From: Bacilli bacterium
GTDB lineage: Bacteria; Bacillota_I; Bacilli_A; RFN20; CAG-826
Direction of reading: 5' to 3'
NCBI GenBank assembly: GCA_045116995.1
Contig: JBGUMU010000031.1
Coordinates: 6,108 to 70,107 of the forward strand
DNA: 64,000 nucleotides
The notes under the pieces were generated by a model. The model was not told the origin of the DNA. It saw only the letters and a list, made by a program, of their open reading frames with translations, and did not search any database. Numbering within the stretch: position 1 is the first letter of the stretch; the number at the start of each line of letters is the position of its first letter. The translations under genes and the position numbers were made by a program. Of this stretch, positions 1-64,000 are shown piece by piece.

Positions 1-168
1 ATCGGCTTAGCCGCTGGTGTCGCTGCAGCATTCTTATATGTTGTCCTAAGAGAGTTACTCGATAACAAATTCAAATCTAGCGAAGAAGTCGAAAGAATGC
101 TTGGTGTTCCTGTTCTTGCCGGCATTCCAGATTATCATTTCGATGACGAAAAGAAAGGCGGTAAGTAA
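1..168 (+). CDS. C-terminal fragment of polysaccharide chain-length determinant / BY-kinase modulator (CpsC/Wzd/Wzz-like); 5' end lies outside the window
   Basis: Frame +1 is open from base 1 to TAA 166-168. It translates IGLAAGVAAAFLYVVLRELLDNKFKSSEEVERMLGVPVLAGIP..., a last TM helix plus short tail typical of CpsC. It sits directly upstream of the BY-kinase gene. Confidence 0.6.
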   Translation: MGLAAGVAAAFLYVVLRELLDNKFKSSEEVERMLGVPVLAGIPDYHFDDEKKGGK

Positions 169-170
169 TT

Positions 171-971
171 ATGGCTTTCGGAATTAATAAACATCACTCT
201 GTTAAACATACAGTTACTGACAACCCACACTACAGAATCATTACTGTGGAAGAACCATTATCAATCGCAGCTGAATCTTATAGAAGAATCAAAACTTCTT
301 TAGAGTTTGCTAATGTTGATAAACGTTTACAAGTAATCCAAATCTGTTCTTCTATGCAAGGCGAAGGAAAGTCAATTACTGTTTTAAATGTTGCGGCAAC
401 ATATGCAGAAGATGGTAAAAAGGTACTCGTAGTAGATCTCGACTTTAGAAGACCAAAACTTCACCGTTCATTCAAAAGAGAAAATAAAGATGGTGTTACT
501 GATGTTCTCGCAGATCATATCAAGTTAAAAGACGCCATCATTCATGGTGAAAATGGTATCGATTGCTTAAATAGAGGCAGCAAAGCGCCATTTCCAACTG
601 CTTTATTAGGTAGTGAAAATATGGCTAAGCTCTTTGAAGAACTTAGAAAAGAATACGAATACATCATCGTTGACTGCCCACCAATCTTAGCGGTCTCTGA
701 TGCTGCTATCATCTCCAAATTATGCGATGGTTGCTTATTCGTTGTTAGCCAAGCCAAGACAGAAAAAGCCGCCGCTAGAGAATCAGTTAAGATTCTTAGA
801 GATAACGGCGTTAACATCTTAGGTGTTGTATTCGCTAACATCTCTGCTAAACGTGGTAATTACTACTACAGCAATAAATACAAATACTATTACCAAAACT
901 ACTATGGTAAAGATACAGCTCCTGATGGTAGCAAAGTTCCAGAAGAAGCAGAAGAAGATAAAGAAAACTAA
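171..971 (+). CDS. cpsD: Capsular polysaccharide tyrosine autokinase (BY-kinase, CpsD/Wze type)
   Basis: Walker A SSMQGEGKSITVLN, Walker A' VLVVDLDFRRPKLH, Walker B IIVDCPP. The C-terminal tail is tyrosine-rich (YYYSNKYKYYYQNYYGK), the hallmark autophosphorylation cluster. Confidence 0.9.
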   Translation: MAFGINKHHSVKHTVTDNPHYRIITVEEPLSIAAESYRRIKTSLEFANVDKRLQVIQICSSMQGEGKSITVLNVAATYAEDGKKVLVVDLDFRRPKLHRSFKRENKDGVTDVLADHIKLKDAIIHGENGIDCLNRGSKAPFPTALLGSENMAKLFEELRKEYEYIIVDCPPILAVSDAAIISKLCDGCLFVVSQAKTEKAAARESVKILRDNGVNILGVVFANISAKRGNYYYSNKYKYYYQNYYGKDTAPDGSKVPEEAEEDKEN

Positions 972-976
972 TTATT

Positions 977-1639
977 ATGGTCGATATTCACACCCACGTT
1001 ATTCCATGTGTTGATGATGGTAGTCACTCCCTTGAGGAGTCACTAGCCATGATTAAACATGAAATTGATATAGGAGTGGATACCATCATCTGTACGCCAC
1101 ATCATATCTATCATCGATATGAAAAAAGTGTAGAAGAGATAACTAAACAGTTCAATCTTCTTAAAGAAGCGGTAGAAAAAGAAAATCTACCCGTACAACT
1201 ATATTTAGGTCAAGAGATTTGCTACACACATCGTGAAGATCAAATCAAGATGTTAAAAGAAGGCAAACTCCTGACTATAAATAACACAAATAGGATCCTC
1301 TTAGAGTTCTCCTTCACAAGAGAACCTGAAGACGTCCTAGATGTCATCTATAACTTCTCCATTAATGGCTATCAAGTAATCATAGCCCATGTGGAAAGAT
1401 ATGAATGGATGACATATGACAAAGTGGTGGCCCTTAGACAAGAAGGTGCCTTAATCCAAATTAACTCAAACTCTTATCTAGGTATGACTACTTGGAAAGA
1501 AAAGAGATTAACCAAGAAATTGATTAAGCGCGGCCTTGTGGACTATGTTGCATCAGATACACATAGTTTCAGACCATCAACATTGGATAAGTCATACAAA
1601 AAGATCAAAAATCCAGACTTATTCAACTACGTAAGATAG
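977..1639 (+). CDS. cpsB: PHP-family manganese-dependent protein-tyrosine phosphatase (CpsB/Wzh)
   Basis: N-terminal MVDIHTHVIPCVDDGS and TPH / HVERY / SDTH motifs are typical of CpsB. It is adjacent to cpsD. Confidence 0.9.
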   Translation: MVDIHTHVIPCVDDGSHSLEESLAMIKHEIDIGVDTIICTPHHIYHRYEKSVEEITKQFNLLKEAVEKENLPVQLYLGQEICYTHREDQIKMLKEGKLLTINNTNRILLEFSFTREPEDVLDVIYNFSINGYQVIIAHVERYEWMTYDKVVALRQEGALIQINSNSYLGMTTWKEKRLTKKLIKRGLVDYVASDTHSFRPSTLDKSYKKIKNPDLFNYVR

Positions 1640-1787
1640 TTAATTCTTGCAAAACTCCTTCTTATTCTATATCACTATGTCGAAGCCTGTGGCACCTCAA
1701 AAGGGTATAGATGTCATCATCTTATCTAGGTATATTTATTGGACTATATCTAATGAACCAGCATGCAATAAAAATGGGAGATTAAGT

Positions 1788-2321
1788 ATGTATTACGTGA
1801 TTCAAGTCAAAACCGGAAAAGAACAGAAAGCCATCGAAGACATTATGAAGAATAAGCCAGACGATGCTTCTTTCGACGTATTTGCCCCATATCGTAAATC
1901 TCTTCGTAAATTTAAAGGCGAGAACAGAGAAGTGGTCGAAAGATGCTTCCCTGGCTATATTTTTGTAGAGACCAATGATGTTAAGCAGTTATTCAAACAG
2001 CTATACTTCACCCCAGGATTCCAAAGACTCCTCGGTAGAGAAGCTGATACAGACAATTTTGTACCATTAAACAAAGATGAATCTCGTATGATTGATATCC
2101 TTTATAGTGCAAATAACTCACGTATTACAGAAATCAGCCATATTGAGGTCAAGGAAGGAGAAATGATTAGAGTTTTAGATGGACCATTGCTTGGTCTTCA
2201 AACTCAAATCAAAAAAGTCAATCTCCATAAACGTACCGTCACAGTGGAATTCATGTTATGTGGTCGTTTAGTGGAAACCAATGTCGCAATCGATTTTGTA
2301 ACAAATATTATTAACAATTAG
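1788..2321 (+). CDS. loaP: NusG-paralog transcription antiterminator (LoaP/UpxY-like) specific to the polysaccharide operon
   Basis: NGN-like start MYYVIQVKTGKEQKA..., FPGYIFVE, KOW motif GEMIRVLDGPLLGLQTQIKKV. ATG 1788 has GGGAG 7 nt upstream. The ORF-track extension to TTG 1647 has no NusG-like sequence. Confidence 0.75.
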   Translation: MYYVIQVKTGKEQKAIEDIMKNKPDDASFDVFAPYRKSLRKFKGENREVVERCFPGYIFVETNDVKQLFKQLYFTPGFQRLLGREADTDNFVPLNKDESRMIDILYSANNSRITEISHIEVKEGEMIRVLDGPLLGLQTQIKKVNLHKRTVTVEFMLCGRLVETNVAIDFVTNIINN

Positions 2322-2368
2322 AGACAACAAACAATCCCTCCCTTATAGATAATTGAGAAGGACAAATT

Positions 2369-3037
2369 ATGGAACAACAATTATCAACAATAGAAGAAAA
2401 TGCCACCCAAGCCAATACGGAAGGTTCTCATTATGAATTAAGAACGAGCCAAAAAATTTATTTACCGTTTAAGAGGGTAATTGCCATTATAGGTTCGGTT
2501 ATTGGCATTATTGTTTGTACCACCCTTATTTGGTGGTGGGTTTTACCAATTAATGTTATAGTTACCAAAGGACATCCGTTTTTTAATCGGCACAGAATAG
2601 GCAAAAATGGAAAGCCATTTATATGCTTCAAGTTTAGAACAATGAGGTTGGATACTGATCCTCATTTATCTAGTACAGGTGGCAACGTTTCTAGTCACAT
2701 AACAGGTTTTGGAAAATTTTTAAGAGCAACATCAATCGATGAAACAGTCCAACTGTTTAATATTTTTATAGGCCAAATGACATTTATTGGGCCAAGGCCT
2801 TTAATAGATGTTAATCCCCAAGACGCCGTAACTGTTAATCTAAGAAAAGAGAATGGATCCATTTCTTTAAAGCCGGGTCTTAGTGGCTATGCTCAAATAC
2901 ATCAAAGAGGCGAATTAGATCCTATCATTAAAGCAAAATATGATCGCGAATATTTAGAAAGATTTTCACTTTGGTTCGATGCTAAGATATTTTTATATAC
3001 ACTGTTAAAAGCTCTTGGAGCAGTAAAAGGCAGATAA
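2369..3037 (+). CDS. Undecaprenyl-phosphate sugar phosphotransferase (small bacterial sugar transferase, WbaP/CpsE C-terminal-domain type); initiating enzyme
   Basis: One TM helix followed by FKFRTM, DETVQLFNIFIGQMTFIGPRP and KPGLSGYAQI motifs of the PF02397-type family. Confidence 0.85.
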   Translation: MEQQLSTIEENATQANTEGSHYELRTSQKIYLPFKRVIAIIGSVIGIIVCTTLIWWWVLPINVIVTKGHPFFNRHRIGKNGKPFICFKFRTMRLDTDPHLSSTGGNVSSHITGFGKFLRATSIDETVQLFNIFIGQMTFIGPRPLIDVNPQDAVTVNLRKENGSISLKPGLSGYAQIHQRGELDPIIKAKYDREYLERFSLWFDAKIFLYTLLKALGAVKGR

Positions 3038-3048
3038 GTTGTTAATTT

Positions 3049-3909
3049 ATGGAAGATGTAACAGCAATTATTTTAACCAAAAATGAAGAAATCAACCTTT
3101 TGGATTGTATTAATTCCATTAAAAGCTTTGTCAAAAGGATCGTTGTAGTTGATAGTTTTAGTTGTGACAAAACTAAACAAATCGCCACTGACAACGGCGC
3201 AGATTTTTACGAGAATAAATTTGTTAATTATGCAACTCAATTTAATTGGGCCATCGACAACACTGGCATAACTACAAAATGGACATTGAGAATAGATGCC
3301 GATGAAAGACTAACGCCAGAATTATGCAACGAATTATCTATATTAATTGAAAAACATCATAACGATGACGTTAATGGAATTGTTATGGAAGCATGGCTGT
3401 TTTTCATGGGCAAAAAAATAAAGCATGGCTGTCACAATAAAAGAAAAATAATGCTTTTTAAAACTGGTATTGGACGAATTGAAAACAGAAAAATGGATGA
3501 ACATACAATTCTATGTTCGGGAACAAGCGCTAAAACAAAAAATAGATTTATCCATTACGATTTCAAAAACATGACTCACTGGATAAACAAAATGAACTGG
3601 TATGCCACCAGAGAAATGCAAGATTATTTCGACTTCAAAAACGGAAAAAAACAAGCAATTGATGGTGATAAAACTATTTCTAAAACACGTAGAAAGAAAT
3701 TTGGTTTCTATTACAAATTACCTTTATTTTTTAGATGCTGGCTTTTATTTTTTTATTATTATATTTTTAGACTTGGATTTTTAGATGGGAAAAGTGGCTT
3801 TGTTTATCACTGGATGTATCATCGCTGGTACAGAACCCTTGTTGATTCAAAAATACTTGAACAAAAAATGAACCCTAAGCCATTCGAAGAAACTGGTGAC
3901 TTAAAATAA
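3049..3909 (+). CDS. Glycosyltransferase family 2
   Basis: VTAIILTKNEE...VVVDSFSCDKT and a DADE(R) motif. C-terminal hydrophobic segment. Confidence 0.8.
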   Translation: MEDVTAIILTKNEEINLLDCINSIKSFVKRIVVVDSFSCDKTKQIATDNGADFYENKFVNYATQFNWAIDNTGITTKWTLRIDADERLTPELCNELSILIEKHHNDDVNGIVMEAWLFFMGKKIKHGCHNKRKIMLFKTGIGRIENRKMDEHTILCSGTSAKTKNRFIHYDFKNMTHWINKMNWYATREMQDYFDFKNGKKQAIDGDKTISKTRRKKFGFYYKLPLFFRCWLLFFYYYIFRLGFLDGKSGFVYHWMYHRWYRTLVDSKILEQKMNPKPFEETGDLK

Positions 3910-4877
3910 TGTTGTTTTCAATAATAATGCCCGCATTTAATTCTGAAGCAACAATTGGACGGGCTATCAAAAGTGTTTTAGAACAAAAAAGTAATAATTG
4001 GGAACTTATTATTGTCGATGACGGCTCTATGGACAAAACGGCTTCAAGAGTCTCACAATTCCTTGGTGACAATCGGATTAAATATTTCTACCAAGAAAAC
4101 TCTGGACCCGGAACAGCTAGAAACAACGGCATTTCAAAATCAAGCGGCGATTGGATATGCTTTTTAGATTCTGATGATTATTGGAGTGATGACTTTTTAA
4201 AATTAATTGAATTAGAAATCAAAGAAAAGAATCCTGATGTTGTTTTTTACAACTTATGCAGAATTAAACATGATGGTTCTAAAAAAAGAATTGTTGATCT
4301 GTCTCGCTTTTCTAAGTATGACAAAAATGATTTAATCTCATTCCAAATGACCGGCTTACTTGAGTGGGGTATGACGAAGGCAATCAAAACGTCGATAATA
4401 AAGACTCACAATTTAAGTTTTGGAAAAACATCAGTGGCCGAAGAAGCTTTGTTTAGTTTTGATGTTTTGTTCTATTCAAACTCATTCTCTTTTATCGACA
4501 AGCCTATTTACTTTTATGTCCAAAACGATACTGGGCAACACAAAAAAGGGAGTAAAGATCCTTGGCATGAATCAGCTGTACTTTTGAAGAAGCATTTAAC
4601 TGATTTGGGATGTTCTGATGCTTTTAGACGTTCTTTAAATTCGTTTGCTGCAAAGTCTTTTACAATTTGCATGTATAGAACATTTATATCAACAACATAT
4701 AAAAATGCAAAGTTACAAGTTTTGTTCAATAAAAAAACCTATTTAAATGATTTTGATATTCATGACTATGAATCAAAATATTTGGATAAGTCCACTGTTT
4801 TATTGTTGAAATTTGTCAAAATTAATTGGCTATATCCTATTTATGTTGCTTCTAAGTTAAGAAGCAGGCAGACATAA
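3909..4877 (+). CDS. Glycosyltransferase family 2
   Basis: FSIIMPAFNSEATIGRAIKSVLEQ...LIIVDDGSMDKT, FLDSDD (DxD). Start overlaps the previous stop (ATAATG). Confidence 0.85.
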   Translation: MLFSIIMPAFNSEATIGRAIKSVLEQKSNNWELIIVDDGSMDKTASRVSQFLGDNRIKYFYQENSGPGTARNNGISKSSGDWICFLDSDDYWSDDFLKLIELEIKEKNPDVVFYNLCRIKHDGSKKRIVDLSRFSKYDKNDLISFQMTGLLEWGMTKAIKTSIIKTHNLSFGKTSVAEEALFSFDVLFYSNSFSFIDKPIYFYVQNDTGQHKKGSKDPWHESAVLLKKHLTDLGCSDAFRRSLNSFAAKSFTICMYRTFISTTYKNAKLQVLFNKKTYLNDFDIHDYESKYLDKSTVLLLKFVKINWLYPIYVASKLRSRQT

Positions 4878-4952
4878 AAGAAATGTACTCGCTGTTAGAA
4901 AACGTCCTGAAATTGTTAAAAGCGCCGCCATATATTTTTTAGAGATAGTTAT

Positions 4953-5906
4953 ATGATGTGTCTATCAATCATTGTTCCTGTTTATAATGTTGTTAATTTT
5001 TTAAAAAAGTGTATTGATTCAATTGTTAATCAAGACACCAATCGATGTGAAATAATTCTGGTTGATGATGGTTCTACTGATGGATCAGAAATGATGTGTG
5101 ATGAATATTCAGAGAAATATTCCAATGTTAAAACTATTCACAAAAGCAACGGAGGCTTGTCTGACGCACGAAATTGTGGGATTGAGGTTGCTTCAGGAGA
5201 GTATCTCATGTTTGTTGACAGTGATGACTACGTTAAAGAAGGCTCGTTACAATTTTTTATCAACAAAATAGTTACGTTACATTCTGATGTGTATGTTGGC
5301 AAGTCATATAGCGTATCGGATGATGGAGTGGTTGAAGATGAATTAAAGTATTCTATTAGTGAAGGTTTGTACTCTTTTAATGAATATTCTAAACAAATGC
5401 GTAAAAATCCAAAATCAGTTATATTTTGTGCTCAGTACTATATTTGTAAAAGAACTATTGTCCAAAACAATAACTTACGTTTTAAGAAAGGTATTATTCA
5501 CGAGGATGAACTTTGGACGCCGTTCCTACTTTCTCATTGCGAAAGCATTTACTATTGCGACTACTTATTTTATTATCACTTGATGAGAGAAGGATCTATC
5601 ATGCATTCTGACAATTCGATAAAAAGTGGCAAATCTCTTTTAACTATTTCATCTATCTTGTTGCCGTTTTACAAAGGATTAGAAAAGAAAAAATACAACA
5701 CAAAATATTTTAGGGATCGATTGAGTTCTTTCTATCTGCAAGCTTTTACAAAAATGGGAAAAGAGTATGTCTACTTGTTTGATAAGCATATTCCGATAAC
5801 TAACTGTTGTTACTTTAAAAGCTTCTGCAAAGCCTTATTATTTTTTTTATCACCTAATATCTACTATTCGACTTGGTTGAAACACGAAAGGAAAAATGCG
5901 AAATAA
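4953..5906 (+). CDS. Glycosyltransferase family 2
   Basis: LSIIVPVYNVVNFLKKCIDSIVNQ...IILVDDGSTDGS, FVDSDD. Confidence 0.85.
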   Translation: MMCLSIIVPVYNVVNFLKKCIDSIVNQDTNRCEIILVDDGSTDGSEMMCDEYSEKYSNVKTIHKSNGGLSDARNCGIEVASGEYLMFVDSDDYVKEGSLQFFINKIVTLHSDVYVGKSYSVSDDGVVEDELKYSISEGLYSFNEYSKQMRKNPKSVIFCAQYYICKRTIVQNNNLRFKKGIIHEDELWTPFLLSHCESIYYCDYLFYYHLMREGSIMHSDNSIKSGKSLLTISSILLPFYKGLEKKKYNTKYFRDRLSSFYLQAFTKMGKEYVYLFDKHIPITNCCYFKSFCKALLFFLSPNIYYSTWLKHERKNAK

Positions 5907-7134
5907 CAAAATGGAAACTAATATTTGGCCCACAAGGTTATCACAAGATAAGAAAATTATAACCCCATCTCTTTTATTCAATATGGCGGTAGTTTTGCTA
6001 ATTGTCTTTTCTCAATACAACACTGCTAAGTGGGGTGCCTCTTTTTCATACATTTTAATACCATTTTTGCTTGTTTTGTTTGGCTTTGTTTTTTCAAATT
6101 TGAAAATTAGAAATAGTTCGCTCCTTATTTTTCTTCTATATTTTGTCTATTTTTTATCGACGTTGCTCTCTCCGTATGTTGAACTAGGAAGGGATATAAT
6201 CACTTTTGCTCTTCTATGTATTTTTTATGTGCTAATTACTTCCAAAAACTATTCTAATAGAGATATTCAATTGTTTCTTCTTGTTTATATAATCGTTGCT
6301 TTCACTGCTTCGATAAACATTTGCTATCAATGGCTAAATGGCAATTTTATTCAAGCTTGGGTTAGAAGATCGACATTTGTTTTCTTAGGCGTTAAAAAAG
6401 ATCCTAACTATTCAATGGCATACATAGCTCCTGCTATGGTTTTATCTGTTTATATTTTTTTGAATTCAAAAAAGAAAATAATCAAAGCATTTTGTCTAAT
6501 TAACTCATTGGTTACTTTCTTTGCGTGTATATGCGCAAGCACTCGCGCTGGCATGCTGGCTATTATTATCCCGATTGTTTTGTTGATTTTAATTACAAAG
6601 CATCTTAAAACAAAGACGAAACTTTTCGTCTTGTTACTCCTTGGAATAACGATTATTCTTGGGTTTACAATTATCCTTAGAACATATAATGAATATGCGC
6701 TTAAAAGGTTTTTTGAAGATGAAGATGGTTCAGGAAGACTTTCTCTCTGGAGAGCAGCATTAGAATCTTTCAAAATGAATCCAATTATTGGCGGCGGAAT
6801 GAATTCCGGTTCATATTTTGCACTTCTTGAAGAGGGAAATGCAAGTCATAGTATTCTTGTTGATATTATTAGTGATTCTGGGATTTTAGGCATTCTCTTT
6901 TTATTCATATTCTTTGTTGTAAATTGTTTAAAGACAAAAAAGAAAAATTTTGAATTTCAAATCGTTATTGTTTCGTCTGCATTGATTCCTATGATGTTTA
7001 TCAACGGCTTTAATACTACCACTTTCTATTTTCCAATTATTCTGTTAACCATACTTTCTACATACAATAGTACAAGCAACAATGATTATAGGTGCCTTTT
7101 TAGATATGATGAATGGAGGCTATTTAGCAAATGA
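5896..7134 (+). CDS. Polysaccharide polymerase (Wzy / O-antigen ligase family membrane protein)
   Basis: About 10 hydrophobic helices with a larger loop (EDEDGSGRLSLWRAALESF) typical of Wzy_C. Located inside the cps locus and overlaps both neighbours. Confidence 0.75.
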   Translation: MRNNKMETNIWPTRLSQDKKIITPSLLFNMAVVLLIVFSQYNTAKWGASFSYILIPFLLVLFGFVFSNLKIRNSSLLIFLLYFVYFLSTLLSPYVELGRDIITFALLCIFYVLITSKNYSNRDIQLFLLVYIIVAFTASINICYQWLNGNFIQAWVRRSTFVFLGVKKDPNYSMAYIAPAMVLSVYIFLNSKKKIIKAFCLINSLVTFFACICASTRAGMLAIIIPIVLLILITKHLKTKTKLFVLLLLGITIILGFTIILRTYNEYALKRFFEDEDGSGRLSLWRAALESFKMNPIIGGGMNSGSYFALLEEGNASHSILVDIISDSGILGILFLFIFFVVNCLKTKKKNFEFQIVIVSSALIPMMFINGFNTTTFYFPIILLTILSTYNSTSNNDYRCLFRYDEWRLFSK

Positions 7135-8222
7135 GAATTGGCTTTATAACTAGCTGTCTGAGCTTTGGCGGAGCCGAAAAAATTCTTTTGTGGATTGCTT
7201 CTGAATTTTCAAACAATGGAGACGAAGTCTTTATCATTGATCTGCAGAGCGATGTCAACAACAGTTCTTTCGCCAGAAAAGTAGATGCTCGAATTAGAGT
7301 TATTGGGGCAAAAGCTAAAGGGCTTAAAATAATAAAGCGATTGTTTCAAATAAAGAATATCAAAAGAATATTAATACACGAAAAAGCCGATGTCGTAATA
7401 GGATTCACAACCTATCCATCTTTTTTAGCTTCTCTTGCAGGGAAAATGGCTGGTATCCCATCGATTGTCTGCGAGCGTTGTGATCCGTCAGTTGAATTAA
7501 AGAATCGTCTCTGTCGCTTCTACCATAGATTCATTAATAAAGCGACTGGGGCCGTTTTCCAAACCGAAGAAGCTAAAAAGTATTATTCAGAAGAGTTACA
7601 GAAAAAAAGCATCGTTTTGCCAAACCCTGCTTTTCCAAGCCAATATGTTTACCAACATAGTCAGAATAAAACCTTTGTGACTATTGGGAGATTTGAAAAC
7701 AACCAAAAGCGATACGATTTGCTTATTGATGCGTTTAATATTTTTCATGAGAAACATAATGATTACTGTTTGCGCATTTATGGTGATGGCACTGACAAAG
7801 ACTTTATCATTAATTATATAGAAAAGAGCGATTCTTCAAAATTTATCCATTTGTGTGGCTACACATCTTCTCCTGTTGAAAAAATGGTTGAAAACGAAGC
7901 GTTTGTTCTTTCATCTGATTACGAAGGAATTCCTAATATTCTTTTGGAAGCCATGTCGTGTGGGATGCCGGTCATATCAACAGACACTTCTCCTGGTGGG
8001 GCTAGAATCCTTATTGACAACGGTACAAATGGGTTGTTAGTTCCTTGTGGAGATTCAAACGCTCTCGCAAAAGCTATGTGCGCGTATGCAGATGATGTAG
8101 TTCTTAGAGAGCAATGCTCTAAAAACGCAAGAAAAATAATAAACAAATTCGTTCCAAAAAGAATCTCGTTGGATTGGATTACCTACGTAAACAAAATAAC
8201 ATCTAATAATCAAAAGAAATAG
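7131..8222 (+). CDS. Glycosyltransferase family 4 (GT-B, GT1-type)
   Basis: C-terminal EGIPNILLEAMSCGMPVISTD (EX7E region), N-terminal GGAEK motif. Confidence 0.85.
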   Translation: MRIGFITSCLSFGGAEKILLWIASEFSNNGDEVFIIDLQSDVNNSSFARKVDARIRVIGAKAKGLKIIKRLFQIKNIKRILIHEKADVVIGFTTYPSFLASLAGKMAGIPSIVCERCDPSVELKNRLCRFYHRFINKATGAVFQTEEAKKYYSEELQKKSIVLPNPAFPSQYVYQHSQNKTFVTIGRFENNQKRYDLLIDAFNIFHEKHNDYCLRIYGDGTDKDFIINYIEKSDSSKFIHLCGYTSSPVEKMVENEAFVLSSDYEGIPNILLEAMSCGMPVISTDTSPGGARILIDNGTNGLLVPCGDSNALAKAMCAYADDVVLREQCSKNARKIINKFVPKRISLDWITYVNKITSNNQKK

Positions 8223-9130
8223 TGGTCTGTATAAAAATGAATTGTTTATTAAGAAATTTGGAAAAAATAATTACTCATTTTTTTACTGATAAAATGTTTG
8301 TCAAATATCAGTATTATAAGGTGTTTAGAAAAAAACTACACTTGAATTGTCCCATCACATTCAATGAAAAAATACAGTATCTAAAAATCTATGATAGGAA
8401 CCCATTGTATACACTTTTGGCCGACAAATATCGAGTTAAGGAATATGTTGCTTCTTTGATTGGAGATGAATACTTGATTCCAACGTTAGGAGTTTGGAAG
8501 GATCCGTCCGAAATTGATTTTGATAAGCTTCCTAATCGTTTTGTTCTAAAGTGCAATCATGACAGTGGAAGCGTTATCATTTGCGAAGATAAAAATGATT
8601 TCAATTTTTCTGAAGCAAAAAAAAGATTATCGCAAAAATTAAAAAAGAACTTCTTTTTTTATGGGCGAGAATGGTCTTATAAAAACATAAAACCTGTTGT
8701 TTTAGCTGAAAAATATATGGCTGATGGTGATAATAACGAAATAACTGATTATAAATTTTATTGCTTTGATGGTAGGGTTGACTGTGTTATGGTTTGCCTT
8801 GATAGAAAATCAGGAGACACTAAGTTTTATTTTTTTGACAAACAATGGAATTTAAAAAGAATCAATAAAAGGGGCATTGAAGCTCCTAGAGATTTTACAA
8901 TCGAAAAGCCAAAACAAATGGATTGTATGTTTGAAATTGCGGAAAAATTATCATCAGGCATTCCTTTTGTTAGAATAGATTTGTACCAATGCCAGAATCA
9001 AATATTCTTTGGTGAATATACCTTTTATCCTCATAGTGGAACTGATAAAAACTATTTGCCAGAGACAGAGTTGTATTTTGGAAATCTAATCGATTTGGAT
9101 AATGTTTTTTCAAAAAGGAGAAAGAAATGA
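8222..9130 (+). CDS. TupA-like ATP-grasp amidoligase
   Basis: PITFNEKIQYLKIYDRNP, LKCNHDSGS, DYKFYCFDGRV and FVRIDLY motifs are characteristic of the teichuronopeptide TupA-like ATP-grasp family. GTG 8222 or ATG 8237 are possible starts. Confidence 0.75.
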   Translation: MVCIKMNCLLRNLEKIITHFFTDKMFVKYQYYKVFRKKLHLNCPITFNEKIQYLKIYDRNPLYTLLADKYRVKEYVASLIGDEYLIPTLGVWKDPSEIDFDKLPNRFVLKCNHDSGSVIICEDKNDFNFSEAKKRLSQKLKKNFFFYGREWSYKNIKPVVLAEKYMADGDNNEITDYKFYCFDGRVDCVMVCLDRKSGDTKFYFFDKQWNLKRINKRGIEAPRDFTIEKPKQMDCMFEIAEKLSSGIPFVRIDLYQCQNQIFFGEYTFYPHSGTDKNYLPETELYFGNLIDLDNVFSKRRKK

Positions 9131-10092
9131 AAACTGTTGGCTTTCCTATAAGTTATAAAGAGAATGAAAAAAGGCGCGCTATTTTGCCAGACGATTTGTC
9201 AAAACTATCGCATCCAGAGTGTGTATTCATTGAGAAAGGCTATGGTGAAGTTCTTGGCATTTCCGATGATGAATATGTAAACAGTGGATGCAACGTTTGT
9301 TCTAGAGAAGAAGTTTTGCAAAAGGATATCATATGCGATCCTAAAATTGGTGATGCTGAGTATTTGCATAGATTAAAAAAAGGACAAGTCATTTTTGGTT
9401 GGATTCATGCAACACAAAACAGAATAATTACAGATACAATTGTTAATAACGGACTTACAGCCTATGCGTGGGAAAAAATGTTTTATTGTGGTAGGCATAT
9501 TTTTTGGTTTAACAATGAACTAGCAGGGGAGGCCGCTGTTTTAAATGCTTTCCAATGCTATGGAATGTTACCGTTCGGGCTTAATGTCGCTGTAATCGGA
9601 AACGGAAACACAGCCCGTGGGGCAATTCGCGCTTTAAATATGCTTGGATCGATAGTTATCCAATATAATAGAAAACAAGAAGTTCTTTTGCGAAAAGAAA
9701 TAGGCAATTATGACGTCATTGTGAATTGCGTGCTTTGGGATTTGGAAAGAAAAGATCATATCATATCAAAAAAAGACCTGTTGCGCATGAAGAAAGGTTC
9801 AATGATAATTGATGTTAGTTGCGATAGGAATGGAGGAATCGAAACAAGTATTCCAACAACAATTTCCAATCCAACTTATTGCGTTGAAGGTATCATACAT
9901 TACGTAGTCGATCATACACCTTCACTTTTTTACAAAACTTTTTCAGTAAATAACTCCAAAATTATTGCTCCTTTTATAGAAAAATTAATCACATCTCAAG
10001 AAGACGAAGTTCTTTTAAATTGTCTTATTATTGAGGACGGCATTATACGCGATCAAGAAATTATTGATTATCAGCACAGACGTTTAAAATAA
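9127..10092 (+). CDS. Alanine dehydrogenase/PNT-family oxidoreductase, N5-(carboxyethyl)ornithine synthase-like (opine-forming)
   Basis: Start MKTVGFPISYKENEKRRAILPDD, Rossmann VAVIGNGNTARGAIRALNMLG, length about 320 aa. This resembles the CEOS-type short AlaDH/PNT enzymes as I remember them. Confidence 0.6.
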   Translation: MKTVGFPISYKENEKRRAILPDDLSKLSHPECVFIEKGYGEVLGISDDEYVNSGCNVCSREEVLQKDIICDPKIGDAEYLHRLKKGQVIFGWIHATQNRIITDTIVNNGLTAYAWEKMFYCGRHIFWFNNELAGEAAVLNAFQCYGMLPFGLNVAVIGNGNTARGAIRALNMLGSIVIQYNRKQEVLLRKEIGNYDVIVNCVLWDLERKDHIISKKDLLRMKKGSMIIDVSCDRNGGIETSIPTTISNPTYCVEGIIHYVVDHTPSLFYKTFSVNNSKIIAPFIEKLITSQEDEVLLNCLIIEDGIIRDQEIIDYQHRRLK

Positions 10093-10109
10093 GGATTGGT
10101 ATAGACACT

Positions 10110-11183
10110 ATGGGGATTGGTGCAAGAATAAAGTGCTTTAAAAATGAAATAAAACTCACGCTGAATTTACCCAAAATATTCAAAGAGATTCACAATGTTT
10201 TGAAAGAAAAACAATTATGGGAAGGACTCAAAAGAAAATCACGTTTCAGAAGATTTTTTGAAAATATTTGGTGGTATTTTAGACACGGAGAAGCGTGCAT
10301 CTATTACAACAGCTACGGCTTTGATATTAAAAAATTTAGAAACAAAAAAACATATTTGCCATATAGGAGATTTAGAATAGAGAGGTTCTACGAAGATTAT
10401 CCGAAGAATCTTTTTGATAACAAACTTTGTATTTTAAGAGATAAGATTTTGTTTTCGGCATTTTTTGGTGAGATATTAGGCAAAAAATATGTCATTGATA
10501 GTGTTGCCTTGATTAACCCTGATGGAACAATATTCGATTTTATCTCGAAAGAAAATGTAAACTACCAAGTGTTTTTTAAAGAACGCAGAACAGATTATTT
10601 CATTAAAAAAATAAACGGAGAATGTGGTGAAGGCTGTTATTTGATGAAATTAGATCAAAAACCTGAAACAATCATGGGACAAATAAAAGGTTCCCAGTTC
10701 TTAGTTCAAAGAAGAATAGAACAGCATAAGGACATTGATGAAATTAACCCATCATGCATTAATACAATTCGCATCATAACTATTATTGGCAAAAAGTCTA
10801 GAAAGCCTGACGTTTTTGCTCACTATATGCGCATAGGCTGCAACTCTATTAATGACAACAGGGCTACAGGCGGCGTCGGTGTTGGTATTGATGAAAATGG
10901 CACTATGCTTAAATATGGAGTCGGTCACCATAGAATTGAAACAGCACATAGTATTACTGGTCATAATTATGAGGGAACAAAGATTCCTTTTTGGAGCGAA
11001 GTTAAAGAGCTCGTTGTCAAGGCGCACAGTGCCCTTACAAACATACCAACAATTGGGTGGGATGTGGCTCTAACTCCAGATGGTCCCGTTTTGATAGAAG
11101 GAAATGATAACTGGGAGATTTCTGGAGCCCAAGATGCGCTTGGCGGCTTAAAAAGAGAGTGGTATGAATACCATAAGAGATGA
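10110..11183 (+). CDS. Sugar-transfer-associated ATP-grasp ligase (RimK/alpha-L-glutamate-ligase-related)
   Basis: DNRATGGVGVGIDENG..., IPFWSE..., IPTIGWDVALTPDGPVLIEGN resemble the ATPgrasp_ST family. Confidence 0.65.
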   Translation: MGIGARIKCFKNEIKLTLNLPKIFKEIHNVLKEKQLWEGLKRKSRFRRFFENIWWYFRHGEACIYYNSYGFDIKKFRNKKTYLPYRRFRIERFYEDYPKNLFDNKLCILRDKILFSAFFGEILGKKYVIDSVALINPDGTIFDFISKENVNYQVFFKERRTDYFIKKINGECGEGCYLMKLDQKPETIMGQIKGSQFLVQRRIEQHKDIDEINPSCINTIRIITIIGKKSRKPDVFAHYMRIGCNSINDNRATGGVGVGIDENGTMLKYGVGHHRIETAHSITGHNYEGTKIPFWSEVKELVVKAHSALTNIPTIGWDVALTPDGPVLIEGNDNWEISGAQDALGGLKREWYEYHKR

Positions 11184-12396
11184 GAAAATCAAAATATCGT
11201 TTATAGGCGATATAATGATTGAACACACTAGATTATCGGATTATAGAATCGAAAACAATTATGTTTTCGATTCAATTTTTAAAGAATGTTCATCTTTGTT
11301 TAACGATAGCAATTATGTTGTTGCAAACTTAGAAACTCCAGTTGCGGGAGAAGAACTTGGGTTTTCAAGTAAGAATTATAATTTTAATACACCGACGCAA
11401 ATTCTTGGCGCTATAAAACGCTCAGGAATAGATCTTCTGACAGTTGCAAATAATCATTGCTTAGATCGCGGAATAGAAGGAATTGATTTAACAATTACAA
11501 ATATTAAGAAAGAAGGATTAGATTATGTTGGCGCAACTCGGACTAATGAGCCATATTTCCCGTTGATAAAATGCATTTCAGGAATAAACGTTGGTTTTAT
11601 GTCATACACTTACGGCACAGAAGCGTGCTACAACTTAAATTACTTAAAAAGGAAAGACAGGTATAGGGTTTGTTTATTACAAAATCAAGAGCTATCTAAT
11701 CCGCTTCAACGCTATATTTTGAGATCTAATTATTTTATTGCGAGAGTATTAAGAAAAATATTGCGTCTAGTTTATCCGAGCTATTTTAAGAAGAATATCG
11801 AAGACCATAAACAAAGCGCCAGATATCAAAAAAGGAGAATAATTAGAGAAATTAAGTATTTGAAAGAACACTCGTCTGACATGATTATTATGTGTTTACA
11901 TTCTGGTGGCCAGTTTAATGATTACCCCACCAAATTTACTAATAATCATGTCAAGTTTCTGTTTGATAATGGGGTTGATTTGATTGTTTGTAATCATGAG
12001 CATCTAATACAAAAGTCAAGCATAAACGGGAATAATGACGTTGTGTTCTGCCTAGGCAATTTTACCAGCAACTATGGAATAGATAGAGAGCCGTTTGACA
12101 AAGAGGCCAATTGTTCAATAGCATTTCATTTAATGTTATCAAAAAAAGACAATCGCCTTGTAAAAGAGTATTCTTTCAGCATTCTGCGTTCTAAAAGAAA
12201 TGAAAACGGTTCTATTGGCACAAAGCCATTGTATAATGATTATCACAACGCTAGACAGCCAGATGAAAAAGCATTCCTTATCAAATTAAACACAAGATGT
12301 ATTAGTAGATTTCTTGGTTTGAATATAAAAGAAGATATCATACCCGCTAAAGAATACATGTATGATGAATTAATAAAAAAATACAAACATGACTAG
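11164..12396 (+). CDS. CapA/PGA_cap family metallophosphatase-fold protein
   Basis: FIGDIM..., ANLETPV, ANNHCLDRG and CNHEH motifs of the CapA (poly-gamma-glutamate capsule synthesis) family. Confidence 0.7.
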   Translation: MNTIRDEKIKISFIGDIMIEHTRLSDYRIENNYVFDSIFKECSSLFNDSNYVVANLETPVAGEELGFSSKNYNFNTPTQILGAIKRSGIDLLTVANNHCLDRGIEGIDLTITNIKKEGLDYVGATRTNEPYFPLIKCISGINVGFMSYTYGTEACYNLNYLKRKDRYRVCLLQNQELSNPLQRYILRSNYFIARVLRKILRLVYPSYFKKNIEDHKQSARYQKRRIIREIKYLKEHSSDMIIMCLHSGGQFNDYPTKFTNNHVKFLFDNGVDLIVCNHEHLIQKSSINGNNDVVFCLGNFTSNYGIDREPFDKEANCSIAFHLMLSKKDNRLVKEYSFSILRSKRNENGSIGTKPLYNDYHNARQPDEKAFLIKLNTRCISRFLGLNIKEDIIPAKEYMYDELIKKYKHD

Positions 12397-13900
12397 ATCA
12401 AAAAAAGCACTCTACACATCAATATTTTCAATCCTCCACCAAATCTTAGTAGTAGTTTGTGGTTTTGTGCTACCGCGTTTTTTTCTAACTGCATATGGTT
12501 CAGAAATCAACGGTCTGGTTTCCTCAATAACCCAATTTTTAGGCTTTATAGCCCTTGCAGAATTGGGCGTTGGCGTTGTTGTTCAATCAGCTTTATATAA
12601 ACCTTTAGCAGAAAACGATATTAATCAAATTAGTAGAATTTTTAAATCATCGAAGAAGTTTTTTAACACCATTGGATGCATTTTGCTTGTCTACACACTG
12701 TTGATGGCTTTTATTTATCCTTTGATAGTAAAAGACACATTTGAATACTTTTTCACAGCATTATTAGTTTTAATAATATCGATTAATATTTTTGCTCAAT
12801 ACTATATTGGCATTAACTATAGATTAATATTGGGAGCTGATCAATACGGCTTCATTACTCAAGGCTTAGCTTGTGCGACTTTGATTGTCAATACTGCTGC
12901 CTGCATTATTCTAATAAAATGTGGCCAATCTATTCATGTTGTAAAATTGTGTTCGTCTCTACTTTTTTTAATTCAACCGATAGTTCTTTATTTAATAGCA
13001 AAAAGAAAATACAAAATCATAAAAGATATAGAGTTGAGGGGTGAACCGATTAAACAAAAATGGAACGGATTAGCTCAACATATAGCTTCTGTTGTAAATA
13101 ATAATACCGATGTAATTGTTCTTACACTGTTTTCAACCCTTAAAGATGTCTCGATATATGCAGTATATTACATGGTTGTAAACGGGATAAAGAATATTGT
13201 GTCCTCATTGACTAATGGACTGATTTCGATGTTTGGAAATATGTTGGCCAAAGATGAAATTGAACGTGCAAATAAAACATTTGATGCAATTGAAACTTTA
13301 ATTCATACAGTAACCATTTTGTTATTCACTATAACTGGTGTTTTAATTGTCCCCTTTGTATCAATCTATACTCAAGGAATAACAGACGCCAATTATATCG
13401 TTTATCCTTTTGGAATACTCCTTACTGTAGCATTAGGAGCTTATTGCTTAAGATTACCATATAACATAATTGTCATGGCTGCTGGTCATTATAAAGAAAC
13501 ACAAGTTAGTGCCATTATAGAAGCTATTTTGAATATAGTTGTTTCGATTGCTTTTGTTTTTTCGTTTGGCTTGATCGGAGTAGCAATTGGCACCTTGACC
13601 GCAATGTTGTTTAGAACAATTTATCTAGCTTGGTATCTATCAAAAAATATCTTAAAAAGAAAAATAGGAATTTTTATAAAGCACTGTTTAATAGATGTTT
13701 TGTGCATTGGTATCATGATAGTATCAACTTATTTCATCGACAAAGGCGCAAATAATTATTTTGGATGGTTTATTTTGGCTCTTGAGTGTGGCGGAATATG
13801 TTTGGCGTGTGATGTCGTAATAAATTTGGCATTCTACTATAAAGATATAAAAATGTTGTTTTTTGCTATTATTAAAAGAACAAAGAAAGGCAAAGCTTAA
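12389..13900 (+). CDS. Polysaccharide flippase (Wzx, MOP superfamily)
   Basis: 503 aa with about 12-14 TM helices. Occupies the last position of the variable cps block. Confidence 0.8.
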   Translation: MTRSKKALYTSIFSILHQILVVVCGFVLPRFFLTAYGSEINGLVSSITQFLGFIALAELGVGVVVQSALYKPLAENDINQISRIFKSSKKFFNTIGCILLVYTLLMAFIYPLIVKDTFEYFFTALLVLIISINIFAQYYIGINYRLILGADQYGFITQGLACATLIVNTAACIILIKCGQSIHVVKLCSSLLFLIQPIVLYLIAKRKYKIIKDIELRGEPIKQKWNGLAQHIASVVNNNTDVIVLTLFSTLKDVSIYAVYYMVVNGIKNIVSSLTNGLISMFGNMLAKDEIERANKTFDAIETLIHTVTILLFTITGVLIVPFVSIYTQGITDANYIVYPFGILLTVALGAYCLRLPYNIIVMAAGHYKETQVSAIIEAILNIVVSIAFVFSFGLIGVAIGTLTAMLFRTIYLAWYLSKNILKRKIGIFIKHCLIDVLCIGIMIVSTYFIDKGANNYFGWFILALECGGICLACDVVINLAFYYKDIKMLFFAIIKRTKKGKA

Positions 13901-13979
13901 TAAAATTGTTTTACAATTAGATTGTACATATCAGCCTATATTGTTTGAGACAAGTATTGTTTGCGGATAAGGAGAAAAG

Positions 13980-15182
13980 ATGAAAATTGCAGTTGCGGGT
14001 GCGGGATATGTTGGCCTTTCAATAGCCACTTTATTATCTCAAAATCACCATGTTGAATTAGTTGATGTCGTCCCTGAAAAGGTTGACAAAGTTAATGCAC
14101 GTATTTCACCAATCCAAGATGATTATATTGAAAGGTATTTTAAAGAAAAACATCTAGATTTAGTGGCAACACTTGATGGTGCATCGGCATACAAAGATGC
14201 TGATTTCGTTGTTATTGCTGCTCCTACAAACTATGATCCAGTTAAAAACTTCTTTGATACAAGATATGTCGAACAAGTAATTGAGTTAGTATTATCAGTT
14301 AATAAGAATGCTGTTATGGTTATCAAATCAACCATACCAGTCGGTTATACTAAATCAATTAGAAAGAAATATAATACATACAATATCCTATTTAGTCCTG
14401 AATTCTTAAGAGAATCTAAAGCTCTAGAAGATAACTTATATCCATCACGTATTATTGTGGGATGCGAAGAAGGACAAAAAGATAAAGCAGAGCAATTTGC
14501 TAATCTATTAAAAGAAGGCGCTATTAAGAAAGATGTGCCTGTATTATTGATGGGTTTAACAGAAGCAGAAGCCGTTAAACTATTTGCTAATACATATTTA
14601 GCATTACGTGTTTCTTATTTTAATGAATTAGATACATATGCTGAATCTAAAGGATTAAATACACAAGATATTATCAATGGTGTATGTTTAGATCCAAGAA
14701 TTGGAACGCATTATAATAATCCATCATTTGGTTATGGTGGTTATTGCTTGCCAAAAGATACCAAACAATTAAAAGCCAACTTTGAACATGTACCAGAGAA
14801 CTTAATATCCGCGATAGTGGAATCTAATAGAACTAGAAAAGACTTTATCGCTGATAGAGTATTACAAATAGCCAACTTTAAAGAAGAAACCGCTAATAAG
14901 GTTACTGTTGGCGTATTTAGATTAACTATGAAATCTAATAGTGACAACTTTAGAGCATCTTCTATCCAAGGCATTATGAAAAGAATCAAAGCTAAAGGTG
15001 TTAAGGTTGTTATTTATGAACCAACATTAGAAGATGGTTCAGAATTCTTTGGTAGTAAAGTAGTTAACAACTTAGAAGAATTTAAGAAATTATCTAACGC
15101 AATTATCGCTAATAGATATGATGGTTGCCTAGATGACGTTGAAAATAAAGTCTACACAAGAGATTTATTTAGAAGGGACTAA
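13980..15182 (+). CDS. ugd: UDP-glucose 6-dehydrogenase
   Basis: [14 protein letters not shown] Rossmann, catalytic GGYCLPKD, length 400 aa. Strong RBS AAGGAGAA. Confidence 0.92.
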
Positions 15183-15184
15183 CA

Positions 15185-16210
15185 ATGAAAATATTGATTA
15201 CAGGCTCAGCTGGTTTTATCGGTGCTTTTCTAGTAAAGAAATTATTAGAAACTACTGATGATTTAATCGTGGGTTTAGATAATCTTAATCATTATTACGA
15301 TGTTTCTTTGAAAGAAGAGAGATTAAGGTTGACTAAAAATGATAGATACATCTTTTTCAAAGGCGATTTAGTAGATAGAGACTTAATCGATAAACTATTC
15401 AGCGAATATCAATTTGATGTAGTGGTTAATCTAGCCGCTCAAGCGGGTGTTAGATATTCTATTACTAATCCAGATGCATATATCAATTCAAACATCATCG
15501 GTTTTTATAATATCTTAGAAGCATGTAGGCACCATCCAGTTGAACATCTAGTATATGCATCTAGCTCATCTGTTTATGGCGGCAACACAAAAGTACCATT
15601 TAGCACTGATGATAAAGTAGATAATCCAGTTAGTTTATATGCCGCTACTAAGAAATCAAACGAACTCTTAGCGCATGCTTATAGCAAACTATATAACATT
15701 CCTACAACTGGATTAAGGTTCTTTACAGTATATGGACCAATGGGAAGACCAGATATGGCTTACTTTGGTTTTACTAACAAGTTAATTAAAGGTGAAACAA
15801 TTGAGATCTTTAATTATGGTAATTGTAAAAGAGACTTCACATATGTAGATGACATAGTGGAAGGCATTATAAGAGTAATGAATAAAGCGCCAGAAAAGAA
15901 AACTGGCGAAGACGGATTGCCATTACCACCTTATAAGATTTATAACATTGGTAATAATAATCCAGAGAATTTATTGGACTTTGTTCAAATCTTATCTGAA
16001 GAATTAGTAAGAGCAAAAGTATTACCAGAAGATTATGATTTTGAAGCGCACAAGAAATTAGTGCCCATGCAAGCTGGTGATGTACCAGTAACATATGCCG
16101 ATACATCAGATCTTGAAAGAGATTTTGGATATAAACCGAAAACATCATTAAGAGAAGGACTATTTAAATTTGCCGTTTGGTACAAAGAATATTATAAAGC
16201 CACTAAATAA
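15185..16210 (+). CDS. UDP-glucuronate 4-epimerase (NAD-dependent SDR epimerase, CapI/Gla type)
   Basis: ITGSAGFIG, NLAAQAGVRYS, ASSSSVYG, YAATKK (YxxxK) and GLRFFTVYGPMGRPDMA closely fit UDP-GlcA epimerases. Confidence 0.85.
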   Translation: MKILITGSAGFIGAFLVKKLLETTDDLIVGLDNLNHYYDVSLKEERLRLTKNDRYIFFKGDLVDRDLIDKLFSEYQFDVVVNLAAQAGVRYSITNPDAYINSNIIGFYNILEACRHHPVEHLVYASSSSVYGGNTKVPFSTDDKVDNPVSLYAATKKSNELLAHAYSKLYNIPTTGLRFFTVYGPMGRPDMAYFGFTNKLIKGETIEIFNYGNCKRDFTYVDDIVEGIIRVMNKAPEKKTGEDGLPLPPYKIYNIGNNNPENLLDFVQILSEELVRAKVLPEDYDFEAHKKLVPMQAGDVPVTYADTSDLERDFGYKPKTSLREGLFKFAVWYKEYYKATK

Positions 16211-16329
16211 TCACAAGCGATCAAAATGGTTTAATGAGATTTTTAAAGTTGTGCTGCAAAATCAATCTAAGCATTCGCATCAAAACAGTTTTCGCATTTC
16301 AAAAAAACGTTATTAAAATATAAGTTAAA

Positions 16330-17469
16330 ATGGAGAATAATATGGGGAAAAAAGCAATTCTATTTTTGGCATCGATTACGATTCTGATGTTTGCAACATC
16401 ATGCAGCAGTATTTCTTTTAGTTTTGTTAACATAATTAGTGATTCTTCCTCTGAAAATGGTGAAAAAAGCATAAGCATTAAAACTGATATCGAAAATAGC
16501 AACGACTTTATTAATCAGAGCACAAACGAAGGTATCTTTCACTCTTCTAGTTCAAGAAGCATGGGCTCTCCATCTATCTACAAATCACCACGTATGCCTA
16601 ATTATTTGATTAATAATCAAACTCTTGATGAGCTGTATGCAATATACGATGATTTAGTGGACAATTTTCCATGCTTTATCAAAAGAGATGAAAATATTGG
16701 AATAGACTCGAGTGGGCTGGAGATTAGACAATATACTGTAGGGTTTAACTCTATGTGTGAGGTTGTAGGAGAACAGTCTCTTTATGGTGGCAAAATAACA
16801 TCTTTTGATAATGTTTGGGCAAACGATGTTCAACAGAAAGTAATACTAATAAATACTGGATGCCACGGAAATGAAAAAGCGCCTTGTTGGGGTGTTTCTC
16901 AAGGAATAAAGCAATTGCTTGAGAGTAATGAGGAGTGGGCGATGTACATTAAATCCAACTACATTATCAAGATTTGTGCCTGCATGAATCCATATGGCTT
17001 CAACAATAACCAAAGGAAAAATTATAACGGCATTGACTTAAATAGAGACTGTGTTCAATTCACTCAACAAGAAACACAAGCCTGGAAGAAGTGGGTGGAG
17101 AATAACCTAGAACAATCCGTTTTATATCTTGATATGCATGGGACCACAGGGTACTATCCATATTTTGAATATTATAGCAACGATATACATATAAAAGACT
17201 ATCGAGATTGTGGATATAGGTTAAATTCTGCTTTATTTCAAGAATGGGCTACATTTTATAATGATGAAACACTTGCCCCATACTTTTTCTTGGCCGAATC
17301 AACCTATGAGGGCACAGCTAAGCAACACATTGCTTCTTTAGGATTAATGGGCTTCACTATTGAAACGCCACAAAACATTGATCGACCCAATGACAATTGG
17401 GACAACTATACAAAAGGGGTCAAGCTAGAAATCGATATGTTGATTAACACAATCATGTTTTTAGCCTAG
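16330..17469 (+). CDS. Lipoprotein, M14 zinc carboxypeptidase family
   Basis: Signal/lipobox MGKKAILFLASITILMFATSC. The likely start is ATG 16342, preceded by GGAGA. HxxE zinc motif GCHGNEKAP, GIDLNRD, LDMHGT. Confidence 0.7.
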   Translation: MENNMGKKAILFLASITILMFATSCSSISFSFVNIISDSSSENGEKSISIKTDIENSNDFINQSTNEGIFHSSSSRSMGSPSIYKSPRMPNYLINNQTLDELYAIYDDLVDNFPCFIKRDENIGIDSSGLEIRQYTVGFNSMCEVVGEQSLYGGKITSFDNVWANDVQQKVILINTGCHGNEKAPCWGVSQGIKQLLESNEEWAMYIKSNYIIKICACMNPYGFNNNQRKNYNGIDLNRDCVQFTQQETQAWKKWVENNLEQSVLYLDMHGTTGYYPYFEYYSNDIHIKDYRDCGYRLNSALFQEWATFYNDETLAPYFFLAESTYEGTAKQHIASLGLMGFTIETPQNIDRPNDNWDNYTKGVKLEIDMLINTIMFLA

Positions 17470-17627
17470 TTTGAATCGTGGAAAACATTTAATTGGATAT
17501 TGTTGGTGATATTCTTTATTTAGTAGATTGTTACAAAACAATATTGGCATAACTCTTTTTATAACCTTTTTTAGGAGATATTTTTTTATTTACTTTTCAA
17601 ATTATGTAGTTATAATAAGCCCATAAA

Positions 17628-17800
17628 GATTGATAGAGGCGCAGTATAAAATAGTAACTAGTTGAGGGGGCACCCAGCGAAATTAGTGAAAGGTATGACT
17701 GCCGAAACGGTTTAAAGACATTTGAACTAGTTGGTGTATAGGAGAATATCTTATGCACTCCTACAATGTGTAGAGGAGCTATCGGTGGAGTCGTTCTCAA
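17628..17800 (+). promoter_or_regulatory. Probable lysine riboswitch (L-box) aptamer
   Basis: GATAGAGGCGCAGTA..ATAGTA..GGGGGCACC..TGCCGAAAC..TTGG..AGGAGCTATC matches the conserved L-box blocks AGAGGNGC / AGUA / GCCGAA / GGNGCUNUC as I remember them. Located in the 5' leader of an amino-acid ABC operon. Confidence 0.6.
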
Positions 17801-17803
17801 TGA

Positions 17804-17834
17804 TTGCATCTGATAGATGCAATCTTTTGCTTTT
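17804..17834 (+). terminator. Riboswitch expression-platform intrinsic terminator
   Basis: TTGCATC-tgata-GATGCAA stem followed by TCTTTTGCTTTT, 15 nt before the start codon at 17849. Confidence 0.6.
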
Positions 17835-17848
17835 AGGAGGATGACGAT

Positions 17849-18715
17849 ATGTCAAAAAAAGTTTTACTCATTGGCGCAGCTTTATTAAGCGTTGCGTCGC
17901 TCAACATGACTGCATGTGGAAACAATGCAAACAGCGGGAATGCTTTGGTCATTGGTATGGAATGTGCCTATCAACCATTTAACTGGACACAATCTACTTC
18001 TAATGAATTTACATTACCAATTGATGGAACATCTGAATTTGCAGATGGATATGATATTGCAGTTGCCAAGTTTTTGTCTAAAGACTTGAATAGACCAGTA
18101 GTAATTAAGAGAACAAACTGGGAAGATTTAATACCATCTTTAAATAGCGGTTCTATTAATATGATTTTAGCTGGTATGTCTTCGACCGCTGAAAGAAGAA
18201 AAACCATTGACTTTACTGATCCGTATTTAGAAAGTGATTTAGCTTTTCTTATTAAGACATCTGATTTACCATCAGGTAATTCTAAAGATAATCCGGCTTC
18301 ATATCAAGAACTGTTACAACTATTTAACGGTAAAAGTTTGGTGTGTCAAAGTGGCGTTGTTGGAGATGACATAATCGATAGTTATTTTGTAAATGCAGAA
18401 GGTGTAACAATTAACCACAGCGCTTCACAAATGACATATCCATTAGCAGCAATTGATGTTCAACAGGGAATATCTTTTGCAATGCCTGCAGAACTACCGG
18501 TTGTAGAGGCTATGGCTAATTTAGACGGTTTATCTGTCTTGTATTGTGACTATTCTTTTTTAAGTGATGATGATTTAGAAGGCCTTAAAGTCAACATCGG
18601 CATCAAAAAAGGAAATGACATATTAAGAGAAGACTTGAACGCTTCTTTAAAGAGATTGAATCAAGAGCAGAGAAATCAAATGATGGGAGCGGCTTCACAA
18701 AGATCCGCAGCATAG
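17849..18715 (+). CDS. Amino-acid ABC transporter substrate-binding lipoprotein
   Basis: Lipobox LNMTAC. SBP_bac_3-like core (ILAGMSSTAERRKTIDFTDPY). RBS AGGAGGA. Confidence 0.85.
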   Translation: MSKKVLLIGAALLSVASLNMTACGNNANSGNALVIGMECAYQPFNWTQSTSNEFTLPIDGTSEFADGYDIAVAKFLSKDLNRPVVIKRTNWEDLIPSLNSGSINMILAGMSSTAERRKTIDFTDPYLESDLAFLIKTSDLPSGNSKDNPASYQELLQLFNGKSLVCQSGVVGDDIIDSYFVNAEGVTINHSASQMTYPLAAIDVQQGISFAMPAELPVVEAMANLDGLSVLYCDYSFLSDDDLEGLKVNIGIKKGNDILREDLNASLKRLNQEQRNQMMGAASQRSAA

Positions 18716-18716
18716 G

Positions 18717-19502
18717 ATGTTTAGTTTTCAAAAAATAGGTGACATTTTATCGAATAATGGAGAGTTGATTTTTGCTGGTATTCTATCAACACTTATTCTC
18801 TCCATATTTGGAACAAGTGTTGGTCTTGTTTTGGGTGTTTTCATTGCATATGGCAAGAATTGGAAAGCAAGACCAAACACCAATAAGTTTTTTATCTTTT
18901 GCATTGGCATTGTTAGAACATTTTGTGTTGGTTATTCAGTAATTTTAAGAGGCACACCGATGATGGTTCAAGCACTCATATTTAAATATGGTTGCGCCGC
19001 TCTTGGACTAAACTGGGATAATGTTAGATTCGTTGGGGCAATCAATAATGTTTTAAATGGCTGGTTTTTTGCTGGTCTTATTGTTATTACTTTAAACACT
19101 GCTGCTTATATGGGAGAAATTGTTCAATCTGGATTAAATGGTGTTGATAAAGGACAAATTGAAGGCGCTAGATCGTTGGGCATGAGGTCGTCTGAAACTT
19201 CTTTTTTTGTAATCTTACCACAGGCCATTAGAAACGCTTTGCCAACGATTGGCAATGAATTAATTGTAAACATCAAAGACTCGTCAGTATTAAATGTTAT
19301 CGCTACCACAGAACTTTATTATCGCATTGGTAAAATTTCTGTTAAAACATATGCGTATTTAGAAGGCTATGCCTTACTTGCCGCTATTTATCTAATTATG
19401 ACTTTACTTGCCGCCTCTATTCTAAAATTAATAGAAAAGAAATTAGATGGTCAAAAAATATCCTTGAATCCGTTTTCAAGATGGAAAAGGAGTTTGATAT
19501 GA
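18717..19502 (+). CDS. Amino-acid ABC transporter permease (His/Glu/Gln/Arg/opine family)
   Basis: EAA-like loop [38 protein letters not shown]. Confidence 0.85.
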
Positions 19503-20509
19503 AAGAAACACTGCTAGAGATTAAGAATCTTGCAAAGTTTTTTGATGCTACTAAGGTTTTGAAAGATATCAATCTAGTAGTAAATAAAGGTGATGTAATT
19601 GCTATTATAGGCCCTAGTGGTTCTGGTAAATCGACATTTTTGAGATGCTTAAATCTCCTTGAAGAACCTACAAGAGGCACGCTATCTTTTGAGGGCAAAA
19701 ATTATTTTTCTGTTCTTAAATGTAAAGATGATTTTGTTGACTATGAGAAATACATTATCGCCAAGAAGGAGTATTTTTCCAAAATTGTTGAAGCAGAGGA
19801 CAATCTTGCAATTTTCCAAAATTTAAGGATTGAAGGCGATAAATCAAAAGAAAACAAACTAAAAATTAAGGAATGCAAAAAAATATATAAAAACACTCTT
19901 AAGAACAAGCCAAATCCAATTAATTATTTTAACAAAAAAGCTTATGACGCTTTTATTTCGGAGCATCCAGTTTTATCGATTGGTGAAAACGGCAGAAATC
20001 ACCTAAGAACTAAAATGACTATGGTTTTCCAAAGTTTTAATTTGTTTAACAATATGGATGTTTTGAGAAATTGTACTATAGCTCAGGAAAGAATCTTGAA
20101 ACGTTCTTACGAAGACGCCAAGCAAAGAGCGTTTAGAGAATTGGCTGCGGTGAATATGCAAGATAGAATGAACTACCGTCCAAGATCACTCAGTGGAGGA
20201 CAAAAGCAAAGAGTTGCCATCGCTAGAGCATTATGTATGGATCCAGATATTATTTTGTTCGATGAACCAACAAGTGCACTAGATCCAGAAATGGCGGCAG
20301 AAGTTTTGGATGTGATGAAAAAATTAGCCAATGATGGTAGAACTATGATCGTAGTGACTCATGAAATGAATTTTGCTAGGAAGGTAGCTAATCGAGTGGT
20401 GTTTATGGAAGATGGATTTGTTGTAGAAAGTGGTCCTAGCGAAGATTTTTTTACTAATCCAAAGGAAGAAAGGACTAGAGCCTTTTTGAAAATCATGGGC
20501 GACGATTAA
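19481..20509 (+). CDS. Amino-acid ABC transporter ATP-binding protein carrying a roughly 100-aa insertion
   Basis: Walker [11 protein letters not shown]-loop MVFQSFNLF, signature [14 protein letters not shown], Walker [13 protein letters not shown]-loop VTHEM. The alternative start ATG 19499 overlaps the permease stop. Confidence 0.9.
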
Positions 20510-20763
20510 CCAATAACTACTTACCTATGCAATTAAGTTATGGAAAAAAAGAAAAACGATAATATCAACGCCAGCAGAAAAGAAAATAAGATAACGTTCT
20601 TTGCTGCACTCATAGTGTTTATTATGTTCATTCTTCTTTTTGTGCTGGTACTACTTTTAAAAGTCTCTGAAGTGTTTTAACAATAATTGCCAAACGTAAA
20701 GCACTTGATATCAATCGAAAGTTTGAATAAGCAACAAAACAATACTGAAAAAAACAATAAAAG

Positions 20764-21810
20764 ATGTTTAGATTTGAAGATAATATAATAATCTTAGTAA
20801 CAGGTGGAGCGGGTTTTATTGGTAACTGCTTCTGCAAATTATTATTAAAAGAAAGACCAGAATGGAAAGTAGTGAATGTTGATTCATTAACATATGCTGC
20901 TAATCCAAATACTATTAAAGAAGAATTAAATAATCCTAATTATAAGTTCTATAAGGCTGATATCAGAGATAGAGAAGCAATATATAAGATATTCGAAGAA
21001 GAAAAACCAAATATCGTTGTTAACTTTGCCGCGGAATCTCATGTTGATAGATCTATCTTAGATCCAGAATCATTCTTAACCACTAATATTATTGGTACAG
21101 AAGTATTAATGGATGCTTGTAGAAAATATGGTATTGAAAGATATCATCAAGTATCTACTGATGAAGTATATGGTGACTTACCATTAGATAGACCAGATTT
21201 ATTCTTCCACGAAGATACTCCATTACATACATCTTCACCATATAGCACATCTAAGGCTAGTGCAGACCTTCTCGTTTTAGCGTACTACCGTACCTATGGT
21301 CTACCAGTTACTATCTCTAGATGTTCTAATAACTATGGCCCATATCAATTCCCAGAGAAGTTAATTCCATTAATGATATATAAAGCCAACCATGACCAAA
21401 AACTTCCAGTTTATGGTAAAGGTATTAATGTTAGAGACTGGTTATATGTTGAAGACCACTGTAGAGGTATTCTCGCAGTCCTAGAAAAAGGAAGAGTAGG
21501 GGAAGTATACAACTTAGGTGGTCATAATGAACGTAATAATTTATATATTGTTAAGCGCATTCTTTCTGAGCTTAATAAACCAGAATCATTAATTGAATTT
21601 GTAGCGGATAGACATGGTCATGACCAAAGATATGCAATTGATCCAGAAAAGGCCAATAAAGAATTAGGCTGGGATCCAATTACTACATTTGAAGTAGGCG
21701 TTAAGAAAACAATCGAATGGTATCTATCTGAAAAAGGTTCTGCTTGGCTAGATGAATGTATGAAACAAAACCAAGAATGGTTAGATAAGAATTATAAGAA
21801 TAGGAAATGA
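20764..21810 (+). CDS. rfbB: dTDP-glucose 4,6-dehydratase
   Basis: VTGGAGFIG, NFAAESHVDRS, YSTSKASADLL, DQRYAID. Length 348 aa. Confidence 0.92.
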   Translation: MFRFEDNIIILVTGGAGFIGNCFCKLLLKERPEWKVVNVDSLTYAANPNTIKEELNNPNYKFYKADIRDREAIYKIFEEEKPNIVVNFAAESHVDRSILDPESFLTTNIIGTEVLMDACRKYGIERYHQVSTDEVYGDLPLDRPDLFFHEDTPLHTSSPYSTSKASADLLVLAYYRTYGLPVTISRCSNNYGPYQFPEKLIPLMIYKANHDQKLPVYGKGINVRDWLYVEDHCRGILAVLEKGRVGEVYNLGGHNERNNLYIVKRILSELNKPESLIEFVADRHGHDQRYAIDPEKANKELGWDPITTFEVGVKKTIEWYLSEKGSAWLDECMKQNQEWLDKNYKNRK

Positions 21811-21866
21811 TTGCTGTTTTATAAATAAGGCGTGCTATAAAATCGCTGAACATATGTAGATGTTTA

Positions 21867-21905
21867 AAAGCGGTGTCTGAGTAAATCGGCACCGCTTTAT
21901 TATTG
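21867..21905 (+). terminator. Intrinsic terminator after rfbB
   Basis: AAAGCGGTG ... CACCGCTTT 9-bp stem followed by a T-rich tract. Confidence 0.6.
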
Positions 21906-21996
21906 GATGACTGGCAACAAGCAAAACCTTGGCAATCGGTAAATATTTAGCTAGTAAAATATCGATTTATTGAGTATTCAAATTGTGCTAAAATAA

Positions 21997-24900
21997 TTGA
22001 AAATTACAATACTTTTTATGTTTACTAACACACCATTGATTGAAAAGCTTAAGGGCTCATATAGAAAGTTTAAATCTCAAGTGTATTTTCAAAACAGCCT
22101 TTGTTACAAGAAAAAGGAAATAGCATTATTTGAAGACAAAATTGATTCATTTGAAAGCGCTTTTAAAGAATTAGAAGCAGCCATTTCTTCAAAAGACATA
22201 AATTATTTCAAATCATTATTTGAGAGAATAGATACATTTATTGTTCCTAAAAAGATTAACGAAAAGAGCAATGATCCAAGCCTAATCGAAAATAAAAACA
22301 CTATTGAAAAAGTAGAAATTAATGAAGTAAATTTTCACTTTGATTCACCGATTGAGATAAACATTCTTGATGTTTTTTACACTATAGAAGTTGCGTCTTT
22401 TTTAAACAGCAAAGGAATTCTTCAAAATGAATGTTGGTACGCCAATAAATTTCATCGTGATTTGTTTGACTATGATTCAGAGCCGAATTATAAGAATTTA
22501 AACATCCATACATATTATTTTTCTCAATATAAGAAATGGAAAAACGATGCAATCTATTGTTCTGAAAAGCTTTACAATAGTAAAAAAGATTCGAGTATCA
22601 TCTCTTTAGATATCACCGGATATTATTATTTTGTAGATGCAAATATTGAGAAGATACTTTTTGATTGTGGAATCGTATTACCAGATGAATTGACATTTTT
22701 AACTAAAGTGATGCAAGAATTGTTCAATTATTATTCGGCATTAGTTTGTTCTTATAGAATTGATCTTAAAGGAAGGGTTTTTCTACCTATCGGTTTGAAT
22801 CTATCTTATCTATTGGCGAATCTGTACTTGTCCAGTTTTGATGAATTAGCTAATAAAATATGCTCTCATTACGGGAGGTATGTCGACGACATCATTATGG
22901 TAATAGACAATTGTAATTACACTGATTTAAAACAATTTGCCAAGGATTTTCCGCTTATTTTTAAAGAAGACAGTAATGGCGATGTTGTGTTAACCAGCTT
23001 CCCATCACTAAGAATAAAGAAAGACAAGTTTAGAATTATTAGGAATTATCATGATGGTTCTTCTGAAATTTTTACTAAATTGAAAACAGAAGAAAGGACA
23101 ATTAGTGAATACAATTTGTTCCCAAGCTTCAGCGCGAATGTAAACTCAATTATTAATGATATTTATGAGAAGCAAGAATACATCAAAATTAGAGATTTTC
23201 ATAAAATTCAAGTTGACCAAAGCAAAATTGGCAAAACGATTAACGGCCTAATAACGGCAACGAAAGGAACCAAAATCAAAAATAAGGCATCGTTTAATCG
23301 CTATTCAAACAATCTTTTGGAAGCTCTTTCACCATCAGCGATTGTCCTAACCTGTATGAAAATGGAAAGGCTTCTTCTCCTTTTTGGATATCTAGAGAAC
23401 ATGAGAGCTTTTAGCAAACTTAAAAGCAAAATAAGAAAAACGATAAAACATATTAAATTTTTACCAAACGATTACACAAAGACACTATATGGAGATGGAA
23501 GGTCTAAAAATAAAAAGACGATAGAAGATAGGATTAAGCAATCTTTACAATCTTTATTTGAAAACGCCTTGTGTTGCTTCGGTGCATTGACAGGCAACGT
23601 GAGAATTGCTCAGGAGGTATCTCCTGCTGTAGTTCAAATGTATAGGTATTCGAACCTATTTGATCTTGCTCCTGTAAGATATCCTCTAATCAATTTTACC
23701 GACTTAACAAAAGCCAACCTTGATTATAGAATTATTAATTTCCAAGTATTTGTGGATGCCACTATGCAGGGCTACAACTCCTTTCAGATTCAGTACTCAC
23801 CATATTACTTGAATTTGAATGACTATTTGTGGGCCATGGAGACATCAGAACTAGTAACTACAGGCAAGTATGATATTGAAACGCTGTACAATTCTTATTA
23901 TGAAAAAATAGGAACATTTTTTGATGAATATAAAGCAGAACTTACTTTTAATATTGATCAAAACAATCGATACAAATTAACCACAATTACGATTAATAAC
24001 AATCCCCTTTTCTTTAATATCTCTACTAATCCTAATAAGATTGCGATTGCAGTCGGTTCTATTAATTTGGATATGATGGATATAACTTATAAGGAAAAGA
24101 AAAAAAGAAATCCAAAGACTCTTTTAAATGTAAAAGATTTAGGAAGCGAAGTTAAGAGTGCTGTTATTAGATTATTGAATGATTCTTATTACAGAGATTT
24201 TAAGAAAAATAGAGATAATTTAAAGAAAGTTAACGTTCAAGGTCCTGTTGAACAAGAGAATCCTGAGAACATAGAAAACGAAAAAAGACCAGTCGATTAT
24301 ATTTTATTCCCTGAATCATTTTTGCCACTCTCGTGGATTAAATTGATTGACAAGTTTTCAAGGGAAACACTCACTACAATAGTTACTGGCATCCGGTACG
24401 TTGTCTATAAAGGCGCAGTATTTAACTTGGTCGCAACGGAAATACCTTATTTCGACCAAAATATGCACAAGCAATCTTTGATCGTTATTAGAGATAAAAA
24501 CATTATGCCTCTCAAGGAGAGAAATATACTTCATGATTCAGGTTATATAATTAAAGACAAGGATGTTTACGATTATGTCCTTTTCAAGAAAGACAATGTG
24601 AATTTTGCACCCCTTATTTGCTATGAAGCAACAGATATTGATGCCAGGTCATTATTCAAAAACAAAACGAACTACATATTTACGATAGCCTTTAACCAAG
24701 ATGTTAATTACTTCAACAGCATAGGTATGTCAACTTCAAGGGACTTGTTTTGTTTTTACATCGAGTGCAACTCTTCAAAATTTGGTTCCACAGCATATGC
24801 GCCGTATAAAAACAAATACATCCCTATTGCTTCGGACAAGGGAAATGCACGCGAACATATGCAAATTGTCTTTACTAATCTCAATGCATTAAACGAATAT

Positions 24901-25026
24901 AAAAAAGGGTATTTTGATGCATTGGCTAATTATGACAACTACGATTTCACCGACGAAGATCCAAACGCTAAACCAGATAAGAAAAAAGCAATGTTTAAAA
25001 AACCATCTGCTGGTTTGGTAAAATAA
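21997..25026 (+). CDS. Defence-associated reverse transcriptase fused to a C-terminal nitrilase (C-N hydrolase) domain (UG/Abi class, DRT1-like)
   Basis: RT motifs LDITGYYYFVD (A), LPIGLNLSYLLANLYL (B) and YGRYVDDIIMV (C, YVDD at 22879-22890). Nitrilase triad context KIAIAVGSIN, ILFPESF (Glu), IRDK (Lys), LICYEATD (Cys). ATG 22018 is the more likely start than TTG 21997. Confidence 0.85.
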   Translation: MKITILFMFTNTPLIEKLKGSYRKFKSQVYFQNSLCYKKKEIALFEDKIDSFESAFKELEAAISSKDINYFKSLFERIDTFIVPKKINEKSNDPSLIENKNTIEKVEINEVNFHFDSPIEINILDVFYTIEVASFLNSKGILQNECWYANKFHRDLFDYDSEPNYKNLNIHTYYFSQYKKWKNDAIYCSEKLYNSKKDSSIISLDITGYYYFVDANIEKILFDCGIVLPDELTFLTKVMQELFNYYSALVCSYRIDLKGRVFLPIGLNLSYLLANLYLSSFDELANKICSHYGRYVDDIIMVIDNCNYTDLKQFAKDFPLIFKEDSNGDVVLTSFPSLRIKKDKFRIIRNYHDGSSEIFTKLKTEERTISEYNLFPSFSANVNSIINDIYEKQEYIKIRDFHKIQVDQSKIGKTINGLITATKGTKIKNKASFNRYSNNLLEALSPSAIVLTCMKMERLLLLFGYLENMRAFSKLKSKIRKTIKHIKFLPNDYTKTLYGDGRSKNKKTIEDRIKQSLQSLFENALCCFGALTGNVRIAQEVSPAVVQMYRYSNLFDLAPVRYPLINFTDLTKANLDYRIINFQVFVDATMQGYNSFQIQYSPYYLNLNDYLWAMETSELVTTGKYDIETLYNSYYEKIGTFFDEYKAELTFNIDQNNRYKLTTITINNNPLFFNISTNPNKIAIAVGSINLDMMDITYKEKKKRNPKTLLNVKDLGSEVKSAVIRLLNDSYYRDFKKNRDNLKKVNVQGPVEQENPENIENEKRPVDYILFPESFLPLSWIKLIDKFSRETLTTIVTGIRYVVYKGAVFNLVATEIPYFDQNMHKQSLIVIRDKNIMPLKERNILHDSGYIIKDKDVYDYVLFKKDNVNFAPLICYEATDIDARSLFKNKTNYIFTIAFNQDVNYFNSIGMSTSRDLFCFYIECNSSKFGSTAYAPYKNKYIPIASDKGNAREHMQIVFTNLNALNEYKKGYFDALANYDNYDFTDEDPNAKPDKKKAMFKKPSAGLVK

Positions 25027-25141
25027 TATAACACCCATTGAATATTCTGTTTTTGCGCATATTCCTATATCTATTTTATAAATACGTGCTATGATTAGGC
25101 TGTAACCATCATATACGTATAATTAGAATCAATAAATTTAT

Positions 25142-27283
25142 TTGGTTCAAGGGAGACTTTTTAATCGTATGAAGAAGATAAATCTTTTTGTTACCACTCT
25201 TGTGGGTATTTTAGGTATCTCTCTTATTGGGTGTAGTCCTAAATTACCAACCACCCAATATGAGAAAGTTAAATTTGCCTTTAATGGTGTGGAGAAATCA
25301 TTCAAGAATAAGAAAACGTCTAAAGGGGCAATCTTGTTACCTAAAGCTAAACTAGGAGGATCTAATATATCTCATGGTTTAGATGTTATCTATAGCTACT
25401 TTAGAGATGACGATATTCAAGATAATTTCTTAGAAGAAGTAGAATACAATCAACCTCCTATGGTGCAGTTCCAATACCTAAAGAAAGTATTGGAAAAAGT
25501 TGGAAGTGGTTATGAATTTGGTAATAAATACTATGACACTATTAATGGTGAGATGTATTTTGATGTTGAAACAGGCTTTAAAAGAGAAGGTGAACAGTAT
25601 AAATACAACTACACCTTCACTTTAGGAATGGATATCAACATTGATGATAATGATTTAATCACCGCAGATATATCATTCGATATCAAACTTAATAAAGGTA
25701 ATGAAGAATACAATACCAAATGGTATGTCGCTATTGAGTTAGATTACGATATGGCTAATAACTCTCCTAATTATCAGATGACTATGGTCACTGAAAATGA
25801 TGAAAGAGAATTACCATTCTATGGTAGATATACATATGAATATGACTATGTAGAAGTCAAAGATAACTCCATCAAAGAATGGAGAAAGTTCTGTATGGAC
25901 AATGACCATAGATTAGTGAAAGACTCTACCCATACTAACTTCAATTCATATGTTGAAGAAGGATGTGAATATAAAGTAGATGCTTGCTCCTGGTATAAAG
26001 ATGGCGTCTTCCATAAGAATAAAAGAACCAGAGCACAAGGTGATGAGGCTAAAGCTGTAGGCGAAGCATTATTCACTGATTTAGGACTAAACGCTAATGA
26101 GATAGATGCTGATAAATTCTTTAATAAACAAGGCACACAAAATAGTGTTATCAAAACCTGTTATCAAGAGTTTAATAAAATCGCTAAAGAAGATATTATC
26201 TATGACCTAGTTTGTAAAGAAGAGGGCGATCACGGTGAGATAGAAAAACAACCAGCAGGTATTAGAGCGATGAATGGTGACTTTTCAGGATGGGGAGATA
26301 ACTATCAAGTTCCTGGTTCAGTAACCATTGGTCAATTATTTAATGGCTTTATAGATAACTATGGTGACAAGATAGTATTACATCTATGCTATGTTGATGA
26401 AGGTGGTGGCCTAATATCTGAAATCACTGATTTAAGAGCATTAAGATATTATGTTAAATCACAACGAGGTGAATACTATACTGAAGCGCATCTAGATGAT
26501 ACATTAGATGATGTGATACAAAGAGGTAGTTTCCAAGATAGAGAATTAACCATCTTATTCGTAGATGGTGATAATCTTAGTGGTGCTATGAATTTCTATT
26601 ACGCTGGTGATTTCCAAAATAATAACTATACTGCTCCTACATTCCCAGAAGTATTAAAGAACTTAGGAGTTCCTGAATATGAAGGTGAAAGATATACCAT
26701 TCTTGATAATAGTGTTTTAGATAAATCACCATATAAATTAGAAATAGGAAACACTGATGGTAATGAAGAAGCTAACTATAGAACTAAACTATTAAAGAAT
26801 GGTTTTGAAGTTACTGAAATATTTGGTTATAGAGAATATAAGAAACAAGTTAATACAAAGATAGTTGTTATTAGTATCAATAACGCTCAAATTGATAATG
26901 GTTATTTAACAATCACCATTAGTGTGGAAGATGCCCCAAATGTATTAATAGTTAACTCTATCGCTTTAGTGGGTTCATTTAATGACTGGCAAGTAGATAC
27001 TAATTGTGCTGAATTCACAAAAGTATCAGATACAATTTGGAGATTAAACGAACTACACTTATCCCCTGGTGAGAAATTCAAAATTGTTGTTAACCATGAA
27101 TGGGGTCAACGTGGTGGCTATGGCTATAACGATATTGTGCGTATCGATGAATATAGCAAACTATTAACTTCTGAAGGTGCAGAAGGCAATATCAAAGCCA
27201 ATGTAGCGTGTGTCCTTACTCTTGTTGCAGAAGTAAATGGTGAAAACGTTCTCTTCTTGCTTGAAGACGCACAGCAAGAATAA
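25142..27283 (+). CDS. Large surface lipoprotein with C-terminal CBM48/E-set-like glycan-binding module; function unknown
   Basis: Lipobox MKKINLFVTTLVGILGISLIGC (likely start ATG 25169). The C-terminus LVGSFNDWQ...W.L..L.PGEKFKIVVNHEWG resembles the AMPK-beta/CBM48-type fold motif. Confidence 0.55.
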   Translation: MVQGRLFNRMKKINLFVTTLVGILGISLIGCSPKLPTTQYEKVKFAFNGVEKSFKNKKTSKGAILLPKAKLGGSNISHGLDVIYSYFRDDDIQDNFLEEVEYNQPPMVQFQYLKKVLEKVGSGYEFGNKYYDTINGEMYFDVETGFKREGEQYKYNYTFTLGMDINIDDNDLITADISFDIKLNKGNEEYNTKWYVAIELDYDMANNSPNYQMTMVTENDERELPFYGRYTYEYDYVEVKDNSIKEWRKFCMDNDHRLVKDSTHTNFNSYVEEGCEYKVDACSWYKDGVFHKNKRTRAQGDEAKAVGEALFTDLGLNANEIDADKFFNKQGTQNSVIKTCYQEFNKIAKEDIIYDLVCKEEGDHGEIEKQPAGIRAMNGDFSGWGDNYQVPGSVTIGQLFNGFIDNYGDKIVLHLCYVDEGGGLISEITDLRALRYYVKSQRGEYYTEAHLDDTLDDVIQRGSFQDRELTILFVDGDNLSGAMNFYYAGDFQNNNYTAPTFPEVLKNLGVPEYEGERYTILDNSVLDKSPYKLEIGNTDGNEEANYRTKLLKNGFEVTEIFGYREYKKQVNTKIVVISINNAQIDNGYLTITISVEDAPNVLIVNSIALVGSFNDWQVDTNCAEFTKVSDTIWRLNELHLSPGEKFKIVVNHEWGQRGGYGYNDIVRIDEYSKLLTSEGAEGNIKANVACVLTLVAEVNGENVLFLLEDAQQE

Positions 27284-27309
27284 AAAACAATTACAACAAT
27301 ATGAATATG

Positions 27310-27336
27310 GCACCTCTTTTATCGGAGGTGCTTTTA
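27310..27336 (+). terminator. Intrinsic terminator
   Basis: GCACCTC-ttttatcg-GAGGTGC followed by TTTT. Confidence 0.65.
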
Positions 27337-27407
27337 TGTTATATAGAGTCAATGTTGGCCTATATCACAATTGAACGATATTTCTTAATAATATAAAATA
27401 TTAACAA

Positions 27408-30344
27408 ATGAAATGCCCGAAGTGTGGTTCTGAGTCCCTGACTTATTTAAAAAAGAAAGATAAGTATTTTTGTGATGATTGCGAATTTGTTTTTTCTGCA
27501 CCAACTGAAAAGAAGAAAATATTCTTAAGCTACGGGCATGATGCAAACGAAACTCTAGTCAACATGATTAAAGATAGACTAAATGATAAGTTCGATGTAT
27601 GGATTGATAAGTCAAGAATCAAAGGTGGCGATGACTGGAGAAGAATGATAACTGATGGGATAGTGGCTAGTGATGGTGTTATCGCTTTCCTAAGCAAACA
27701 TTCAACAAGAGAACCAGGAGTCTGCTTAGACGAAATAAGAATTGCACTCAACATCAAATACGGAAATGTTTTGACTGTTTTATTAGAACCGCCAGAAATG
27801 GTTAAAGTCCCTTCTACTATAGGATGGGTTCAATATCTCGATTTTTCGAATTGGAAAGAAGAATATAAAAAAGAATCTTTCCATTCATATTTTGATGCGA
27901 AGATGGAAGAACTGCTATCGGCCCTTAACAACGATTGCTTTGCAAATTTTAAGGGTGAAATAGAAGAACTACAAAGGTTGCTAACTCCTAATTTATCGCA
28001 ATCAAAGGAACAGATGCTCCTTAAGAGTGATTTTTATGGACGTGAATGGCTTTTGAACATAGTGGAAGAATGGCGAAAAGATATGTCCAGCAATGTTCTA
28101 TTTATATTTGGAGGGGCGGGTTTTGGAAAGAGCTCGTTTGTTTCACACCTCGCGCACTATAAGTATGAAGTCCTTGCCACAATGTACATAGAATGGGACA
28201 AAGAAAACCAAAGATCTCCAATTGAGTTTATTAAATCTCTTGCTTTCAAAATTGCAACAAAACTGCCTGATTATAGAAAACACCTAATTGATTTGCTGAA
28301 TAACAACTCTAATATATTTTTTAACAACCATGGGATAAGTGATTTGTTTGAGGAATTAATAGCAAAGCCACTTAATAACCTTATTGATGGTGAAAGAGAT
28401 AAGGCTGTGATTTTGATTGATGGTCTGGACGAAGCTTCTGATGAATGCACAAACGAAATTGCGTTTCTGTTAGCCAGAGAACTAACAAAATTACCAAAAT
28501 GGATAGGTATTATTTTGACATCTAGACCAGATGAATATGTGAGTGTCGCGTTTAAGCAATACCAGTCAATAAATCTCAATAATTATGTAGAAGAAAACAA
28601 TGGCGATATCCAATTATTTATCAATGAAAAACTATCTTCTTTCGAAATTGATAAAGAGACAAACGATTTACTACTTAAAAAGATAAATGGCAATTTCTTA
28701 TACGCTTCTTTATTAGTTAATTCATTAATAGATAAAACCTATTCTATTGATAATCTTGAAGCCCTTCCAAATGGACTCGAGTCCTTCTATTATCAAAACT
28801 TCCGCAGGTTCTTTCCAAATCAGAAGGATTTTGTTCAGACAAGAAACGTTTTAGAAGTTGTTACTGCATTATCTGATATTCCTAGAGAATTGATAATGAG
28901 AATCCTTGATATAGATTCTTACACACTAAAAGATATTCTCAAGAAGTGTTCCTCTTTCTTGACTCCTATTTACATTAGAGAGAGCGACTTCACAGTTATT
29001 TCTTATGATTTTTGCCATAAATCCATTTCTGACTTTTTATGTTCAGAAGACAATTGCGATTACTATGTTTCTAAGGCTGACGGTCTAAATAGAATACTAA
29101 ACTATTTCGTTAAAAACATATGCTTTGACAAACAGTATTTTGACAGCAAAGAGAAATACTTTTCCAACTATATTTGCGAACACATCTGCGATTTATTTAT
29201 CGACACAGGCAAATTTGATGAATTGGTTTGTTTCCTCACTCAAAATGAAGTACCACTGTTTCCATATTTTTTAGTCCTTGAGAAGCTCCCTTCTTCCGTC
29301 AATATTAGTCCTGCATTAGAATATCTTTGGAATCATAAGTTATTCATAGAATTCTTAAGAAAAATCCAAAGTGAAGGGAGAGTAAAAACTTTAAAATTCT
29401 TTTTCCGACAATTCCTACAAACAAAAGATATTGAAGAGTTCAACGCTGATGTATTTGAAATATACATAGACACAATCCACCTCAGCGGTGATTATGAACG
29501 AGCCGTTGGGGATTATGAAAAATATCTATCACGATTTGATTTTGAAAATGTGATGAAGGATAACAGATTATCTAGGTTCTATATTAGGATGCTTCATCAT
29601 AGTATGTTTTTTAAGGATTCAAAAGGTCTTCTAGAAAAAGCAAAAGCAACACTAAATTATATTTCACAAGAATCACCCAATTATTTAGAATTACTATTTT
29701 TGATCGGAGGAAATTTGGGCTGTCTGAACGGAGATTTTGTTAATTCTAAAGAATATTTACTTACTGGCTATGATTTTGCTCTTAGAAGCGGGCTTATCAA
29801 CGAAACAAAAAGATTTGTGAGAAAACTATGTGATGTTTATCTATACGAACATGATTTCGATGCCTCTTTAAATCTAATTAACAAACACTTCAGCGCTGAC
29901 AAAATTAAAACAAGGTATGATGTTTATTTACTTGGAGTGTTATCAGAAATCTATAGATTGAGTAAGAATTACCATCAATCCATCTATACCTTAGATTTGC
30001 TAAAAAAAGAATGTGATAATAGAGGGCTATTAGGGTGGAAAGCTCACGAAATGATAGGTAGAGCGCTAACTTTAATAAATGAAGAAACATACAAAACTGA
30101 TGAGATATTAGAATGCTTGAAAGGTGCTAGAGAACTATATAATAAATTGAATCACTATTGGGGCCTCGTGAATGAAGCGATTGTTAGAGAAATAGTCAAG
30201 TTAAAAGCCAATTGTGAAATAGATAATGATTTGAGTAAAACTCTCGAAATTGCCACCAAAATGAATTACAATTATGAAGTAGGCATTATTAAGGAATTAC
30301 TTAATAAACACATTGATGAAAACTACCATTTGTTTTATTTGTAA
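27408..30344 (+). CDS. Zn-ribbon - TIR - STAND (NACHT-like) NTPase - TPR-like repeat protein (bacterial TIR-NLR / Avs-bNACHT class)
   Basis: CPKCG..x..CDDC ribbon. TIR: IFLSYGHD...DVWIDK...GDDW...VIAFLS...GVCLDEI (Glu109 at 27732-27734). Walker A FGGAGFGKSS, Walker B VILIDGLDEA. Helical-repeat C-terminal half. Confidence 0.85.
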   Translation: MKCPKCGSESLTYLKKKDKYFCDDCEFVFSAPTEKKKIFLSYGHDANETLVNMIKDRLNDKFDVWIDKSRIKGGDDWRRMITDGIVASDGVIAFLSKHSTREPGVCLDEIRIALNIKYGNVLTVLLEPPEMVKVPSTIGWVQYLDFSNWKEEYKKESFHSYFDAKMEELLSALNNDCFANFKGEIEELQRLLTPNLSQSKEQMLLKSDFYGREWLLNIVEEWRKDMSSNVLFIFGGAGFGKSSFVSHLAHYKYEVLATMYIEWDKENQRSPIEFIKSLAFKIATKLPDYRKHLIDLLNNNSNIFFNNHGISDLFEELIAKPLNNLIDGERDKAVILIDGLDEASDECTNEIAFLLARELTKLPKWIGIILTSRPDEYVSVAFKQYQSINLNNYVEENNGDIQLFINEKLSSFEIDKETNDLLLKKINGNFLYASLLVNSLIDKTYSIDNLEALPNGLESFYYQNFRRFFPNQKDFVQTRNVLEVVTALSDIPRELIMRILDIDSYTLKDILKKCSSFLTPIYIRESDFTVISYDFCHKSISDFLCSEDNCDYYVSKADGLNRILNYFVKNICFDKQYFDSKEKYFSNYICEHICDLFIDTGKFDELVCFLTQNEVPLFPYFLVLEKLPSSVNISPALEYLWNHKLFIEFLRKIQSEGRVKTLKFFFRQFLQTKDIEEFNADVFEIYIDTIHLSGDYERAVGDYEKYLSRFDFENVMKDNRLSRFYIRMLHHSMFFKDSKGLLEKAKATLNYISQESPNYLELLFLIGGNLGCLNGDFVNSKEYLLTGYDFALRSGLINETKRFVRKLCDVYLYEHDFDASLNLINKHFSADKIKTRYDVYLLGVLSEIYRLSKNYHQSIYTLDLLKKECDNRGLLGWKAHEMIGRALTLINEETYKTDEILECLKGARELYNKLNHYWGLVNEAIVREIVKLKANCEIDNDLSKTLEIATKMNYNYEVGIIKELLNKHIDENYHLFYL

Positions 30345-30347
30345 AGT

Positions 30348-31232
30348 ATGAAAGATTTCGTATTAATTGACAGTTCAAAAATTGAAAAAGCTCTTTCTGA
30401 ATCAACTAGAGAATATCTTGTTGGTGATTTAAAAAAGCCTCAAAAATTGGATTTTATTAAAACAAGCGAATTAGAAGTTGGAATATCAAATTATCATCAT
30501 AGCAAAGTTGAACCAGCGCATACTCATACTGTTTGCAATGAATATCAATACATGCTTTCCGGTTATACGGAATATTTGAATATAGATAATGGTATTATCC
30601 ATAGTTTTAAGAAAGGCGACTTCTTCTTTATCCCGAGTGGTGTGAAATATGTCCAAAGGGTTAAAGAAAACACAAGAATTCTTTTTATCAAAGTACCATC
30701 GAAAAACGATAAAGTATTGCTTCAAGAAACCCCCGAAATCCTAAAGTTCATTTCGGAAAAAATAGAAAGTCATCGTATTGATTATTTCCATGATGATAAC
30801 GCTCCAAGGGCAAACTCTATTAGGCCCGCAACAGCGGTGGCTTTAGTAAAAGACAACAAGGTCCTAATGATTAGAAGAAAAGACAATGATAAATGGTCAC
30901 TTCCTGGAGGCACACTAGAGTTTGACGAGACAATGGAAGAATGCGCCATTCGTGAAATGAAAGAAGAAACAGGATTAGATGTTTTCGACCTCCGCTTTTT
31001 TAGACTATATAATGATCCAAAAACTGTTGTTCAATATTTAGATGGCGAAGTAAGAAGAGAGTTTACTGCCGTATATTTTGCTTCATTTAAGGAATCTAAT
31101 GTTTTATTGGATTCTGAATCTAAGGAGTTTTGCTGGGTTAATGTTGATGAATTATTAAATTTAACAATGGCCAATTCTCAACGAATTAGAATTAAAGATC
31201 TTATTGAGTATTTGAGAAATGATAAAGATTAG
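30348..31232 (+). CDS. Cupin - NUDIX hydrolase fusion protein
   Basis: Cupin motif HTHTVCNEYQYMLSG (HxHx4Ex6G) plus GDFFFIPSG. Perfect Nudix box GTLEFDETMEECAIREMKEETGL (GX5EX7REUXEEXGU). Starts 3 nt after the TIR-STAND stop. Confidence 0.85.
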   Translation: MKDFVLIDSSKIEKALSESTREYLVGDLKKPQKLDFIKTSELEVGISNYHHSKVEPAHTHTVCNEYQYMLSGYTEYLNIDNGIIHSFKKGDFFFIPSGVKYVQRVKENTRILFIKVPSKNDKVLLQETPEILKFISEKIESHRIDYFHDDNAPRANSIRPATAVALVKDNKVLMIRRKDNDKWSLPGGTLEFDETMEECAIREMKEETGLDVFDLRFFRLYNDPKTVVQYLDGEVRREFTAVYFASFKESNVLLDSESKEFCWVNVDELLNLTMANSQRIRIKDLIEYLRNDKD

Positions 31233-31638
31233 TGAAGACAGATTAAAACATTCTCTTTCTGTTGCGCGCTTAATGGAAAGAAGGGCTAGAGAAAAAGGCT
31301 GGGATGACAACGTGTGCCGTGAAATGTTCATTTTGGGATATTTGCACGATATCGGTTATGAATATTCAGAAAAACAAGAAGAACATCCTCATATCGGCGG
31401 TCTTTTGATGAAAGAAAGCGGCTATAAGTATTGGAAAGAGATATATTATCACGGTGCTATTGATTGTGAGTATCATTCAGAAGAACTAGAACTATTAAAT
31501 ATATGTGACATGCTCATTAATTCAAAGGGTGAACTTGTGACTCCAGAAGAAAGATTAGCAGACATTAAAAATAGATACGGCATTGATTCAATACAATACA
31601 AAGATGCTTTGGTATTGATAAAACAATTAAATATCTAA
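31219..31638 (+). CDS. Small HD-domain phosphohydrolase (YqeK/HDIG-like minimal HD)
   Basis: H11 ... LHDIGY (H43 D44) ... HPHIGG ... H78 ... D97 spacing of the HD superfamily. Overlaps the NUDIX gene by 14 nt. Confidence 0.7.
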   Translation: MIKISEDRLKHSLSVARLMERRAREKGWDDNVCREMFILGYLHDIGYEYSEKQEEHPHIGGLLMKESGYKYWKEIYYHGAIDCEYHSEELELLNICDMLINSKGELVTPEERLADIKNRYGIDSIQYKDALVLIKQLNI

Positions 31639-31655
31639 AAGGTCCTAGTGAATCG

Positions 31656-32465
31656 TTGTTTATGTCAAAAGAAGTAGTCTATATTTTCATATCTCACTCT
31701 CACTATGACGTTGATAAAGTAAGACCAATTAGGAATTATTTGGAATCAATTGGAGCTGAGCCAATTCTTTTCTTTTTGAAAAGTAAAACCGACGCCGATG
31801 AAATAGAACAACTAATTAAAGACGAAATAGATGCTAGGGTTTGGTTTATTTATTGCAGATCATCAAATGCCGAAAGGTCGACTTGGGTCAAAAAAGAGCG
31901 AGAATACGTCAGACTCAAAGGAAAACGCAACATTACAATAGATATAGATTCATGTCTTGATTCAAATGGCAATTTAACATTAGAAACTAAGCAAAAACTA
32001 AATACCGTAGTGGGCAATTTCCGCTCACTTCAAAGACTCTATATTTCCTATTCTCATTTAGATTTTGAAGTTGCTAGAATGATTCAAGAACAACTGAGTA
32101 TATATGGCATAGACTCCTATTGTGACTTTAAAGATTTGGTTTCATCTAACTTTGAAAAAACAATCATTAGAGCAATTCAACAATCGCGGTTTTATCTCAT
32201 CCTTTTATCGGTAAGATCAATTAATTCTCTATGGGTTCGAAAAGAGTTTGAAACCGCCAAAGCTTTCAACAAAGAAATAATACCAGTGATTATGTACAGC
32301 AGTGATAGTCAACGAGAAATGATAATGAACAATGAATGGGCTTATCGTCACTTGGGATATATGCACTGCATCACGTTTGATATATCAAATAGCGAAATGA
32401 TTAATGAATCTACTAATCAACTTGTCAACGAATTGATAAGAATTGTTTTTGATGAGAATCAATGA
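31656..32465 (+). CDS. Tandem TIR-domain protein (two TIR_2-like modules)
   Basis: Module 1: VYIFISHSHYD...ILFFLK...VWFIYCRSSNAERSTWVKKEREY. Module 2: LYISYSHLDFEVA...FYLILLSVRSINSLWVRKEFETA. The likely start is ATG 31662. Confidence 0.75.
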   Translation: MFMSKEVVYIFISHSHYDVDKVRPIRNYLESIGAEPILFFLKSKTDADEIEQLIKDEIDARVWFIYCRSSNAERSTWVKKEREYVRLKGKRNITIDIDSCLDSNGNLTLETKQKLNTVVGNFRSLQRLYISYSHLDFEVARMIQEQLSIYGIDSYCDFKDLVSSNFEKTIIRAIQQSRFYLILLSVRSINSLWVRKEFETAKAFNKEIIPVIMYSSDSQREMIMNNEWAYRHLGYMHCITFDISNSEMINESTNQLVNELIRIVFDENQ

Positions 32466-32618
32466 TAAATGTGATTCTCTTAAACAGCTTCTTGGTCCGT
32501 CAATAGATTGGATATTACATAAAAAAGATATAGAATGATAATAAATCGAAACTTACGACATTTTTATCTAGTTATTTTTGTGTACCAAAACAGTCTTGAT
32601 CAAGGCAGGAAGAAAACA

Positions 32619-33443
32619 ATGAAAACAATTCTTAAAAATATTTTTAAATTATTAGCTATTGCTACTATCGTTGTACAAATTGTTTTTCTATTCTTGCCTA
32701 TTGACCAAGTTTGGCAATTAGTTATATCAATATTCCCTTTCGTTTTTGAAATTGCTGCAGGCATTTTAGAAATAGATACTGTAAAGGCAGATACCGGCAA
32801 ATCAAAGAGTGGCAAAAGAGTCATTCCTCTATCTTCTTTAATTATGTCTCTAATTATGCTTTGTCTAGCCGCTGTTATTGTGGATGTATTAATCGGCACC
32901 GTTTTAATAGTTATTTCATTTGTTGTTTCATTTATCTTGTACAACAGTTATCGCAAAAGAGGATTACAAACTAAGATTAGCCCTTTGCAACGTTTCTTTA
33001 TTATACTTGCTCTCATCATTCTTCCTGTTGCCCAATATATTAAAATTTTATTAACAGTTGTAGAACAAAATAGAGGACCTGCTTCTATTATGTTTGGCAT
33101 ACAATTTGGACTATGCTTAATTGCCACGATTATTATCATTATTTGCTTAAGAAAAAAGAGCAATCCAATGAGATATTTCTTAGTATTCTTCGCTAATGGC
33201 GTTGGAACATTCCTAACATATTTTTTAAATGGTAACGGTGTCTTTGGACTAATTAATATTACTCTTTCATTTGCTGGCCCAGCTTTGTTTGCTTCTTTAG
33301 CTGCTTTAGGGACTATTGTTATCCTATACGTTGTAGGCAGATTACCAATAAATATTGTCGAAAAGTCTGACTTCTCAGAGATAGAAAATTTCGATGACGG
33401 TAATAACAATAATAATCCTTATCAAAACACATACGTTAAATAG
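32619..33443 (+). CDS. Polytopic membrane protein (about 8 TM helices), unknown function
   Basis: ATG 32619 is preceded by AGGAAG. Hydrophobic helices run throughout, with an Asn-rich hydrophilic tail. Co-directional with flanking genes. The ORF track extends it to 32535. Confidence 0.6.
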   Translation: MKTILKNIFKLLAIATIVVQIVFLFLPIDQVWQLVISIFPFVFEIAAGILEIDTVKADTGKSKSGKRVIPLSSLIMSLIMLCLAAVIVDVLIGTVLIVISFVVSFILYNSYRKRGLQTKISPLQRFFIILALIILPVAQYIKILLTVVEQNRGPASIMFGIQFGLCLIATIIIIICLRKKSNPMRYFLVFFANGVGTFLTYFLNGNGVFGLINITLSFAGPALFASLAALGTIVILYVVGRLPINIVEKSDFSEIENFDDGNNNNNPYQNTYVK

Positions 33444-33508
33444 ATATTCTATTGATATACTTATGTAAATAAGCTACTCTAAAATCAAATAGGAGACATA
33501 TTGCAATT

Positions 33509-33946
33509 ATGAGTGATTATTCTTTTCGTGATTTTTTAAATCATACGATAAATCTAAGCCCAGCGGACAAGGTTAAAATCGCAAGCGAAGCTTTGAAAAT
33601 TTACATCGATTACTTGAAATCTGATGGAATTAATGATGAAAAAATAGGTGACTCTATTTTGTGGATGACAAAATTATTTGTTTCCGCTGATGTGAGACTT
33701 GCTAAGGATGAATACGATTTCTTTAGAGCGGTCACGGGTATAGATGTCGATGCAAAGAATTTCTATGAAATTACTAACGGTGGTGCTGATCCTGAATTCA
33801 TTGAAAAAATGTTAGGCTTTATCAAAAGCATACCCGAAAAACCACGCGAAGCCGCTGTTACATACGGCATGATGGTTATGGCGTGCGACGAAAACATTGA
33901 TTTCAGTGAATCTGATTTAATCAAACGTCTTTTAGAAATCTTATAA
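33509..33946 (+). CDS. Small helical protein, TerB-like (tentative); paralog of the next gene
   Basis: KLFVSADVRLAKDEYDFF, TNGGADPEF, ACDENIDFSESDLIKRLL. The two AD-x-x-x-x-E-like segments resemble the TerB/DjlA_N pattern. RBS AGGAGA. Confidence 0.4.
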   Translation: MSDYSFRDFLNHTINLSPADKVKIASEALKIYIDYLKSDGINDEKIGDSILWMTKLFVSADVRLAKDEYDFFRAVTGIDVDAKNFYEITNGGADPEFIEKMLGFIKSIPEKPREAAVTYGMMVMACDENIDFSESDLIKRLLEIL

Positions 33947-33954
33947 AGTAATTT

Positions 33955-34395
33955 ATGACACAAGACCTTAGAGATACATTACAAGGGCTATTGGATACAG
34001 AAGACGAATTAAAAAGAAGTTATGGCAAAAAAGCCATTGATGAACTAATAGCTAATCTTAAGTTTAAGGGCCATAGAATCGACTCAATCAATGCCTTTAT
34101 TACTGACTTAGTTAAGTTACTCGTGTCCGCCGATATGACATGCCACGGAAGAGAATATGATTTTGTTATGTCTACTACTCCACTAAAAATGAACGAAAGA
34201 GAATTCTTTAAGACAACTAATGGTGGTGCAGATCCAAATTTTAAATATCATATATATCAATTCATCTCCAATTTAGATAAAGATTCTTTTGTGCGAGTAG
34301 CAAGATTTGCGTCTGCATTTTTTGCTTATGATGATGAAATAACAACAGATGAACTAATAGTGTTGGATGAAATATTAAGAGTTAATGAAGGATAG
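33955..34395 (+). CDS. Small helical protein, TerB-like (tentative); paralog of the previous gene
   Basis: KLLVSADMTCHGREYDFV, TNGGADPNF, AYDDEITTDELIVLDEIL. Same spacing of shared motifs as 33509-33946. Confidence 0.4.
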   Translation: MTQDLRDTLQGLLDTEDELKRSYGKKAIDELIANLKFKGHRIDSINAFITDLVKLLVSADMTCHGREYDFVMSTTPLKMNEREFFKTTNGGADPNFKYHIYQFISNLDKDSFVRVARFASAFFAYDDEITTDELIVLDEILRVNEG

Positions 34396-35355
34396 GTGAA
34401 CAACATGGCCAACAAAATATTAAAACACTATGATGCCTTTTATAATATGGTGCTCCTCACCACATTATTATCTAATGTCGCTGACGAGAAGTTTGATGAA
34501 GACGCAAAAAAGATTATCGAAGTCATTGGTCAAGCTTATGAATTAGAAGAAGGAATCATCAATGAATGTGAAAGGCTTATTACGGAAGAACTAGTCATTA
34601 TTCCGCGCAATAAGGATCGTATGAAATATCTCGAGAAGCAGGGCAATGAAGCAAAGAGTAATTCTTTGAATGCTATGCTATCAATTAAATGCGATGTTTT
34701 ATTTGCTATTAGTGAGCTTAACAGAAGAATTGGCTCATCCTTAGATGGTGATTGGTTTGACTATAGTAACTACCACACCTACAACCCAGAATTAAGATAT
34801 TCGCAAATTAGAAAAGCTGCGGTCACTGGCGATCTCATTGTTAATAAGATGAATGCAATGATGAATTATATCGGTCTAGGCTCCAATAAAGATGAGGCTT
34901 TTGCCATTTTATCTTTCAGACAATGTGCGGTATGGGGAGATATGTTCTCTGTTAATATGCTCAAACATATCTATCGCAGTAAAGATATTAAACAATATGA
35001 GATATATAAAGATTTAGCGACCCTAGATAAATATCTAGATAATGGTGTAACTGTCTTACCAGATAATGTCGCTACTTCTATTAAACCAGAAACCAAAGAA
35101 TTATACGCTTATATTTCATCAATCAAACAAGATATTATTCTACCTCTAGGTAAGAATAGAATCGATTACTCATTCGTGGAAGTCATTCTTTTGAAAGATC
35201 TTTCGTATCGTCAAAAGATGTTCTATATCAACAATTACTCCAATCCTAATGTCACTAACGAATGGAAAGATATTACCAACGCCAGTGCGTGTAAGGATGC
35301 ACAGATTGGTTTTAAAGTAAGGAGAGAAAACAATGATAAAGAAACCGTTTTATGA
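34396..35355 (+). CDS. Hypothetical protein with Sel1/TPR-like repeat region
   Basis: IRKAAVTGDLIVNKMNAMMNYIGLGSNKDEAFAILSFRQCAVWGDMFSVNMLKHIY fits the Sel1 repeat pattern (kAA..Gd..A...L...Y..G.G...d..eA). Start is GTG 34396 or ATG 34405. Confidence 0.45.
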   Translation: MNNMANKILKHYDAFYNMVLLTTLLSNVADEKFDEDAKKIIEVIGQAYELEEGIINECERLITEELVIIPRNKDRMKYLEKQGNEAKSNSLNAMLSIKCDVLFAISELNRRIGSSLDGDWFDYSNYHTYNPELRYSQIRKAAVTGDLIVNKMNAMMNYIGLGSNKDEAFAILSFRQCAVWGDMFSVNMLKHIYRSKDIKQYEIYKDLATLDKYLDNGVTVLPDNVATSIKPETKELYAYISSIKQDIILPLGKNRIDYSFVEVILLKDLSYRQKMFYINNYSNPNVTNEWKDITNASACKDAQIGFKVRRENNDKETVL

Positions 35356-37288
35356 TAAAACTCGCGATGATTATATCGCTTGTAAAAAAGAAAACTCCTC
35401 TCTTTATAGTTACAAAGATTTTAAAGATAAAAAACTTAAAGTCTATTTCTACGATGAACTATACAAGACTGAAGCCCAAGGCTATCCATTTAGTAGTGAC
35501 TTCGTTGATGAAAATGGCAATGCTTATGACTTTGATAGTTATGAAGAATTAAGTGATGAAGAAAAGGCAAAATGTCGCTTAAGATATTTCTATTTACCTT
35601 TCTATCACGAAATGTATGTTGGTACCACCGGTAGTGGTAAAACAACAGGCTGTTTAGAACCTCAAATTAGGGCTATTGGTTCACAAAAGAATAAACCTAA
35701 TATCTTTGTGACTGACCCTAAAGGTGAACTATTTGATCATCACGCTACATTCTTAAAGAAGAAAGGTTACAACGTCTTTATTCTTAATTTCAAAGATCCA
35801 TCTATCTCCAATTCATGGAATCCATTTGATGAATTATATGATAAGCAAGTATCTTTGATTGACCTCGGTAAAGACTATCAGCTATGCCACGGTTTAGTTC
35901 CTGATGGTGTCAGAATGTTTGATGACAAGACTAAATATCAAAGAACATATTACATGCTTGATGGTATTGCTTTCGCAACTTTGAGTTCGTTAAGCCAATA
36001 TGTAGAAAATCAAAGGTTTACCATTAAGTCAGAAGTCTCATCTTTGATTAACCAAATATCAAGCACAATGATTCCACCTATTCCAGGGGATAAAGATCCT
36101 ATCTGGAGAGATGGTTCTAGAGATTTATTAAGTGGCATCATCTCCGGCTTATTAGAAGAAGCTGTTAAACCTAATACAACATTCACTAAAAAGATGATGA
36201 CATTAAAAACAGTTAATGATGTCTATCTTAAGATTAATGATGGTCAAAACAACAGTCATGAATTTGATATAGTCCATGAGTTCTTTGAAGAAAAATCAAC
36301 AGAAACACTTAGTAAAGTTACAACAGTATTGGATTCCGCTGATAAGACTAGAGCGTCTTTCTTAAGTTGCTTTAGAGCAGCGGTCGCTGATTGGATGCAT
36401 GGACACATACTTAAATTAACGGCCGAAACCACAATTGATTTAGATGACTCTAAAAATCCATTCGCTGTATTCTTTGTCACTAGAGATTATGAAAGCAGTG
36501 ATGATTTAGTAGCGTCCTTATTCATTAACTGGGTCTACACACAGGTATTAAAGAAAGTTGAAAGAATTAGAAATAATAATCCATCCGCTAAAGTAAGAGA
36601 TACACACTTCTTATTAGATGAATTTGCTAATATTCCACAAATCCATGACTTTAGAAGAAAGATTGCAACTGCAAGAAGTAGAAACATTTGGTTCCATATC
36701 ATCATCCAAAACTACTCACAGTTGAATGCTATTTATGGTGATGAAGTTGCTTCAACTATTTGGGATAACTGTAATTCACAAGTATTCCTAGGATGTCAAT
36801 CTAGGGAAACAAAAGAAAAGTTCTCTAAAGAATGCGGCATGATGACCGTTAATGGAGAAGATGCGGGTGGCAGTGAAGTTGAAACCATACCAGTAGTTCG
36901 TATCTCCGACTTAGACAAGATTAAGCCAGGCACCATGTATATTAAGCGCATATACACTAATGTCATTAAAGGCGGTTATATTAGAAGCTATCAAGCTACA
37001 AGATTCTTTGAAGATATGTATGGCACTGATCCATTACATACTCTTGTTCCATTTAATAATACCGATATTAATGAGCCATCAAGAACATTCTATGAAATGT
37101 GCCCACGATGGTATAAAAAGCCTAAAAAGCCCGCCCCAGTAGTGGAACGATTTGAAGAAGAAGACGAAGAGGAAGATGACTCTAGTGGAGATGCTGTTGA
37201 TCAATTCTTCCAGAAATTGAAAGAAGAACAGCAAAGAGAAAATCCTGAATTATATGCTCCACTTAAGAAGAAAGGAGATAAGAGATAA
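35333..37288 (+). CDS. Soluble VirD4/TraG-family (type IV coupling-protein-like, FtsK/HerA-superfamily) ATPase with acidic C-terminal tail
   Basis: Walker A VGTTGSGKTTG, FVTDPKGEL, NSWNPFD, Walker B HFLLDEFANIPQI, RSRNIWFHIIIQNYSQL. No N-terminal TM helices. Tail EEEDEEEDDSSGD. RBS AAGGAGAG. Confidence 0.8.
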   Translation: MIKKPFYDKTRDDYIACKKENSSLYSYKDFKDKKLKVYFYDELYKTEAQGYPFSSDFVDENGNAYDFDSYEELSDEEKAKCRLRYFYLPFYHEMYVGTTGSGKTTGCLEPQIRAIGSQKNKPNIFVTDPKGELFDHHATFLKKKGYNVFILNFKDPSISNSWNPFDELYDKQVSLIDLGKDYQLCHGLVPDGVRMFDDKTKYQRTYYMLDGIAFATLSSLSQYVENQRFTIKSEVSSLINQISSTMIPPIPGDKDPIWRDGSRDLLSGIISGLLEEAVKPNTTFTKKMMTLKTVNDVYLKINDGQNNSHEFDIVHEFFEEKSTETLSKVTTVLDSADKTRASFLSCFRAAVADWMHGHILKLTAETTIDLDDSKNPFAVFFVTRDYESSDDLVASLFINWVYTQVLKKVERIRNNNPSAKVRDTHFLLDEFANIPQIHDFRRKIATARSRNIWFHIIIQNYSQLNAIYGDEVASTIWDNCNSQVFLGCQSRETKEKFSKECGMMTVNGEDAGGSEVETIPVVRISDLDKIKPGTMYIKRIYTNVIKGGYIRSYQATRFFEDMYGTDPLHTLVPFNNTDINEPSRTFYEMCPRWYKKPKKPAPVVERFEEEDEEEDDSSGDAVDQFFQKLKEEQQRENPELYAPLKKKGDKR

Positions 37289-37824
37289 TGGAAGAAAAGA
37301 AATTATCCGAAAAGCTTATTGAAAACGGCATCTTTGTTATCACAAGCAATATTAACGAAGAAACCACTCATAGTTTGATATTCTCGCTTTTAGATTTCAG
37401 TGCATCTAATCCTGAAAAAGAGATTAAACTATACATCTCTTCAGGCAGTGTTGACTATCTTAATGTTTTTGCGATTTATGATGTTGTTAAATCATTACCT
37501 AATCCCGTATCCACTTATTCAATAGGTGGTGTATCTGATATGTCACTAGTCTTCCCATGCTTAGGAAACAAAGGAAAAAGATATGCCTTAGAAAACACAT
37601 TATTCTATTTCTCTGAAGTAGTGGGCGTTCTTGGCGAAGGCCAACAAACTGATATTGAAATATTAGCGAAAGATACAATGCGTACAAGAATTGCTTTTGA
37701 ATCAATATTAGCGGAAGCAACAGGAAAGAAAGTCGAAGATATTCATAAAGATTTAGTTAATAGTATTAAATTGACTGCAAAAGAGGCTAAAGAATATGGA
37801 TTGATTGATGAGGTGATGAGATAA
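37288..37824 (+). CDS. ClpP-fold protein lacking the catalytic triad (ClpR-like pseudo-protease)
   Basis: Collinear with ClpP (NPEKEIKLYISSGS..IYD....P.VSTYSIGG...KGKRYAL.N...AKEAKEYGLIDEV). The Ser, His and Asp positions read D84 (GGVSDMS), F108 (LFYFSE) and S (LVNSIKLT). Confidence 0.8.
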   Translation: MEEKKLSEKLIENGIFVITSNINEETTHSLIFSLLDFSASNPEKEIKLYISSGSVDYLNVFAIYDVVKSLPNPVSTYSIGGVSDMSLVFPCLGNKGKRYALENTLFYFSEVVGVLGEGQQTDIEILAKDTMRTRIAFESILAEATGKKVEDIHKDLVNSIKLTAKEAKEYGLIDEVMR

Positions 37825-37825
37825 T

Positions 37826-38347
37826 ATGGCACTTATTAAGAATTCTAGAATCGTTTCACTAAATGGTGAAGTAAACGAAATATCAGCATTAGAAGTCATT
37901 GTTCAAATGCTAGATCTTGACGCTAAAGATAATAAAGAACCAATCCACCTCTACATTAATAGTCCAGGTGGAAGCATCATTCATGGTTTAGCTATCTATG
38001 ACACAATCAACAACATTGAAGCCCCAGTATATACATATTGCTATGGTCTTGCAGCTTCTATGGGCGCGTTTCTATTATGCTGTGGTCAAAAAGGTCACAG
38101 ATACGCTCTTCCTAATTCAAGAATATTAATTCACCAACCTTTGATTTCCGGGCAAGCAAGGCTCGCTACCGAATCGAAGATTAGAGAACAAGCAGATGAT
38201 ATGAAAAAGATGAGAACAAAATTAGAAAGTATCATTGCAGAGCAATGCGATAAGAGTCTTGAAACAGTTCATAAAGACTGTGAGAGAGATAACTGGATGA
38301 GCGCTAAAGAAGCCAAAGAATACGGCCTCATAGATCAGGTATTATAA
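37826..38347 (+). CDS. ClpP-family serine protease, catalytic triad intact, N-terminal axial-loop region absent
   Basis: HLYINSPGGS, GLAASMGAFLL (Ser78), ILIHQP (His103), ERDNWMSAKEAKEYGLID (Asp155). It starts about 19 residues later than mature E. coli ClpP in my by-eye alignment. Confidence 0.85.
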   Translation: MALIKNSRIVSLNGEVNEISALEVIVQMLDLDAKDNKEPIHLYINSPGGSIIHGLAIYDTINNIEAPVYTYCYGLAASMGAFLLCCGQKGHRYALPNSRILIHQPLISGQARLATESKIREQADDMKKMRTKLESIIAEQCDKSLETVHKDCERDNWMSAKEAKEYGLIDQVL

Positions 38348-38368
38348 AAGTATCAAATACATATGAGA

Positions 38369-38398
38369 AAGCAGGAGTTAATCCTCCTGCTTCTTTTT
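38369..38398. terminator. Hairpin terminator between convergent genes (overlaps the 3' end of the minus-strand CDS)
   Basis: AAGCAGGAG-ttaatc-CTCCTGCTT 9-bp stem followed by CTTTTT on the plus strand. Confidence 0.65.
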
Positions 38399-41353
38399 AT
38401 TCTTTTTCTCTTCTTTTTGCTTCTTTGCATCATAACAAGCTTTGCGCTTGTCAAATTTCTTTATGGCTTTAATTGTTCTACCATATCTCCAATTAGTTAA
38501 GCCTTTTTTACGATGCATCTTGATTGTCTTGTTATCGAAATCTTCAATGTCGATTTTAGAAGCACTAATTCTAATAATGGAGTAAGAATCAATATGCTCT
38601 TCACCATAAGTCTTAACATAGTCTTCCTTAGTTTCACCATTATTAAGAGTGTGGCAGAGTTCAATGCCGTGAGAAGCTAATGCTATTTCAAAATACTTGT
38701 TAACTTCATTTTCATCCTTTTTGCCAGTACCCCATCTATTAATCTCTATTAATTCAGCATCTAATTCACGTGTTATTTTTGCAAGCGAATCCAAATTCAC
38801 ATTATTAATATATGCGATAATTGTGTCGTTTATTTCAATCTCTGTGAAATTCTTCTTTTCATCTTCTGCTGGCACGCTTTTGACGACATAATCATTGATG
38901 TCAAAGAATAACAATCTCACCCTGTTGTTATCTGATAATTGTTTCAAAACTTTAGAGACGGTGTCGATGTCATTGCTAAAGACAAGTTTCTTAGCTTTTT
39001 CTTTTCTTTCATCGTCATTCTTAAAAATGTCATAAATTTTACCCAAGCCTTCGTTTGTGGTCATGCAAACGTGATTAGTCTTAGTTGGATTTTTAGTTTT
39101 CATACTTTTTTGATTAAAATCACTTTTCTTGAGCTGGCCATATCTATTAATGCCATATTCAGTTGCTAACCACCTGTTGTGTTCCATATATGCTAATAGT
39201 CTAACTTTTTGATTGAATGGATGTTCATCCGTATCAAGCTCTGGATAATCTTCTTTTGCAACTTCAAAAATTGTTTCGACCACTTTACTATCAACAGGGA
39301 TGTTATTCTTGTCTACGATTAGACCTTTTCTATTCAATTTATAGTCCAAAATGTTCAATTTTGATTTAAGGGAATAGGCAGTAGAAGTGTTAGCAAGGAC
39401 TTCTTTTTTGTCAACGAAAAGCCATGAAAGGTTTTCTCTAACTGGTGTCCATTCAGATATTTGGCCTTCCCAATAAGCACCGTATGCTGCTTTGCCGTTA
39501 TCCACTAATCGCTTGTAATCGGTATCAATAAAGTGTGCCATATTTGTGTCTTCGCCAAAGATAATAATTGGTATGAGTGGTTTATTGTTTTTATCCATAT
39601 GTTCAATACTTAAAGAACTCTTTTGATCAAAGACAAATTTGTTTGCATCCATTAATCCTTTAGCAATTAATTCATCACCTATACGCACATAAATTCGAGC
39701 ATTCTTCAACTCATCTTCTTTAAATGTTTTGATTAATATTTCACGTAAGTTAAAGGCAATACGAATATCTTGGTTTGTAGTAGCGGCAGAAACAATAAAT
39801 AGTTCCAAGCCATCTTTGACAAAGCGATTTTTATCACGTTCGTTCTCGGCTTTGTTTCTACTTTCTAATAGTTCTTCAAAATGCTTTTTTAAAGACTCGT
39901 ATGCTGTTAAGTCTACGCCATCACACTTTGCGTCAACTGTATATAGGAGCGGTTTATCAAAATAGTCTTCCTCAGTAGTGACATTATCTGTGTATTCGTT
40001 TTTTAATTGATCAACTATTTTGTTTGAATTTAAATCATAGATGAAATAGTGCATCTTATGTGTGTTGTCTTCTGAGTTTTGATAAGCAAAAGTCATCTTC
40101 TTAAAGATTGGTCTATTGATATTACCAAAACCAAAGAAGGAAACGTTTAAACCATCAGATTCTTTTTGCTTGCCATTAACCAAAGCGCATAAAGGATTAC
40201 TTAAAATAAACTCAGAAGAAACCATATCGTATTGTGAAAGTGTGTTCACTATATGGAATGTCTGTCCTGAGAAATTGTTAACTATATCGATATCATGATC
40301 CTGATAGGTGATAAACACTTTGAAATTATTTATGACCTCTAAATCTTTTTCTTTCTTTGCGTCACTAATCTTGGTGTAGTCTCTGGCGCCTTCGTTTGAT
40401 TCGTTTCTTAAACTAAAATAATCTTTGAATTCCTTTTGCAAACATTTATTTTCCAAAATACCTGCAGTGAAGTTAGATGCTAAAGTAATAGAGGCATCAT
40501 CATTATCAAATAAACCGTAGATGGTTACTTTACGATTACGGTACCATCTCCAAAGGAACCATCTCTTTTGATAATTTCTATTAAAGAACTTCTTAAATAG
40601 GTAAGCACATAAGTTTTTACTAAAACCTTCGCTTCTTACATCGAAACCTTCGTTAATGAGCATATCTCTATATTCAGTGCCTTCCTGTGTTTTTAAAGAG
40701 GCCTTTGTGACATACATAACGACAGCATGCTTTTTGCTTTTTAAGGCATGTCCTAATCTTTTAGTAGCATTAGCGACTTTCGCATCAGAGAAAATGTAAT
40801 AAAGTTCTGTTTTAGGCAATAAGAGTTTAAAGAAGTTAGAAGCCTTCGCGAAGTTATTCTTGAAGAAGAACAAAATAACAGAAATAGAAGTAGTGGCCAA
40901 ACTGAATAATGATGTTATGTAAAACATCACACCAAATGTTTGATGCCATCCAGTGATATTCTCTCCAGTGAAGAATGCTCCGATAGCGTCTCTGTCGAAT
41001 GTTAAAGTCATCATTCTTACTGCACCTGTAACCGCATCGAAAAAAATGGCTCCGCCATCACTGAATGATACGTTCTTATTTGTCACTATTTGTGTGTATG
41101 AATTATAGACACTATATGAGCTTTGAGGATTACTGCTTTGAGCAACTGCTTGTTCAACGCCATTGTATGATTTAACATCAATAGCGTTTAAATTAACGGC
41201 TAGCATCATAAGGAAACAAAGTAAGAATGCTCCCCCGATATATAAAAGGACATTGCCTACATATTTGTATTTAGCGTATCGAAAAATAAAAAGAGCCGCC
41301 AAAATAAGCATCGTTATCGGTGCGATGAAAACCATTGCTATTATCATGTTCAT
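38378..41353 (-). CDS. Large membrane protein: N-terminal TM region, central Rossmann-like modules, RyR-like domain, unknown C-terminal domain
   Basis: 991-aa ORF. TM helices lie in the first ~170 aa. FFGFGNINRPIF is a glycine-rich Rossmann-like segment. YMEHNRWLATEYG...NHVCMTTNEGL resembles the bacterial RyR-domain core (EHxRW...H.xxxxxxxL). Confidence 0.5.
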   Translation of the reverse strand: MNMIIAMVFIAPITMLILAALFIFRYAKYKYVGNVLLYIGGAFLLCFLMMLAVNLNAIDVKSYNGVEQAVAQSSNPQSSYSVYNSYTQIVTNKNVSFSDGGAIFFDAVTGAVRMMTLTFDRDAIGAFFTGENITGWHQTFGVMFYITSLFSLATTSISVILFFFKNNFAKASNFFKLLLPKTELYYIFSDAKVANATKRLGHALKSKKHAVVMYVTKASLKTQEGTEYRDMLINEGFDVRSEGFSKNLCAYLFKKFFNRNYQKRWFLWRWYRNRKVTIYGLFDNDDASITLASNFTAGILENKCLQKEFKDYFSLRNESNEGARDYTKISDAKKEKDLEVINNFKVFITYQDHDIDIVNNFSGQTFHIVNTLSQYDMVSSEFILSNPLCALVNGKQKESDGLNVSFFGFGNINRPIFKKMTFAYQNSEDNTHKMHYFIYDLNSNKIVDQLKNEYTDNVTTEEDYFDKPLLYTVDAKCDGVDLTAYESLKKHFEELLESRNKAENERDKNRFVKDGLELFIVSAATTNQDIRIAFNLREILIKTFKEDELKNARIYVRIGDELIAKGLMDANKFVFDQKSSLSIEHMDKNNKPLIPIIIFGEDTNMAHFIDTDYKRLVDNGKAAYGAYWEGQISEWTPVRENLSWLFVDKKEVLANTSTAYSLKSKLNILDYKLNRKGLIVDKNNIPVDSKVVETIFEVAKEDYPELDTDEHPFNQKVRLLAYMEHNRWLATEYGINRYGQLKKSDFNQKSMKTKNPTKTNHVCMTTNEGLGKIYDIFKNDDERKEKAKKLVFSNDIDTVSKVLKQLSDNNRVRLLFFDINDYVVKSVPAEDEKKNFTEIEINDTIIAYINNVNLDSLAKITRELDAELIEINRWGTGKKDENEVNKYFEIALASHGIELCHTLNNGETKEDYVKTYGEEHIDSYSIIRISASKIDIEDFDNKTIKMHRKKGLTNWRYGRTIKAIKKFDKRKACYDAKKQKEEKKNKKKQED

Positions 41354-41453
41354 AGTAGATTCCTCGGATAAATTATATATTACATCTTACTATCTAGTCA
41401 TTACGTAAATTTGTGCACGTGTGTTTATGGTTGTATGCTAAAATACAATTGAT

Positions 41454-42029
41454 ATGAATCGTGAAACAAAAATAAAAATAATCGCTCGCAGTTTTGATCT
41501 TGTTGAAGACATTGTGTGTAAATGTTTTAAGACAACAGAAGAAGCTACCAGAGCTGCAATTAAAACAGAGGTTTTAGAGCGTTATGAAAAAATCGGTGAT
41601 GACGTTGTTGAAAAGACCTCTCTTATGGAAGCATATAAAAAGCTAGAAGCAATGGATTATTATGAACTGGCAGAATTGGTTGAACTATTAGGTGGTGTTG
41701 AGGATTCTGATGAAGAAAAAAGCCTAAGAGAAAAGTTTTATTTCACTGAATATGGCGACAAGTTTGTACTATACGACGATAAAGGCGAACCAATACGTTA
41801 CATAATGAAATTAAGATTCGTTCATAAAGAAAGAGACTTTTGCATGGCTGTTAGCTTTGCCAATCTCGAGATTGATGATTGCTGTCCTGATTGTGACTTC
41901 TTTGAATTTATCATGGGAGAACATCTTGAGGATGATAAAATGATTGAAGTGACAGATGAAGATTTGATTCAGGAATTAAGTGATGTAGTAGCGGATATTT
42001 ACAACAATAGTGATGATGACGAGGATTAA
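41454..42029 (+). CDS. Acidic hypothetical protein with DUF1292-like C-terminal half
   Basis: FVLYDDKGEPIRYIMKLRFVHKERDFCMAV...FFEF...DDKMIEVTDEDLIQELSDVV resembles the DUF1292 pattern (DEeGne..feil..f...gk.Y.vl...e.e.e.v). Poly-acidic tail. Confidence 0.4.
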   Translation: MNRETKIKIIARSFDLVEDIVCKCFKTTEEATRAAIKTEVLERYEKIGDDVVEKTSLMEAYKKLEAMDYYELAELVELLGGVEDSDEEKSLREKFYFTEYGDKFVLYDDKGEPIRYIMKLRFVHKERDFCMAVSFANLEIDDCCPDCDFFEFIMGEHLEDDKMIEVTDEDLIQELSDVVADIYNNSDDDED

Positions 42030-42032
42030 AAT

Positions 42033-42317
42033 ATGAATAAATATATACCTTCCCCAATAGATTTAAGTAAAGTTGAACTTCCAAATGATATTTCTTCTTT
42101 AGTGGAATTAATTGCTAAAAACGTCCACGAAGTCTGGGCGGACGCTAGAGTTAAAGAAGGATGGACGTACGGAGAACATAAAGATTCCATCAAAAAAACA
42201 ACTCCTTGTTTAGTGCCTTATGAAGAACTACCAGAAGAAGAAAAAGAGTACGATAGAAAAACTGCTCTTGAAACAATAAAACTAATTATCAAATTGGGAT
42301 ATAAAATTGAAAAATAG
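42033..42317 (+). CDS. Stand-alone RyR (ryanodine-receptor repeat) domain protein
   Basis: LIAKNVHEVWADARVKEGWTYGEHKDSIKKTTPCLVPYEELPEEEKEYDRKTALETIKLI is a near-textbook bacterial RyR-domain sequence. Confidence 0.8.
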   Translation: MNKYIPSPIDLSKVELPNDISSLVELIAKNVHEVWADARVKEGWTYGEHKDSIKKTTPCLVPYEELPEEEKEYDRKTALETIKLIIKLGYKIEK

Positions 42318-42339
42318 ATAAATGGTATTTGATTGAATT

Positions 42340-42370
42340 GTGTATGCTGTGAACATACCTTTTCTTTTTG
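42340..42370 (+). terminator. Possible intrinsic terminator
   Basis: GTATG-ctgtgaa-CATAC(C) followed by TTTTCTTTTT. Confidence 0.45.
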
Positions 42371-42448
42371 ACACTTTTTAAACAATAATCTTTGAAGAAA
42401 ACAAAGTTTTATTTTTGCTCTTACTAATTATTATGTATATTAAAAGTA

Positions 42449-44713
42449 ATGAAACTACATAATGCTTATATATTTATTTCATCCACTTTTACTGATATGG
42501 CCAGTGAAAGAGATTTAGTCATGTATGAGATATATCCTGAGCTTGAAAAGTGGGGGAAATCACACGGCATAAATATCAATATAGTGGATTTAAGATGGGG
42601 CATTACTGAAGAACAGGCAAAAGCATTGCACCACACAATTAAGTTATGCTTAATGAAAGTTAATGAAGCCGATCCATTATTTATTTCCTTTTTAGGCGAT
42701 AGATATGGATGGCCACCAACCGAGGAAGACTTTAACAGTGAGATTATCGGCAAAAATATCGATGATTATGTTGGTAAAGACATCTCTGCAACGGAGCTAG
42801 AAATATTACAAGCCCTCTATAACACTTTTTATGATGGCAGTAAGAAAGATTGTTTATTTTTTATTAGGGATATGAGCAAATTATCTATTCCTGATCAGAT
42901 GAAACCTATTTTCAAAGATGAAAGATGTGATGCTGCGAAAGCCTTACAAGAAAGAATTAAAACAAATTACAAAGATAGCACGTTTACTTATCAAGTGGAA
43001 TTCGATACCACTAGAAAAATAAGATACTCAAACAATTGTGAGTACTACCCACTTTACAATTTTGTGTATAACGGTAAACAACTTAAAGACTTCATTATCG
43101 ACAAAGTTAAAGAGTCTTTAAGAAATAAATATCATATTGATGAGAGTATTGAATGCAAAGTAAATTCTAACGACTACATTATTGCTAAGTACAAAGAATC
43201 GGTTCCAATACCTTCTATCGATAATGCCTTAATAGAAATGATAGAAAACACTAAATATTCTAATCAGGGTTTATTTTTGCGCTCTGGGAACGGCAAAACA
43301 TCCGCCATTGCAAGATTAGTTTATAACAATGATAAATATGATTATCTTGTTAGGTTTATGGGCTTTGATGTTGACTCTAACGATTATCATCTACTAGCAA
43401 AATCTATTGCGTTAGAAATAAAAGACAGGTACAAATTAGAAGCTGCTCCTGAAGATAAATATGAAGAATATATCCAATATATCAACGACTTCTTTAAAAA
43501 TCATCAATTCAAAAAGAAACTAGTGATTATCATTGATGGCATTAATGAAGTGAAATCATTGTATAACGATTGGAGGCTATTCTTTGATTGTTTGAAAGTG
43601 GACAAACTAATATTCACTTCTACCACAATACCTTCTAATTTAGTAAGGGAAAGTGACGTTGTTATTGATTCTTTATCTTATGATGAAGTTAATGATATTT
43701 TGGCGTTTATTTTAAAAAGAGAAGCTAAGTCATTATCCCCTAACATGTTGGATAAGATTATTAAGTCTGCAAATAACGAATTAACCAAGGCTAATTATAT
43801 TCTTTACTATTTAAAACGCTTTAGTGTTCATGAAAAACTAGAAGAAACGATTAATGACTTAATCAAACTTCCGACATTCAACGTTATTCATAAAACATAC
43901 TGTGAACTCATGAAGGTTCAATCCGAAAGATGCGATCCAGGAATGCTAGATACAATCATGATCATTTTGTCATTGTCTCCAAATGGTTGTGACCTTCATA
44001 TGCTAAAAAGAATCATTCGTCATTTCTATAGACTCAGCAATGACTCAATCAGCAATTTGGATTATTCAATTCAATTTGTGAAGAATTTCGTTAATGAATT
44101 CTTATTAGATGTAAATGATAGATTATATATTGTCGATCCTTGGTTAAAAGACTATGTTTCTAGAACTTTGTATGAAAACGATATTGTTCAATTATTTAAC
44201 ACCTCGACAATAATCTTCCTTGAATACTTAGAGGCAATAGAAAAAGGTGATTTCAAAAATATCAGTGATAAGGATTTTATCAATATAGATTATGTCTTAG
44301 GTTTTATGCCGAAAAATACAATCGCTGCCGCCCCAATGAGTTTCTACATCCATCCAGAATTCTTATACCAATGTTTATCTAAACGCGGTAGAAAAAACAC
44401 GAACTCTATGTATCGCATGATTATTCAAAAGTCTCGTGGAATTGATTATATAGAAGATGGCTTTATTCTTGATGAAAAAGCTAAAGCTTTCAAAATACAA
44501 GAAGATTTATCTTTCAAGGTGCTTCTTAGGGATATGCAGGATACATTTTATTCAAAAGTATACCGCTTCCTATTGGATTTAGATGAAGAAGTTATTAAAG
44601 ATAAAGATTTGTTCTTTGCAAGATACATAAACACTTTTAAAGATTACGCTTTCCAAGACACTTTTATGACTGAGAATTTCGAATATCTGCTTAAGCTTTA
44701 TAGGAGAGAATAA
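42449..44713 (+). CDS. DUF4062 (TIR-like) - STAND NTPase protein
   Basis: AYIFISSTFTDMASERDL...VDLRWGITEEQ...LCL...PLFISFLGDRYGWPP...SATELEIL matches the DUF4062 module seen in NWD1-type proteins. P-loop RSGNGKTS, Walker B LVIIIDGINEV. Helical C-terminal half. Confidence 0.75.
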   Translation: MKLHNAYIFISSTFTDMASERDLVMYEIYPELEKWGKSHGININIVDLRWGITEEQAKALHHTIKLCLMKVNEADPLFISFLGDRYGWPPTEEDFNSEIIGKNIDDYVGKDISATELEILQALYNTFYDGSKKDCLFFIRDMSKLSIPDQMKPIFKDERCDAAKALQERIKTNYKDSTFTYQVEFDTTRKIRYSNNCEYYPLYNFVYNGKQLKDFIIDKVKESLRNKYHIDESIECKVNSNDYIIAKYKESVPIPSIDNALIEMIENTKYSNQGLFLRSGNGKTSAIARLVYNNDKYDYLVRFMGFDVDSNDYHLLAKSIALEIKDRYKLEAAPEDKYEEYIQYINDFFKNHQFKKKLVIIIDGINEVKSLYNDWRLFFDCLKVDKLIFTSTTIPSNLVRESDVVIDSLSYDEVNDILAFILKREAKSLSPNMLDKIIKSANNELTKANYILYYLKRFSVHEKLEETINDLIKLPTFNVIHKTYCELMKVQSERCDPGMLDTIMIILSLSPNGCDLHMLKRIIRHFYRLSNDSISNLDYSIQFVKNFVNEFLLDVNDRLYIVDPWLKDYVSRTLYENDIVQLFNTSTIIFLEYLEAIEKGDFKNISDKDFINIDYVLGFMPKNTIAAAPMSFYIHPEFLYQCLSKRGRKNTNSMYRMIIQKSRGIDYIEDGFILDEKAKAFKIQEDLSFKVLLRDMQDTFYSKVYRFLLDLDEEVIKDKDLFFARYINTFKDYAFQDTFMTENFEYLLKLYRRE

Positions 44714-44714
44714 T

Positions 44715-45563
44715 ATGCCAAACGCTACTGTTAAACTAAACGAAAAATTTGCCTTCAAAAAAGAGTTTACCACCTATGTTAGAGAAACCATTTATACTTA
44801 CCAAGATGGAAATATTTATGTTATTGATTGCAGTGATGGTTTGGTGACACAAGTTATCAATGTCGATTTCATCAAAAATCCAATCAGATGTTATTACTTC
44901 GATAGATATGTCTATGTTTATAACTACGAAGATATCGCTTATTACGATGTTGTCAATCGCACAGTTGGCACTAAAAAGATGCGCCACAGCAGTAGCAACA
45001 TTGTTTACTCAAGCTTTTCAGAATTTAAACACACCTTAATCATTTATAGCAACTTAACTGTGGACATTTATAATGACAAACTTGATTTAGTTAAAGTTAC
45101 TACCATTGATAAAGATCTATACAACGATTTTGAGCAAGCTATTGTTTTAGCTCATGATTTTGACAACATTGCTGGATTTATAACCATCCAAAAGAGTGGT
45201 GCTGTATTCATTAAAATGCTTGCTAATAACCAAGTCGGACTTTGGGCTATTATGGATGGCTATAATGGTGATAAGTCCGCAATATATCAACCATATCCGG
45301 GATATTTGTACTATAAAACAAAGAGTGGCGTCATGCGCTATAGACTTGGACAACAAAATAGTGCCACTCTGTTGCCTGGTGTTATAGAAGTTCTTAATCC
45401 ATCATACAGATTTTTTGCATTCCTAGTAATTGGCAACCAACTGGTCATCAATAATCACATTTATAAAACTATTAAATTGCCAGTAAAACTATTCGGACAG
45501 CATAATCAAGAATTAATAGTAGTTGATGCGGATAATGTGTTGCACAATTTAACCGGAGAATAA
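44715..45563 (+). CDS. Beta-rich hypothetical protein, possible 7-bladed beta-propeller; translationally coupled partner of the DUF4062-STAND
   Basis: ATG lies 1 nt after the upstream TAA. About seven recurrences, roughly 40 aa apart, of hydrophobic beta-hairpin-like segments (IYVIDCSDGLV, VYVYNYEDIAYYDV, LIIYSNLTVDIYN, GFITIQKSGAVFI, YLYYKTKSGVMRY, FLVIGNQLVIN, ELIVVDADNVLHN). Confidence 0.35.
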   Translation: MPNATVKLNEKFAFKKEFTTYVRETIYTYQDGNIYVIDCSDGLVTQVINVDFIKNPIRCYYFDRYVYVYNYEDIAYYDVVNRTVGTKKMRHSSSNIVYSSFSEFKHTLIIYSNLTVDIYNDKLDLVKVTTIDKDLYNDFEQAIVLAHDFDNIAGFITIQKSGAVFIKMLANNQVGLWAIMDGYNGDKSAIYQPYPGYLYYKTKSGVMRYRLGQQNSATLLPGVIEVLNPSYRFFAFLVIGNQLVINNHIYKTIKLPVKLFGQHNQELIVVDADNVLHNLTGE

Positions 45564-45697
45564 AAGAAATACTCACTTTATAAAACGTGTTTTAAAGGAG
45601 CTAAAACGCTTTTATTAGTAAATATTCTAATAACACTTATTCTTTGCTAGAATATTACTGAATTTATTGAACTAATAATATCTAAGAGGTAGTCATT

Positions 45698-47002
45698 ATG
45701 GAACATGATGTTTTTATTTCATATAACACTAGGATGAAAAATGTCGCTGATCAAATTGTCAGCACATTAGAGGCCAATGGTATTAAATGCTGGTATGCTC
45801 CTAGAGATGTAATGGGGGATTATGCCACTAGTATTTGTGATGCTATCGAGGCTGCAAAAGTATTCATTGTTCTATTAGACAACACTGGCTCCAAATCACC
45901 ACATGTCCTAAACGAAGTTGAAATGGCCTATAAACGCATTATCGAAGATGATGCCGAATTAACAATCCTTCCTTTCAAACTCGATAAAGAAGAATTATCT
46001 AAGGCCATGCAATATTATATCCATCGCATGCACTGGATTGATGCTTCTAATAACAACATCAACGATGCGATTGATGAATTGCTCCAAAAGATTAATACGA
46101 TTTTAAAACCTACTAAATCAGTCTCACCTAAAAAGCGTGAAGCTAACACTATGTATGAACACGCTTCAGAACAAGAACTCAAAAGACTAAAGGTGCAAGA
46201 AAGAATTCTCCATAGATTCGATGGAGATTTGTACTTTGACTATTCAAAAGAATTTGAAGAATTAAACGTCTTAGATATTGGCTGTAATGATGGTACTTAT
46301 ATGAGCGAATCACTTAGACATATTGATAAACCATATACATTACTTGGCTTAGATTTTAATAAAGCCAGCATTGAGAAAGCACAAAACACAATCAAAGATG
46401 AGAATAAGACATTTAAGTACGCGAATGTCGAACATGAAGACGAATTAGATGCCGCAATTAATAGTTACTTGATTGAAAGAGGTCTTCCTGGTTTCAATAT
46501 CATCAATATTTCGTTCTTACTATTACATTTATCTAATCCAGAACTTTTATTGAAGAGAGTAAGAAAATATTTAGTCAAAGGTGGATACATTCTCATTAAA
46601 GATGTTGATGATAACTTTGAAGTTGCCTATCCAGACGCTAATGGTTATTTCGAAAAGATGAAAGAACTCTCAATCGCCGATTCTAAATTAGGTGGTTATC
46701 GTTTAACCGGTAGACAAATACCGTATATGCTATCTAAAACAGGATATAACAGCATCAAACTACTCAAACAAGGAATAAATACTTTAGGTATGGATTACGA
46801 CGAAAAAGAAGACTTCTTTGATATGAGATTTGGTTATTTCGAAGAAGACTATACTTCTATGAGTGAATCCAATCCAAATGATAAATACGCTAGTAGTGGT
46901 CTAGCATGGATAAAAGAGCACTATGACGAGTTAGAAGAAGAATTCACTGAAGATCATTTCTTCTATAACTTTGGCATTGTCCTATTTGTGGCTAAAAGAT
47001 AA
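45698..47002 (+). CDS. TIR domain - class I SAM-dependent methyltransferase fusion protein
   Basis: TIR: HDVFISYNTRMKNVADQIV..GIKCWYAPRDV..G.Y...I.DAIEAAKVFIVLL...SKSPHVLNEVEMA. MTase motif I VLDIGCNDGTY and later GGYILIKDVDD. RBS AAGAGG. Confidence 0.8.
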   Translation: MEHDVFISYNTRMKNVADQIVSTLEANGIKCWYAPRDVMGDYATSICDAIEAAKVFIVLLDNTGSKSPHVLNEVEMAYKRIIEDDAELTILPFKLDKEELSKAMQYYIHRMHWIDASNNNINDAIDELLQKINTILKPTKSVSPKKREANTMYEHASEQELKRLKVQERILHRFDGDLYFDYSKEFEELNVLDIGCNDGTYMSESLRHIDKPYTLLGLDFNKASIEKAQNTIKDENKTFKYANVEHEDELDAAINSYLIERGLPGFNIINISFLLLHLSNPELLLKRVRKYLVKGGYILIKDVDDNFEVAYPDANGYFEKMKELSIADSKLGGYRLTGRQIPYMLSKTGYNSIKLLKQGINTLGMDYDEKEDFFDMRFGYFEEDYTSMSESNPNDKYASSGLAWIKEHYDELEEEFTEDHFFYNFGIVLFVAKR

Positions 47003-47047
47003 AAAAAGAATGTGAGTTTTAATTCGTTTTGATATAGTCTTCTATAT

Positions 47048-48205
47048 ATGAAACCGATTTCTAAACTTATCACCAATATGAAACCTTCTGGTATCAGAGA
47101 GTTCTTTAATTATGCTTCTGAAAGGCCAGAGATTACTTCCCTTGGTGTTGGTGAACCAGATTTTACAACTCCACAGCCAATTATTGACGCTGCTAAAGAG
47201 TCGTTAGATAAAGGCAAAACATTCTACACATCCAACCAAGGTTTACCTTCTTTAAGAAAAAGGATTAGTAAGTATCTACAAGATAGATTTGGAATTGACT
47301 ACAACTCAGATGAAATGATATTAACTGCAGGATCATCCCAAGGTATCCTTGCTGCTTTAATGTCCATCATTAATCCAGGCGATGAAATTATCGTTACAGA
47401 ACCAACATATATTTGCTATATCCCAGATATTGAAATGTGTGGTGGTAAAGCGGTAGTTATTCCACTTAAGGCAGAGAATAGCTTTAAGTTAACTAGAGAA
47501 GAATTAGCAAAAGCCATTACACCAAAGACAAAGGCAGTGTTCTTATCTTTCCCTAATAACCCAACAGGGGCAATTATGACTAGAGAAGATTTGAAAGAAA
47601 TCGCTCCTTTAATTTTGGAAAATGACTTATACGTAGTCAGCGATGAAATCTACGCTGAATTAACATATGGCAGAAAGCATTGTTCAATTGCTTCCTTACC
47701 AGGTTTCAAGGAAAGAACAATCTTAATCAACGGCTTCTCCAAAGCCTTTGCTATGACAGGCTGGAGATTAGGTTTTGTATGCGCTCCAAAAGATATACTT
47801 GACCAAATCCTTAAGATTCAACAATATATGACACTCAGTGCCCCTACAATGGCACAGTATGGCGCTAAAGCAGCATTAGACTTATGTATACCTGATGTTG
47901 AAGATATGGTCGCAGAATATAATCGTAGAAGAGAATACCTTTTAAGTTCATTTAAAGAACTTGGTATTGAATGTTTTAATGCTGAAGGTGCATTCTACTT
48001 ATTCCCATCTATAAAGAACTTTAAAATGTCTTCTAGAGATTTCTGCTTAAAACTATTAAACGAATATGATGTCTTAGTCGTCCCAGGTACAGCGTTTGGC
48101 GATAGTTGTGAAGGCTATATTAGAATCAGCTACGCTGCGAATATGGAGAAATTGAAAGCCTTTGTGAAATCTTTAAAGGCTTTGAAAAGTCAAATCACTA
48201 AATAA
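47048..48205 (+). CDS. Class I/II PLP-dependent aminotransferase (AspC-like)
   Basis: GVGEPDF, NNPTG, PLP-lysine context FSKAFAMTGWRLG. 385 aa. Confidence 0.85.
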   Translation: MKPISKLITNMKPSGIREFFNYASERPEITSLGVGEPDFTTPQPIIDAAKESLDKGKTFYTSNQGLPSLRKRISKYLQDRFGIDYNSDEMILTAGSSQGILAALMSIINPGDEIIVTEPTYICYIPDIEMCGGKAVVIPLKAENSFKLTREELAKAITPKTKAVFLSFPNNPTGAIMTREDLKEIAPLILENDLYVVSDEIYAELTYGRKHCSIASLPGFKERTILINGFSKAFAMTGWRLGFVCAPKDILDQILKIQQYMTLSAPTMAQYGAKAALDLCIPDVEDMVAEYNRRREYLLSSFKELGIECFNAEGAFYLFPSIKNFKMSSRDFCLKLLNEYDVLVVPGTAFGDSCEGYIRISYAANMEKLKAFVKSLKALKSQITK

Positions 48206-48341
48206 ATATTGCTAGGCACAAAACATTTTTTAAAAATATTACTGTGATTTAGTAACATTTTTGAATTAATGTAACATAAATACAGCGAGCATAAAAAATG
48301 CGTGATAAAGTCATGCTTTTTATTGCTATAATCCTTTTATT

Positions 48342-49343
48342 ATGATTATCGTCGATATCGACAATTTAGATGGCTATAGATTTGCTATAGCAAAACATGC
48401 ATTTTTAACGACCTATCCAGATTATAAACTTTTGCAAGATTATAAAAACACCAATTGCATGCTTGTAAGATACCTGAAGGATATCTTTATTGTTTCGCTT
48501 TTAGGAAAACCGACTATTAAACGCAGCGAATTTAGGATTGTTATTTTCAAACAAACAAATAGCAAGGAAACAAATGAATTACTTTCTTCTAGATTTAACG
48601 AATTATTTAACTCATTAATGAACGAGCTTTTACTTAATCCAAAAGAAAATCGCCTTGAAATTGTTAATTCAAGCCTATTTGATGGAATCGTTGTGGACGC
48701 TAATAAAAATGATGGGAGATATCTCGATCACGTGTTCAAACACTATAGCCCTAATTCCTTTGCTAATGGTCAAGATTTATACAATAGAGTTCTAGGCGAA
48801 ATATCTTTTGTTCACCCCGATACCTTTAACGATCCATTTGACTGCCAGTGCGCATATCAAAAAGGGAGTATCACTGATAAATTTAGAGTATTTTGTTCGA
48901 TACCTTATCACGACAATATTTTAATGTGGTCATACTACAGTGTTGACCATAAAGGATATTGTTTTGAATATGGTAAAAAAGATATTATCAGCGCTATGTA
49001 CGCAACTAGGCTAAGCGGCATAGGCATTGTTGGCAAAATTAGATACAGAACAAAAAGACCTATTTACAATCCAAAAATAAAGCCAGTAGTCTCCTACTCT
49101 GATTTGAAATTTTATATCGAAGCTACTTTTTCTAAATTTATGAGATGGTCGCACGAAGATGAATATAGGTTTGTCATAATATCTGATAGTGTTGTTAATG
49201 CGACAAAATTTTATCCGATAACTGTTCCAATCTATAACGTGTATGTTGGATGCAAAGGCAGCACTAATCCATTGGTTCATGGAACAAAAATCATACACCC
49301 TGTCCAACTTAAATTATCTATTTCTGATTACAAACTAAAATAA
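48342..49343 (+). CDS. DUF2971-family protein
   Basis: ISFVHPDTFNDPFDC, MWSYYSVDHKGYCFEY and RWSHEDEYRFV match the DUF2971 signature blocks. Confidence 0.65.
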   Translation: MIIVDIDNLDGYRFAIAKHAFLTTYPDYKLLQDYKNTNCMLVRYLKDIFIVSLLGKPTIKRSEFRIVIFKQTNSKETNELLSSRFNELFNSLMNELLLNPKENRLEIVNSSLFDGIVVDANKNDGRYLDHVFKHYSPNSFANGQDLYNRVLGEISFVHPDTFNDPFDCQCAYQKGSITDKFRVFCSIPYHDNILMWSYYSVDHKGYCFEYGKKDIISAMYATRLSGIGIVGKIRYRTKRPIYNPKIKPVVSYSDLKFYIEATFSKFMRWSHEDEYRFVIISDSVVNATKFYPITVPIYNVYVGCKGSTNPLVHGTKIIHPVQLKLSISDYKLK

Positions 49344-49360
49344 ACAATCGAGGTACAAAA

Positions 49361-50785
49361 ATGGAAATCCGTGTAAAAAAGACAAATCATGCTGTTGTAG
49401 AGGCATTGTATTTTGAAGAATTTATTATTTCTGCTTTAAAGGATTGTGAAGTAGTTAGAAATCAAGAATATCTTTTACATGACAAGTATGCTTCTAGAAC
49501 AGTCAGTAAGTTTGACGGATATTTACCAAATGGTTTGCCTGGGTATGTTAATGGCAGCGCTTTTCTTGAAATTAAGTATGTTGAAAGCCCTTCTTACATT
49601 GATTACTACATTTCTAGAATTAGAGAAAGGTTACCTTCTGAATATCGATTAATTATCATTTGCTTAGTCAATGCAAGGTATTTACATGTCTTTGACAAAT
49701 ACAAAAACATTACTGTGTTGGGCGCAGATTATGTTGGTGAGTTGGCAAAAAAGCATCCTACCCAATGGCTTGCATTCTCGGCCTCTTGTAGACCCGAGGA
49801 TAATATCATATCGTATGATGAAGAGAGAAATGCTTTCTCACTCGCTAATAAAACACTTGCATCTTCAGAAGTCCAAATGGACCATCAATTTAACTCTGAT
49901 GATATAAAACAGCTTAGTGAGATTAACAAACGATCTTTTCGTGACGAATTGAATTCTTCTTCTGGTGGACCGGCTATTTTTATTGGCAATGGCGCTTCTG
50001 TTTGCTTTGGAAGTGATTTATGGAAACCGCTTTGTGACTATTTGTTTGATTACTTAAATCCAAAGTATGTGGATAAATTAGATTTAGTTAGAAAAGCCAT
50101 AGGTGATACAACGTTCTCTTTATCCTCGATGACAAAGTGTTTAATTGATAGAAGCAAGTACTACGCTGCGATTTATTCAAGTTTGTATAGAAAATATGAG
50201 AGCAGTATGCATGATTCAAGCACTTTGATAAGATCGGCCGTTAAAGTTAAAGAACGTTTTCAAAGTATGCCTATTATCACTTACAACTACGATGATTTCT
50301 TTGAAATTGATTATAAAAAGTACACCAAAAATGCAATTACTTCAATTGATGATCAAGCAAAAGATGCTGCTCATAATGAGCCAAAAATACGACATGTCCA
50401 TGGCTTATTCCCATATGGGAAGAGTTATTTAAAACCTAATCTAGTTTTAACCCAAGAAGAATATTACGATGCATATAGATCTGGTACAGGATGGGCACCC
50501 ACAATTCAAAAACAACTTCTTAGGAATAATGTCTGCCTTTTCATAGGCAGTTCAATGTCTGACCTTTATCAAATGTCAATAATCAACGAAATTTACAATG
50601 AGTATTATTCAAAAAGAAAAACCCGCCCGTGGAAATGCTTCGCTCTTCTCTGCTTTAAAGATTTGACCGCTAGAGACATTTATTCTGTGTGTAACTATTA
50701 TGCCAGTAAAGGTGTCTATGTTATTTTTACCGAGGACTTTAAAGATCTTCCTGGAGAATTACTCAAATTATTCGGTTTGAAATAA
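49361..50785 (+). CDS. PD-(D/E)xK-like N-terminal domain fused to SIR2_2-family (defence-type sirtuin) NADase domain
   Basis: N-terminus: FDGY(D52)...AFLEIK(E70,K72). SIR2: IFIGNGASVCFG, ITYNYDDFFE (Asn309), IRHVHG (His346), LFIGSSMSD. Starts 17 nt after the DUF2971 gene. Confidence 0.75.
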   Translation: MEIRVKKTNHAVVEALYFEEFIISALKDCEVVRNQEYLLHDKYASRTVSKFDGYLPNGLPGYVNGSAFLEIKYVESPSYIDYYISRIRERLPSEYRLIIICLVNARYLHVFDKYKNITVLGADYVGELAKKHPTQWLAFSASCRPEDNIISYDEERNAFSLANKTLASSEVQMDHQFNSDDIKQLSEINKRSFRDELNSSSGGPAIFIGNGASVCFGSDLWKPLCDYLFDYLNPKYVDKLDLVRKAIGDTTFSLSSMTKCLIDRSKYYAAIYSSLYRKYESSMHDSSTLIRSAVKVKERFQSMPIITYNYDDFFEIDYKKYTKNAITSIDDQAKDAAHNEPKIRHVHGLFPYGKSYLKPNLVLTQEEYYDAYRSGTGWAPTIQKQLLRNNVCLFIGSSMSDLYQMSIINEIYNEYYSKRKTRPWKCFALLCFKDLTARDIYSVCNYYASKGVYVIFTEDFKDLPGELLKLFGLK

Positions 50786-50840
50786 CTCTTGTTTTCTGAA
50801 AATAATACAAAGTTGTTCGTCGCGTGTTAAACTATTAAAC

Positions 50841-52043
50841 ATGAAGAACCAAGAGCAATATAGTATTTACAAATCTTTTAACTTAAACATATCTATGGCT
50901 AGAGGCAAACCTTGCCAAGAGCAAATTGATTTATCCATGCCTATGTTAGATATCTTTAATAGTGATTCTAATCTCGTTATCAATGGAACCGATTACCGTA
51001 ACTACGGCATTCTGGATGGTATTCCTGAATGTAAGAGAATGTTCTCTAACATCACAGGATTAAAAGAAGAAAACATTATTGTTTATGGCAACGCCTCTTT
51101 ATTCATTATGGCATCACTAGTGGAAAAGAGCATGCTCCATGGTGTTAATGGTGGTGTTCCCTTCTCAAAACAAGAACATATTAAATGGTTATGTCCTGTC
51201 CCAGGATATGATAGACACTTTGCAATATGTGAAGCGTTAGGCATTGAAATGATTAATATACCTATGAACGATGATGGACCAGATATGGATTTAGTGGAAT
51301 CCTATGTCAAAGACCCAACTGTGAAAGGTATATGGTGTGTACCAAAGTATTCAAATCCAGGTGGCAATACATATAGTGATGAAGTAGTTAGAAGATTTGC
51401 TAAGTTAAAACCAGCAGCTTCTGACTTTAGAATCTATTGGGATTTAGCGTACATCGCTCAATCCACCTTTGATGGTGGTTATGAATCGTTACTCAATATC
51501 TATGATGAATGTGTGAAGAATAATAATGAGGATATTGTTTACATATTTACATCCACATCAAAGATGACTTTCCCTGGTAGTGGTGTTGCCATGTTAGGGG
51601 CTTCACCCGCTAACTTAAAAGACATCAAAAACACACTTAAGTATCAAACAATTGGTTATGATAAGTTAAATCAATATAGACATGCATTGTTCTTTAAAGA
51701 TGCAAAAACCATTAAAGAACATATGGATAAACACGCTGCTATATTAAAACCAAAGTTTGACCTAGTTTATGAAATATTTGAAAAAGAAATTAAAGACATC
51801 GCTAGATGGAGTAAACCAACAGGAGGATATTTTATATCCCTTTACTGTAAAAACGCCTCAGAAGTCGTAAAAACATGTAAAGAACTAGGTGTAACACTTA
51901 CAGACGTTGGTGCGGCTTACCCATATCACAAAGATCCTAATAATGAACATATAAGAATCTGTCCAAGTTATCCAACTTTAGAAGAAATCAAAACTGCTGC
52001 GGAAGTAATCTGCCTCGCAGTTAAGCTCGCTTACAATAAGTAA
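50841..52043 (+). CDS. PLP-dependent aminotransferase (class I/II fold)
   Basis: 400 aa. NPGGNTYS and FTSTSKMTFPGSG (PLP Lys) contexts. Confidence 0.7.
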   Translation: MKNQEQYSIYKSFNLNISMARGKPCQEQIDLSMPMLDIFNSDSNLVINGTDYRNYGILDGIPECKRMFSNITGLKEENIIVYGNASLFIMASLVEKSMLHGVNGGVPFSKQEHIKWLCPVPGYDRHFAICEALGIEMINIPMNDDGPDMDLVESYVKDPTVKGIWCVPKYSNPGGNTYSDEVVRRFAKLKPAASDFRIYWDLAYIAQSTFDGGYESLLNIYDECVKNNNEDIVYIFTSTSKMTFPGSGVAMLGASPANLKDIKNTLKYQTIGYDKLNQYRHALFFKDAKTIKEHMDKHAAILKPKFDLVYEIFEKEIKDIARWSKPTGGYFISLYCKNASEVVKTCKELGVTLTDVGAAYPYHKDPNNEHIRICPSYPTLEEIKTAAEVICLAVKLAYNK

Positions 52044-52044
52044 T

Positions 52045-52632
52045 ATGAAAATCATTACCTATCAACGTAAATGTGTGGTTAATAAGCTTCTTAAAAATGG
52101 TGAATATAAAATCACTAATAGAAGCCAAATGAAAACGCTCAATGATATCACAAAGATGATACCTGGTGAGAAATGGCAAAAAGCCTATGACTACATGTTT
52201 GATAGGATGAAAAAGAAAATCAAAAACAAAAGAGACTTCGATGATGATATCATTGCCCCAATTTGGGGTTGGTATAAAGTTGAAGATTCTAAAAAGATTA
52301 ATCACGATAATAAAGGTTTGTATCGTATAACACTAGATATCAAAGATTCTAAAGTCCTTTTAAGCGACTTTGGTTTATATGAATGTTTTGCTATATCCTC
52401 TATTAGTTGCATCTATTACAAAGGCAAAGGTAAAGAAATCGCTAAAGAACTATATCAAAAAGAAAAAGAAGAAGGACCTGAATGTATCTATGAGGTCTAT
52501 GACAAGATGATTAATAAAAAACATCTAAGATACGCCGAATATATTCAAGCTGCATTCTTCAAAATAAGGATGAAAGATGTTGTCTCCATTGAGAAAGTAA
52601 CAAAAGAAGATTACAAGGGATATAAACGCTAA
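52045..52632 (+). CDS. DUF3841-like protein
   Basis: MKIITYQ..., APIWGWY and VLLSDFGLYE resemble DUF3841 blocks as I remember them. Starts 1 nt after the upstream stop. Confidence 0.45.
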   Translation: MKIITYQRKCVVNKLLKNGEYKITNRSQMKTLNDITKMIPGEKWQKAYDYMFDRMKKKIKNKRDFDDDIIAPIWGWYKVEDSKKINHDNKGLYRITLDIKDSKVLLSDFGLYECFAISSISCIYYKGKGKEIAKELYQKEKEEGPECIYEVYDKMINKKHLRYAEYIQAAFFKIRMKDVVSIEKVTKEDYKGYKR

Positions 52633-52734
52633 CTATTCATATTTGATATGGTTACCCATTATTAAAAAGTATGAATACCATTTTTCATATAGTGTATAAT
52701 CAATGCATAATTTATAGATAAGGGGGATAACGCT

Positions 52735-54030
52735 ATGGATTACAGTAAGTATAAAGATCAACCAGAATTCCAAACCGCTCTTAAAGAGATGTTTTCTTCG
52801 TTAGATGATAGTGTACTTAATAATCCTAGATATGCCTCTATCATCGAAAAGATTGTGGAACCTGATAGAATCATTACCTTCGATGTTAACTGGGTTGATG
52901 ATAAAGGTGAAAAACACACTAATAAGGGTTATAGAATTCAATTCAATAACGCGAATGGTGTTTATAAGGGTGGCTTAAGATTCCATAAATCTGTCAGTCT
53001 ATCAATCCTTAAGTTCTTAGGATTTGAACAAATATTTAAAAACTACTTAACCGGTTTACCAATGGGTGGCGCTAAAGGTGGTAGTGACTTTGATCCTAAA
53101 GGTAAAAGTGATAACGAAGTTAAAAACTTCTGTTATGCCTTTATGAAAGAGTTATATCCATATATTGGCGTTGACCTTGATGTCCCAGCGGGTGATATCG
53201 GTGTCGGTGGTCGTGAAATTAGATATCTATATGAAGCTTATAAACAATACTCTGGTAAATGTGATTGTTCGTTAACTGGTAAACCATTAGATTTAGGCGG
53301 TTCTTTATGTAGAACAGAAGCAACTGGTTATGGTGTCACCTATTTTGCTAGAGGTGCTTTAAAAGAATATAAAGACACTAACTTTAAAGGAAAGAGAGTA
53401 GTTGTCTCTGGCAGTGGTAACGTTGCTCTTTACTGTTTAAAGAAAGTCACTGAATATGGTGGAACAGTCGTCGCTATGAATGACTCTGACAATACTATCT
53501 ATGCCCCTAATGGCATCGACTTTGAAACCATTAGAGCCCTAAAAGAAGATAGACGTGGCAGAATTAAAGAATATAAAGACTTAGTTAAAGATGAAGTCGA
53601 AGTATTAGGTTCTAAAGACATCTGGTCTATTAAATGCGATATCGCATTCCCGTGCGCAACACAATTTGAATTAGATGAAGAAGATGCTAAGAAGTTAATC
53701 GCTAATGGCTGTATCGGTGTCTTTGAAGGCGCTAATATGCCATGTACTATGGAAGCAGCGCATTTATTCATTGCTAATAAAGTTATCTATTCTCCTGGCA
53801 AAGCCAGTAATGCTGGTGGTGTTGCAGTATCAGGTTTAGAAATTGAACAATATAAACTTGGTGAAAAATGGTCCTTTGAAGAAGTTGATTTAAAACTAAA
53901 ACATATCATGAAGACCATCTTCAAAAACTGCTATGACACCGCAAAACGATTAGGCGATGAATATAACCTGATAAAAGGTGCTAATAATTATGCTTTTGTG
54001 GGTGTCGCTGAAAAGATGCTAGAAAAATAG
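52735..54030 (+). CDS. gdhA: NAD(P)-specific glutamate dehydrogenase
   Basis: KGGLRFH, GLPMGGAKGGSDFDPKGKS (catalytic Lys), VSGSGNVA Rossmann. RBS AAGGGGGA. Confidence 0.92.
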   Translation: MDYSKYKDQPEFQTALKEMFSSLDDSVLNNPRYASIIEKIVEPDRIITFDVNWVDDKGEKHTNKGYRIQFNNANGVYKGGLRFHKSVSLSILKFLGFEQIFKNYLTGLPMGGAKGGSDFDPKGKSDNEVKNFCYAFMKELYPYIGVDLDVPAGDIGVGGREIRYLYEAYKQYSGKCDCSLTGKPLDLGGSLCRTEATGYGVTYFARGALKEYKDTNFKGKRVVVSGSGNVALYCLKKVTEYGGTVVAMNDSDNTIYAPNGIDFETIRALKEDRRGRIKEYKDLVKDEVEVLGSKDIWSIKCDIAFPCATQFELDEEDAKKLIANGCIGVFEGANMPCTMEAAHLFIANKVIYSPGKASNAGGVAVSGLEIEQYKLGEKWSFEEVDLKLKHIMKTIFKNCYDTAKRLGDEYNLIKGANNYAFVGVAEKMLEK

Positions 54031-54052
54031 GAGAGTTCGAACTCTCCTTTTT
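54030..54052. terminator. Bidirectional intrinsic terminator between convergent gdhA and relB-like genes
   Basis: Perfect GGAGAGT-tcga-ACTCTCC hairpin followed by TTTTT. Confidence 0.8.
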
Positions 54053-54059
54053 AAAACCA

Positions 54060-54275
54060 TCATTTATCTTCCGGTTTCTTGCCTATTTGCGAAGCGAAGT
54101 ATTGGTTGTTTAGATTCTGTGGCATCTCTGTGCTGAATGGTATTTTACCGTTCATCACACAGTTATAGAAAAATAGATTAATTGCTTGAGACATATCTAG
54201 TCCCATACTTTCGAATATCTTTTGAGCCTGTTCTTGAAGGCCGCTATCGATGATAACTTGGATTGGAATAATCAT
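54060..54275 (-). CDS. RelB/DinJ-family type II antitoxin (no cognate toxin gene adjacent)
   Basis: IQVIIDSGLQEQAQKIFESMGLDMSQAINLFFYNCVMNGKIPF is the ribbon-helix-helix DinJ/RelB pattern. Confidence 0.7.
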   Translation of the reverse strand: MIIPIQVIIDSGLQEQAQKIFESMGLDMSQAINLFFYNCVMNGKIPFSTEMPQNLNNQYFASQIGKKPEDK

Positions 54276-54553
54276 AATTATGTCTCCTTGCTTTTGCTAA
54301 CTACATAATAAAACAAAATAGTGATATGAACTAGTTTTTATGTTTCGTTTTAGTTTCACTAGGTTTAATATAGTTGTTCGTGTGTAAACTTTGGTTATGA
54401 AAATAGTAAATATATAATAAGGATTTATATAATAATACCTATAACAGAGTTATAAAGTATATGTTTACAAAATAAGTAAACTAAAGTTGACACAAATAGT
54501 TTGCATTTATGTAGAAATGCTTTAAGATAGAAAACACAAAGGGAGGTCTCTTT

Positions 54554-56194
54554 ATGACCATTGGTGAAAAGATAGTTCACTTAAGAATTGTTAACAACAT
54601 TTCTCAAGAAGAACTCGCAAAGATTTTAAAAGTGTCTAGACAATCTATGTCTAAGTGGGAAAACGGTGAAAACCTTCCACCTTTGACGGCGATTAAAGAG
54701 CTATGCGCTATTTTCAAAGTAACTGCGGATGAATTAATCGATGATAATATCGTTATTCATAAAGGTTACAAATTAGAATTACCAAACGAACACATCAAAA
54801 CCAAATACTTTGGTACAGATGGTTTCAGAGGTGAGGCTAATGAATTACTTAATTCTGATAGAGCGTATAAGATTGGTAGATTCTTAGGTTGGTTCTATTC
54901 CAATCCAAAATATAATATGCAAAAACCAGGCTATAGACCAAAGATCGTTATTGGTAAAGATACAAGACGTTCTTCCTATATGCTTGAATATAGCGTTGCT
55001 GCTGGTGCAGCATCCTCTGGCGCGGACGTTGAATTATTACACGTCACAACAACCCCATCAGTCTCTTACATCGTCAGACAAGACTGCTTCGACTGTGGTG
55101 TCATGATTACCGCATCCCATAACCCATTCTATGATAATGGTATTAAAGTCATTAATGCGAATGGTGAAAAGTTAGAAGATGCAGTTGCCTATTTAGCGGA
55201 AGCCTATTTAGATGGTGACTTCAAAACCTTGGGTTTAGAAGGTGAAAAAGATTTACCATTCGCTAAACGTGGTGATATCGGCACAATTAATGATTACTCT
55301 TCAGGTAGAAATAGATATATTGGTTACTTAATCTCTTTAGCCAAACACTCTATGAAATCCTTAAGAGTTGGCTTAGATGCCGCTAACGGCGCTTCTTGGA
55401 TGATTGCTAAGAGTGTCTTTGAAGCATTAGGCGCTCAAGTCTATATCATTAATAACCATCCAGATGGTTTAAATATCAACTTCAACGCTGGTAGTACACA
55501 CATTGAAAACTTCTGCAAATACGTTAAAGAAAACAAGTTAGATGTTGGCTTCGCCTTTGATGGTGACGCTGATAGATGTATCGCTGTTGATGAAAACGGT
55601 AAAGAAGTTGATGGTGATAAGATCATGTACTTATTAGCCTGTAAGTTACAGAACGAAGGCTCATTAAATAAGAACACAGTGGTGGCCACAATTATGTCCA
55701 ACTCTGGTCTTGCTAAAGCCTTAAAACAAATTGGTGTTAACTTAGAAAGAACTCAAGTTGGTGATAGATTCGTCTTTGAAAGAATGGTCAATGAAGGCTA
55801 TGTTTTAGGTGGCGAACAATCTGGTCATATTATCATTAAGAAATACGCCACAACTGGTGATGGTGTTTTAACAGCCATCATGGTCGCTGAAGAAATGCTA
55901 GAAAGAAAAGAAACCTTATCTAAACTCGTGGCCCCAGTTAAAGTCTTACCACAAAAACTTAAAAACGTCAGAGTTACCGATAAAGCGGCTACTGTCGAAG
56001 ATGAAGTTGTTAAAGCTAAATTTGACGAGGTCAATAAAGAAATCGGTGATAATGGTAGAGCCTTATTAAGACAATCTGGTACTGAACCAGTGGTTCGTAT
56101 CATGGTGGAACTTGGTTCTTTAGAAGAATGCGATAAATATATCGACGCAATTTATAACGTTATCAAGAAGAGAGGTTATGTCATCGATGAATAA
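54554..56194 (+). CDS. glmM: XRE-family HTH domain fused to phosphoglucosamine mutase
   Basis: HTH: IGEKIVHLRIVNNISQEELAKILKVSRQSMSKWENGENLP. GlmM begins at KYFGTDGFRGEAN, active site TASHNPFYDNGIK, FDGDADR, GEQSGH. No in-frame Met between the two modules. RBS AAGGGAGG. Confidence 0.85.
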   Translation: MTIGEKIVHLRIVNNISQEELAKILKVSRQSMSKWENGENLPPLTAIKELCAIFKVTADELIDDNIVIHKGYKLELPNEHIKTKYFGTDGFRGEANELLNSDRAYKIGRFLGWFYSNPKYNMQKPGYRPKIVIGKDTRRSSYMLEYSVAAGAASSGADVELLHVTTTPSVSYIVRQDCFDCGVMITASHNPFYDNGIKVINANGEKLEDAVAYLAEAYLDGDFKTLGLEGEKDLPFAKRGDIGTINDYSSGRNRYIGYLISLAKHSMKSLRVGLDAANGASWMIAKSVFEALGAQVYIINNHPDGLNINFNAGSTHIENFCKYVKENKLDVGFAFDGDADRCIAVDENGKEVDGDKIMYLLACKLQNEGSLNKNTVVATIMSNSGLAKALKQIGVNLERTQVGDRFVFERMVNEGYVLGGEQSGHIIIKKYATTGDGVLTAIMVAEEMLERKETLSKLVAPVKVLPQKLKNVRVTDKAATVEDEVVKAKFDEVNKEIGDNGRALLRQSGTEPVVRIMVELGSLEECDKYIDAIYNVIKKRGYVIDE

Positions 56195-56858
56195 GAAAGC
56201 TGTCTTAACTAAAGATCTCTTTGATTGTAGTAGTGATTTCTTAAGAGAATATTTTGATAACTCAACCTATCCTTGGGAACTACTTCCTCAAATTAAAGAA
56301 GTTATTAAAAAAGTCTTAGAACAGGGTTTACCAGGTTATACCTTACTTAAAGAAGGTGTCCTCGTGGGTGAAAACGTCTCCATTTCACCAACCGCGACAA
56401 TTATTCCACCTGCTATTATTGGAAATAATACTGAAATTAGACCAGGAGCATATTTAAGAGGCAATGTTATCGTTGGTGATAACTGTGTCTTAGGTAACTC
56501 TTGTGAATTTAAAAACTGTATCCTCTTATACCATGTACAAGTTCCACATTATAGTTATGTTGGTGACAGTGTTTTAGGTAACTACGCTCATATGGGTGCG
56601 GGTTCTATTTGTTCCAACCTCAAGAGTGATGGTAAAAACATTGTCGTCCACGGTGAACAAGACTATGAAACAGGTTTAAGAAAAATAGGCGCTATCTTAG
56701 GCGACTATGCTGACATTGGCTGTCAATCCGTCTTAAACCCAGGTACAGTCATTGGTCAGCACTCTCAAGTCTACCCATTAAGCATGGTGAGAGGTGTTGT
56801 CCCAGAAAACAGTATCTATAAAGCCAAAGACAATATTGTCGTAAAGGAGAAAAGATAA
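56178..56858 (+). CDS. Left-handed beta-helix (hexapeptide-repeat) acyltransferase, GlmU C-terminal-domain-like
   Basis: Hexapeptide repeats IGNNTEIRPGAYLRGNVIVGDNCVLGNSCEFKN...VGDSVLGNYAHMGAGS. Overlaps the glmM 3' end. Confidence 0.65.
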   Translation: MSSMNKKAVLTKDLFDCSSDFLREYFDNSTYPWELLPQIKEVIKKVLEQGLPGYTLLKEGVLVGENVSISPTATIIPPAIIGNNTEIRPGAYLRGNVIVGDNCVLGNSCEFKNCILLYHVQVPHYSYVGDSVLGNYAHMGAGSICSNLKSDGKNIVVHGEQDYETGLRKIGAILGDYADIGCQSVLNPGTVIGQHSQVYPLSMVRGVVPENSIYKAKDNIVVKEKR

Positions 56859-56860
56859 TA

Positions 56861-57583
56861 ATGAAAGTCGTCGTTGGTAGTAACGAAGAAATCAGCAAAT
56901 TAATCGCTGAAGAATTTATCAAACAAGTCCAAAAGAAACCAAACAGTGTCCTAGGTTTAGCGACAGGCACATCCCCAATCGAAGTGTACGCTAATATGAT
57001 TAAGGCTAATAAAGAAGGTCGTGTGTCCTTTAAGGATGTGGCGACATTCAACCTCGATGAATACATTGGTTTAGAAGGAACTCATGACCAATCATATCGT
57101 TACTTCATGAACAAATACTTATTCGATGGTTTAGATATCGATAAAGCGCGTACACACGTTCTTAAAGGTGTCGGTGATTATTTAGCCTACGCTAATCAAT
57201 ACGACGCTGAAATCGCCTCTTTTGGTGGCATTGATCTTCAAATCTTAGGTATCGGTAGTGATGGCCATATCGCCTTTAATGAACCAGGTACTCCATTTGA
57301 TTCCTTAACCCATGTTGCAGAACTTACAGAACAAACCATTAGAGATAACTCTAGATTATTCAATGATATCTCTGAAGTTCCTACTAAAGCGGTCACTATG
57401 GGCTTAAAGAGCATTATGAACGCTAGAAAGATTGTCTTAATCGCTACAGGTAAAAATAAAGCCCAAGCTATTTATAACTTATTGAAAGGTCCAATGACTG
57501 AAGAAGTTCCATGCTCCATCCTTCAAAAACACCCAGATTGCACAATCTATGTTGATGAAGATGCTTATAGCATGGTGAAATAG
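56861..57583 (+). CDS. nagB: Glucosamine-6-phosphate deaminase
   Basis: LGLATGTSP, NLDEY, LGIGSDGHIAFNEPG. 240 aa. Confidence 0.9.
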   Translation: MKVVVGSNEEISKLIAEEFIKQVQKKPNSVLGLATGTSPIEVYANMIKANKEGRVSFKDVATFNLDEYIGLEGTHDQSYRYFMNKYLFDGLDIDKARTHVLKGVGDYLAYANQYDAEIASFGGIDLQILGIGSDGHIAFNEPGTPFDSLTHVAELTEQTIRDNSRLFNDISEVPTKAVTMGLKSIMNARKIVLIATGKNKAQAIYNLLKGPMTEEVPCSILQKHPDCTIYVDEDAYSMVK

Positions 57584-58279
57584 TTAAATCTTAATTAACT
57601 TATTACACTTAGAACATCTTAAGCCATTAGGCACAATAGAGAGTATGCCCCCACAGTCGGGGCATATTTTCTTTTCTATCGCCATTCTTAATTGCTTTTG
57701 ATGTTCTCTTCTATCTTTAGTGATTTTCTTAATACTTTCTAAATGCATCTCGTCATTCACATATGCTTCATTATCTAGAAGTGTTTGATAGATGGATTCA
57801 ATCGTGGATTCTGATAATGGTGTATCACTAGTGACGAGATTAATACGCTTTAAGATATCTTGGATACCACAGACATTGAATAAATCTAATTCATCAACAT
57901 TGTTTTTAACAAAGACAACAAAGCAGTAGATAGGGCAGTCTTTTCCAATGATTCTTTTAATGACTCTGATATGTGATTGATTTTGTTTTAAAGGATTATG
58001 GAATGTTTCAGTTTTGACTCTACCTTTACATGGATATGTCTTTTTCCAATATGAATCATCTTCTAAACCAGTAATCTTTCCATAATGGTTTTTAGTTTCA
58101 ATAACAAAAATACCATTTTCTCTAATGAGAATATGGTCTATTTGATGAGAGACATTATTGTCCCCTAATAACACTAGATTATTGATTAAACGATGAAAGG
58201 AAGGATCTCTATCTAATTCGTTAGAGACCAGTTGTTCACCTTCTTCTCCACGTTTAAGCTTTCTAGATTGTTTCGCCAT
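57584..58279 (-). CDS. NERD-domain protein with C-terminal zinc ribbon
   Basis: HQIDHILIRENGIFVIETKNHYGKI NERD core. C-terminal CPDCGG...CSKC. Confidence 0.75.
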   Translation of the reverse strand: MAKQSRKLKRGEEGEQLVSNELDRDPSFHRLINNLVLLGDNNVSHQIDHILIRENGIFVIETKNHYGKITGLEDDSYWKKTYPCKGRVKTETFHNPLKQNQSHIRVIKRIIGKDCPIYCFVVFVKNNVDELDLFNVCGIQDILKRINLVTSDTPLSESTIESIYQTLLDNEAYVNDEMHLESIKKITKDRREHQKQLRMAIEKKICPDCGGILSIVPNGLRCSKCNKLIKI

Positions 58280-58694
58280 TGACGATAGGTTTTAAATATT
58301 CAAGAGTATTCTCGTTTAATAATTCATTTAATAAGAAACCGAATGATTCAATCACCGCGTTCTCGCTTTCTAAGCCAATCGCTGTGTAATGTAGTTCTAA
58401 ATAGTCTCTATTTTTGATGTTAGTGATGTACGCTCTAAACCAAGGATTATTATCGTTAAAAGCGTTGATGAGATATAAGTTATCATAAGTGCTTTCAATG
58501 ACATCGAATGTTAAGAATAAATGAATTGTGCCGGCTTTATAGACCACTAAACGACAATATACAGAATTAGTGAAGTAAGCTTTTGCAGTTAATTGTGTGT
58601 GAAAAGTAATAGATTCAGCCTTTTCTTCTTCGACTTGTAAACCGATTTTCTCACTGTATTTTAATAATCGTTCTTTTAAAGTTAAAAGATTCAT
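58263..58694 (-). CDS. Hypothetical protein, possibly YbjN-like (chaperone/sensor fold)
   Basis: 143-aa alpha/beta protein. Overlaps the NERD gene start by 17 nt, so the two form an operon. The YbjN assignment rests on general pattern only. Confidence 0.3.
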   Translation of the reverse strand: MNLLTLKERLLKYSEKIGLQVEEEKAESITFHTQLTAKAYFTNSVYCRLVVYKAGTIHLFLTFDVIESTYDNLYLINAFNDNNPWFRAYITNIKNRDYLELHYTAIGLESENAVIESFGFLLNELLNENTLEYLKPIVNGETI

Positions 58695-58771
58695 AGAATA
58701 TGTCTCCTTATTTGAGAGTGAAATTATTATACCATAATACTTTGAATAATTACTGCATGTGTGTAAAATAA

Positions 58772-59491
58772 GTGGGTATGAAATTAAGTATCGTTGTCCC
58801 TTGCTATAACGAAAGCAAAGATATTGCCAAGAATAGTGAGATTATTAAGAACTATTTAGAATCAATCAAACAAGATTACGAATTAATCTTAGTTAATGAT
58901 GGAAGTAAAGATAACACTAAGGAAGTTATTGAATCTATTCCAGGTGTTAAAGCTTTATCGTATGAAGTTAACCGCGGTAAAGGTGGCGCGGTTAAATATG
59001 GCATTGAGAATGCCACTGGTGACTATGTTTTATTCATGGACGCGGATTTATCCACTGATTTAGAAGCAGTGGAAAGATTTATTAAATTAGCTCCTAACTA
59101 TGATATGGTCATTGGAAGTAGACACGCTAAAGATAGTGTGATTAAAAAGAAACAACCAGTCTTAAGAGTGTTCATTGGTTGGTGCTGCCGTAAACTTGTT
59201 AATATGAAGTTCCACTTCAAATATAAAGACACACAATGTGGCTTTAAAGCGATGAGAACAGATATCGCTAAAAAGATCGTGGCTAAACAAGTCGTTAATA
59301 ACTTTGCCTTTGATGTTGAATACTTATATATCGCTAAGCTAAATAACTTATCCATTTATGAAATGGGCGTCATCTGGGCGGATGATCGTGGCAGCACTGT
59401 TTCACCATTAAAATCATCCATTAAGTTCTTTAAGGACTTATCATTTATTAAAAAACACAAAAAGACTTATCTATTTGATGAAGAAAAGTAA
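58772..59491 (+). CDS. Glycosyltransferase family 2 (polyprenyl-phosphate glycosyltransferase-like)
   Basis: LSIVVPCYNE...LILVNDGSKDNT, FMDADLS (DxD), NRGKGGAV. The likely start is ATG 58778. Confidence 0.85.
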   Translation: MGMKLSIVVPCYNESKDIAKNSEIIKNYLESIKQDYELILVNDGSKDNTKEVIESIPGVKALSYEVNRGKGGAVKYGIENATGDYVLFMDADLSTDLEAVERFIKLAPNYDMVIGSRHAKDSVIKKKQPVLRVFIGWCCRKLVNMKFHFKYKDTQCGFKAMRTDIAKKIVAKQVVNNFAFDVEYLYIAKLNNLSIYEMGVIWADDRGSTVSPLKSSIKFFKDLSFIKKHKKTYLFDEEK

Positions 59492-59515
59492 GAGCCTTTG
59501 GCTCTTTTATTTTTA
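59491..59515 (+). terminator. Intrinsic terminator
   Basis: AGAGCC-ttt-GGCTCT followed by TTTATTTTT. Confidence 0.55.
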
Positions 59516-59568
59516 AAATAAATAATACTATAACACTTGCAAATGCACTCTAAATATAGTAAAATAAG

Positions 59569-60189
59569 GTGCAAATGAAAGAAAATACTAACTATTCAAA
59601 GATTCAAAAACTATTTAAAAACAATGGTGGTTTCATCACCAGAGCAGATATTGATGCCGCTGATATACCATCATGGTTTCTTTCTGATTTTGTGAAAAGA
59701 AATAACCTGATAAAAGTGGCGCCAGGTTTTTATGCTTCTAACGATTTTCTAGTTGATGATCTGTTTGTTCTTCAAAAGAGATTTTCAAAATACATCTTTT
59801 CAGGAATGAGCGCCCTGTATCTACATGGTCTTACCGATAAGATTCCGACTGCAATAGAAGTTACTGCGCCGCAAAGCTATAATCCATCTAGAAAGGTAAT
59901 TGATAATCTCTCCATTCATAAAATTTCTAATGATGATAAATATCGTCTTGGAATAGAAGAAGTAAAAACAATGTTTGGCAACATCGTTAAAGTATACGAT
60001 GCGGAACGCACCATATGTGATGTTATAAAATATCGTGATAGATATGACTCTGAAACATTTGTTAAAGCAGTTAAGTCATATATTAAAAATACAAATAATC
60101 AAATCAAACTCTTTAGGTACGCTAAAGAACTTGGAATAGAAAAGAAAGTTTATGAAGTAATGCAAGTTCTTACCAACGATATCTATTGA
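59569..60189 (+). CDS. AbiEi-family (type IV TA antitoxin / transcriptional regulator) protein without adjacent AbiEii toxin
   Basis: NGGFITRADIDAADIPSWFLSDFVKRNNLIKVAPGFYA (AbiEi_4 wHTH pattern) and ERTICDVIK. The likely start is ATG 59575. Confidence 0.65.
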   Translation: MQMKENTNYSKIQKLFKNNGGFITRADIDAADIPSWFLSDFVKRNNLIKVAPGFYASNDFLVDDLFVLQKRFSKYIFSGMSALYLHGLTDKIPTAIEVTAPQSYNPSRKVIDNLSIHKISNDDKYRLGIEEVKTMFGNIVKVYDAERTICDVIKYRDRYDSETFVKAVKSYIKNTNNQIKLFRYAKELGIEKKVYEVMQVLTNDIY

Positions 60190-61250
60190 ATAATCAAGTC
60201 AATGAGTAAATCATCACTTAATAAGTTAGACAAATCATCATCATTATTAATGACGAGGTTTTTTGTTGCTTGATAGAAGTGATTAATCACTCTATCAGTG
60301 GCGGTCTTAGCCTTCTTGTAGTTATCTTCCGAGAGGCCCTCCAATGATTCTTCAATAAGAGTAATCATGCATCTTCTAAGCATCGCGATAAGAGAAGTCT
60401 CTAACCAACAGTCAATAGATTTATTAACTTGTTTTAACTTGATATATAAATCTAAACCATCTTCTGGTGTGTGCCATAAGTCAGCGAAGATATAATCATA
60501 TTTATTATTCTTACTAATATATTTAATCGCATCATCTTTGATGATAGTAATCTTATTTTTATTGATAAAATGAGAGAATAATAAGTTATTAAATAGATTA
60601 ATGATGTTTTGATCTCTTTCAATAATAGTGATGTGCTTAACTTCATCTTTAAGTGCCATCATAAATGGTACATAGCCCATACCTAGACCGAGCACTAAAA
60701 CGTTACCGTGTCCCTTATCTATATATGGTTTCATTGTTTCTATTTCATTTGGATTAAGTGACATCCAGATGTTATTACCTTCGCATAACGCTAAATATGA
60801 GAATGGCTTTTTAAAATAACCAATAGCACTGTATTCTTTATAGTCTTTAGTGACACTTATTTCGTCATAAGCGAATGTTTGATATGGAGCATAGTCAATC
60901 ATTCTTAAAGCATATTGTTTATATCTACCTGTAGCCTTAATCCTAGAAGCGTACTCGTTATTTAAATAATCTTTTGCCTCTAAACATTTAATACGGTCAG
61001 AGACAAATTCAGTTAAGATGGTATCTAATTCTTCATCTCTTTCGATATTAAATTCACCACAAATAATCGCCGCCATCGCTTCCGCTTCGCTATGGCCTTT
61101 TTTAACAAAGTAATCAATCTTGTCTCTAGAAAAGAAATCGGTATAACTATTTACTTCGTTAAATAAACCCGCGATCCAAGTATTAATTTGGTTAATGCGG
61201 ATTATTTCATCTATTTTGGTTTTTAATGTGGGATTATTAGTGATTTTCAT
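60183..61250 (-). CDS. Spermidine-synthase-like / class I SAM-dependent methyltransferase-fold protein
   Basis: VLVLGLGMGY (motif I), HITIIERD, IKDDA, YDYIFADLW. The spacing resembles aminopropyltransferases. Confidence 0.5.
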   Translation of the reverse strand: MKITNNPTLKTKIDEIIRINQINTWIAGLFNEVNSYTDFFSRDKIDYFVKKGHSEAEAMAAIICGEFNIERDEELDTILTEFVSDRIKCLEAKDYLNNEYASRIKATGRYKQYALRMIDYAPYQTFAYDEISVTKDYKEYSAIGYFKKPFSYLALCEGNNIWMSLNPNEIETMKPYIDKGHGNVLVLGLGMGYVPFMMALKDEVKHITIIERDQNIINLFNNLLFSHFINKNKITIIKDDAIKYISKNNKYDYIFADLWHTPEDGLDLYIKLKQVNKSIDCWLETSLIAMLRRCMITLIEESLEGLSEDNYKKAKTATDRVINHFYQATKNLVINNDDDLSNLLSDDLLIDLIIQ

Positions 61251-61340
61251 AGTTTAATTCTATCGTAGTTTACTAACTAATAGATGAAAAATTGATTTTT
61301 TAATCTATAATAGTGTATACCATACTTGAGGAATCCATTT

Positions 61341-63011
61341 ATGAAAAAGTTTTTTAGAGGTTTAATCATTACTTTAGTCGTTCTCATCATCTTACCAATT
61401 GCCCTTATCTTCATTTTCTTATTCGATACAGGAAAGATGAAAGTCACATATGATGATAACTTCCAAATGGAAAAATGGTCTCAAGCTTTAGTGGTGGATT
61501 CCTTAGATAATACCGAAACACAAAAGAAAGCGAGATTTACTGTTACCGAAGCGGATATCAATAACATGTTCTACTCTGGTATTAAGGGTAACACTCAAAT
61601 CCAAAAGTATCTCACTCAATTTGTCTTAGATATCCAAGAAGATGCTTATACCTTAAATGTCTCTGGTAAGTTCTACTTCTTTGAAACAAGAGCAAAGCTC
61701 ACTGCGAAATTAAGCAAAGATCAAATCGATGGTAAAAACGCATTTATCTTAAGCGTTGATAAGATGTCTGTTGGTAGACTTACACAATTAAAACCAATCG
61801 TCATGTTCTTTTTAAATAGATTCTTAACAGACGATACCTTAGATGCTTTAACAGCGAATTTAAAATTACATACTGATTTAGCCAATTCTCGTTTATATAT
61901 CTACACTGAAGATTTAAGAGACATGATTAATCAAGGCCTCGCGGGTGGTTCAGGTACTTCTGATTTCTACTTTGCCTTTATTAATGACTTCTTAGATATG
62001 AACTTAGTGTCATTTGATTTCTATGGTGGTGATTCACTTACAGTAGATATCAACTTAGAACCATTAACCGGTAATGACTATGACGCTAGTGCGGGTGATA
62101 ATGTCTATTATCCAATGCACTATGAAAATACATTAACTAAACTCACCATTAATGGTGAACAAAAGCAGTTATCTCTTAACGTTATTAGAGAAGCACTTAT
62201 CACTTTAATGAATGAAGGTGAAATTACACCTGCTAATTTATCAGCGGTTAGTAACTATTTGTTTGAAGGCGCTAATGGTAGTAACGTTCCAAGCTGTGAC
62301 TTATCTAAGATTGGTATTACCGCTCCTGATACATATCCAGGTTTTGGTTTGGTGACTGCTTCTTCAATCGATGATATGTTACAAGGTGCTGTTAGTACTT
62401 ATGATGGCTATGTGACTGATCCATCAATCACCAGCTTTGATATCGCTACTTTAAGAGAAAGTGATATCAACCTCTTCTTAAAATCACAAAGTTGCTTTGG
62501 TAATAAATTCTTCTTATCAAGACAAATCAGTGAAGGTGACTTTAAAGCTAACTACATTGCTTTAGATAATGCCTATATGAATATCTATGGTAATGACGCT
62601 ATTATCTCTATTGGTTTAAATATCAATGGTTTAGAAACAATTATTACCTTAAAGATGGTCGTGGATTCTTCTAATGAAGATACCAGTAAATTAGTCTATA
62701 AAGTTGATAAGGTCTACTTTGGTAAAGAAAGTGAAAACTTAACAGTCAGTGATGACACTAAGAGTGTGATTTTTGAAACAATGGCGGAAGCCGTTAATCA
62801 ATCATCCTTCAAGTTTGATAGATCGGGTAAAATGACTATCTCGTTTGATGCCTTAGTGGCCACTGCCTCTAATAGTGTTGATACATCGACTCCAATGGGC
62901 ATTGCCTATAAAACATTCTTACAAGCCACAGGCACAAAATACTCCGTGAGAGTGGATGGTAACGCTGTGACTGATAACTCCGCAGTAAAGATTGTCGCTT
63001 CTCGTGACTAA
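61341..63011 (+). CDS. Membrane-anchored extracytoplasmic protein of unknown function
   Basis: ATG 61341 lies 8 nt after GAGGA. Single N-terminal TM (FFRGLIITLVVLIILPIALIFIFLF). The ORF track starts at TTG 61326. Confidence 0.5.
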   Translation: MKKFFRGLIITLVVLIILPIALIFIFLFDTGKMKVTYDDNFQMEKWSQALVVDSLDNTETQKKARFTVTEADINNMFYSGIKGNTQIQKYLTQFVLDIQEDAYTLNVSGKFYFFETRAKLTAKLSKDQIDGKNAFILSVDKMSVGRLTQLKPIVMFFLNRFLTDDTLDALTANLKLHTDLANSRLYIYTEDLRDMINQGLAGGSGTSDFYFAFINDFLDMNLVSFDFYGGDSLTVDINLEPLTGNDYDASAGDNVYYPMHYENTLTKLTINGEQKQLSLNVIREALITLMNEGEITPANLSAVSNYLFEGANGSNVPSCDLSKIGITAPDTYPGFGLVTASSIDDMLQGAVSTYDGYVTDPSITSFDIATLRESDINLFLKSQSCFGNKFFLSRQISEGDFKANYIALDNAYMNIYGNDAIISIGLNINGLETIITLKMVVDSSNEDTSKLVYKVDKVYFGKESENLTVSDDTKSVIFETMAEAVNQSSFKFDRSGKMTISFDALVATASNSVDTSTPMGIAYKTFLQATGTKYSVRVDGNAVTDNSAVKIVASRD

Positions 63012-63451
63012 ATATTCTTAAATATATCGTGAATACAGTCTGTGATTTCATCGCAGACTTTTTCATATCTACCTGTATACCAAGGATCTTCTATCTCGTA
63101 TATAGATGGTGTGTATTTATTTATACGATAAATAATCCCCTTATAGTTATTTAATTGTCTAAGTAATGAATAGTAGTTTTCATCATCCATGCAAAAGATG
63201 TAATCAGCATTCTCATAATCTATTTGTCTAATACGTTGCGCAGCATGAGGATACATTGGTACCCCTCTTCTATATAACTCTCTTTTCATTGGAGGATAGA
63301 CATCGTTACCGATTTCTTCAGAAGAAGTCGCTCTTATAAGAATAGTAAATTCTTTATCTCTACCATGTTCTTTTAAGTATTGCTTTGCAATAAAAGCCGC
63401 AGCAGGGCTACGGCATATTGAACCATGACAAACGAATATTATGGTTTTCAT
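63008..63451 (-). CDS. Low-molecular-weight protein-tyrosine phosphatase
   Basis: P-loop FVCHGSICRSP (CX5R-S) and DPWY Asp loop. 147 aa. Confidence 0.88.
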   Translation of the reverse strand: MKTIIFVCHGSICRSPAAAFIAKQYLKEHGRDKEFTILIRATSSEEIGNDVYPPMKRELYRRGVPMYPHAAQRIRQIDYENADYIFCMDDENYYSLLRQLNNYKGIIYRINKYTPSIYEIEDPWYTGRYEKVCDEITDCIHDIFKNI

Positions 63452-64000
63452 TATTCTAACTCGACAGCGCCTGTATAAAGTTGATAGTAGGCGCCTTTTT
63501 CTGCGATTAGTGATTCGTGATTACCTCTTTCGATAATCTCACCTTTATCTAACACTAAAATGTAGTCAGCGTTTTGAATAGTAGATAATCTATGGGCAAT
63601 AACAAATGTAGTTCTACCTTTCATTAATTGATCCATACCTTTTTGGACAAGTCTTTCAGTACGGGTATCAATAGAGGATGTCGCTTCATCGAGAATCATA
63701 ACAGGAGCATCCGCAACAGCGGCTCTAGCAATAGAGATTAATTGTCTTTGACCTTGAGATAAGTTTGCACCATCGCCTGAAAGCATAGTGTTGAAGCCTT
63801 GAGGTAATCTCATAATAAAGTCATATGCATTAGCAATCTTCGCAGCTTCATAGACTTCTTCATCAGTCGCGTCTAATCGACCATATCTAATGTTGTCCAT
63901 GACAGTACCAGTGAACAAGTTCACATCTTGTAAAATCACGCCTAAAGAGTGACGTAGGTCGTCTTTTTTAATTTTATTAATATTTATGCCATCGTAACGG
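63451..64000 (-). CDS. ABC exporter (MsbA/multidrug type) ATP-binding C-terminal part; 5' end lies outside the window
   Basis: Frame stays open to the window edge (..DGININKIKKDDLRHSLGVILQDVNLFTGTVMDNI). Signature LSQGQRQLISIARA, Walker B MILDEATSSID, H-loop IAHRLS. Confidence 0.85.
   Translation of the reverse strand, partial: RYDGININKIKKDDLRHSLGVILQDVNLFTGTVMDNIRYGRLDATDEEVYEAAKIANAYDFIMRLPQGFNTMLSGDGANLSQGQRQLISIARAAVADAPVMILDEATSSIDTRTERLVQKGMDQLMKGRTTFVIAHRLSTIQNADYILVLDKGEIIERGNHESLIAEKGAYYQLYTGAVELE

Follow-up and report, generated by a model that had tools for sequence, protein, structure and literature searches.

The window, which is the whole stretch of 64,000 nucleotides of DNA that was analysed, carries four open reading frames on its forward strand at the coordinates given by a first-pass annotation of the same sequence. 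All four belong to conserved gene families and are not chance ORFs. The first three form a module at 27408-31638 that encodes a Zn-ribbon-TIR-STAND-TPR protein, a cupin-NUDIX fusion and a small HD phosphohydrolase, and the tandem-TIR gene immediately 3' of this module is a separately mobile add-on. The window DNA is about 33% G+C, and the contigs related to it are metagenome-derived. The features of the locus are:

27309-27332, + strand: terminator-like hairpin followed by a T-run (9-bp stem, 5 G-C pairs), the upstream boundary of the module
27364-27399: promoter-like hexamers, 3' of the hairpin
27408-30344, + strand: TIR-STAND protein, 978 aa, with a zinc ribbon, a TIR domain, an NPHP3_N-type STAND NTPase and a TPR-like C-terminal domain
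27519-27869, + strand: TIR domain of the STAND protein, aa 38-154 (Pfam TIR_2, 1.5e-18), with the catalytic Glu in GVCLDE
28032-28550, + strand: STAND P-loop NTPase module, aa about 209-381 (Pfam NPHP3_N, 1.6e-19)
29325-30341, + strand: C-terminal TPR-like domain of the STAND protein, aa 640-978, ending ...MNYNYEV...NYHLFYL
30348-31232, + strand: cupin-NUDIX fusion, 294 aa, starting 3 nt after the STAND stop codon
30474-30719, + strand: cupin barrel of the fusion, aa about 43-124
30825-31184, + strand: NUDIX domain of the fusion, aa 160-279
30909-30977, + strand: Nudix box, aa 188-210
31219-31638, + strand: minimal HD phosphohydrolase, 139 aa, overlapping the cupin-NUDIX gene by 14 nt
31662-32465, + strand: tandem-TIR protein, 267 aa from its ATG (listed as ORF 31656-32465, 269 aa, from a TTG start)

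Successive genes are separated by 3 nt, −14 nt and about 23 nt, and the overlap of the HD gene with cupin-NUDIX is as first described. The first-pass annotation had seen no terminator before 32465, which agrees with our finding that no terminator-like site follows the hairpin at 27309-27332 on the forward strand until 32807. The spacing and the lack of internal terminators are consistent with, and short of proof of, co-transcription of the four genes, and in the window the tandem-TIR gene is probably transcribed together with the module. No riboswitch or tRNA was found near the module.

The P-loop with Walker A and Walker B motifs, the N-terminal TIR domain and the C-terminal repeats place the first protein in the STAND class. 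Pfam recovers its zinc ribbon, TIR_2 and NPHP3_N-type NTPase; AAA_16, NACHT and nSTAND1 also match the NTPase module, all below their cut-offs. Full-length homologs at about 34% identity lie directly 5' of cupin-NUDIX genes elsewhere (loci L001, L002, L004-L008, L023, L028 and L029), and these TIR-bearing homologs, designated class A, conserve the CPxC..CxDC zinc ribbon and an invariant GVCLDE motif in the TIR domain. Walker A (GxxGxGKS) and Walker B (DGLDE) are conserved or invariant in the STAND homologs, in which TPR matches are also found. No sequence relative of the window protein was present in the PDB. We read it as a sensor or transducer that carries a TIR output domain. Its C-terminal TPR domain is rare (116 representatives in 1.84 billion proteins), is C-terminal in its full-length-sized matches and ends in a conserved tail, L-x-[FY]-L. 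The sensor domain of MalT binds a small-molecule inducer, and the TPR_MalT-like matches found in partner proteins would fit a ligand-binding STAND sensor domain.

In the second protein, the NUDIX domain scores 79.8 bits against a Pfam PF00293 cut-off of 21.1 (E = 2.5e-22), and the Nudix box is complete (G188-x5-E194-x7-R202-E-M-K-E-E-T-G-L210), with catalytic residues R202, E203, E206 and E207 invariant across the family. The cupin half reaches only 23.6 bits against Cupin_2, under the Pfam cut-off of 27.2. Despite this score the cupin call is upheld, because motif 1 (H58-x-H60-x4-E65-x6-G72) is invariant or nearly invariant in the family, the AlphaFold model (pLDDT 92.1) forms a beta-barrel over this half, and the family profile of the half matches Cupin_2 proteins in the PDB (1e-3). 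The proposed fusion of a metal-binding cupin (HTHx4Ex6G) with a perfect Nudix box thus stands. In the motif 2 region, Y101 and Q103 are conserved with no conserved His, so that this half is a divergent cupin in which one of the four classical ligands is missing. Family members are about 297 aa long and share about 50% identity across phyla, and in 9 Acidobacteria and related loci the cupin and NUDIX parts are separate, adjacent genes.

What does this enzyme act on? No NCBIfam equivalog reached its cut-off (best 42 bits vs 103), and Foldseek searches with the model returned CDP-Chase, NudI, Ap4A hydrolase, NudC and RppH at similar scores, none of them clearly closest. The PDB sequence search and Foldseek gave generic matches with no two-domain template, and the cupin-half profile found generic Cupin_2 proteins and bicupins with no specific function. 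A near-invariant Pro lies 14 residues after the Nudix box; we take it to hint at ADPR-type enzymes and have not relied on it. The NUDIX half also matches the PADLOC candidate PDC-S07 (1.7e-14; profile positions 11-130 of 135, residues 163-287). That candidate is a single NUDIX gene with neither cupin nor STAND partner, and the likeness therefore does not extend beyond the domain.

The small HD protein scores 23.5 bits against a Pfam PF01966 cut-off of 22, and its metal ligands (H11, H43-D44, H56, H78 and D97) are invariant. The predicted model is all-helical (pLDDT 95.7), and its top fold matches are HD proteins with a probability of 0.98 but E ≥ 0.24; those to YqeK-like, HD-GYP and CCA-enzyme HD domains are weak and not discriminating. 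The HD protein has no sequence match in the PDB. The third part of the first-pass description, a 269-aa protein of two TIR modules, holds as to its architecture: TIR_2 matches two stretches of the tandem-TIR protein (E = 2e-25), and each module retains an invariant Glu, E81 within WVKKE and E197 within WVRKE. Its length was probably overstated, since homologs begin at MSKE and the real start is therefore probably the ATG at 31662. The protein matches ThsB-type profiles (Pfam ThsB_TIR, 6.6e-10; PADLOC ThsB, 3.7e-13).

The neighbourhood comparison confirmed that these genes co-occur outside this genome, with TIR-STAND and cupin-NUDIX, in some loci with HD, found together in several phyla. The cupin-NUDIX family is large and patchily distributed, and its genes are almost always translationally coupled to an upstream partner. 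Of 53 loci, about 33 have a STAND NTPase in this position and about 12 a CorA-like membrane protein, the latter in Actinomycetes; some loci (L034, L039, L050 and L052) have a cupin-NUDIX gene with no partner. The STAND partners use three NTPase types (NPHP3_N-type, NB-ARC-like and nSTAND1), those of classes B and D have no effector domain of their own, and the C-terminal TPR domain is the sole region common to all STAND partner classes. The gene order with its start/stop coupling recurs amid otherwise unrelated flanks in Bacillota, Actinomycetota, Bacteroidota, Spirochaetota, Fusobacteriota, Kiritimatiellia, Calditrichota, Acidobacteriota and Pseudomonadota. A conserved gene 5' of the TIR-less STANDs was considered as the missing effector and rejected, as the upstream genes are mutually unrelated. 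The 415-aa partner at L022, considered as a new class, consists of a BrxC fragment joined to the TPR tail and probably marks a rearranged or decayed locus.

Cupin-NUDIX is the invariant core component of the module, and its occurrence follows the STAND's C-terminal TPR domain or the CorA-like protein. Its clades match partner class, and its distances correlate with those of the TPR domain (Mantel r = 0.90, a value reached in 0 of 2000 permutations). The two are co-inherited, which is short of proof of physical or ligand coupling, as an operon under joint selection would correlate equally. Could these instead be independent housekeeping and defence genes, adjacent by chance in a crowded island? 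In favour of this are the demonstrated independence of the tandem TIR, the existence of HD proteins that stand alone and the few cupin-NUDIX genes without a partner. However, recurrence of the coupled gene order across the nine groups listed above, the Mantel correlation and the fusion/fission relationship of the cupin and NUDIX genes all argue against this explanation, to which we give almost no weight; for the STAND and cupin-NUDIX pair, chance adjacency is strongly disfavoured. The window module represents one form of a module family that occurs widely and has spread horizontally.

The outer genes behave differently from the core. An HD gene lies directly 3' of cupin-NUDIX in about 25 of 53 loci (class A 2/11, B 10/14, C about 11/14 and D 0/9), and it is scarcer beside TIR-STANDs (2/11 vs 21/28), such that HD mostly accompanies partners without TIR. 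The NUDIX-linked HD proteins form clades that track partner class, and another clade of the family stands alone, in housekeeping-like surroundings. The four genes, taken in the first-pass annotation as one unit, are kept together only in the window's own lineage, where they are co-oriented and tightly spaced and where alone the tandem TIR joins the module (L117, L118 and L123). Other defence islands contain tandem-TIR copies, 76% and 61% identical, that have no NUDIX, HD or STAND gene beside them, a cupin-NUDIX locus with 64% identity has no tandem TIR, and the tandem-TIR family has no conserved neighbour. The tandem TIR is thus a facultative satellite gene that is evolutionarily independent of the core. 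A Thoeris-II-like pairing of the tandem TIR with a downstream membrane protein was also considered and discarded, since the transmembrane gene is absent in L123 and unconserved beside the family.

TIR genes are nevertheless markedly concentrated beside TIR-bearing STANDs, and the proposed coupling to TIR survives only in a looser form: the tandem TIR is not core, yet non-orthologous extra TIR genes occur in 7/11 class A loci and in 0/37 TIR-less loci (p = 4.5e-6). Such clustering would suit the circuit first suggested for the window, in which the TIRs make ADPR-derived signals from NAD+ and cupin-NUDIX and HD process or quench them, in the manner of NUDT7 in plant TIR-NLR immunity, or destroy ADPR so that phages cannot rebuild NAD+. 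The arrangement of the four genes in the window lineage, the conserved TIR catalytic Glu residues, a Macro-domain gene near some NUDIX-only relatives, and the CAAD systems, where a Nudix enzyme processes the nucleotide product of the effector, point the same way. As a general function of cupin-NUDIX the circuit fails, since 37 of 48 classified loci have no TIR domain within the fetched flanks and TIR products are therefore not the general substrate of the family. The depletion of HD beside TIR-STANDs, the tandem TIRs found without NUDIX or HD and the lack of an ADPR-specific signature in the NCBIfam and Foldseek comparisons also weigh against it, and we consider the circuit improbable.

The four genes lie in a defence island, an assignment that holds on qualitative evidence: a DRT UG5-nitrilase gene lies upstream and TIR, SIR2 and DUF4062 genes downstream, and the flanks of homologous loci contain BREX, Cas type I-C, RM IIG, PLD-helicase and PbeA genes. 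PADLOC, NCBIfam and Pfam gave domain-level matches and no system name for the module, and no description of STAND with cupin-NUDIX was found in PADLOC (2023) or the searched literature, in line with the earlier statement that no named system is known to have this composition. As far as we have found, then, the STAND/cupin-NUDIX/HD module is recurrent across phyla and previously undescribed, and it is probably an immune system. A phage or plasmid origin was considered and rejected: plasmids gave no DNA match, and neither phages nor plasmids gave a match to a full-length protein.

A different role is suggested by the closest NUDIX-only relatives, which are 40-47% identical to the window's NUDIX half and sit in actinomycete integrative conjugative elements (AICEs) beside HTH regulators, integrase, replication initiator and FtsK genes; in 19 of 27 loci the gene immediately 5' of the NUDIX gene is an HTH-DUF5919 gene. 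In pSAM2, conjugal immunity depends on the Nudix motif of Pif, and an Mdp-Nud-HTH cluster is found in AICEs. The module could accordingly regulate or exclude conjugative transfer, as Pif does for pSAM2, or stabilise its carrier element, and a VirD4-like coupling protein is encoded 5 kb downstream of the window module. However, the TIR-STAND architecture and the CorA-like partners are features typically seen in abortive-infection immunity, homologous loci have BREX, CRISPR-Cas and restriction genes in their flanks while most of these loci show no conjugation genes, and there is no full-length cupin-NUDIX in 72,556 plasmid records. A role in the biology of the carrier element is for these reasons quite improbable.

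How, then, might the module work? The reading that we favour, and hold tentatively, is that of a candidate defence module in which cupin-NUDIX acts at the sensor side of an NLR-like protein and gates it through a small molecule, with TIR and/or HD as outputs. In this model cupin-NUDIX, tied to the sensor end of the STAND and not to its effector end, would adjust, through its hydrolase activity, how abundant the partner's gating ligand is, this ligand being a nucleotide-derived small molecule; physical docking of the enzyme on the TPR domain or the tail may occur as well. As long as a cell is uninfected, the enzyme's activity would hold the STAND off; upon infection the ligand balance would shift, the STAND would oligomerise and its TIR domains would consume NAD+. 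Other versions of the module would use the HD enzyme or the CorA-like channel as the toxic output, and the tandem TIR or the unrelated extra TIRs may co-assemble with the TIR domains of the STAND or act as a separate NADase. The gating is supported by the TPR domain common to the partners, its conserved tail and the Mantel correlation, and the function of the module by the recurring gene order, the invariant catalytic residues and the defence genes nearby; the family is probably an anti-phage or anti-mobile-element defence system. Pif, the Mdp-Nud-HTH cluster, the NUDIX-only relatives beside HTH-DUF5919 genes, the CAAD Nudix and a NUDIX integron cassette that confers phage resistance provide precedents for a NUDIX enzyme that controls an adjacent regulator or acts in immunity. 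Against gating, the closest NUDIX-only relatives work in conjugative-element biology rather than phage defence, and the HD family includes the stand-alone, housekeeping-like clade.

In an alternative hypothesis, a phage protein is what the TPR domain detects, as in Avs proteins, and the STAND then switches on cupin-NUDIX and HD as nucleotide-destroying effectors. Their targets might be (d)NTPs, NAD(H) or ADPR, which they would deplete, or RNA 5' caps, which they would remove; the TIR fused to the STAND would be a further effector. All NUDIX and HD catalytic residues are invariant, the class B and D STANDs must obtain their output from a neighbouring gene, the NUDIX half matches PDC-S07, and cupin-NUDIX has generic similarity to RppH, NudC and Dcp2. 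Stand-alone NUDIX and stand-alone HD integron cassettes each confer phage resistance, and a NUDIX acting alone as a defence gene favours this hypothesis. However, cupin-NUDIX is co-inherited with a C-terminal, sensor-type domain and not with the N-terminal end, where STAND effectors normally attach. Domains that sense phage proteins usually diversify, whereas the TPR domain is conserved across phyla, and the Actinomycetes partner, a CorA-like membrane protein, belongs among typical effectors rather than sensors. We therefore regard the effector hypothesis as unlikely.

The gating reading can be taken further. Cupin-NUDIX could be an enzymatic co-receptor that makes or removes a nucleotide-derived, possibly phage-induced molecule read by the TPR domain or the CorA-like cytosolic domain, with interchangeable outputs (fused TIR, separate HD or membrane channel) and free TIR proteins recruited as amplifiers; this extension is possible and somewhat doubtful. 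The bacterial STAND immune proteins known to date each act alone, by direct recognition of phage proteins, and a paired module would differ from them. The permanent pairing of a metabolite-type enzyme with a sensor-side domain that is conserved across phyla suggests that sensing is indirect or uses a small molecule, a mode which is established for some plant and animal NLRs and not for bacterial ones. The natural variants (TIR fused to STAND, separate HD gene, CorA-like partner and split cupin/NUDIX) are ready-made material for dissection, TIR-STAND proteins may be functionally related to free TIR-only proteins, and the module links the long-unexplained conjugal immunity of the pSAM2 Pif NUDIX to modern defence-system biology.

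Compared with Avs/AVAST, bNACHT and TIR-NLR proteins, the window STAND has the same tripartite layout of N-terminal effector (TIR), P-loop NTPase and C-terminal TPR-type repeats, its module lies in a defence island, and the likely output is NAD+ depletion after oligomerisation. However, no PADLOC Avs or TIR-NLR model matches the window STAND, which draws PADLOC matches at TIR-domain level only, or the class B partners, which draw none. The TIR-NLR model PDLC03015 is matched only by an unrelated extra TIR protein in L001. Avs proteins are single genes that bind phage proteins, whereas the window-type TPR domain is obligately linked to a separate enzyme, which argues against a single-gene function of the Avs kind, and this sensor-side domain is conserved across phyla and combined with three NTPase clades. 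The tandem TIR resembles Thoeris in being ThsB-type by profile with a catalytic Glu in both modules. Unlike ThsB it has two TIR modules in one 267-aa chain, and unlike in Thoeris no ThsA gene (SIR2/SLOG or Macro-TM) lies in 27300-35400 or is conserved beside the tandem-TIR family; the only ThsA-like gene in the window is a weak SIR2 match at 49361-50785, 17 kb away.

The Pif and Mdp-Nud-HTH(XRE) clusters of pSAM2, pMEA100 and pSE211 likewise place a NUDIX protein beside a regulator and sometimes a metal-dependent phosphohydrolase, and NUDIX-only relatives of the window NUDIX half occupy Pif/AICE-type contexts. Those proteins differ in having no cupin and in having an HTH-DUF5919 or GntR regulator, not a STAND/TPR protein, as partner; their phosphohydrolase is a different, larger HD protein that was not detected with the window HD as query, and no HTH regulator lies next to the window NUDIX gene. 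The plant pairing of TIR-NLR and NUDT7, a Nudix hydrolase that restrains TIR-NLR immunity, is a conceptual parallel only, in that a TIR-bearing NLR is combined with a Nudix enzyme; homology is at the domain-superfamily level, and the bacterial enzyme is a cupin fusion, is genetically linked to an NLR-like gene and is found with TIR-less partners too. Ring nucleases, NrN with CorA in type III CRISPR and the Nudix with CAAD share with the module a nucleotide hydrolase beside an immune effector, and the CorA-like membrane partner of one cupin-NUDIX class parallels NrN with CorA. Unlike these nucleotide-signalling systems, most cupin-NUDIX loci contain no signal synthase (cyclase, Cas10 or CD-NTase), and it is the hydrolase, not the effector, that is their invariant component.

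Four genes, all on the forward strand, make up the module and the tandem TIR gene directly downstream of it:

27408-30344, +, TIR-STAND protein (978 aa): N-terminal zinc ribbon, TIR_2 (1.5e-18), NPHP3_N-type STAND NTPase (1.6e-19), long helical C-terminus
30348-31232, +, cupin-NUDIX fusion (294 aa): NUDIX (2.5e-22), Cupin_2 (23.6 bits, below the Pfam cut-off of 27.2)
31219-31638, +, HD protein (139 aa): HD (23.5 bits; cut-off 22)
31656-32465, +, tandem TIR protein (269 aa): two TIR_2 stretches (2e-25)

The ORF listing and domain scans agree with the first-pass annotation in its description of four co-oriented genes with these domains, and the 14-nt overlap that it reported is seen in the ORF coordinates, where the HD gene starts (31219) inside the end of the cupin-NUDIX gene (31232). 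The tandem TIR probably starts at the ATG at 31662, because its homologues open with MSKE. The cupin assignment is upheld despite the sub-cut-off score because the metal motif (H58xH60x4E65x6G72) is invariant in the cupin-NUDIX family, the AlphaFold model (pLDDT 92.1) contains a beta-barrel, and the family profile matches Cupin_2 proteins in the PDB. The Nudix box is also whole and its catalytic residues are invariant. Each module of the tandem TIR retains the glutamate noted at the outset (E81 and E197, both invariant), and the HD ligands are all invariant (H11, H43-D44, H56, H78 and D97). At 27309-27332 there is a terminator-like hairpin, and no forward-strand terminator-like site follows it before 32807, in keeping with the earlier statement that none is found until after 32465. 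For this reason, co-transcription of all four genes is plausible.

Do these genes occur together outside this genome? The cupin-NUDIX family returned 325 matches, the best 120 of which are all about 297 aa long at about 50% identity. With one genome scanned per species, 53 loci were found to carry a full-length or split cupin-NUDIX, distributed over Bacillota, Actinomycetota, Bacteroidota, Spirochaetota, Fusobacteriota, Kiritimatiellia, Calditrichota, Acidobacteriota, Verrucomicrobiota and Pseudomonadota, a patchy spread of the kind typical of horizontally moving genes. Searches with the window proteins and Pfam scans of neighbouring genes sorted the loci by upstream partner into four architectures:

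Class A: Zn-ribbon-TIR-NTPase-TPR protein upstream, about 990 aa, about 34% identical over its full length to the window protein; cupin-NUDIX fused; HD usually absent
Class B: P-loop and TPR protein upstream, about 820 aa, without TIR or other effector domain; cupin-NUDIX fused; HD usually present
Class C (Actinomycetes): partner of about 440 aa upstream with a CorA-like membrane C-terminus (4.7e-9); cupin-NUDIX fused; HD usually present
Class D (Acidobacteria and relatives): HTH-nSTAND1-TPR protein upstream, about 975 aa (nSTAND1, 3.9e-116); cupin and NUDIX as two adjacent genes; HD absent

TIR-STAND and cupin-NUDIX genes stand together at 11 classified loci (class A), and the neighbourhood co-occurrence raised by the first-pass annotation does extend beyond this genome. 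Partner, cupin-NUDIX and, where present, HD genes abut or overlap in nearly all loci. Genes beyond the partner on the upstream side are unrelated between loci, and the unit therefore starts at the partner gene. In Acidobacteria and Verrucomicrobiota (loci L044-L053), separate adjoining cupin (about 142 aa) and NUDIX (about 160 aa) genes lie downstream of the HTH-nSTAND1-TPR protein, as at L045 10001-10917, and are a natural fission of the fusion. Actinomycetes loci L010, L012, L015, L016, L019, L021, L031, L036, L041 and L048 carry a gene of about 440 aa followed by cupin-NUDIX (+HD); this partner joins a ~330-aa soluble domain of no known family to the CorA-like transmembrane C-terminus, with no STAND protein. 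At L022 the gene before cupin-NUDIX (8742-9989) is a BrxC (BREX) fragment in frame with the final ~100 aa of the TPR domain, and L020 contains two successive NUDIX-HD pairs (1-800 and 3139-4472), the first truncated; both look like rearranged loci.

Homology among the class A, B and D partners is limited to the C-terminal ~330 residues, and the proteins end in a conserved hydrophobic tail (...[MQ]Y.Y......L-x-[FY]-L-COOH), which reads MNYNYEV...NYHLFYL in the window TIR-STAND. An exhaustive search with this TPR region as query matched only 116 of 1.84 billion representative proteins; the domain is C-terminal in full-length-sized matches, and protein lengths have modes of about 810-830 aa (class B) and about 985-1015 aa (classes A/D). 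Clades of the cupin-NUDIX tree agree with partner class, and pairwise distances for cupin-NUDIX and TPR domain are correlated (Mantel r = 0.90; 0 of 2000 permutations as high). This agreement shows a long co-inheritance of the cupin-NUDIX and the TPR domain, during which NTPase and effector parts were exchanged; co-inheritance is not by itself proof of physical contact between the two.

The HD gene lies directly 3' of cupin-NUDIX at 2/11 class A, 10/14 class B, about 11/14 class C and 0/9 class D loci (class A versus B+C, p = 0.003), counts that make it frequent mostly beside TIR-less partners; a partner TIR together with an HD gene, as in the window lineage, is unusual. NUDIX-linked HDs form clades that follow partner class, and the same small-HD family has a further, large clade of stand-alone genes whose surroundings are housekeeping-like, either as CutA1-HD-HAD near SecA or after a UvrD/AddA-type helicase near MreB, GAPDH and PGK. 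For this reason, the module HD is a recruit from a broader small-HD family. Fold comparison of its model (pLDDT 95.7) brought up YqeK-like, HD-GYP and CCA-enzyme HD domains, all of them as weak matches.

Does the tandem TIR belong to this unit, as the first-pass annotation proposed in treating the four genes as one? STAND and cupin-NUDIX, in places with HD, do recur elsewhere, but the tandem-TIR genes with 76% and 61% identity are found in different defence islands with no module genes beside them, their neighbours being AAA_15/21, Fic, RloB and Abi_2, or AbiEii and an AEP-TOTE helicase. All four genes, and the same downstream genes, are kept in near-identical copies (98%) and in a contig with an 86%-identical cupin-NUDIX; at a locus with a 64%-identical cupin-NUDIX, the order is STAND, cupin-NUDIX, HD and then an opposite-strand gene. 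No conserved neighbour of the tandem-TIR family was found across about 20 informative loci, and the membrane-protein gene that comes after the tandem TIR in the window is absent from L123, a window-lineage locus, and is not conserved. Judged from these sequence comparisons, the tandem TIR is outside the module core.

When all classified loci were searched with a TIR profile, extra genes with a TIR domain turned up at 7/11 class A loci, plus the window and L123, versus 0/37 in classes B, C and D (Fisher p = 4.5e-6). Because these proteins have only the TIR domain in common (25-37% identity) and diverse architectures of 246 to 2045 aa, they are independent acquisitions. What is left of the idea that a TIR-only protein works with the TIR-STAND is thus a looser link, facultative and with interchangeable TIR proteins; the TIR domains of the extra proteins and the TIR-STAND may co-assemble. 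The larger proposal, a circuit in which TIR-TIR signals are processed by NUDIX and HD, is improbable as the general role, given that most cupin-NUDIX loci are without TIR. Four distant tandem-TIR relatives (P0169, P0174, P0185 and P0191) have an N-terminal CxxC...CxxC zinc ribbon resembling that of the TIR-STAND.

Positions 1-21,810 hold capsule/polysaccharide genes and an amino-acid ABC transporter operon (17849-20509) preceded by a lysine riboswitch (17626-17789, +, Rfam RF00168, 87.7 bits). A defence island extends from 21,997 to about 50,800, which bears out the earlier question of such a setting with DRT, DUF4062, TIR-methyltransferase and SIR2_2 genes around the module:

21997-25026, +, reverse transcriptase-nitrilase fusion (1009 aa; PADLOC DRT RT_UG5-nitrilase, 8.9e-115)
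33509-38347, +, two paralogous genes (145/146 aa), a 319-aa gene, a VirD4-like coupling protein (CD1115 family, 1.4e-72) and two adjoining ClpP-like protease genes
42449-45563, +, DUF4062 protein (754 aa; N-terminal DUF4062, 7.8e-11) and the next gene (282 aa, no family match)
45698-47002, +, TIR-methyltransferase fusion (434 aa): N-terminal TIR (3e-18), SAM-dependent methyltransferase domain, mad2-like in PADLOC
48342-50785, +, PDC-S31-like gene (4.9e-21), then a 474-aa SIR2_2 protein (weak ThsA-like match, 3.3e-6)

The first product belongs to the known defence-associated reverse transcriptases, and a 713-aa lipoprotein-like gene with no family match follows it (25142-27283). The 33509-38347 genes may be a conjugative element remnant or part of one; this backbone also lies after the tandem TIR in the window-lineage loci L117, L118 and L123. 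DUF4062 is reported in two 2026 preprints (NIR / Swarozyc) to be an antiphage NADase domain that is TIR-like. The TIR-methyltransferase fusion is an unusual TIR architecture, and the PDC-S31-like and SIR2_2 genes, 17 kb from the tandem TIR, may be a further NAD-targeting defence pair. The contig with the 76%-identical tandem TIR (L119) has a class I/II aminotransferase gene (10898-12046) like that at 47048-48205 in the window, which hints that the two are versions of one chromosomal defence hotspot with differing cargo.

BREX, type I-C Cas, type IIG restriction, PLD-helicase and PbeA genes flank homologous loci, qualitative support for a defence context. No full-length cupin-NUDIX was found in phage and plasmid collections. 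Integrative conjugative elements of actinomycetes carry NUDIX-only relatives (40-47% identity to the NUDIX half), flanked by integrase, replication-initiator and FtsK-like genes, with an HTH(XRE)-DUF5919 gene directly 5' in 19/27 Nocardia loci; such a NUDIX also stands in a NUDIX-GntR-HD arrangement on a Thermoactinomyces plasmid. A Macro-domain gene (1.7e-19) lies near the HTH-DUF5919 and NUDIX-only pair in L055 (7804-8370, -) and L056, Nocardia loci, a possible link to ADP-ribose metabolism. In pSAM2, conjugal immunity comes from the Pif NUDIX hydrolase and needs the Nudix motif, and a phosphohydrolase-Nudix-HTH cluster is conserved among several actinomycete integrative conjugative elements (PMC2440964). 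There are two further precedents: CAAD-type CRISPR defence includes ITP hydrolysis by Nudix (PMC13276650), and a stand-alone NUDIX integron cassette gives phage resistance (bioRxiv 10.64898/2026.03.17.712381).

What would the cupin-NUDIX do in the module? The main rival reading is that cupin-NUDIX, with or without HD, is a nucleotide-destroying effector; sequence and fold comparisons of the cupin-NUDIX gave only generic NUDIX and cupin matches, which point to no one substrate. We favour a sensor-side role, since no other part is invariant and the cupin-NUDIX keeps all its catalytic residues and goes with either the sensor-type end of the STAND or a CorA-like protein in the STAND's place. In its sensor-side role, the cupin-NUDIX would control how much of a nucleotide-derived ligand is available to gate the neighbouring protein or, alternatively, would dock on the TPR domain or tail. 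Output would come from TIR through NAD+ consumption, from HD or from a membrane channel.

The first-pass annotation knew of no named system of this composition, and this still holds for PADLOC (2023) and the open literature. PADLOC (2023) has no models for the STAND partners and matches the NUDIX half only to the single-gene candidate PDC-S07; no description of the module was found in the open literature, and subscription journals may hold one. We rate the module as a putative NLR-like STAND defence, and it would differ from known systems of that kind in that its sensor side has an enzyme as obligate partner.

Follow-up and report, generated by a model that had tools for sequence, protein, structure and literature searches.

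The closest described relatives of the ATPase reported herein are the VirD4-like coupling proteins of the CD1115 family, which occur on conjugative plasmids and integrative conjugative elements (ICEs) of Gram-positive bacteria. They have the same nucleotide-binding and all-alpha domains and a similar acidic, phenylalanine-containing tail, and CD1115 (NF045973) is the best NCBIfam match of our ATPase. However, the two are only 25–32% identical, and the present ATPase lacks transmembrane (TM) helices and has its own N-terminal region and its own partner protein. Furthermore, conjugation genes adjoin CD1115 genes, whereas none lie near members of the clade described herein. TrwB of R388 and Cag5 are more distant relatives. 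A functional T4CP has a relaxase, a VirB4-type ATPase, and mating-pair genes nearby, typically on a plasmid or ICE, which is not the case for this ATPase.

Heteromers of ClpP and ClpR are known from cyanobacteria and plastids (ClpP3/R) and from mycobacteria (ClpP1P2). The present locus likewise encodes an adjacent ClpP-fold pair, with one dead and one active member. However, the known heteromers work with the AAA+ proteins ClpX or ClpC, whereas this pair adjoins a VirD4-like ATPase and/or RyR-like proteins, and neither clpX nor clpC was its genomic partner in the related loci. In canonical ClpP, approximately 20 N-terminal residues gate the axial pore and make contact with the AAA+ partner. 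These residues are missing from both proteins of the pair.

Shango (the TerB protein SngA, the ATPase SngB, and the helicase SngC) and the Ter stress clusters contain a small TerB-fold protein, which the TerB-like proteins of the present locus resemble at the profile and fold levels. However, the locus has no helicase and no TerC, TerD, or TerZ, and its TerB-like proteins form a family of their own. An identity with Shango or Ter was rejected because none of the seven proteins first assigned to the system matched Shango in PADLOC (E≤0.1) and no helicase is present. MADS (mad8), Sir2-HerA, and some Menshen NsnA proteins provide a precedent for ATPases of the FtsK/HerA/VirD4 superfamily in anti-phage systems; a T4SS-DNA_transf domain is present in three of the NsnA proteins (PMC12065111). 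However, their partner genes are absent here, and those systems have no ClpP, RyR, or TerB components. A search of PADLOC-DB v2.0 (2023) with eight proteins returned nothing but a weak match of the ATPase to mad8 (2.8e-9), at the level of P-loop similarity only. As originally predicted, no described system that combines these parts was found in PADLOC, Pfam, NCBIfam, or the open-access literature searched. The cluster is apparently an undescribed conserved system.

Results

Features are listed in Table 1 by their positions in the window, which is the whole 64,000-nucleotide stretch of Bacilli DNA that was analysed. Seven co-directional ORFs (G1 to G7) had been predicted on the plus strand and were recovered from the sequence at the same coordinates. 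The junctions described for G2/G3 (8-nt gap), G4/G5 (23-nt overlap of the end of G4 with the ATPase gene), G5/G6 (1-nt overlap of the ATPase stop and ClpR start, TAATG), and G6/G7 (1-nt gap) were also correct. However, G3 and G4 abut, as had been claimed, solely with GTG at 34396 as the start of G4. Since the ribosome-binding site GAAGGA is better suited to ATG at 34405 and G4 is 316 aa long in public gene calls, a 9-nt gap is likelier, and ATG at 34405 is probably the true start. G1 is followed by a 65-nt gap.

Table 1. Features of the locus, with positions in the window and the basis of each assignment.
Feature	Coordinates	Strand	Basis
G1, polytopic membrane protein, 274 aa	32619..33443	+	about 6 hydrophobic segments; clustering singleton
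G2, TerB-like paralog 1, 145 aa	33509..33946	+	family profile, synteny
G3, TerB-like paralog 2, 146 aa	33955..34395	+	AlphaFold2, Foldseek, same family as G2
G4, all-helical protein with Sel1-like repeat segment, ~310 aa	34396..35355	+	AlphaFold2, Foldseek, synteny
G5, soluble VirD4/TraG-family P-loop ATPase, 651 aa	35333..37288	+	Pfam, motifs, no membrane anchor
G6, ClpR, ClpP-fold, triad lost, no axial loop	37288..37824	+	Pfam CLP_protease 5.5e-35
G7, ClpP, predicted active, no axial loop	37826..38347	+	Pfam CLP_protease 8.5e-64
G+C-rich hairpin and T-run, between convergent ClpP and 991-aa genes	38369..38392	.	terminator scan and sequence
Membrane-anchored Rossmann and RyR-like protein, 991 aa	38378..41353	-	TM, hhalign, invariant residues
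D1, acidic protein, recurrent accessory, 191 aa	41454..42029	+	jackhmmer among fetched loci
Small stand-alone RyR-domain protein, 94 aa	42033..42317	+	Pfam RyR (PF02026) 2.1e-36

The hairpin predicted 3′ of the array was found, with a 9-bp stem containing five G-C pairs followed by the T-run. It overlaps the stop codon (at 38378) of the convergent 991-aa gene; therefore, termination in both directions is possible, and we regard the hairpin as a likely two-way terminator. The limits first drawn for the system (32619–38347) do not coincide with the conserved unit. G1 had been proposed as its membrane component; however, neither clustering nor jackhmmer detected a homolog in approximately 100 related loci, and G1 is probably outside the conserved system. 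On the other side, the conserved set extends beyond the hairpin to the 991-aa protein, the acidic protein D1, and the small RyR-domain protein. The convergent 991-aa protein is the true membrane component.

All of the coupling-protein motifs reported for the ATPase (GSGKT, DPKGE, NPFD, LLDEFAN, and IIQNYSQL) are present in its sequence, and Walker A, Walker B, and the other NTPase motifs are invariant among its homologs. Pfam matches were T4SS-DNA_transf (3.4e-45), TraG-D_C, and TrwB_AAD_bind, and the second match in the coupling-protein test (T4SS-DNA_transf/TrwB_AAD_bind) was 1.3e-25. TrwB and Cag5 were the only sequence matches in the PDB, and both were weak. The predicted lack of an N-terminal anchor was borne out by the absence of any hydrophobic segment, with a 19-residue window reaching a Kyte-Doolittle value of 1.6 as the criterion for a TM segment. 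By this criterion, 74 of the 76 clade members lack a TM segment, whereas two TM helices are present at the N-terminus of the conjugative relatives. A conserved N-terminal region of 90 aa is peculiar to the clade. The NCBIfam equivalog conju_CD1115 has a cut-off of 250 bits, and the three clade members tested all scored below it (244.9 for the window ATPase, 230.3 for that of locus L009, and 219 for that of L021).

No member of the clade was found among 72,556 plasmids. The matches obtained there were partial (residues 92–553), annotated as the CD1115 family, and adjoined conjugation genes; for example, the CD1115 protein of pCd5_2 adjoins a conjugation protein of the pLS20_p028 family. No close relative was present in the phage and viral collections searched. 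The clade stands apart from conjugative coupling proteins, and the ATPase is a cytoplasmic hexamer-type enzyme that no longer has the membrane anchor present in its conjugative ancestors. Its C-terminal tail is acidic, as predicted, and contains Phe-Phe. Since an acidic/Phe tail is also found in the conjugative relatives and at ATPase loci without Clp genes, it is not a docking signal specific to Clp, and a search of the ATPase for a Clp-specific motif revealed none.

G4 matched no family in Pfam (including Sel1), NCBIfam, or PADLOC. Its AlphaFold2 model is all-helical (pLDDT 88.5), and nearly all of the top 20 Foldseek matches were Sel1-like repeat (SLR) proteins, with E values of 0.04–0.5, probabilities up to 0.99, and weak TM-scores of 0.25–0.55 over approximately 130 residues. 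The Sel1-like label given to G4 consequently holds, weakly, at the level of the best fold matches, and the SLR-like part may be confined to a central segment. In 67 of the 71 loci, G4 immediately precedes the ATPase. The two are translationally coupled and form the invariant core of the system.

The assignments made for the Clp pair were accurate. In G6, all three residues of the catalytic triad are replaced (Ser by Asp, with His and Asp also lost). In G7, the ClpP triad is matched by S78, His, and Asp. Both proteins begin approximately 20 residues into mature ClpP and, thus, lack the axial loops; their alignments to PDB ClpP chains start at residues ~22 (G6) and ~25 (G7). The same triad loss was found in 20 ClpR-like sequences of the related loci, while the Ser-His-Asp triad was retained in all 25 ClpP partner sequences, each of which is N-terminally short. 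Almost all of the pairs have 0–10 residues before the position of E. coli R22. The derived traits common to the pairs are a triad lost in ClpR and kept in ClpP and N-terminal truncation of both. The positions corresponding to F49, Y60, and F82 of E. coli ClpP, which we take to be its canonical ClpX/ClpA docking pocket, are polar in both subunit types. These polar positions would fit a non-canonical partner, and the proximity of a dead and an active ClpP-fold protein suggests a mixed barrel or mixed rings.

G2 and G3 (27% identical) belong to a separate family of ~140 aa with 213 representatives. Neither has a Pfam match at E≤0.1, and 15 of 69 family members match Pfam TerB (PF05099; best 7e-5). 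The family profile matches PDB 2h5n (E 9.5e-6), presumably a TerB-like structure, which was also the top, albeit weak, Foldseek PDB match of the all-helical AlphaFold2 model of G3 (pLDDT 94.8). The TerB-like label stands at the profile and fold levels; G2 and G3 are TerB-like rather than gathering-threshold members of TerB. Their homologs accompany the system at seven loci (L001, L004, L011, L050, L071, L100, and L102).

The 991-aa protein has three N-terminal TM segments (1–28, 30–61, and 142–164), a Rossmann-type region (GxG...D), and, at its C-terminus, an RyR-like domain (“EHxRW”); G408, G410, D440, and E724-H725-x-R727-W728 are invariant. It matched no family in Pfam, NCBIfam, PADLOC, or the PDB. 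In hhalign, it is homologous to two families of the related loci, c4 (probability 99.3) and c3 (96.5). The c3 family contains a RyR domain (95.9), and the 991-aa protein matches RyR only transitively through c4 and c3. Homologs of the small RyR-domain protein accompany the system at the loci listed for G2/G3 and at L007. D1 is encoded in an operon with this small RyR gene, 3 nt upstream of it, and was assigned to no family. A jackhmmer search of the fetched loci placed D1 homologs beside the system in L004, L007, L011, L071, and L100.

The ATPase clade is represented in 70 or more species-level Bacillota genomes, the hosts being gut and rumen Firmicutes. Related sequences were mostly from metagenome-assembled genomes, and partner genes were counted near each locus. 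Of the 71 loci, 24 have ClpR and ClpP within 9 kb of the ATPase. Four gene orders occur: the pair follows the ATPase; it precedes G4 and the ATPase (ClpR-ClpP-G4-ATPase, gaps of 3–14 nt; L009 and L013); it is divergent and accompanied by c3; or it lies between c4 and c3. In the last order, G4, ATPase, c4, ClpR, ClpP, and c3 form a single tight co-directional operon (L030 and L047). Since the linkage is kept across many species and gene orders, it is not a peculiarity of this genome. Recurrence in dozens of species puts the G4–ATPase pair and the linkage to ClpR/ClpP beyond chance.

All seven loci of the window’s own clade carry the same components at ATPase identities of 45–85%: the core, ClpR/ClpP, the 991-aa protein, the small RyR protein, the acidic protein, and one or two TerB-like proteins. 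L102, adjoining uvrC/mutS2, is a further example of this set. Clp genes are missing from the vicinity of the ATPase in approximately two thirds of its loci. Among 35 loci with full flanks, G4 and the ATPase were alone in nine and accompanied by RyR-like membrane proteins without Clp in seven, and L100 has TerB, RyR, and c3, but no Clp genes. A reciprocal search from ClpR recovered G4, ATPase, and c3 in four of 13 metagenome loci. Eight of the 13 had no ATPase within the available flanks and were in ordinary chromosomal contexts; such stand-alone pairs occupy a syntenic site beside a uridine-kinase-family gene. Many ClpR/ClpP pairs are co-transcribed with RyR-like membrane proteins, not with the ATPase. 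Therefore, the modules are separable and the coupling between the ATPase and Clp is facultative. Because ClpR/ClpP pairs occur without the ATPase, we treat the idea that the ATPase feeds ClpP as a hypothesis.

The ATPase is located outside a conjugative element, as predicted, with G4, Clp, RyR-like, housekeeping, or defence genes as its neighbours. No conjugation genes were found by Pfam in the window (about 22–63 kb and a few upstream genes), and no transfer genes in the 10-kb flanks of related loci. The predicted defence-island setting is correct for the window, which contains DRT UG5-nitrilase, TIR-STAND, ThsB-like TIR, DUF4062-STAND, TIR-methyltransferase, and SIR2 genes. Restriction-modification, HicB, radical-SAM, STAND, or TIR genes also flank the system in L004, L071, and L047. 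However, housekeeping genes (rsmI, gltD, lon, engB, uvrC, and mutS2) adjoin the system at many loci; therefore, the defence context is not universal.

Discussion

We propose that the cluster is a modular accessory system, the likeliest role of which is conflict with, or defence against, invading DNA elements (probability of approximately 0.5). The domesticated coupling-protein ATPase, with G4 as an adaptor, would recognise and engage a substrate derived from the invader. This substrate may be DNA itself or a protein that is bound to DNA or escorts it, similar to the relaxase-DNA complexes handled by coupling proteins. The gate-less ClpR/ClpP chamber may be the proteolytic output, and the RyR-like and TerB-like proteins may place the machine at the membrane or regulate it there. 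Communication between the ATPase and protease may be direct, through docking and threading, or may consist of indirect activation.

A stricter version, which is the strong form of the original inference and in which the VirD4-like hexamer, of RecA fold and not of the AAA+ type, docks on the ClpR/ClpP barrel and threads substrates into it in place of ClpX, ClpA, or ClpC, with G4 as the adaptor, appears unlikely. The minimal four-gene operons of L009 and L013, the overlap of the ATPase stop with the ClpR start in the window, and the persistence of the linkage through rearrangement are in its favor, and the missing axial loops and polar pocket positions argue against the usual AAA+ partners. However, most ATPase loci are Clp-less, ClpR/ClpP pairs exist without the ATPase, many are co-transcribed with RyR-like membrane proteins instead, and the ATPase has no Clp-specific motif. 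VirD4-type pores are, moreover, usually discussed as DNA channels, which also counts against this version.

We also doubt that G4 with the ATPase, ClpR/ClpP with RyR-like membrane proteins, and the TerB-like, small RyR, and D1 proteins are independent small systems that merely share defence hotspots. Defence genes cluster in general, and the loci with G4 and the ATPase alone or with RyR-like proteins, the eight ClpR/ClpP loci without the ATPase, and the Clp-less L100 suggest such independence. However, adjacency of these modules is much more frequent than is usual for unrelated defence systems. All seven loci of the window clade keep the set in spite of ATPase divergence, L030 and L047 hold six of the genes in one operon, and L102 retains the set amid housekeeping genes.

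A physiological role other than defence is rather improbable. Such a role may be protein quality control at the membrane, regulated proteolysis that responds to ions or nucleotides sensed by the RyR, Rossmann, and TerB proteins, or processing that accompanies the uptake or export of DNA. The housekeeping flanks, the syntenic site of the stand-alone ClpR/ClpP pairs, and the restriction of PADLOC matches to weak mad8 similarity are consistent with this role. However, the distribution is patchy and the module content variable, no well-studied member of Bacillota in the searched plasmid and phage collections has the system, defence islands surround it in the window, L004, L071, and L047, and the ATPase descends from a mobile-element protein.

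A more specific form of the defence reading is quite improbable as it stands. In this form, the system acts in the recipient of incoming DNA: the soluble VirD4-like hexamer, a domesticated coupling protein, and the Sel1-like adaptor would take DNA-piloting proteins and thread them into a dedicated gate-less ClpR/ClpP chamber at the membrane, where the RyR-like and TerB-like proteins would hold the complex. Candidate DNA-piloting proteins are relaxases and phage terminal and ejection proteins.

The view that the locus is the remnant of a decayed ICE, with a coupling-protein gene beside clpP genes by chance, is effectively refuted: although the nearest named family of the ATPase is the conjugative CD1115, its reading frame is intact and its NTPase motifs are invariant, it belongs to a specific TM-less clade with its own conserved partner G4 in at least 70 species, no transfer genes are present in the flanks, and the plasmid matches are only distant, with identity to conjugative proteins below 32%.

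If the components of the cluster form one machine, a conjugation coupling ATPase has been exapted to a chromosomal, probably defensive, role. ClpP may then have a motor or regulator other than AAA+ proteins, which would alter the textbook view of how Clp is fed, and bacterial RyR domains and the new 140-aa TerB-like family would gain their first functional context. If capture in the recipient were true, the ATPase would be the first non-AAA+ motor partner of ClpP (RecA-fold, FtsK/HerA/VirD4 superfamily), and immunity against plasmids or phages would have a new principle. Gut and rumen Firmicutes, among which the system is widespread, are poorly covered by experimental defence screens. The cluster spans approximately 9 kb and is compact and clonable.

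Gene array and conserved unit

All seven co-directional genes of the original prediction were present as open reading frames (ORFs) in the window: a polytopic membrane protein (G1), two TerB-like proteins (G2 and G3), a Sel1-like protein (G4), an ATPase (G5), ClpR (G6), and ClpP (G7). The G1 start is an ATG preceded by an AGGAAG ribosome-binding site. The junctions were as claimed, except that the abutment of G3 and G4 holds only if G4 begins at the GTG directly adjoining the G3 stop; a GAAGGA motif lies at a more suitable distance from the ATG at 34405. Public gene calls give G4 a length of 316 aa. The hairpin expected after the array was found, and since it covers part of the stop of the convergent gene for a 991-aa protein (BIG), it is probably the terminator of both transcripts.

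ORFs were called in all related loci obtained by database searches (L numbers), clustered by all-against-all BLASTP, and cross-checked with HMMs. In the window, the conserved unit spans 33509-42317, and the boundaries originally proposed (32619-38347) need correction, because G1 had no homolog in any related locus, whereas BIG, a 191-aa acidic protein (D1), and a small RyR protein recur. G1 was accordingly ruled out as the membrane component of the system, the role that it had been given.

Features of the window and of related loci
Locus	Feature	Position	Strand	Remarks
Window	DRT UG5-nitrilase reverse transcriptase, 1009 aa	21997-25026	+	PADLOC RT_UG5-nitrilase, 8.9e-115
Window	TIR-STAND, 978 aa	27408-30344	+	Follows DRT in the island
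Window	Cupin-Nudix, HD, and ThsB-like double-TIR proteins			Follow TIR-STAND in this order; cupin-Nudix is PADLOC PDC-S07
Window	G1	32619-33443	+	ORF list; longer ORF from 32535
Window	G2	33509-33946	+	ORF list
Window	G3	33955-34395	+	ORF list
Window	G4	34396-35355	+	ORF list
Window	G5	35333-37288	+	ORF list
Window	G6	37288-37824	+	ORF list
Window	G7	37826-38347	+	ORF list
Window	Hairpin	38369-38392		9-bp stem, 5 G-C pairs, then T-run
Window	BIG, 991 aa	38378-41353	-	Convergent; window member of the BIG family
Window	D1, 191-aa acidic protein	41454-42029	+	Directly upstream of the small RyR gene
Window	Small RyR protein	42033-42317		Pfam RyR, 2e-36
Window	Right half of the island	42449-50785	+	Six proteins: DUF4062-STAND (754 aa; 24% identical homolog adjoins the system in L004); 282-aa protein, no family given; TIR-methyltransferase (434 aa; weak mad2 match); class I/II aminotransferase; 333-aa protein, no family given; SIR2-like protein (SIR2_2 domain)
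Window	Aspartate aminotransferase (PF12897)	50841-52043		End of the island
Window	HTH_3-phosphoglucomutase/phosphomannomutase ORF	54554-56194	+
L001	PF12897 aminotransferase	10224-11435		Directly after the RyR gene
L071	TIR-STAND and double-TIR homologs	13820-16663 and 2378-3205
L047	TIR-STAND-related	5151-8969
L011	AAA_2-domain protein	2094-4388	-
L100	AAA_2-domain protein	4497-6812	-
L013	ATPase-ClpR-ClpP-G4-ATPase	46-5702		One contig

The ATPase and its partner

A survey for the ATPase across one genome per GTDB species yielded 79 loci. G4 was encoded directly upstream of the ATPase in 67 of 71 distinct loci, and the pair is the invariant core of the system. The AlphaFold2 model of G4 is all-helical (pLDDT 88.5), and its top Foldseek matches were almost all Sel1-repeat proteins (E 0.04-0.5, partial coverage). 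By this fold match, the name "Sel1-like" appears justified for a repeat segment of G4, but not as membership of the bona fide SLR family. Genuine Sel1-repeat proteins also flank the system (445 aa in L047 and 1168 aa in L100).

G5 matched Pfam T4SS-DNA_transf (3.4e-45), TraG-D_C, and TrwB_AAD_bind, and scored 244.9 bits against NCBIfam conju_CD1115, slightly below the cut-off of 250; all three ATPase members tested missed this equivalog cut-off. Against the PDB, the profile of the ATPase family gave only marginal matches, to TrwB and Cag5. The VirD4/TraG motifs quoted in the original prediction are all present in G5, and Walker A and B did not vary among 12 aligned homologs. G5 thus has the domains that define VirD4/TraG proteins. 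It lacks two defining features of functional coupling proteins: a transfer-gene context and a membrane anchor, the latter absence having been predicted and agreeing with a sequence that contains no hydrophobic segment.

The G5 ATPase is not conjugative. In five of the 79 loci, the encoded ATPase (28-30% identical) has two N-terminal TM helices and is accompanied by membrane proteins, small or large, of a kind usual in Gram-positive transfer regions. The remaining approximately 70 ATPases (39-85% identity) are TM-less, or 74 of 76 including the window. The best matches in a set of 72,556 plasmids were 25-32% identical across residues 92-553 and were annotated as CD1115 family; one, a 729-aa protein of C. 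difficile pCd5_2, has N-terminal TM helices and adjoins a pLS20_p028-family conjugation protein. The flanks of the related loci carry housekeeping genes (rsmI, glutamate synthase, lon, engB, uvrC, and mutS2) or defence genes. The TM-less clade, the low plasmid identity, and the conserved linkage rule out a remnant of a conjugative element. A phage-borne origin was also ruled out, as phage and viral collections contained no close relative of the ATPase. L013 carries two TM-less ATPase copies.

In L007-L085 and the window (residues ~600-651), an acidic stretch with Phe or Trp forms the C-terminus of most TM-less ATPases, and of the TM-anchored conjugative relatives too; examples are FDDFDF, DDFDFPI, and DDWGVFDD, and the window has DQFFQKL. 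This tail is common to conjugative relatives and Clp-less loci; no Clp-specific docking motif was found in it, and a generic partner-binding tail is the more likely reading. It may be a conserved feature inherited from coupling proteins.

The ClpR/ClpP pair

G7 is a ClpP in which the Ser78-His-Asp triad is intact; G6 has the ClpP fold, and its three catalytic residues are all replaced. Both subunits start at a point approximately 20 residues inside mature ClpP and, therefore, lack the axial loops, in agreement with the original prediction. In essentially all pairs of the related loci, the triad is missing from the product of the first gene, Ser-His-Asp is retained in that of the second, and both are N-terminally short. 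The pair resembles heteromeric ClpP/ClpR complexes in joining a dead and an active subunit, but differs from them in having no axial loops. The equivalents of E. coli ClpP F49, Y60, and F82, which we take to be part of the LGF/IGF docking pocket, are polar in both subunit types. This would fit a non-canonical partner and proves nothing.

A ClpP linkage unique to this genome had been named as part of a finding that would speak against the prediction. We found the pair within 9 kb of the ATPase in 24 of 71 loci, and in 12 of the 35 with at least 7 kb on each side. Four arrangements occurred. The window's clade and L102 have the pair downstream of the ATPase; L009 and L013 have it upstream, in the order ClpR-ClpP-G4-ATPase and with gaps of 3-14 nt; in Christensenellales it is divergent, in an operon with the large protein c3; and L030 and L047 have a single operon, G4-ATPase-c4-ClpR-ClpP-c3, c4 being a second large-protein family. 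The linkage was retained through rearrangement across Bacilli and Clostridia, a classical indication that genes are functionally tied.

TerB-like and RyR-like proteins

G2 and G3 are paralogs (27% identity) without a direct Pfam match. An exhaustive profile search gave a family of 213 representatives, almost all stand-alone proteins of ~140 aa. The label "TerB-like" is reasonable because Pfam TerB matched 15 of 69 family members, the family profile matched PDB 2h5n (E 9.5e-6), and a model (pLDDT 94.8) had 2h5n as its top, weak Foldseek match. In Christensenellales-type loci, this place is occupied by a ~160-aa YbjN-like protein (Pfam YbjN, 9e-4) adjoining G4 (L017, L018, L024, L028, L029, L047, L053, and L082).

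Of the 71 loci, 33 encode large proteins of the BIG (~800-990 aa), c4 (~730 aa), or c3 (~850 aa) families. Common to these proteins are TM helices at the N-terminus, an invariant GxG...D Rossmann signature, and an RyR-like EHxRW motif at the C-terminus; hhalign related BIG to c4 (probability 99.3), c3 to c4 (99.0), and c3 to the small RyR domain (95.9). Searches of BIG against Pfam, NCBIfam, and PADLOC gave no domain, and a PDB profile search returned only uninformative designed Rossmann proteins. D1 homologs recur in L007, L011, L100, L004, and L071.

The window's clade (the window, L007, L001, L004, L050, L071, and L011; ATPase identity 45-85%) encodes G4, ATPase, ClpR, ClpP, BIG, small RyR, and at least one TerB-like protein in every locus where the contig extends far enough. 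L102 has G4, ATPase, ClpR, ClpP, RyR, and a TerB-like gene next to uvrC and mutS2, while L100 and L101 have G4, ATPase, a TerB-like gene, c3, RyR, and a Sel1/TPR protein, with no Clp genes. In L011, L100, and L101 (two species, copies 57% identical), the system is adjoined by a protein of ~770 aa that carries a ClpB/Cdc48-type AAA_2 domain and has a conserved ~180-aa neighbour. This protein, of which the window has no homolog, might represent a neighbouring Dodola-like system or an alternative AAA+ partner.

Proposed function

The conserved linkage is confirmed to be broad and real. Its established parts are an anchor-less coupling-family ATPase with intact NTPase motifs and its obligate helical partner G4; a heteromeric Clp module without gate loops and membrane-anchored RyR-like, small RyR, and TerB-like proteins are facultative. 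We favor one modular conflict system (probability approximately 0.5). The ATPase, derived from a protein whose original task was to recognize relaxase-DNA substrates, may form the recognition and motor part with G4. ClpR/ClpP would be the proteolytic output, and the membrane proteins would stand in for the lost anchor or regulate the system.

The originally proposed mechanism, an ATPase feeding or regulated by a ClpR/ClpP chamber, is plausible but weakened by the separability of the modules. Its strong form, in which the ATPase threads substrates into ClpRP within the conflict system, is unlikely. Metagenome contigs searched reciprocally with a narrower ClpR alignment gave 13 loci. In four, c3 lay to one side and G4, alone or with the ATPase, to the other. 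In eight, there was a short ClpR-ClpP pair and no ATPase within the available 2-12 kb. The protease module is, therefore, not confined to ATPase loci, and a third to half of the ATPase loci have no accessory module nearby. Separate modules that are merely co-localised may thus be envisaged, but we consider this doubtful given the linkage. A physiological, non-defence system, for which the housekeeping flanks of many loci speak, is rather improbable.

The lone pairs (L090-L094, L096, L088, and L098) may represent a module in its own right or the sole ClpP that these organisms have. One adjoins an EcoRI-type methylase and a DUF262/HNH-like gene (L091), and others adjoin trkH/trkA or a uridine-kinase-family gene. 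The pairs of L091 and L096 occupy a syntenic site, where the genes that follow encode a ~250-aa protein and a member of the uridine kinase family.

Shango, Ter, and all other PADLOC v2 systems were excluded, the eight proteins compared giving nothing beyond a weak mad8 similarity of the ATPase (2.8e-9). No family covers G4 in Pfam, NCBIfam, or PADLOC, or BIG, c3, c4, or D1 in Pfam or NCBIfam. Full-text literature searches on VirD4, TraG, ClpP, RyR, TerB, and defence returned no description of the system; the nearest item was Menshen, three NsnA proteins of which carry a T4SS-DNA_transf domain (PMC12065111), and the MADS preprint does not describe mad8 in detail. As originally claimed, the system is undescribed within these sources: it joins a domesticated coupling ATPase to a gate-less ClpR/ClpP pair and to RyR-like and TerB-like proteins, and no described system resembles this set. 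It is directly testable.

Defence island

The predicted defence-island context was borne out by DRT, TIR, STAND, and SIR2 genes around the system (~22-51 kb). The RT_UG5-nitrilase protein, a known defence reverse transcriptase, marks the left edge. A tight co-directional array of TIR-STAND, cupin-Nudix, HD, and double-TIR genes (27408-32465, + strand) lies directly upstream of the system. TIR-STAND homologs (25-29% identity) lie within the system or next to it in L071 and L047, and double-TIR homologs occur in L071 (50% identical) and L046 (45%). The array may be tied to the system, for example through TIR-made nucleotide signals sensed by Rossmann/RyR proteins, or may only reflect co-localisation within the island. 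Neighbours in L004 include restriction-modification, HicB, radical-SAM, and STAND genes.

The aminotransferase at the end of the island belongs to the same family as the one that comes immediately after the RyR gene in L001. In the window, 8.5 kb separate it from the system, which points to a chromosomal hotspot receiving extra defence genes. Beyond the island, one ORF joins an N-terminal HTH_3 to a complete phosphoglucomutase/phosphomannomutase, a fusion that may be an artefact of the upstream start picked by a mechanical ORF caller.
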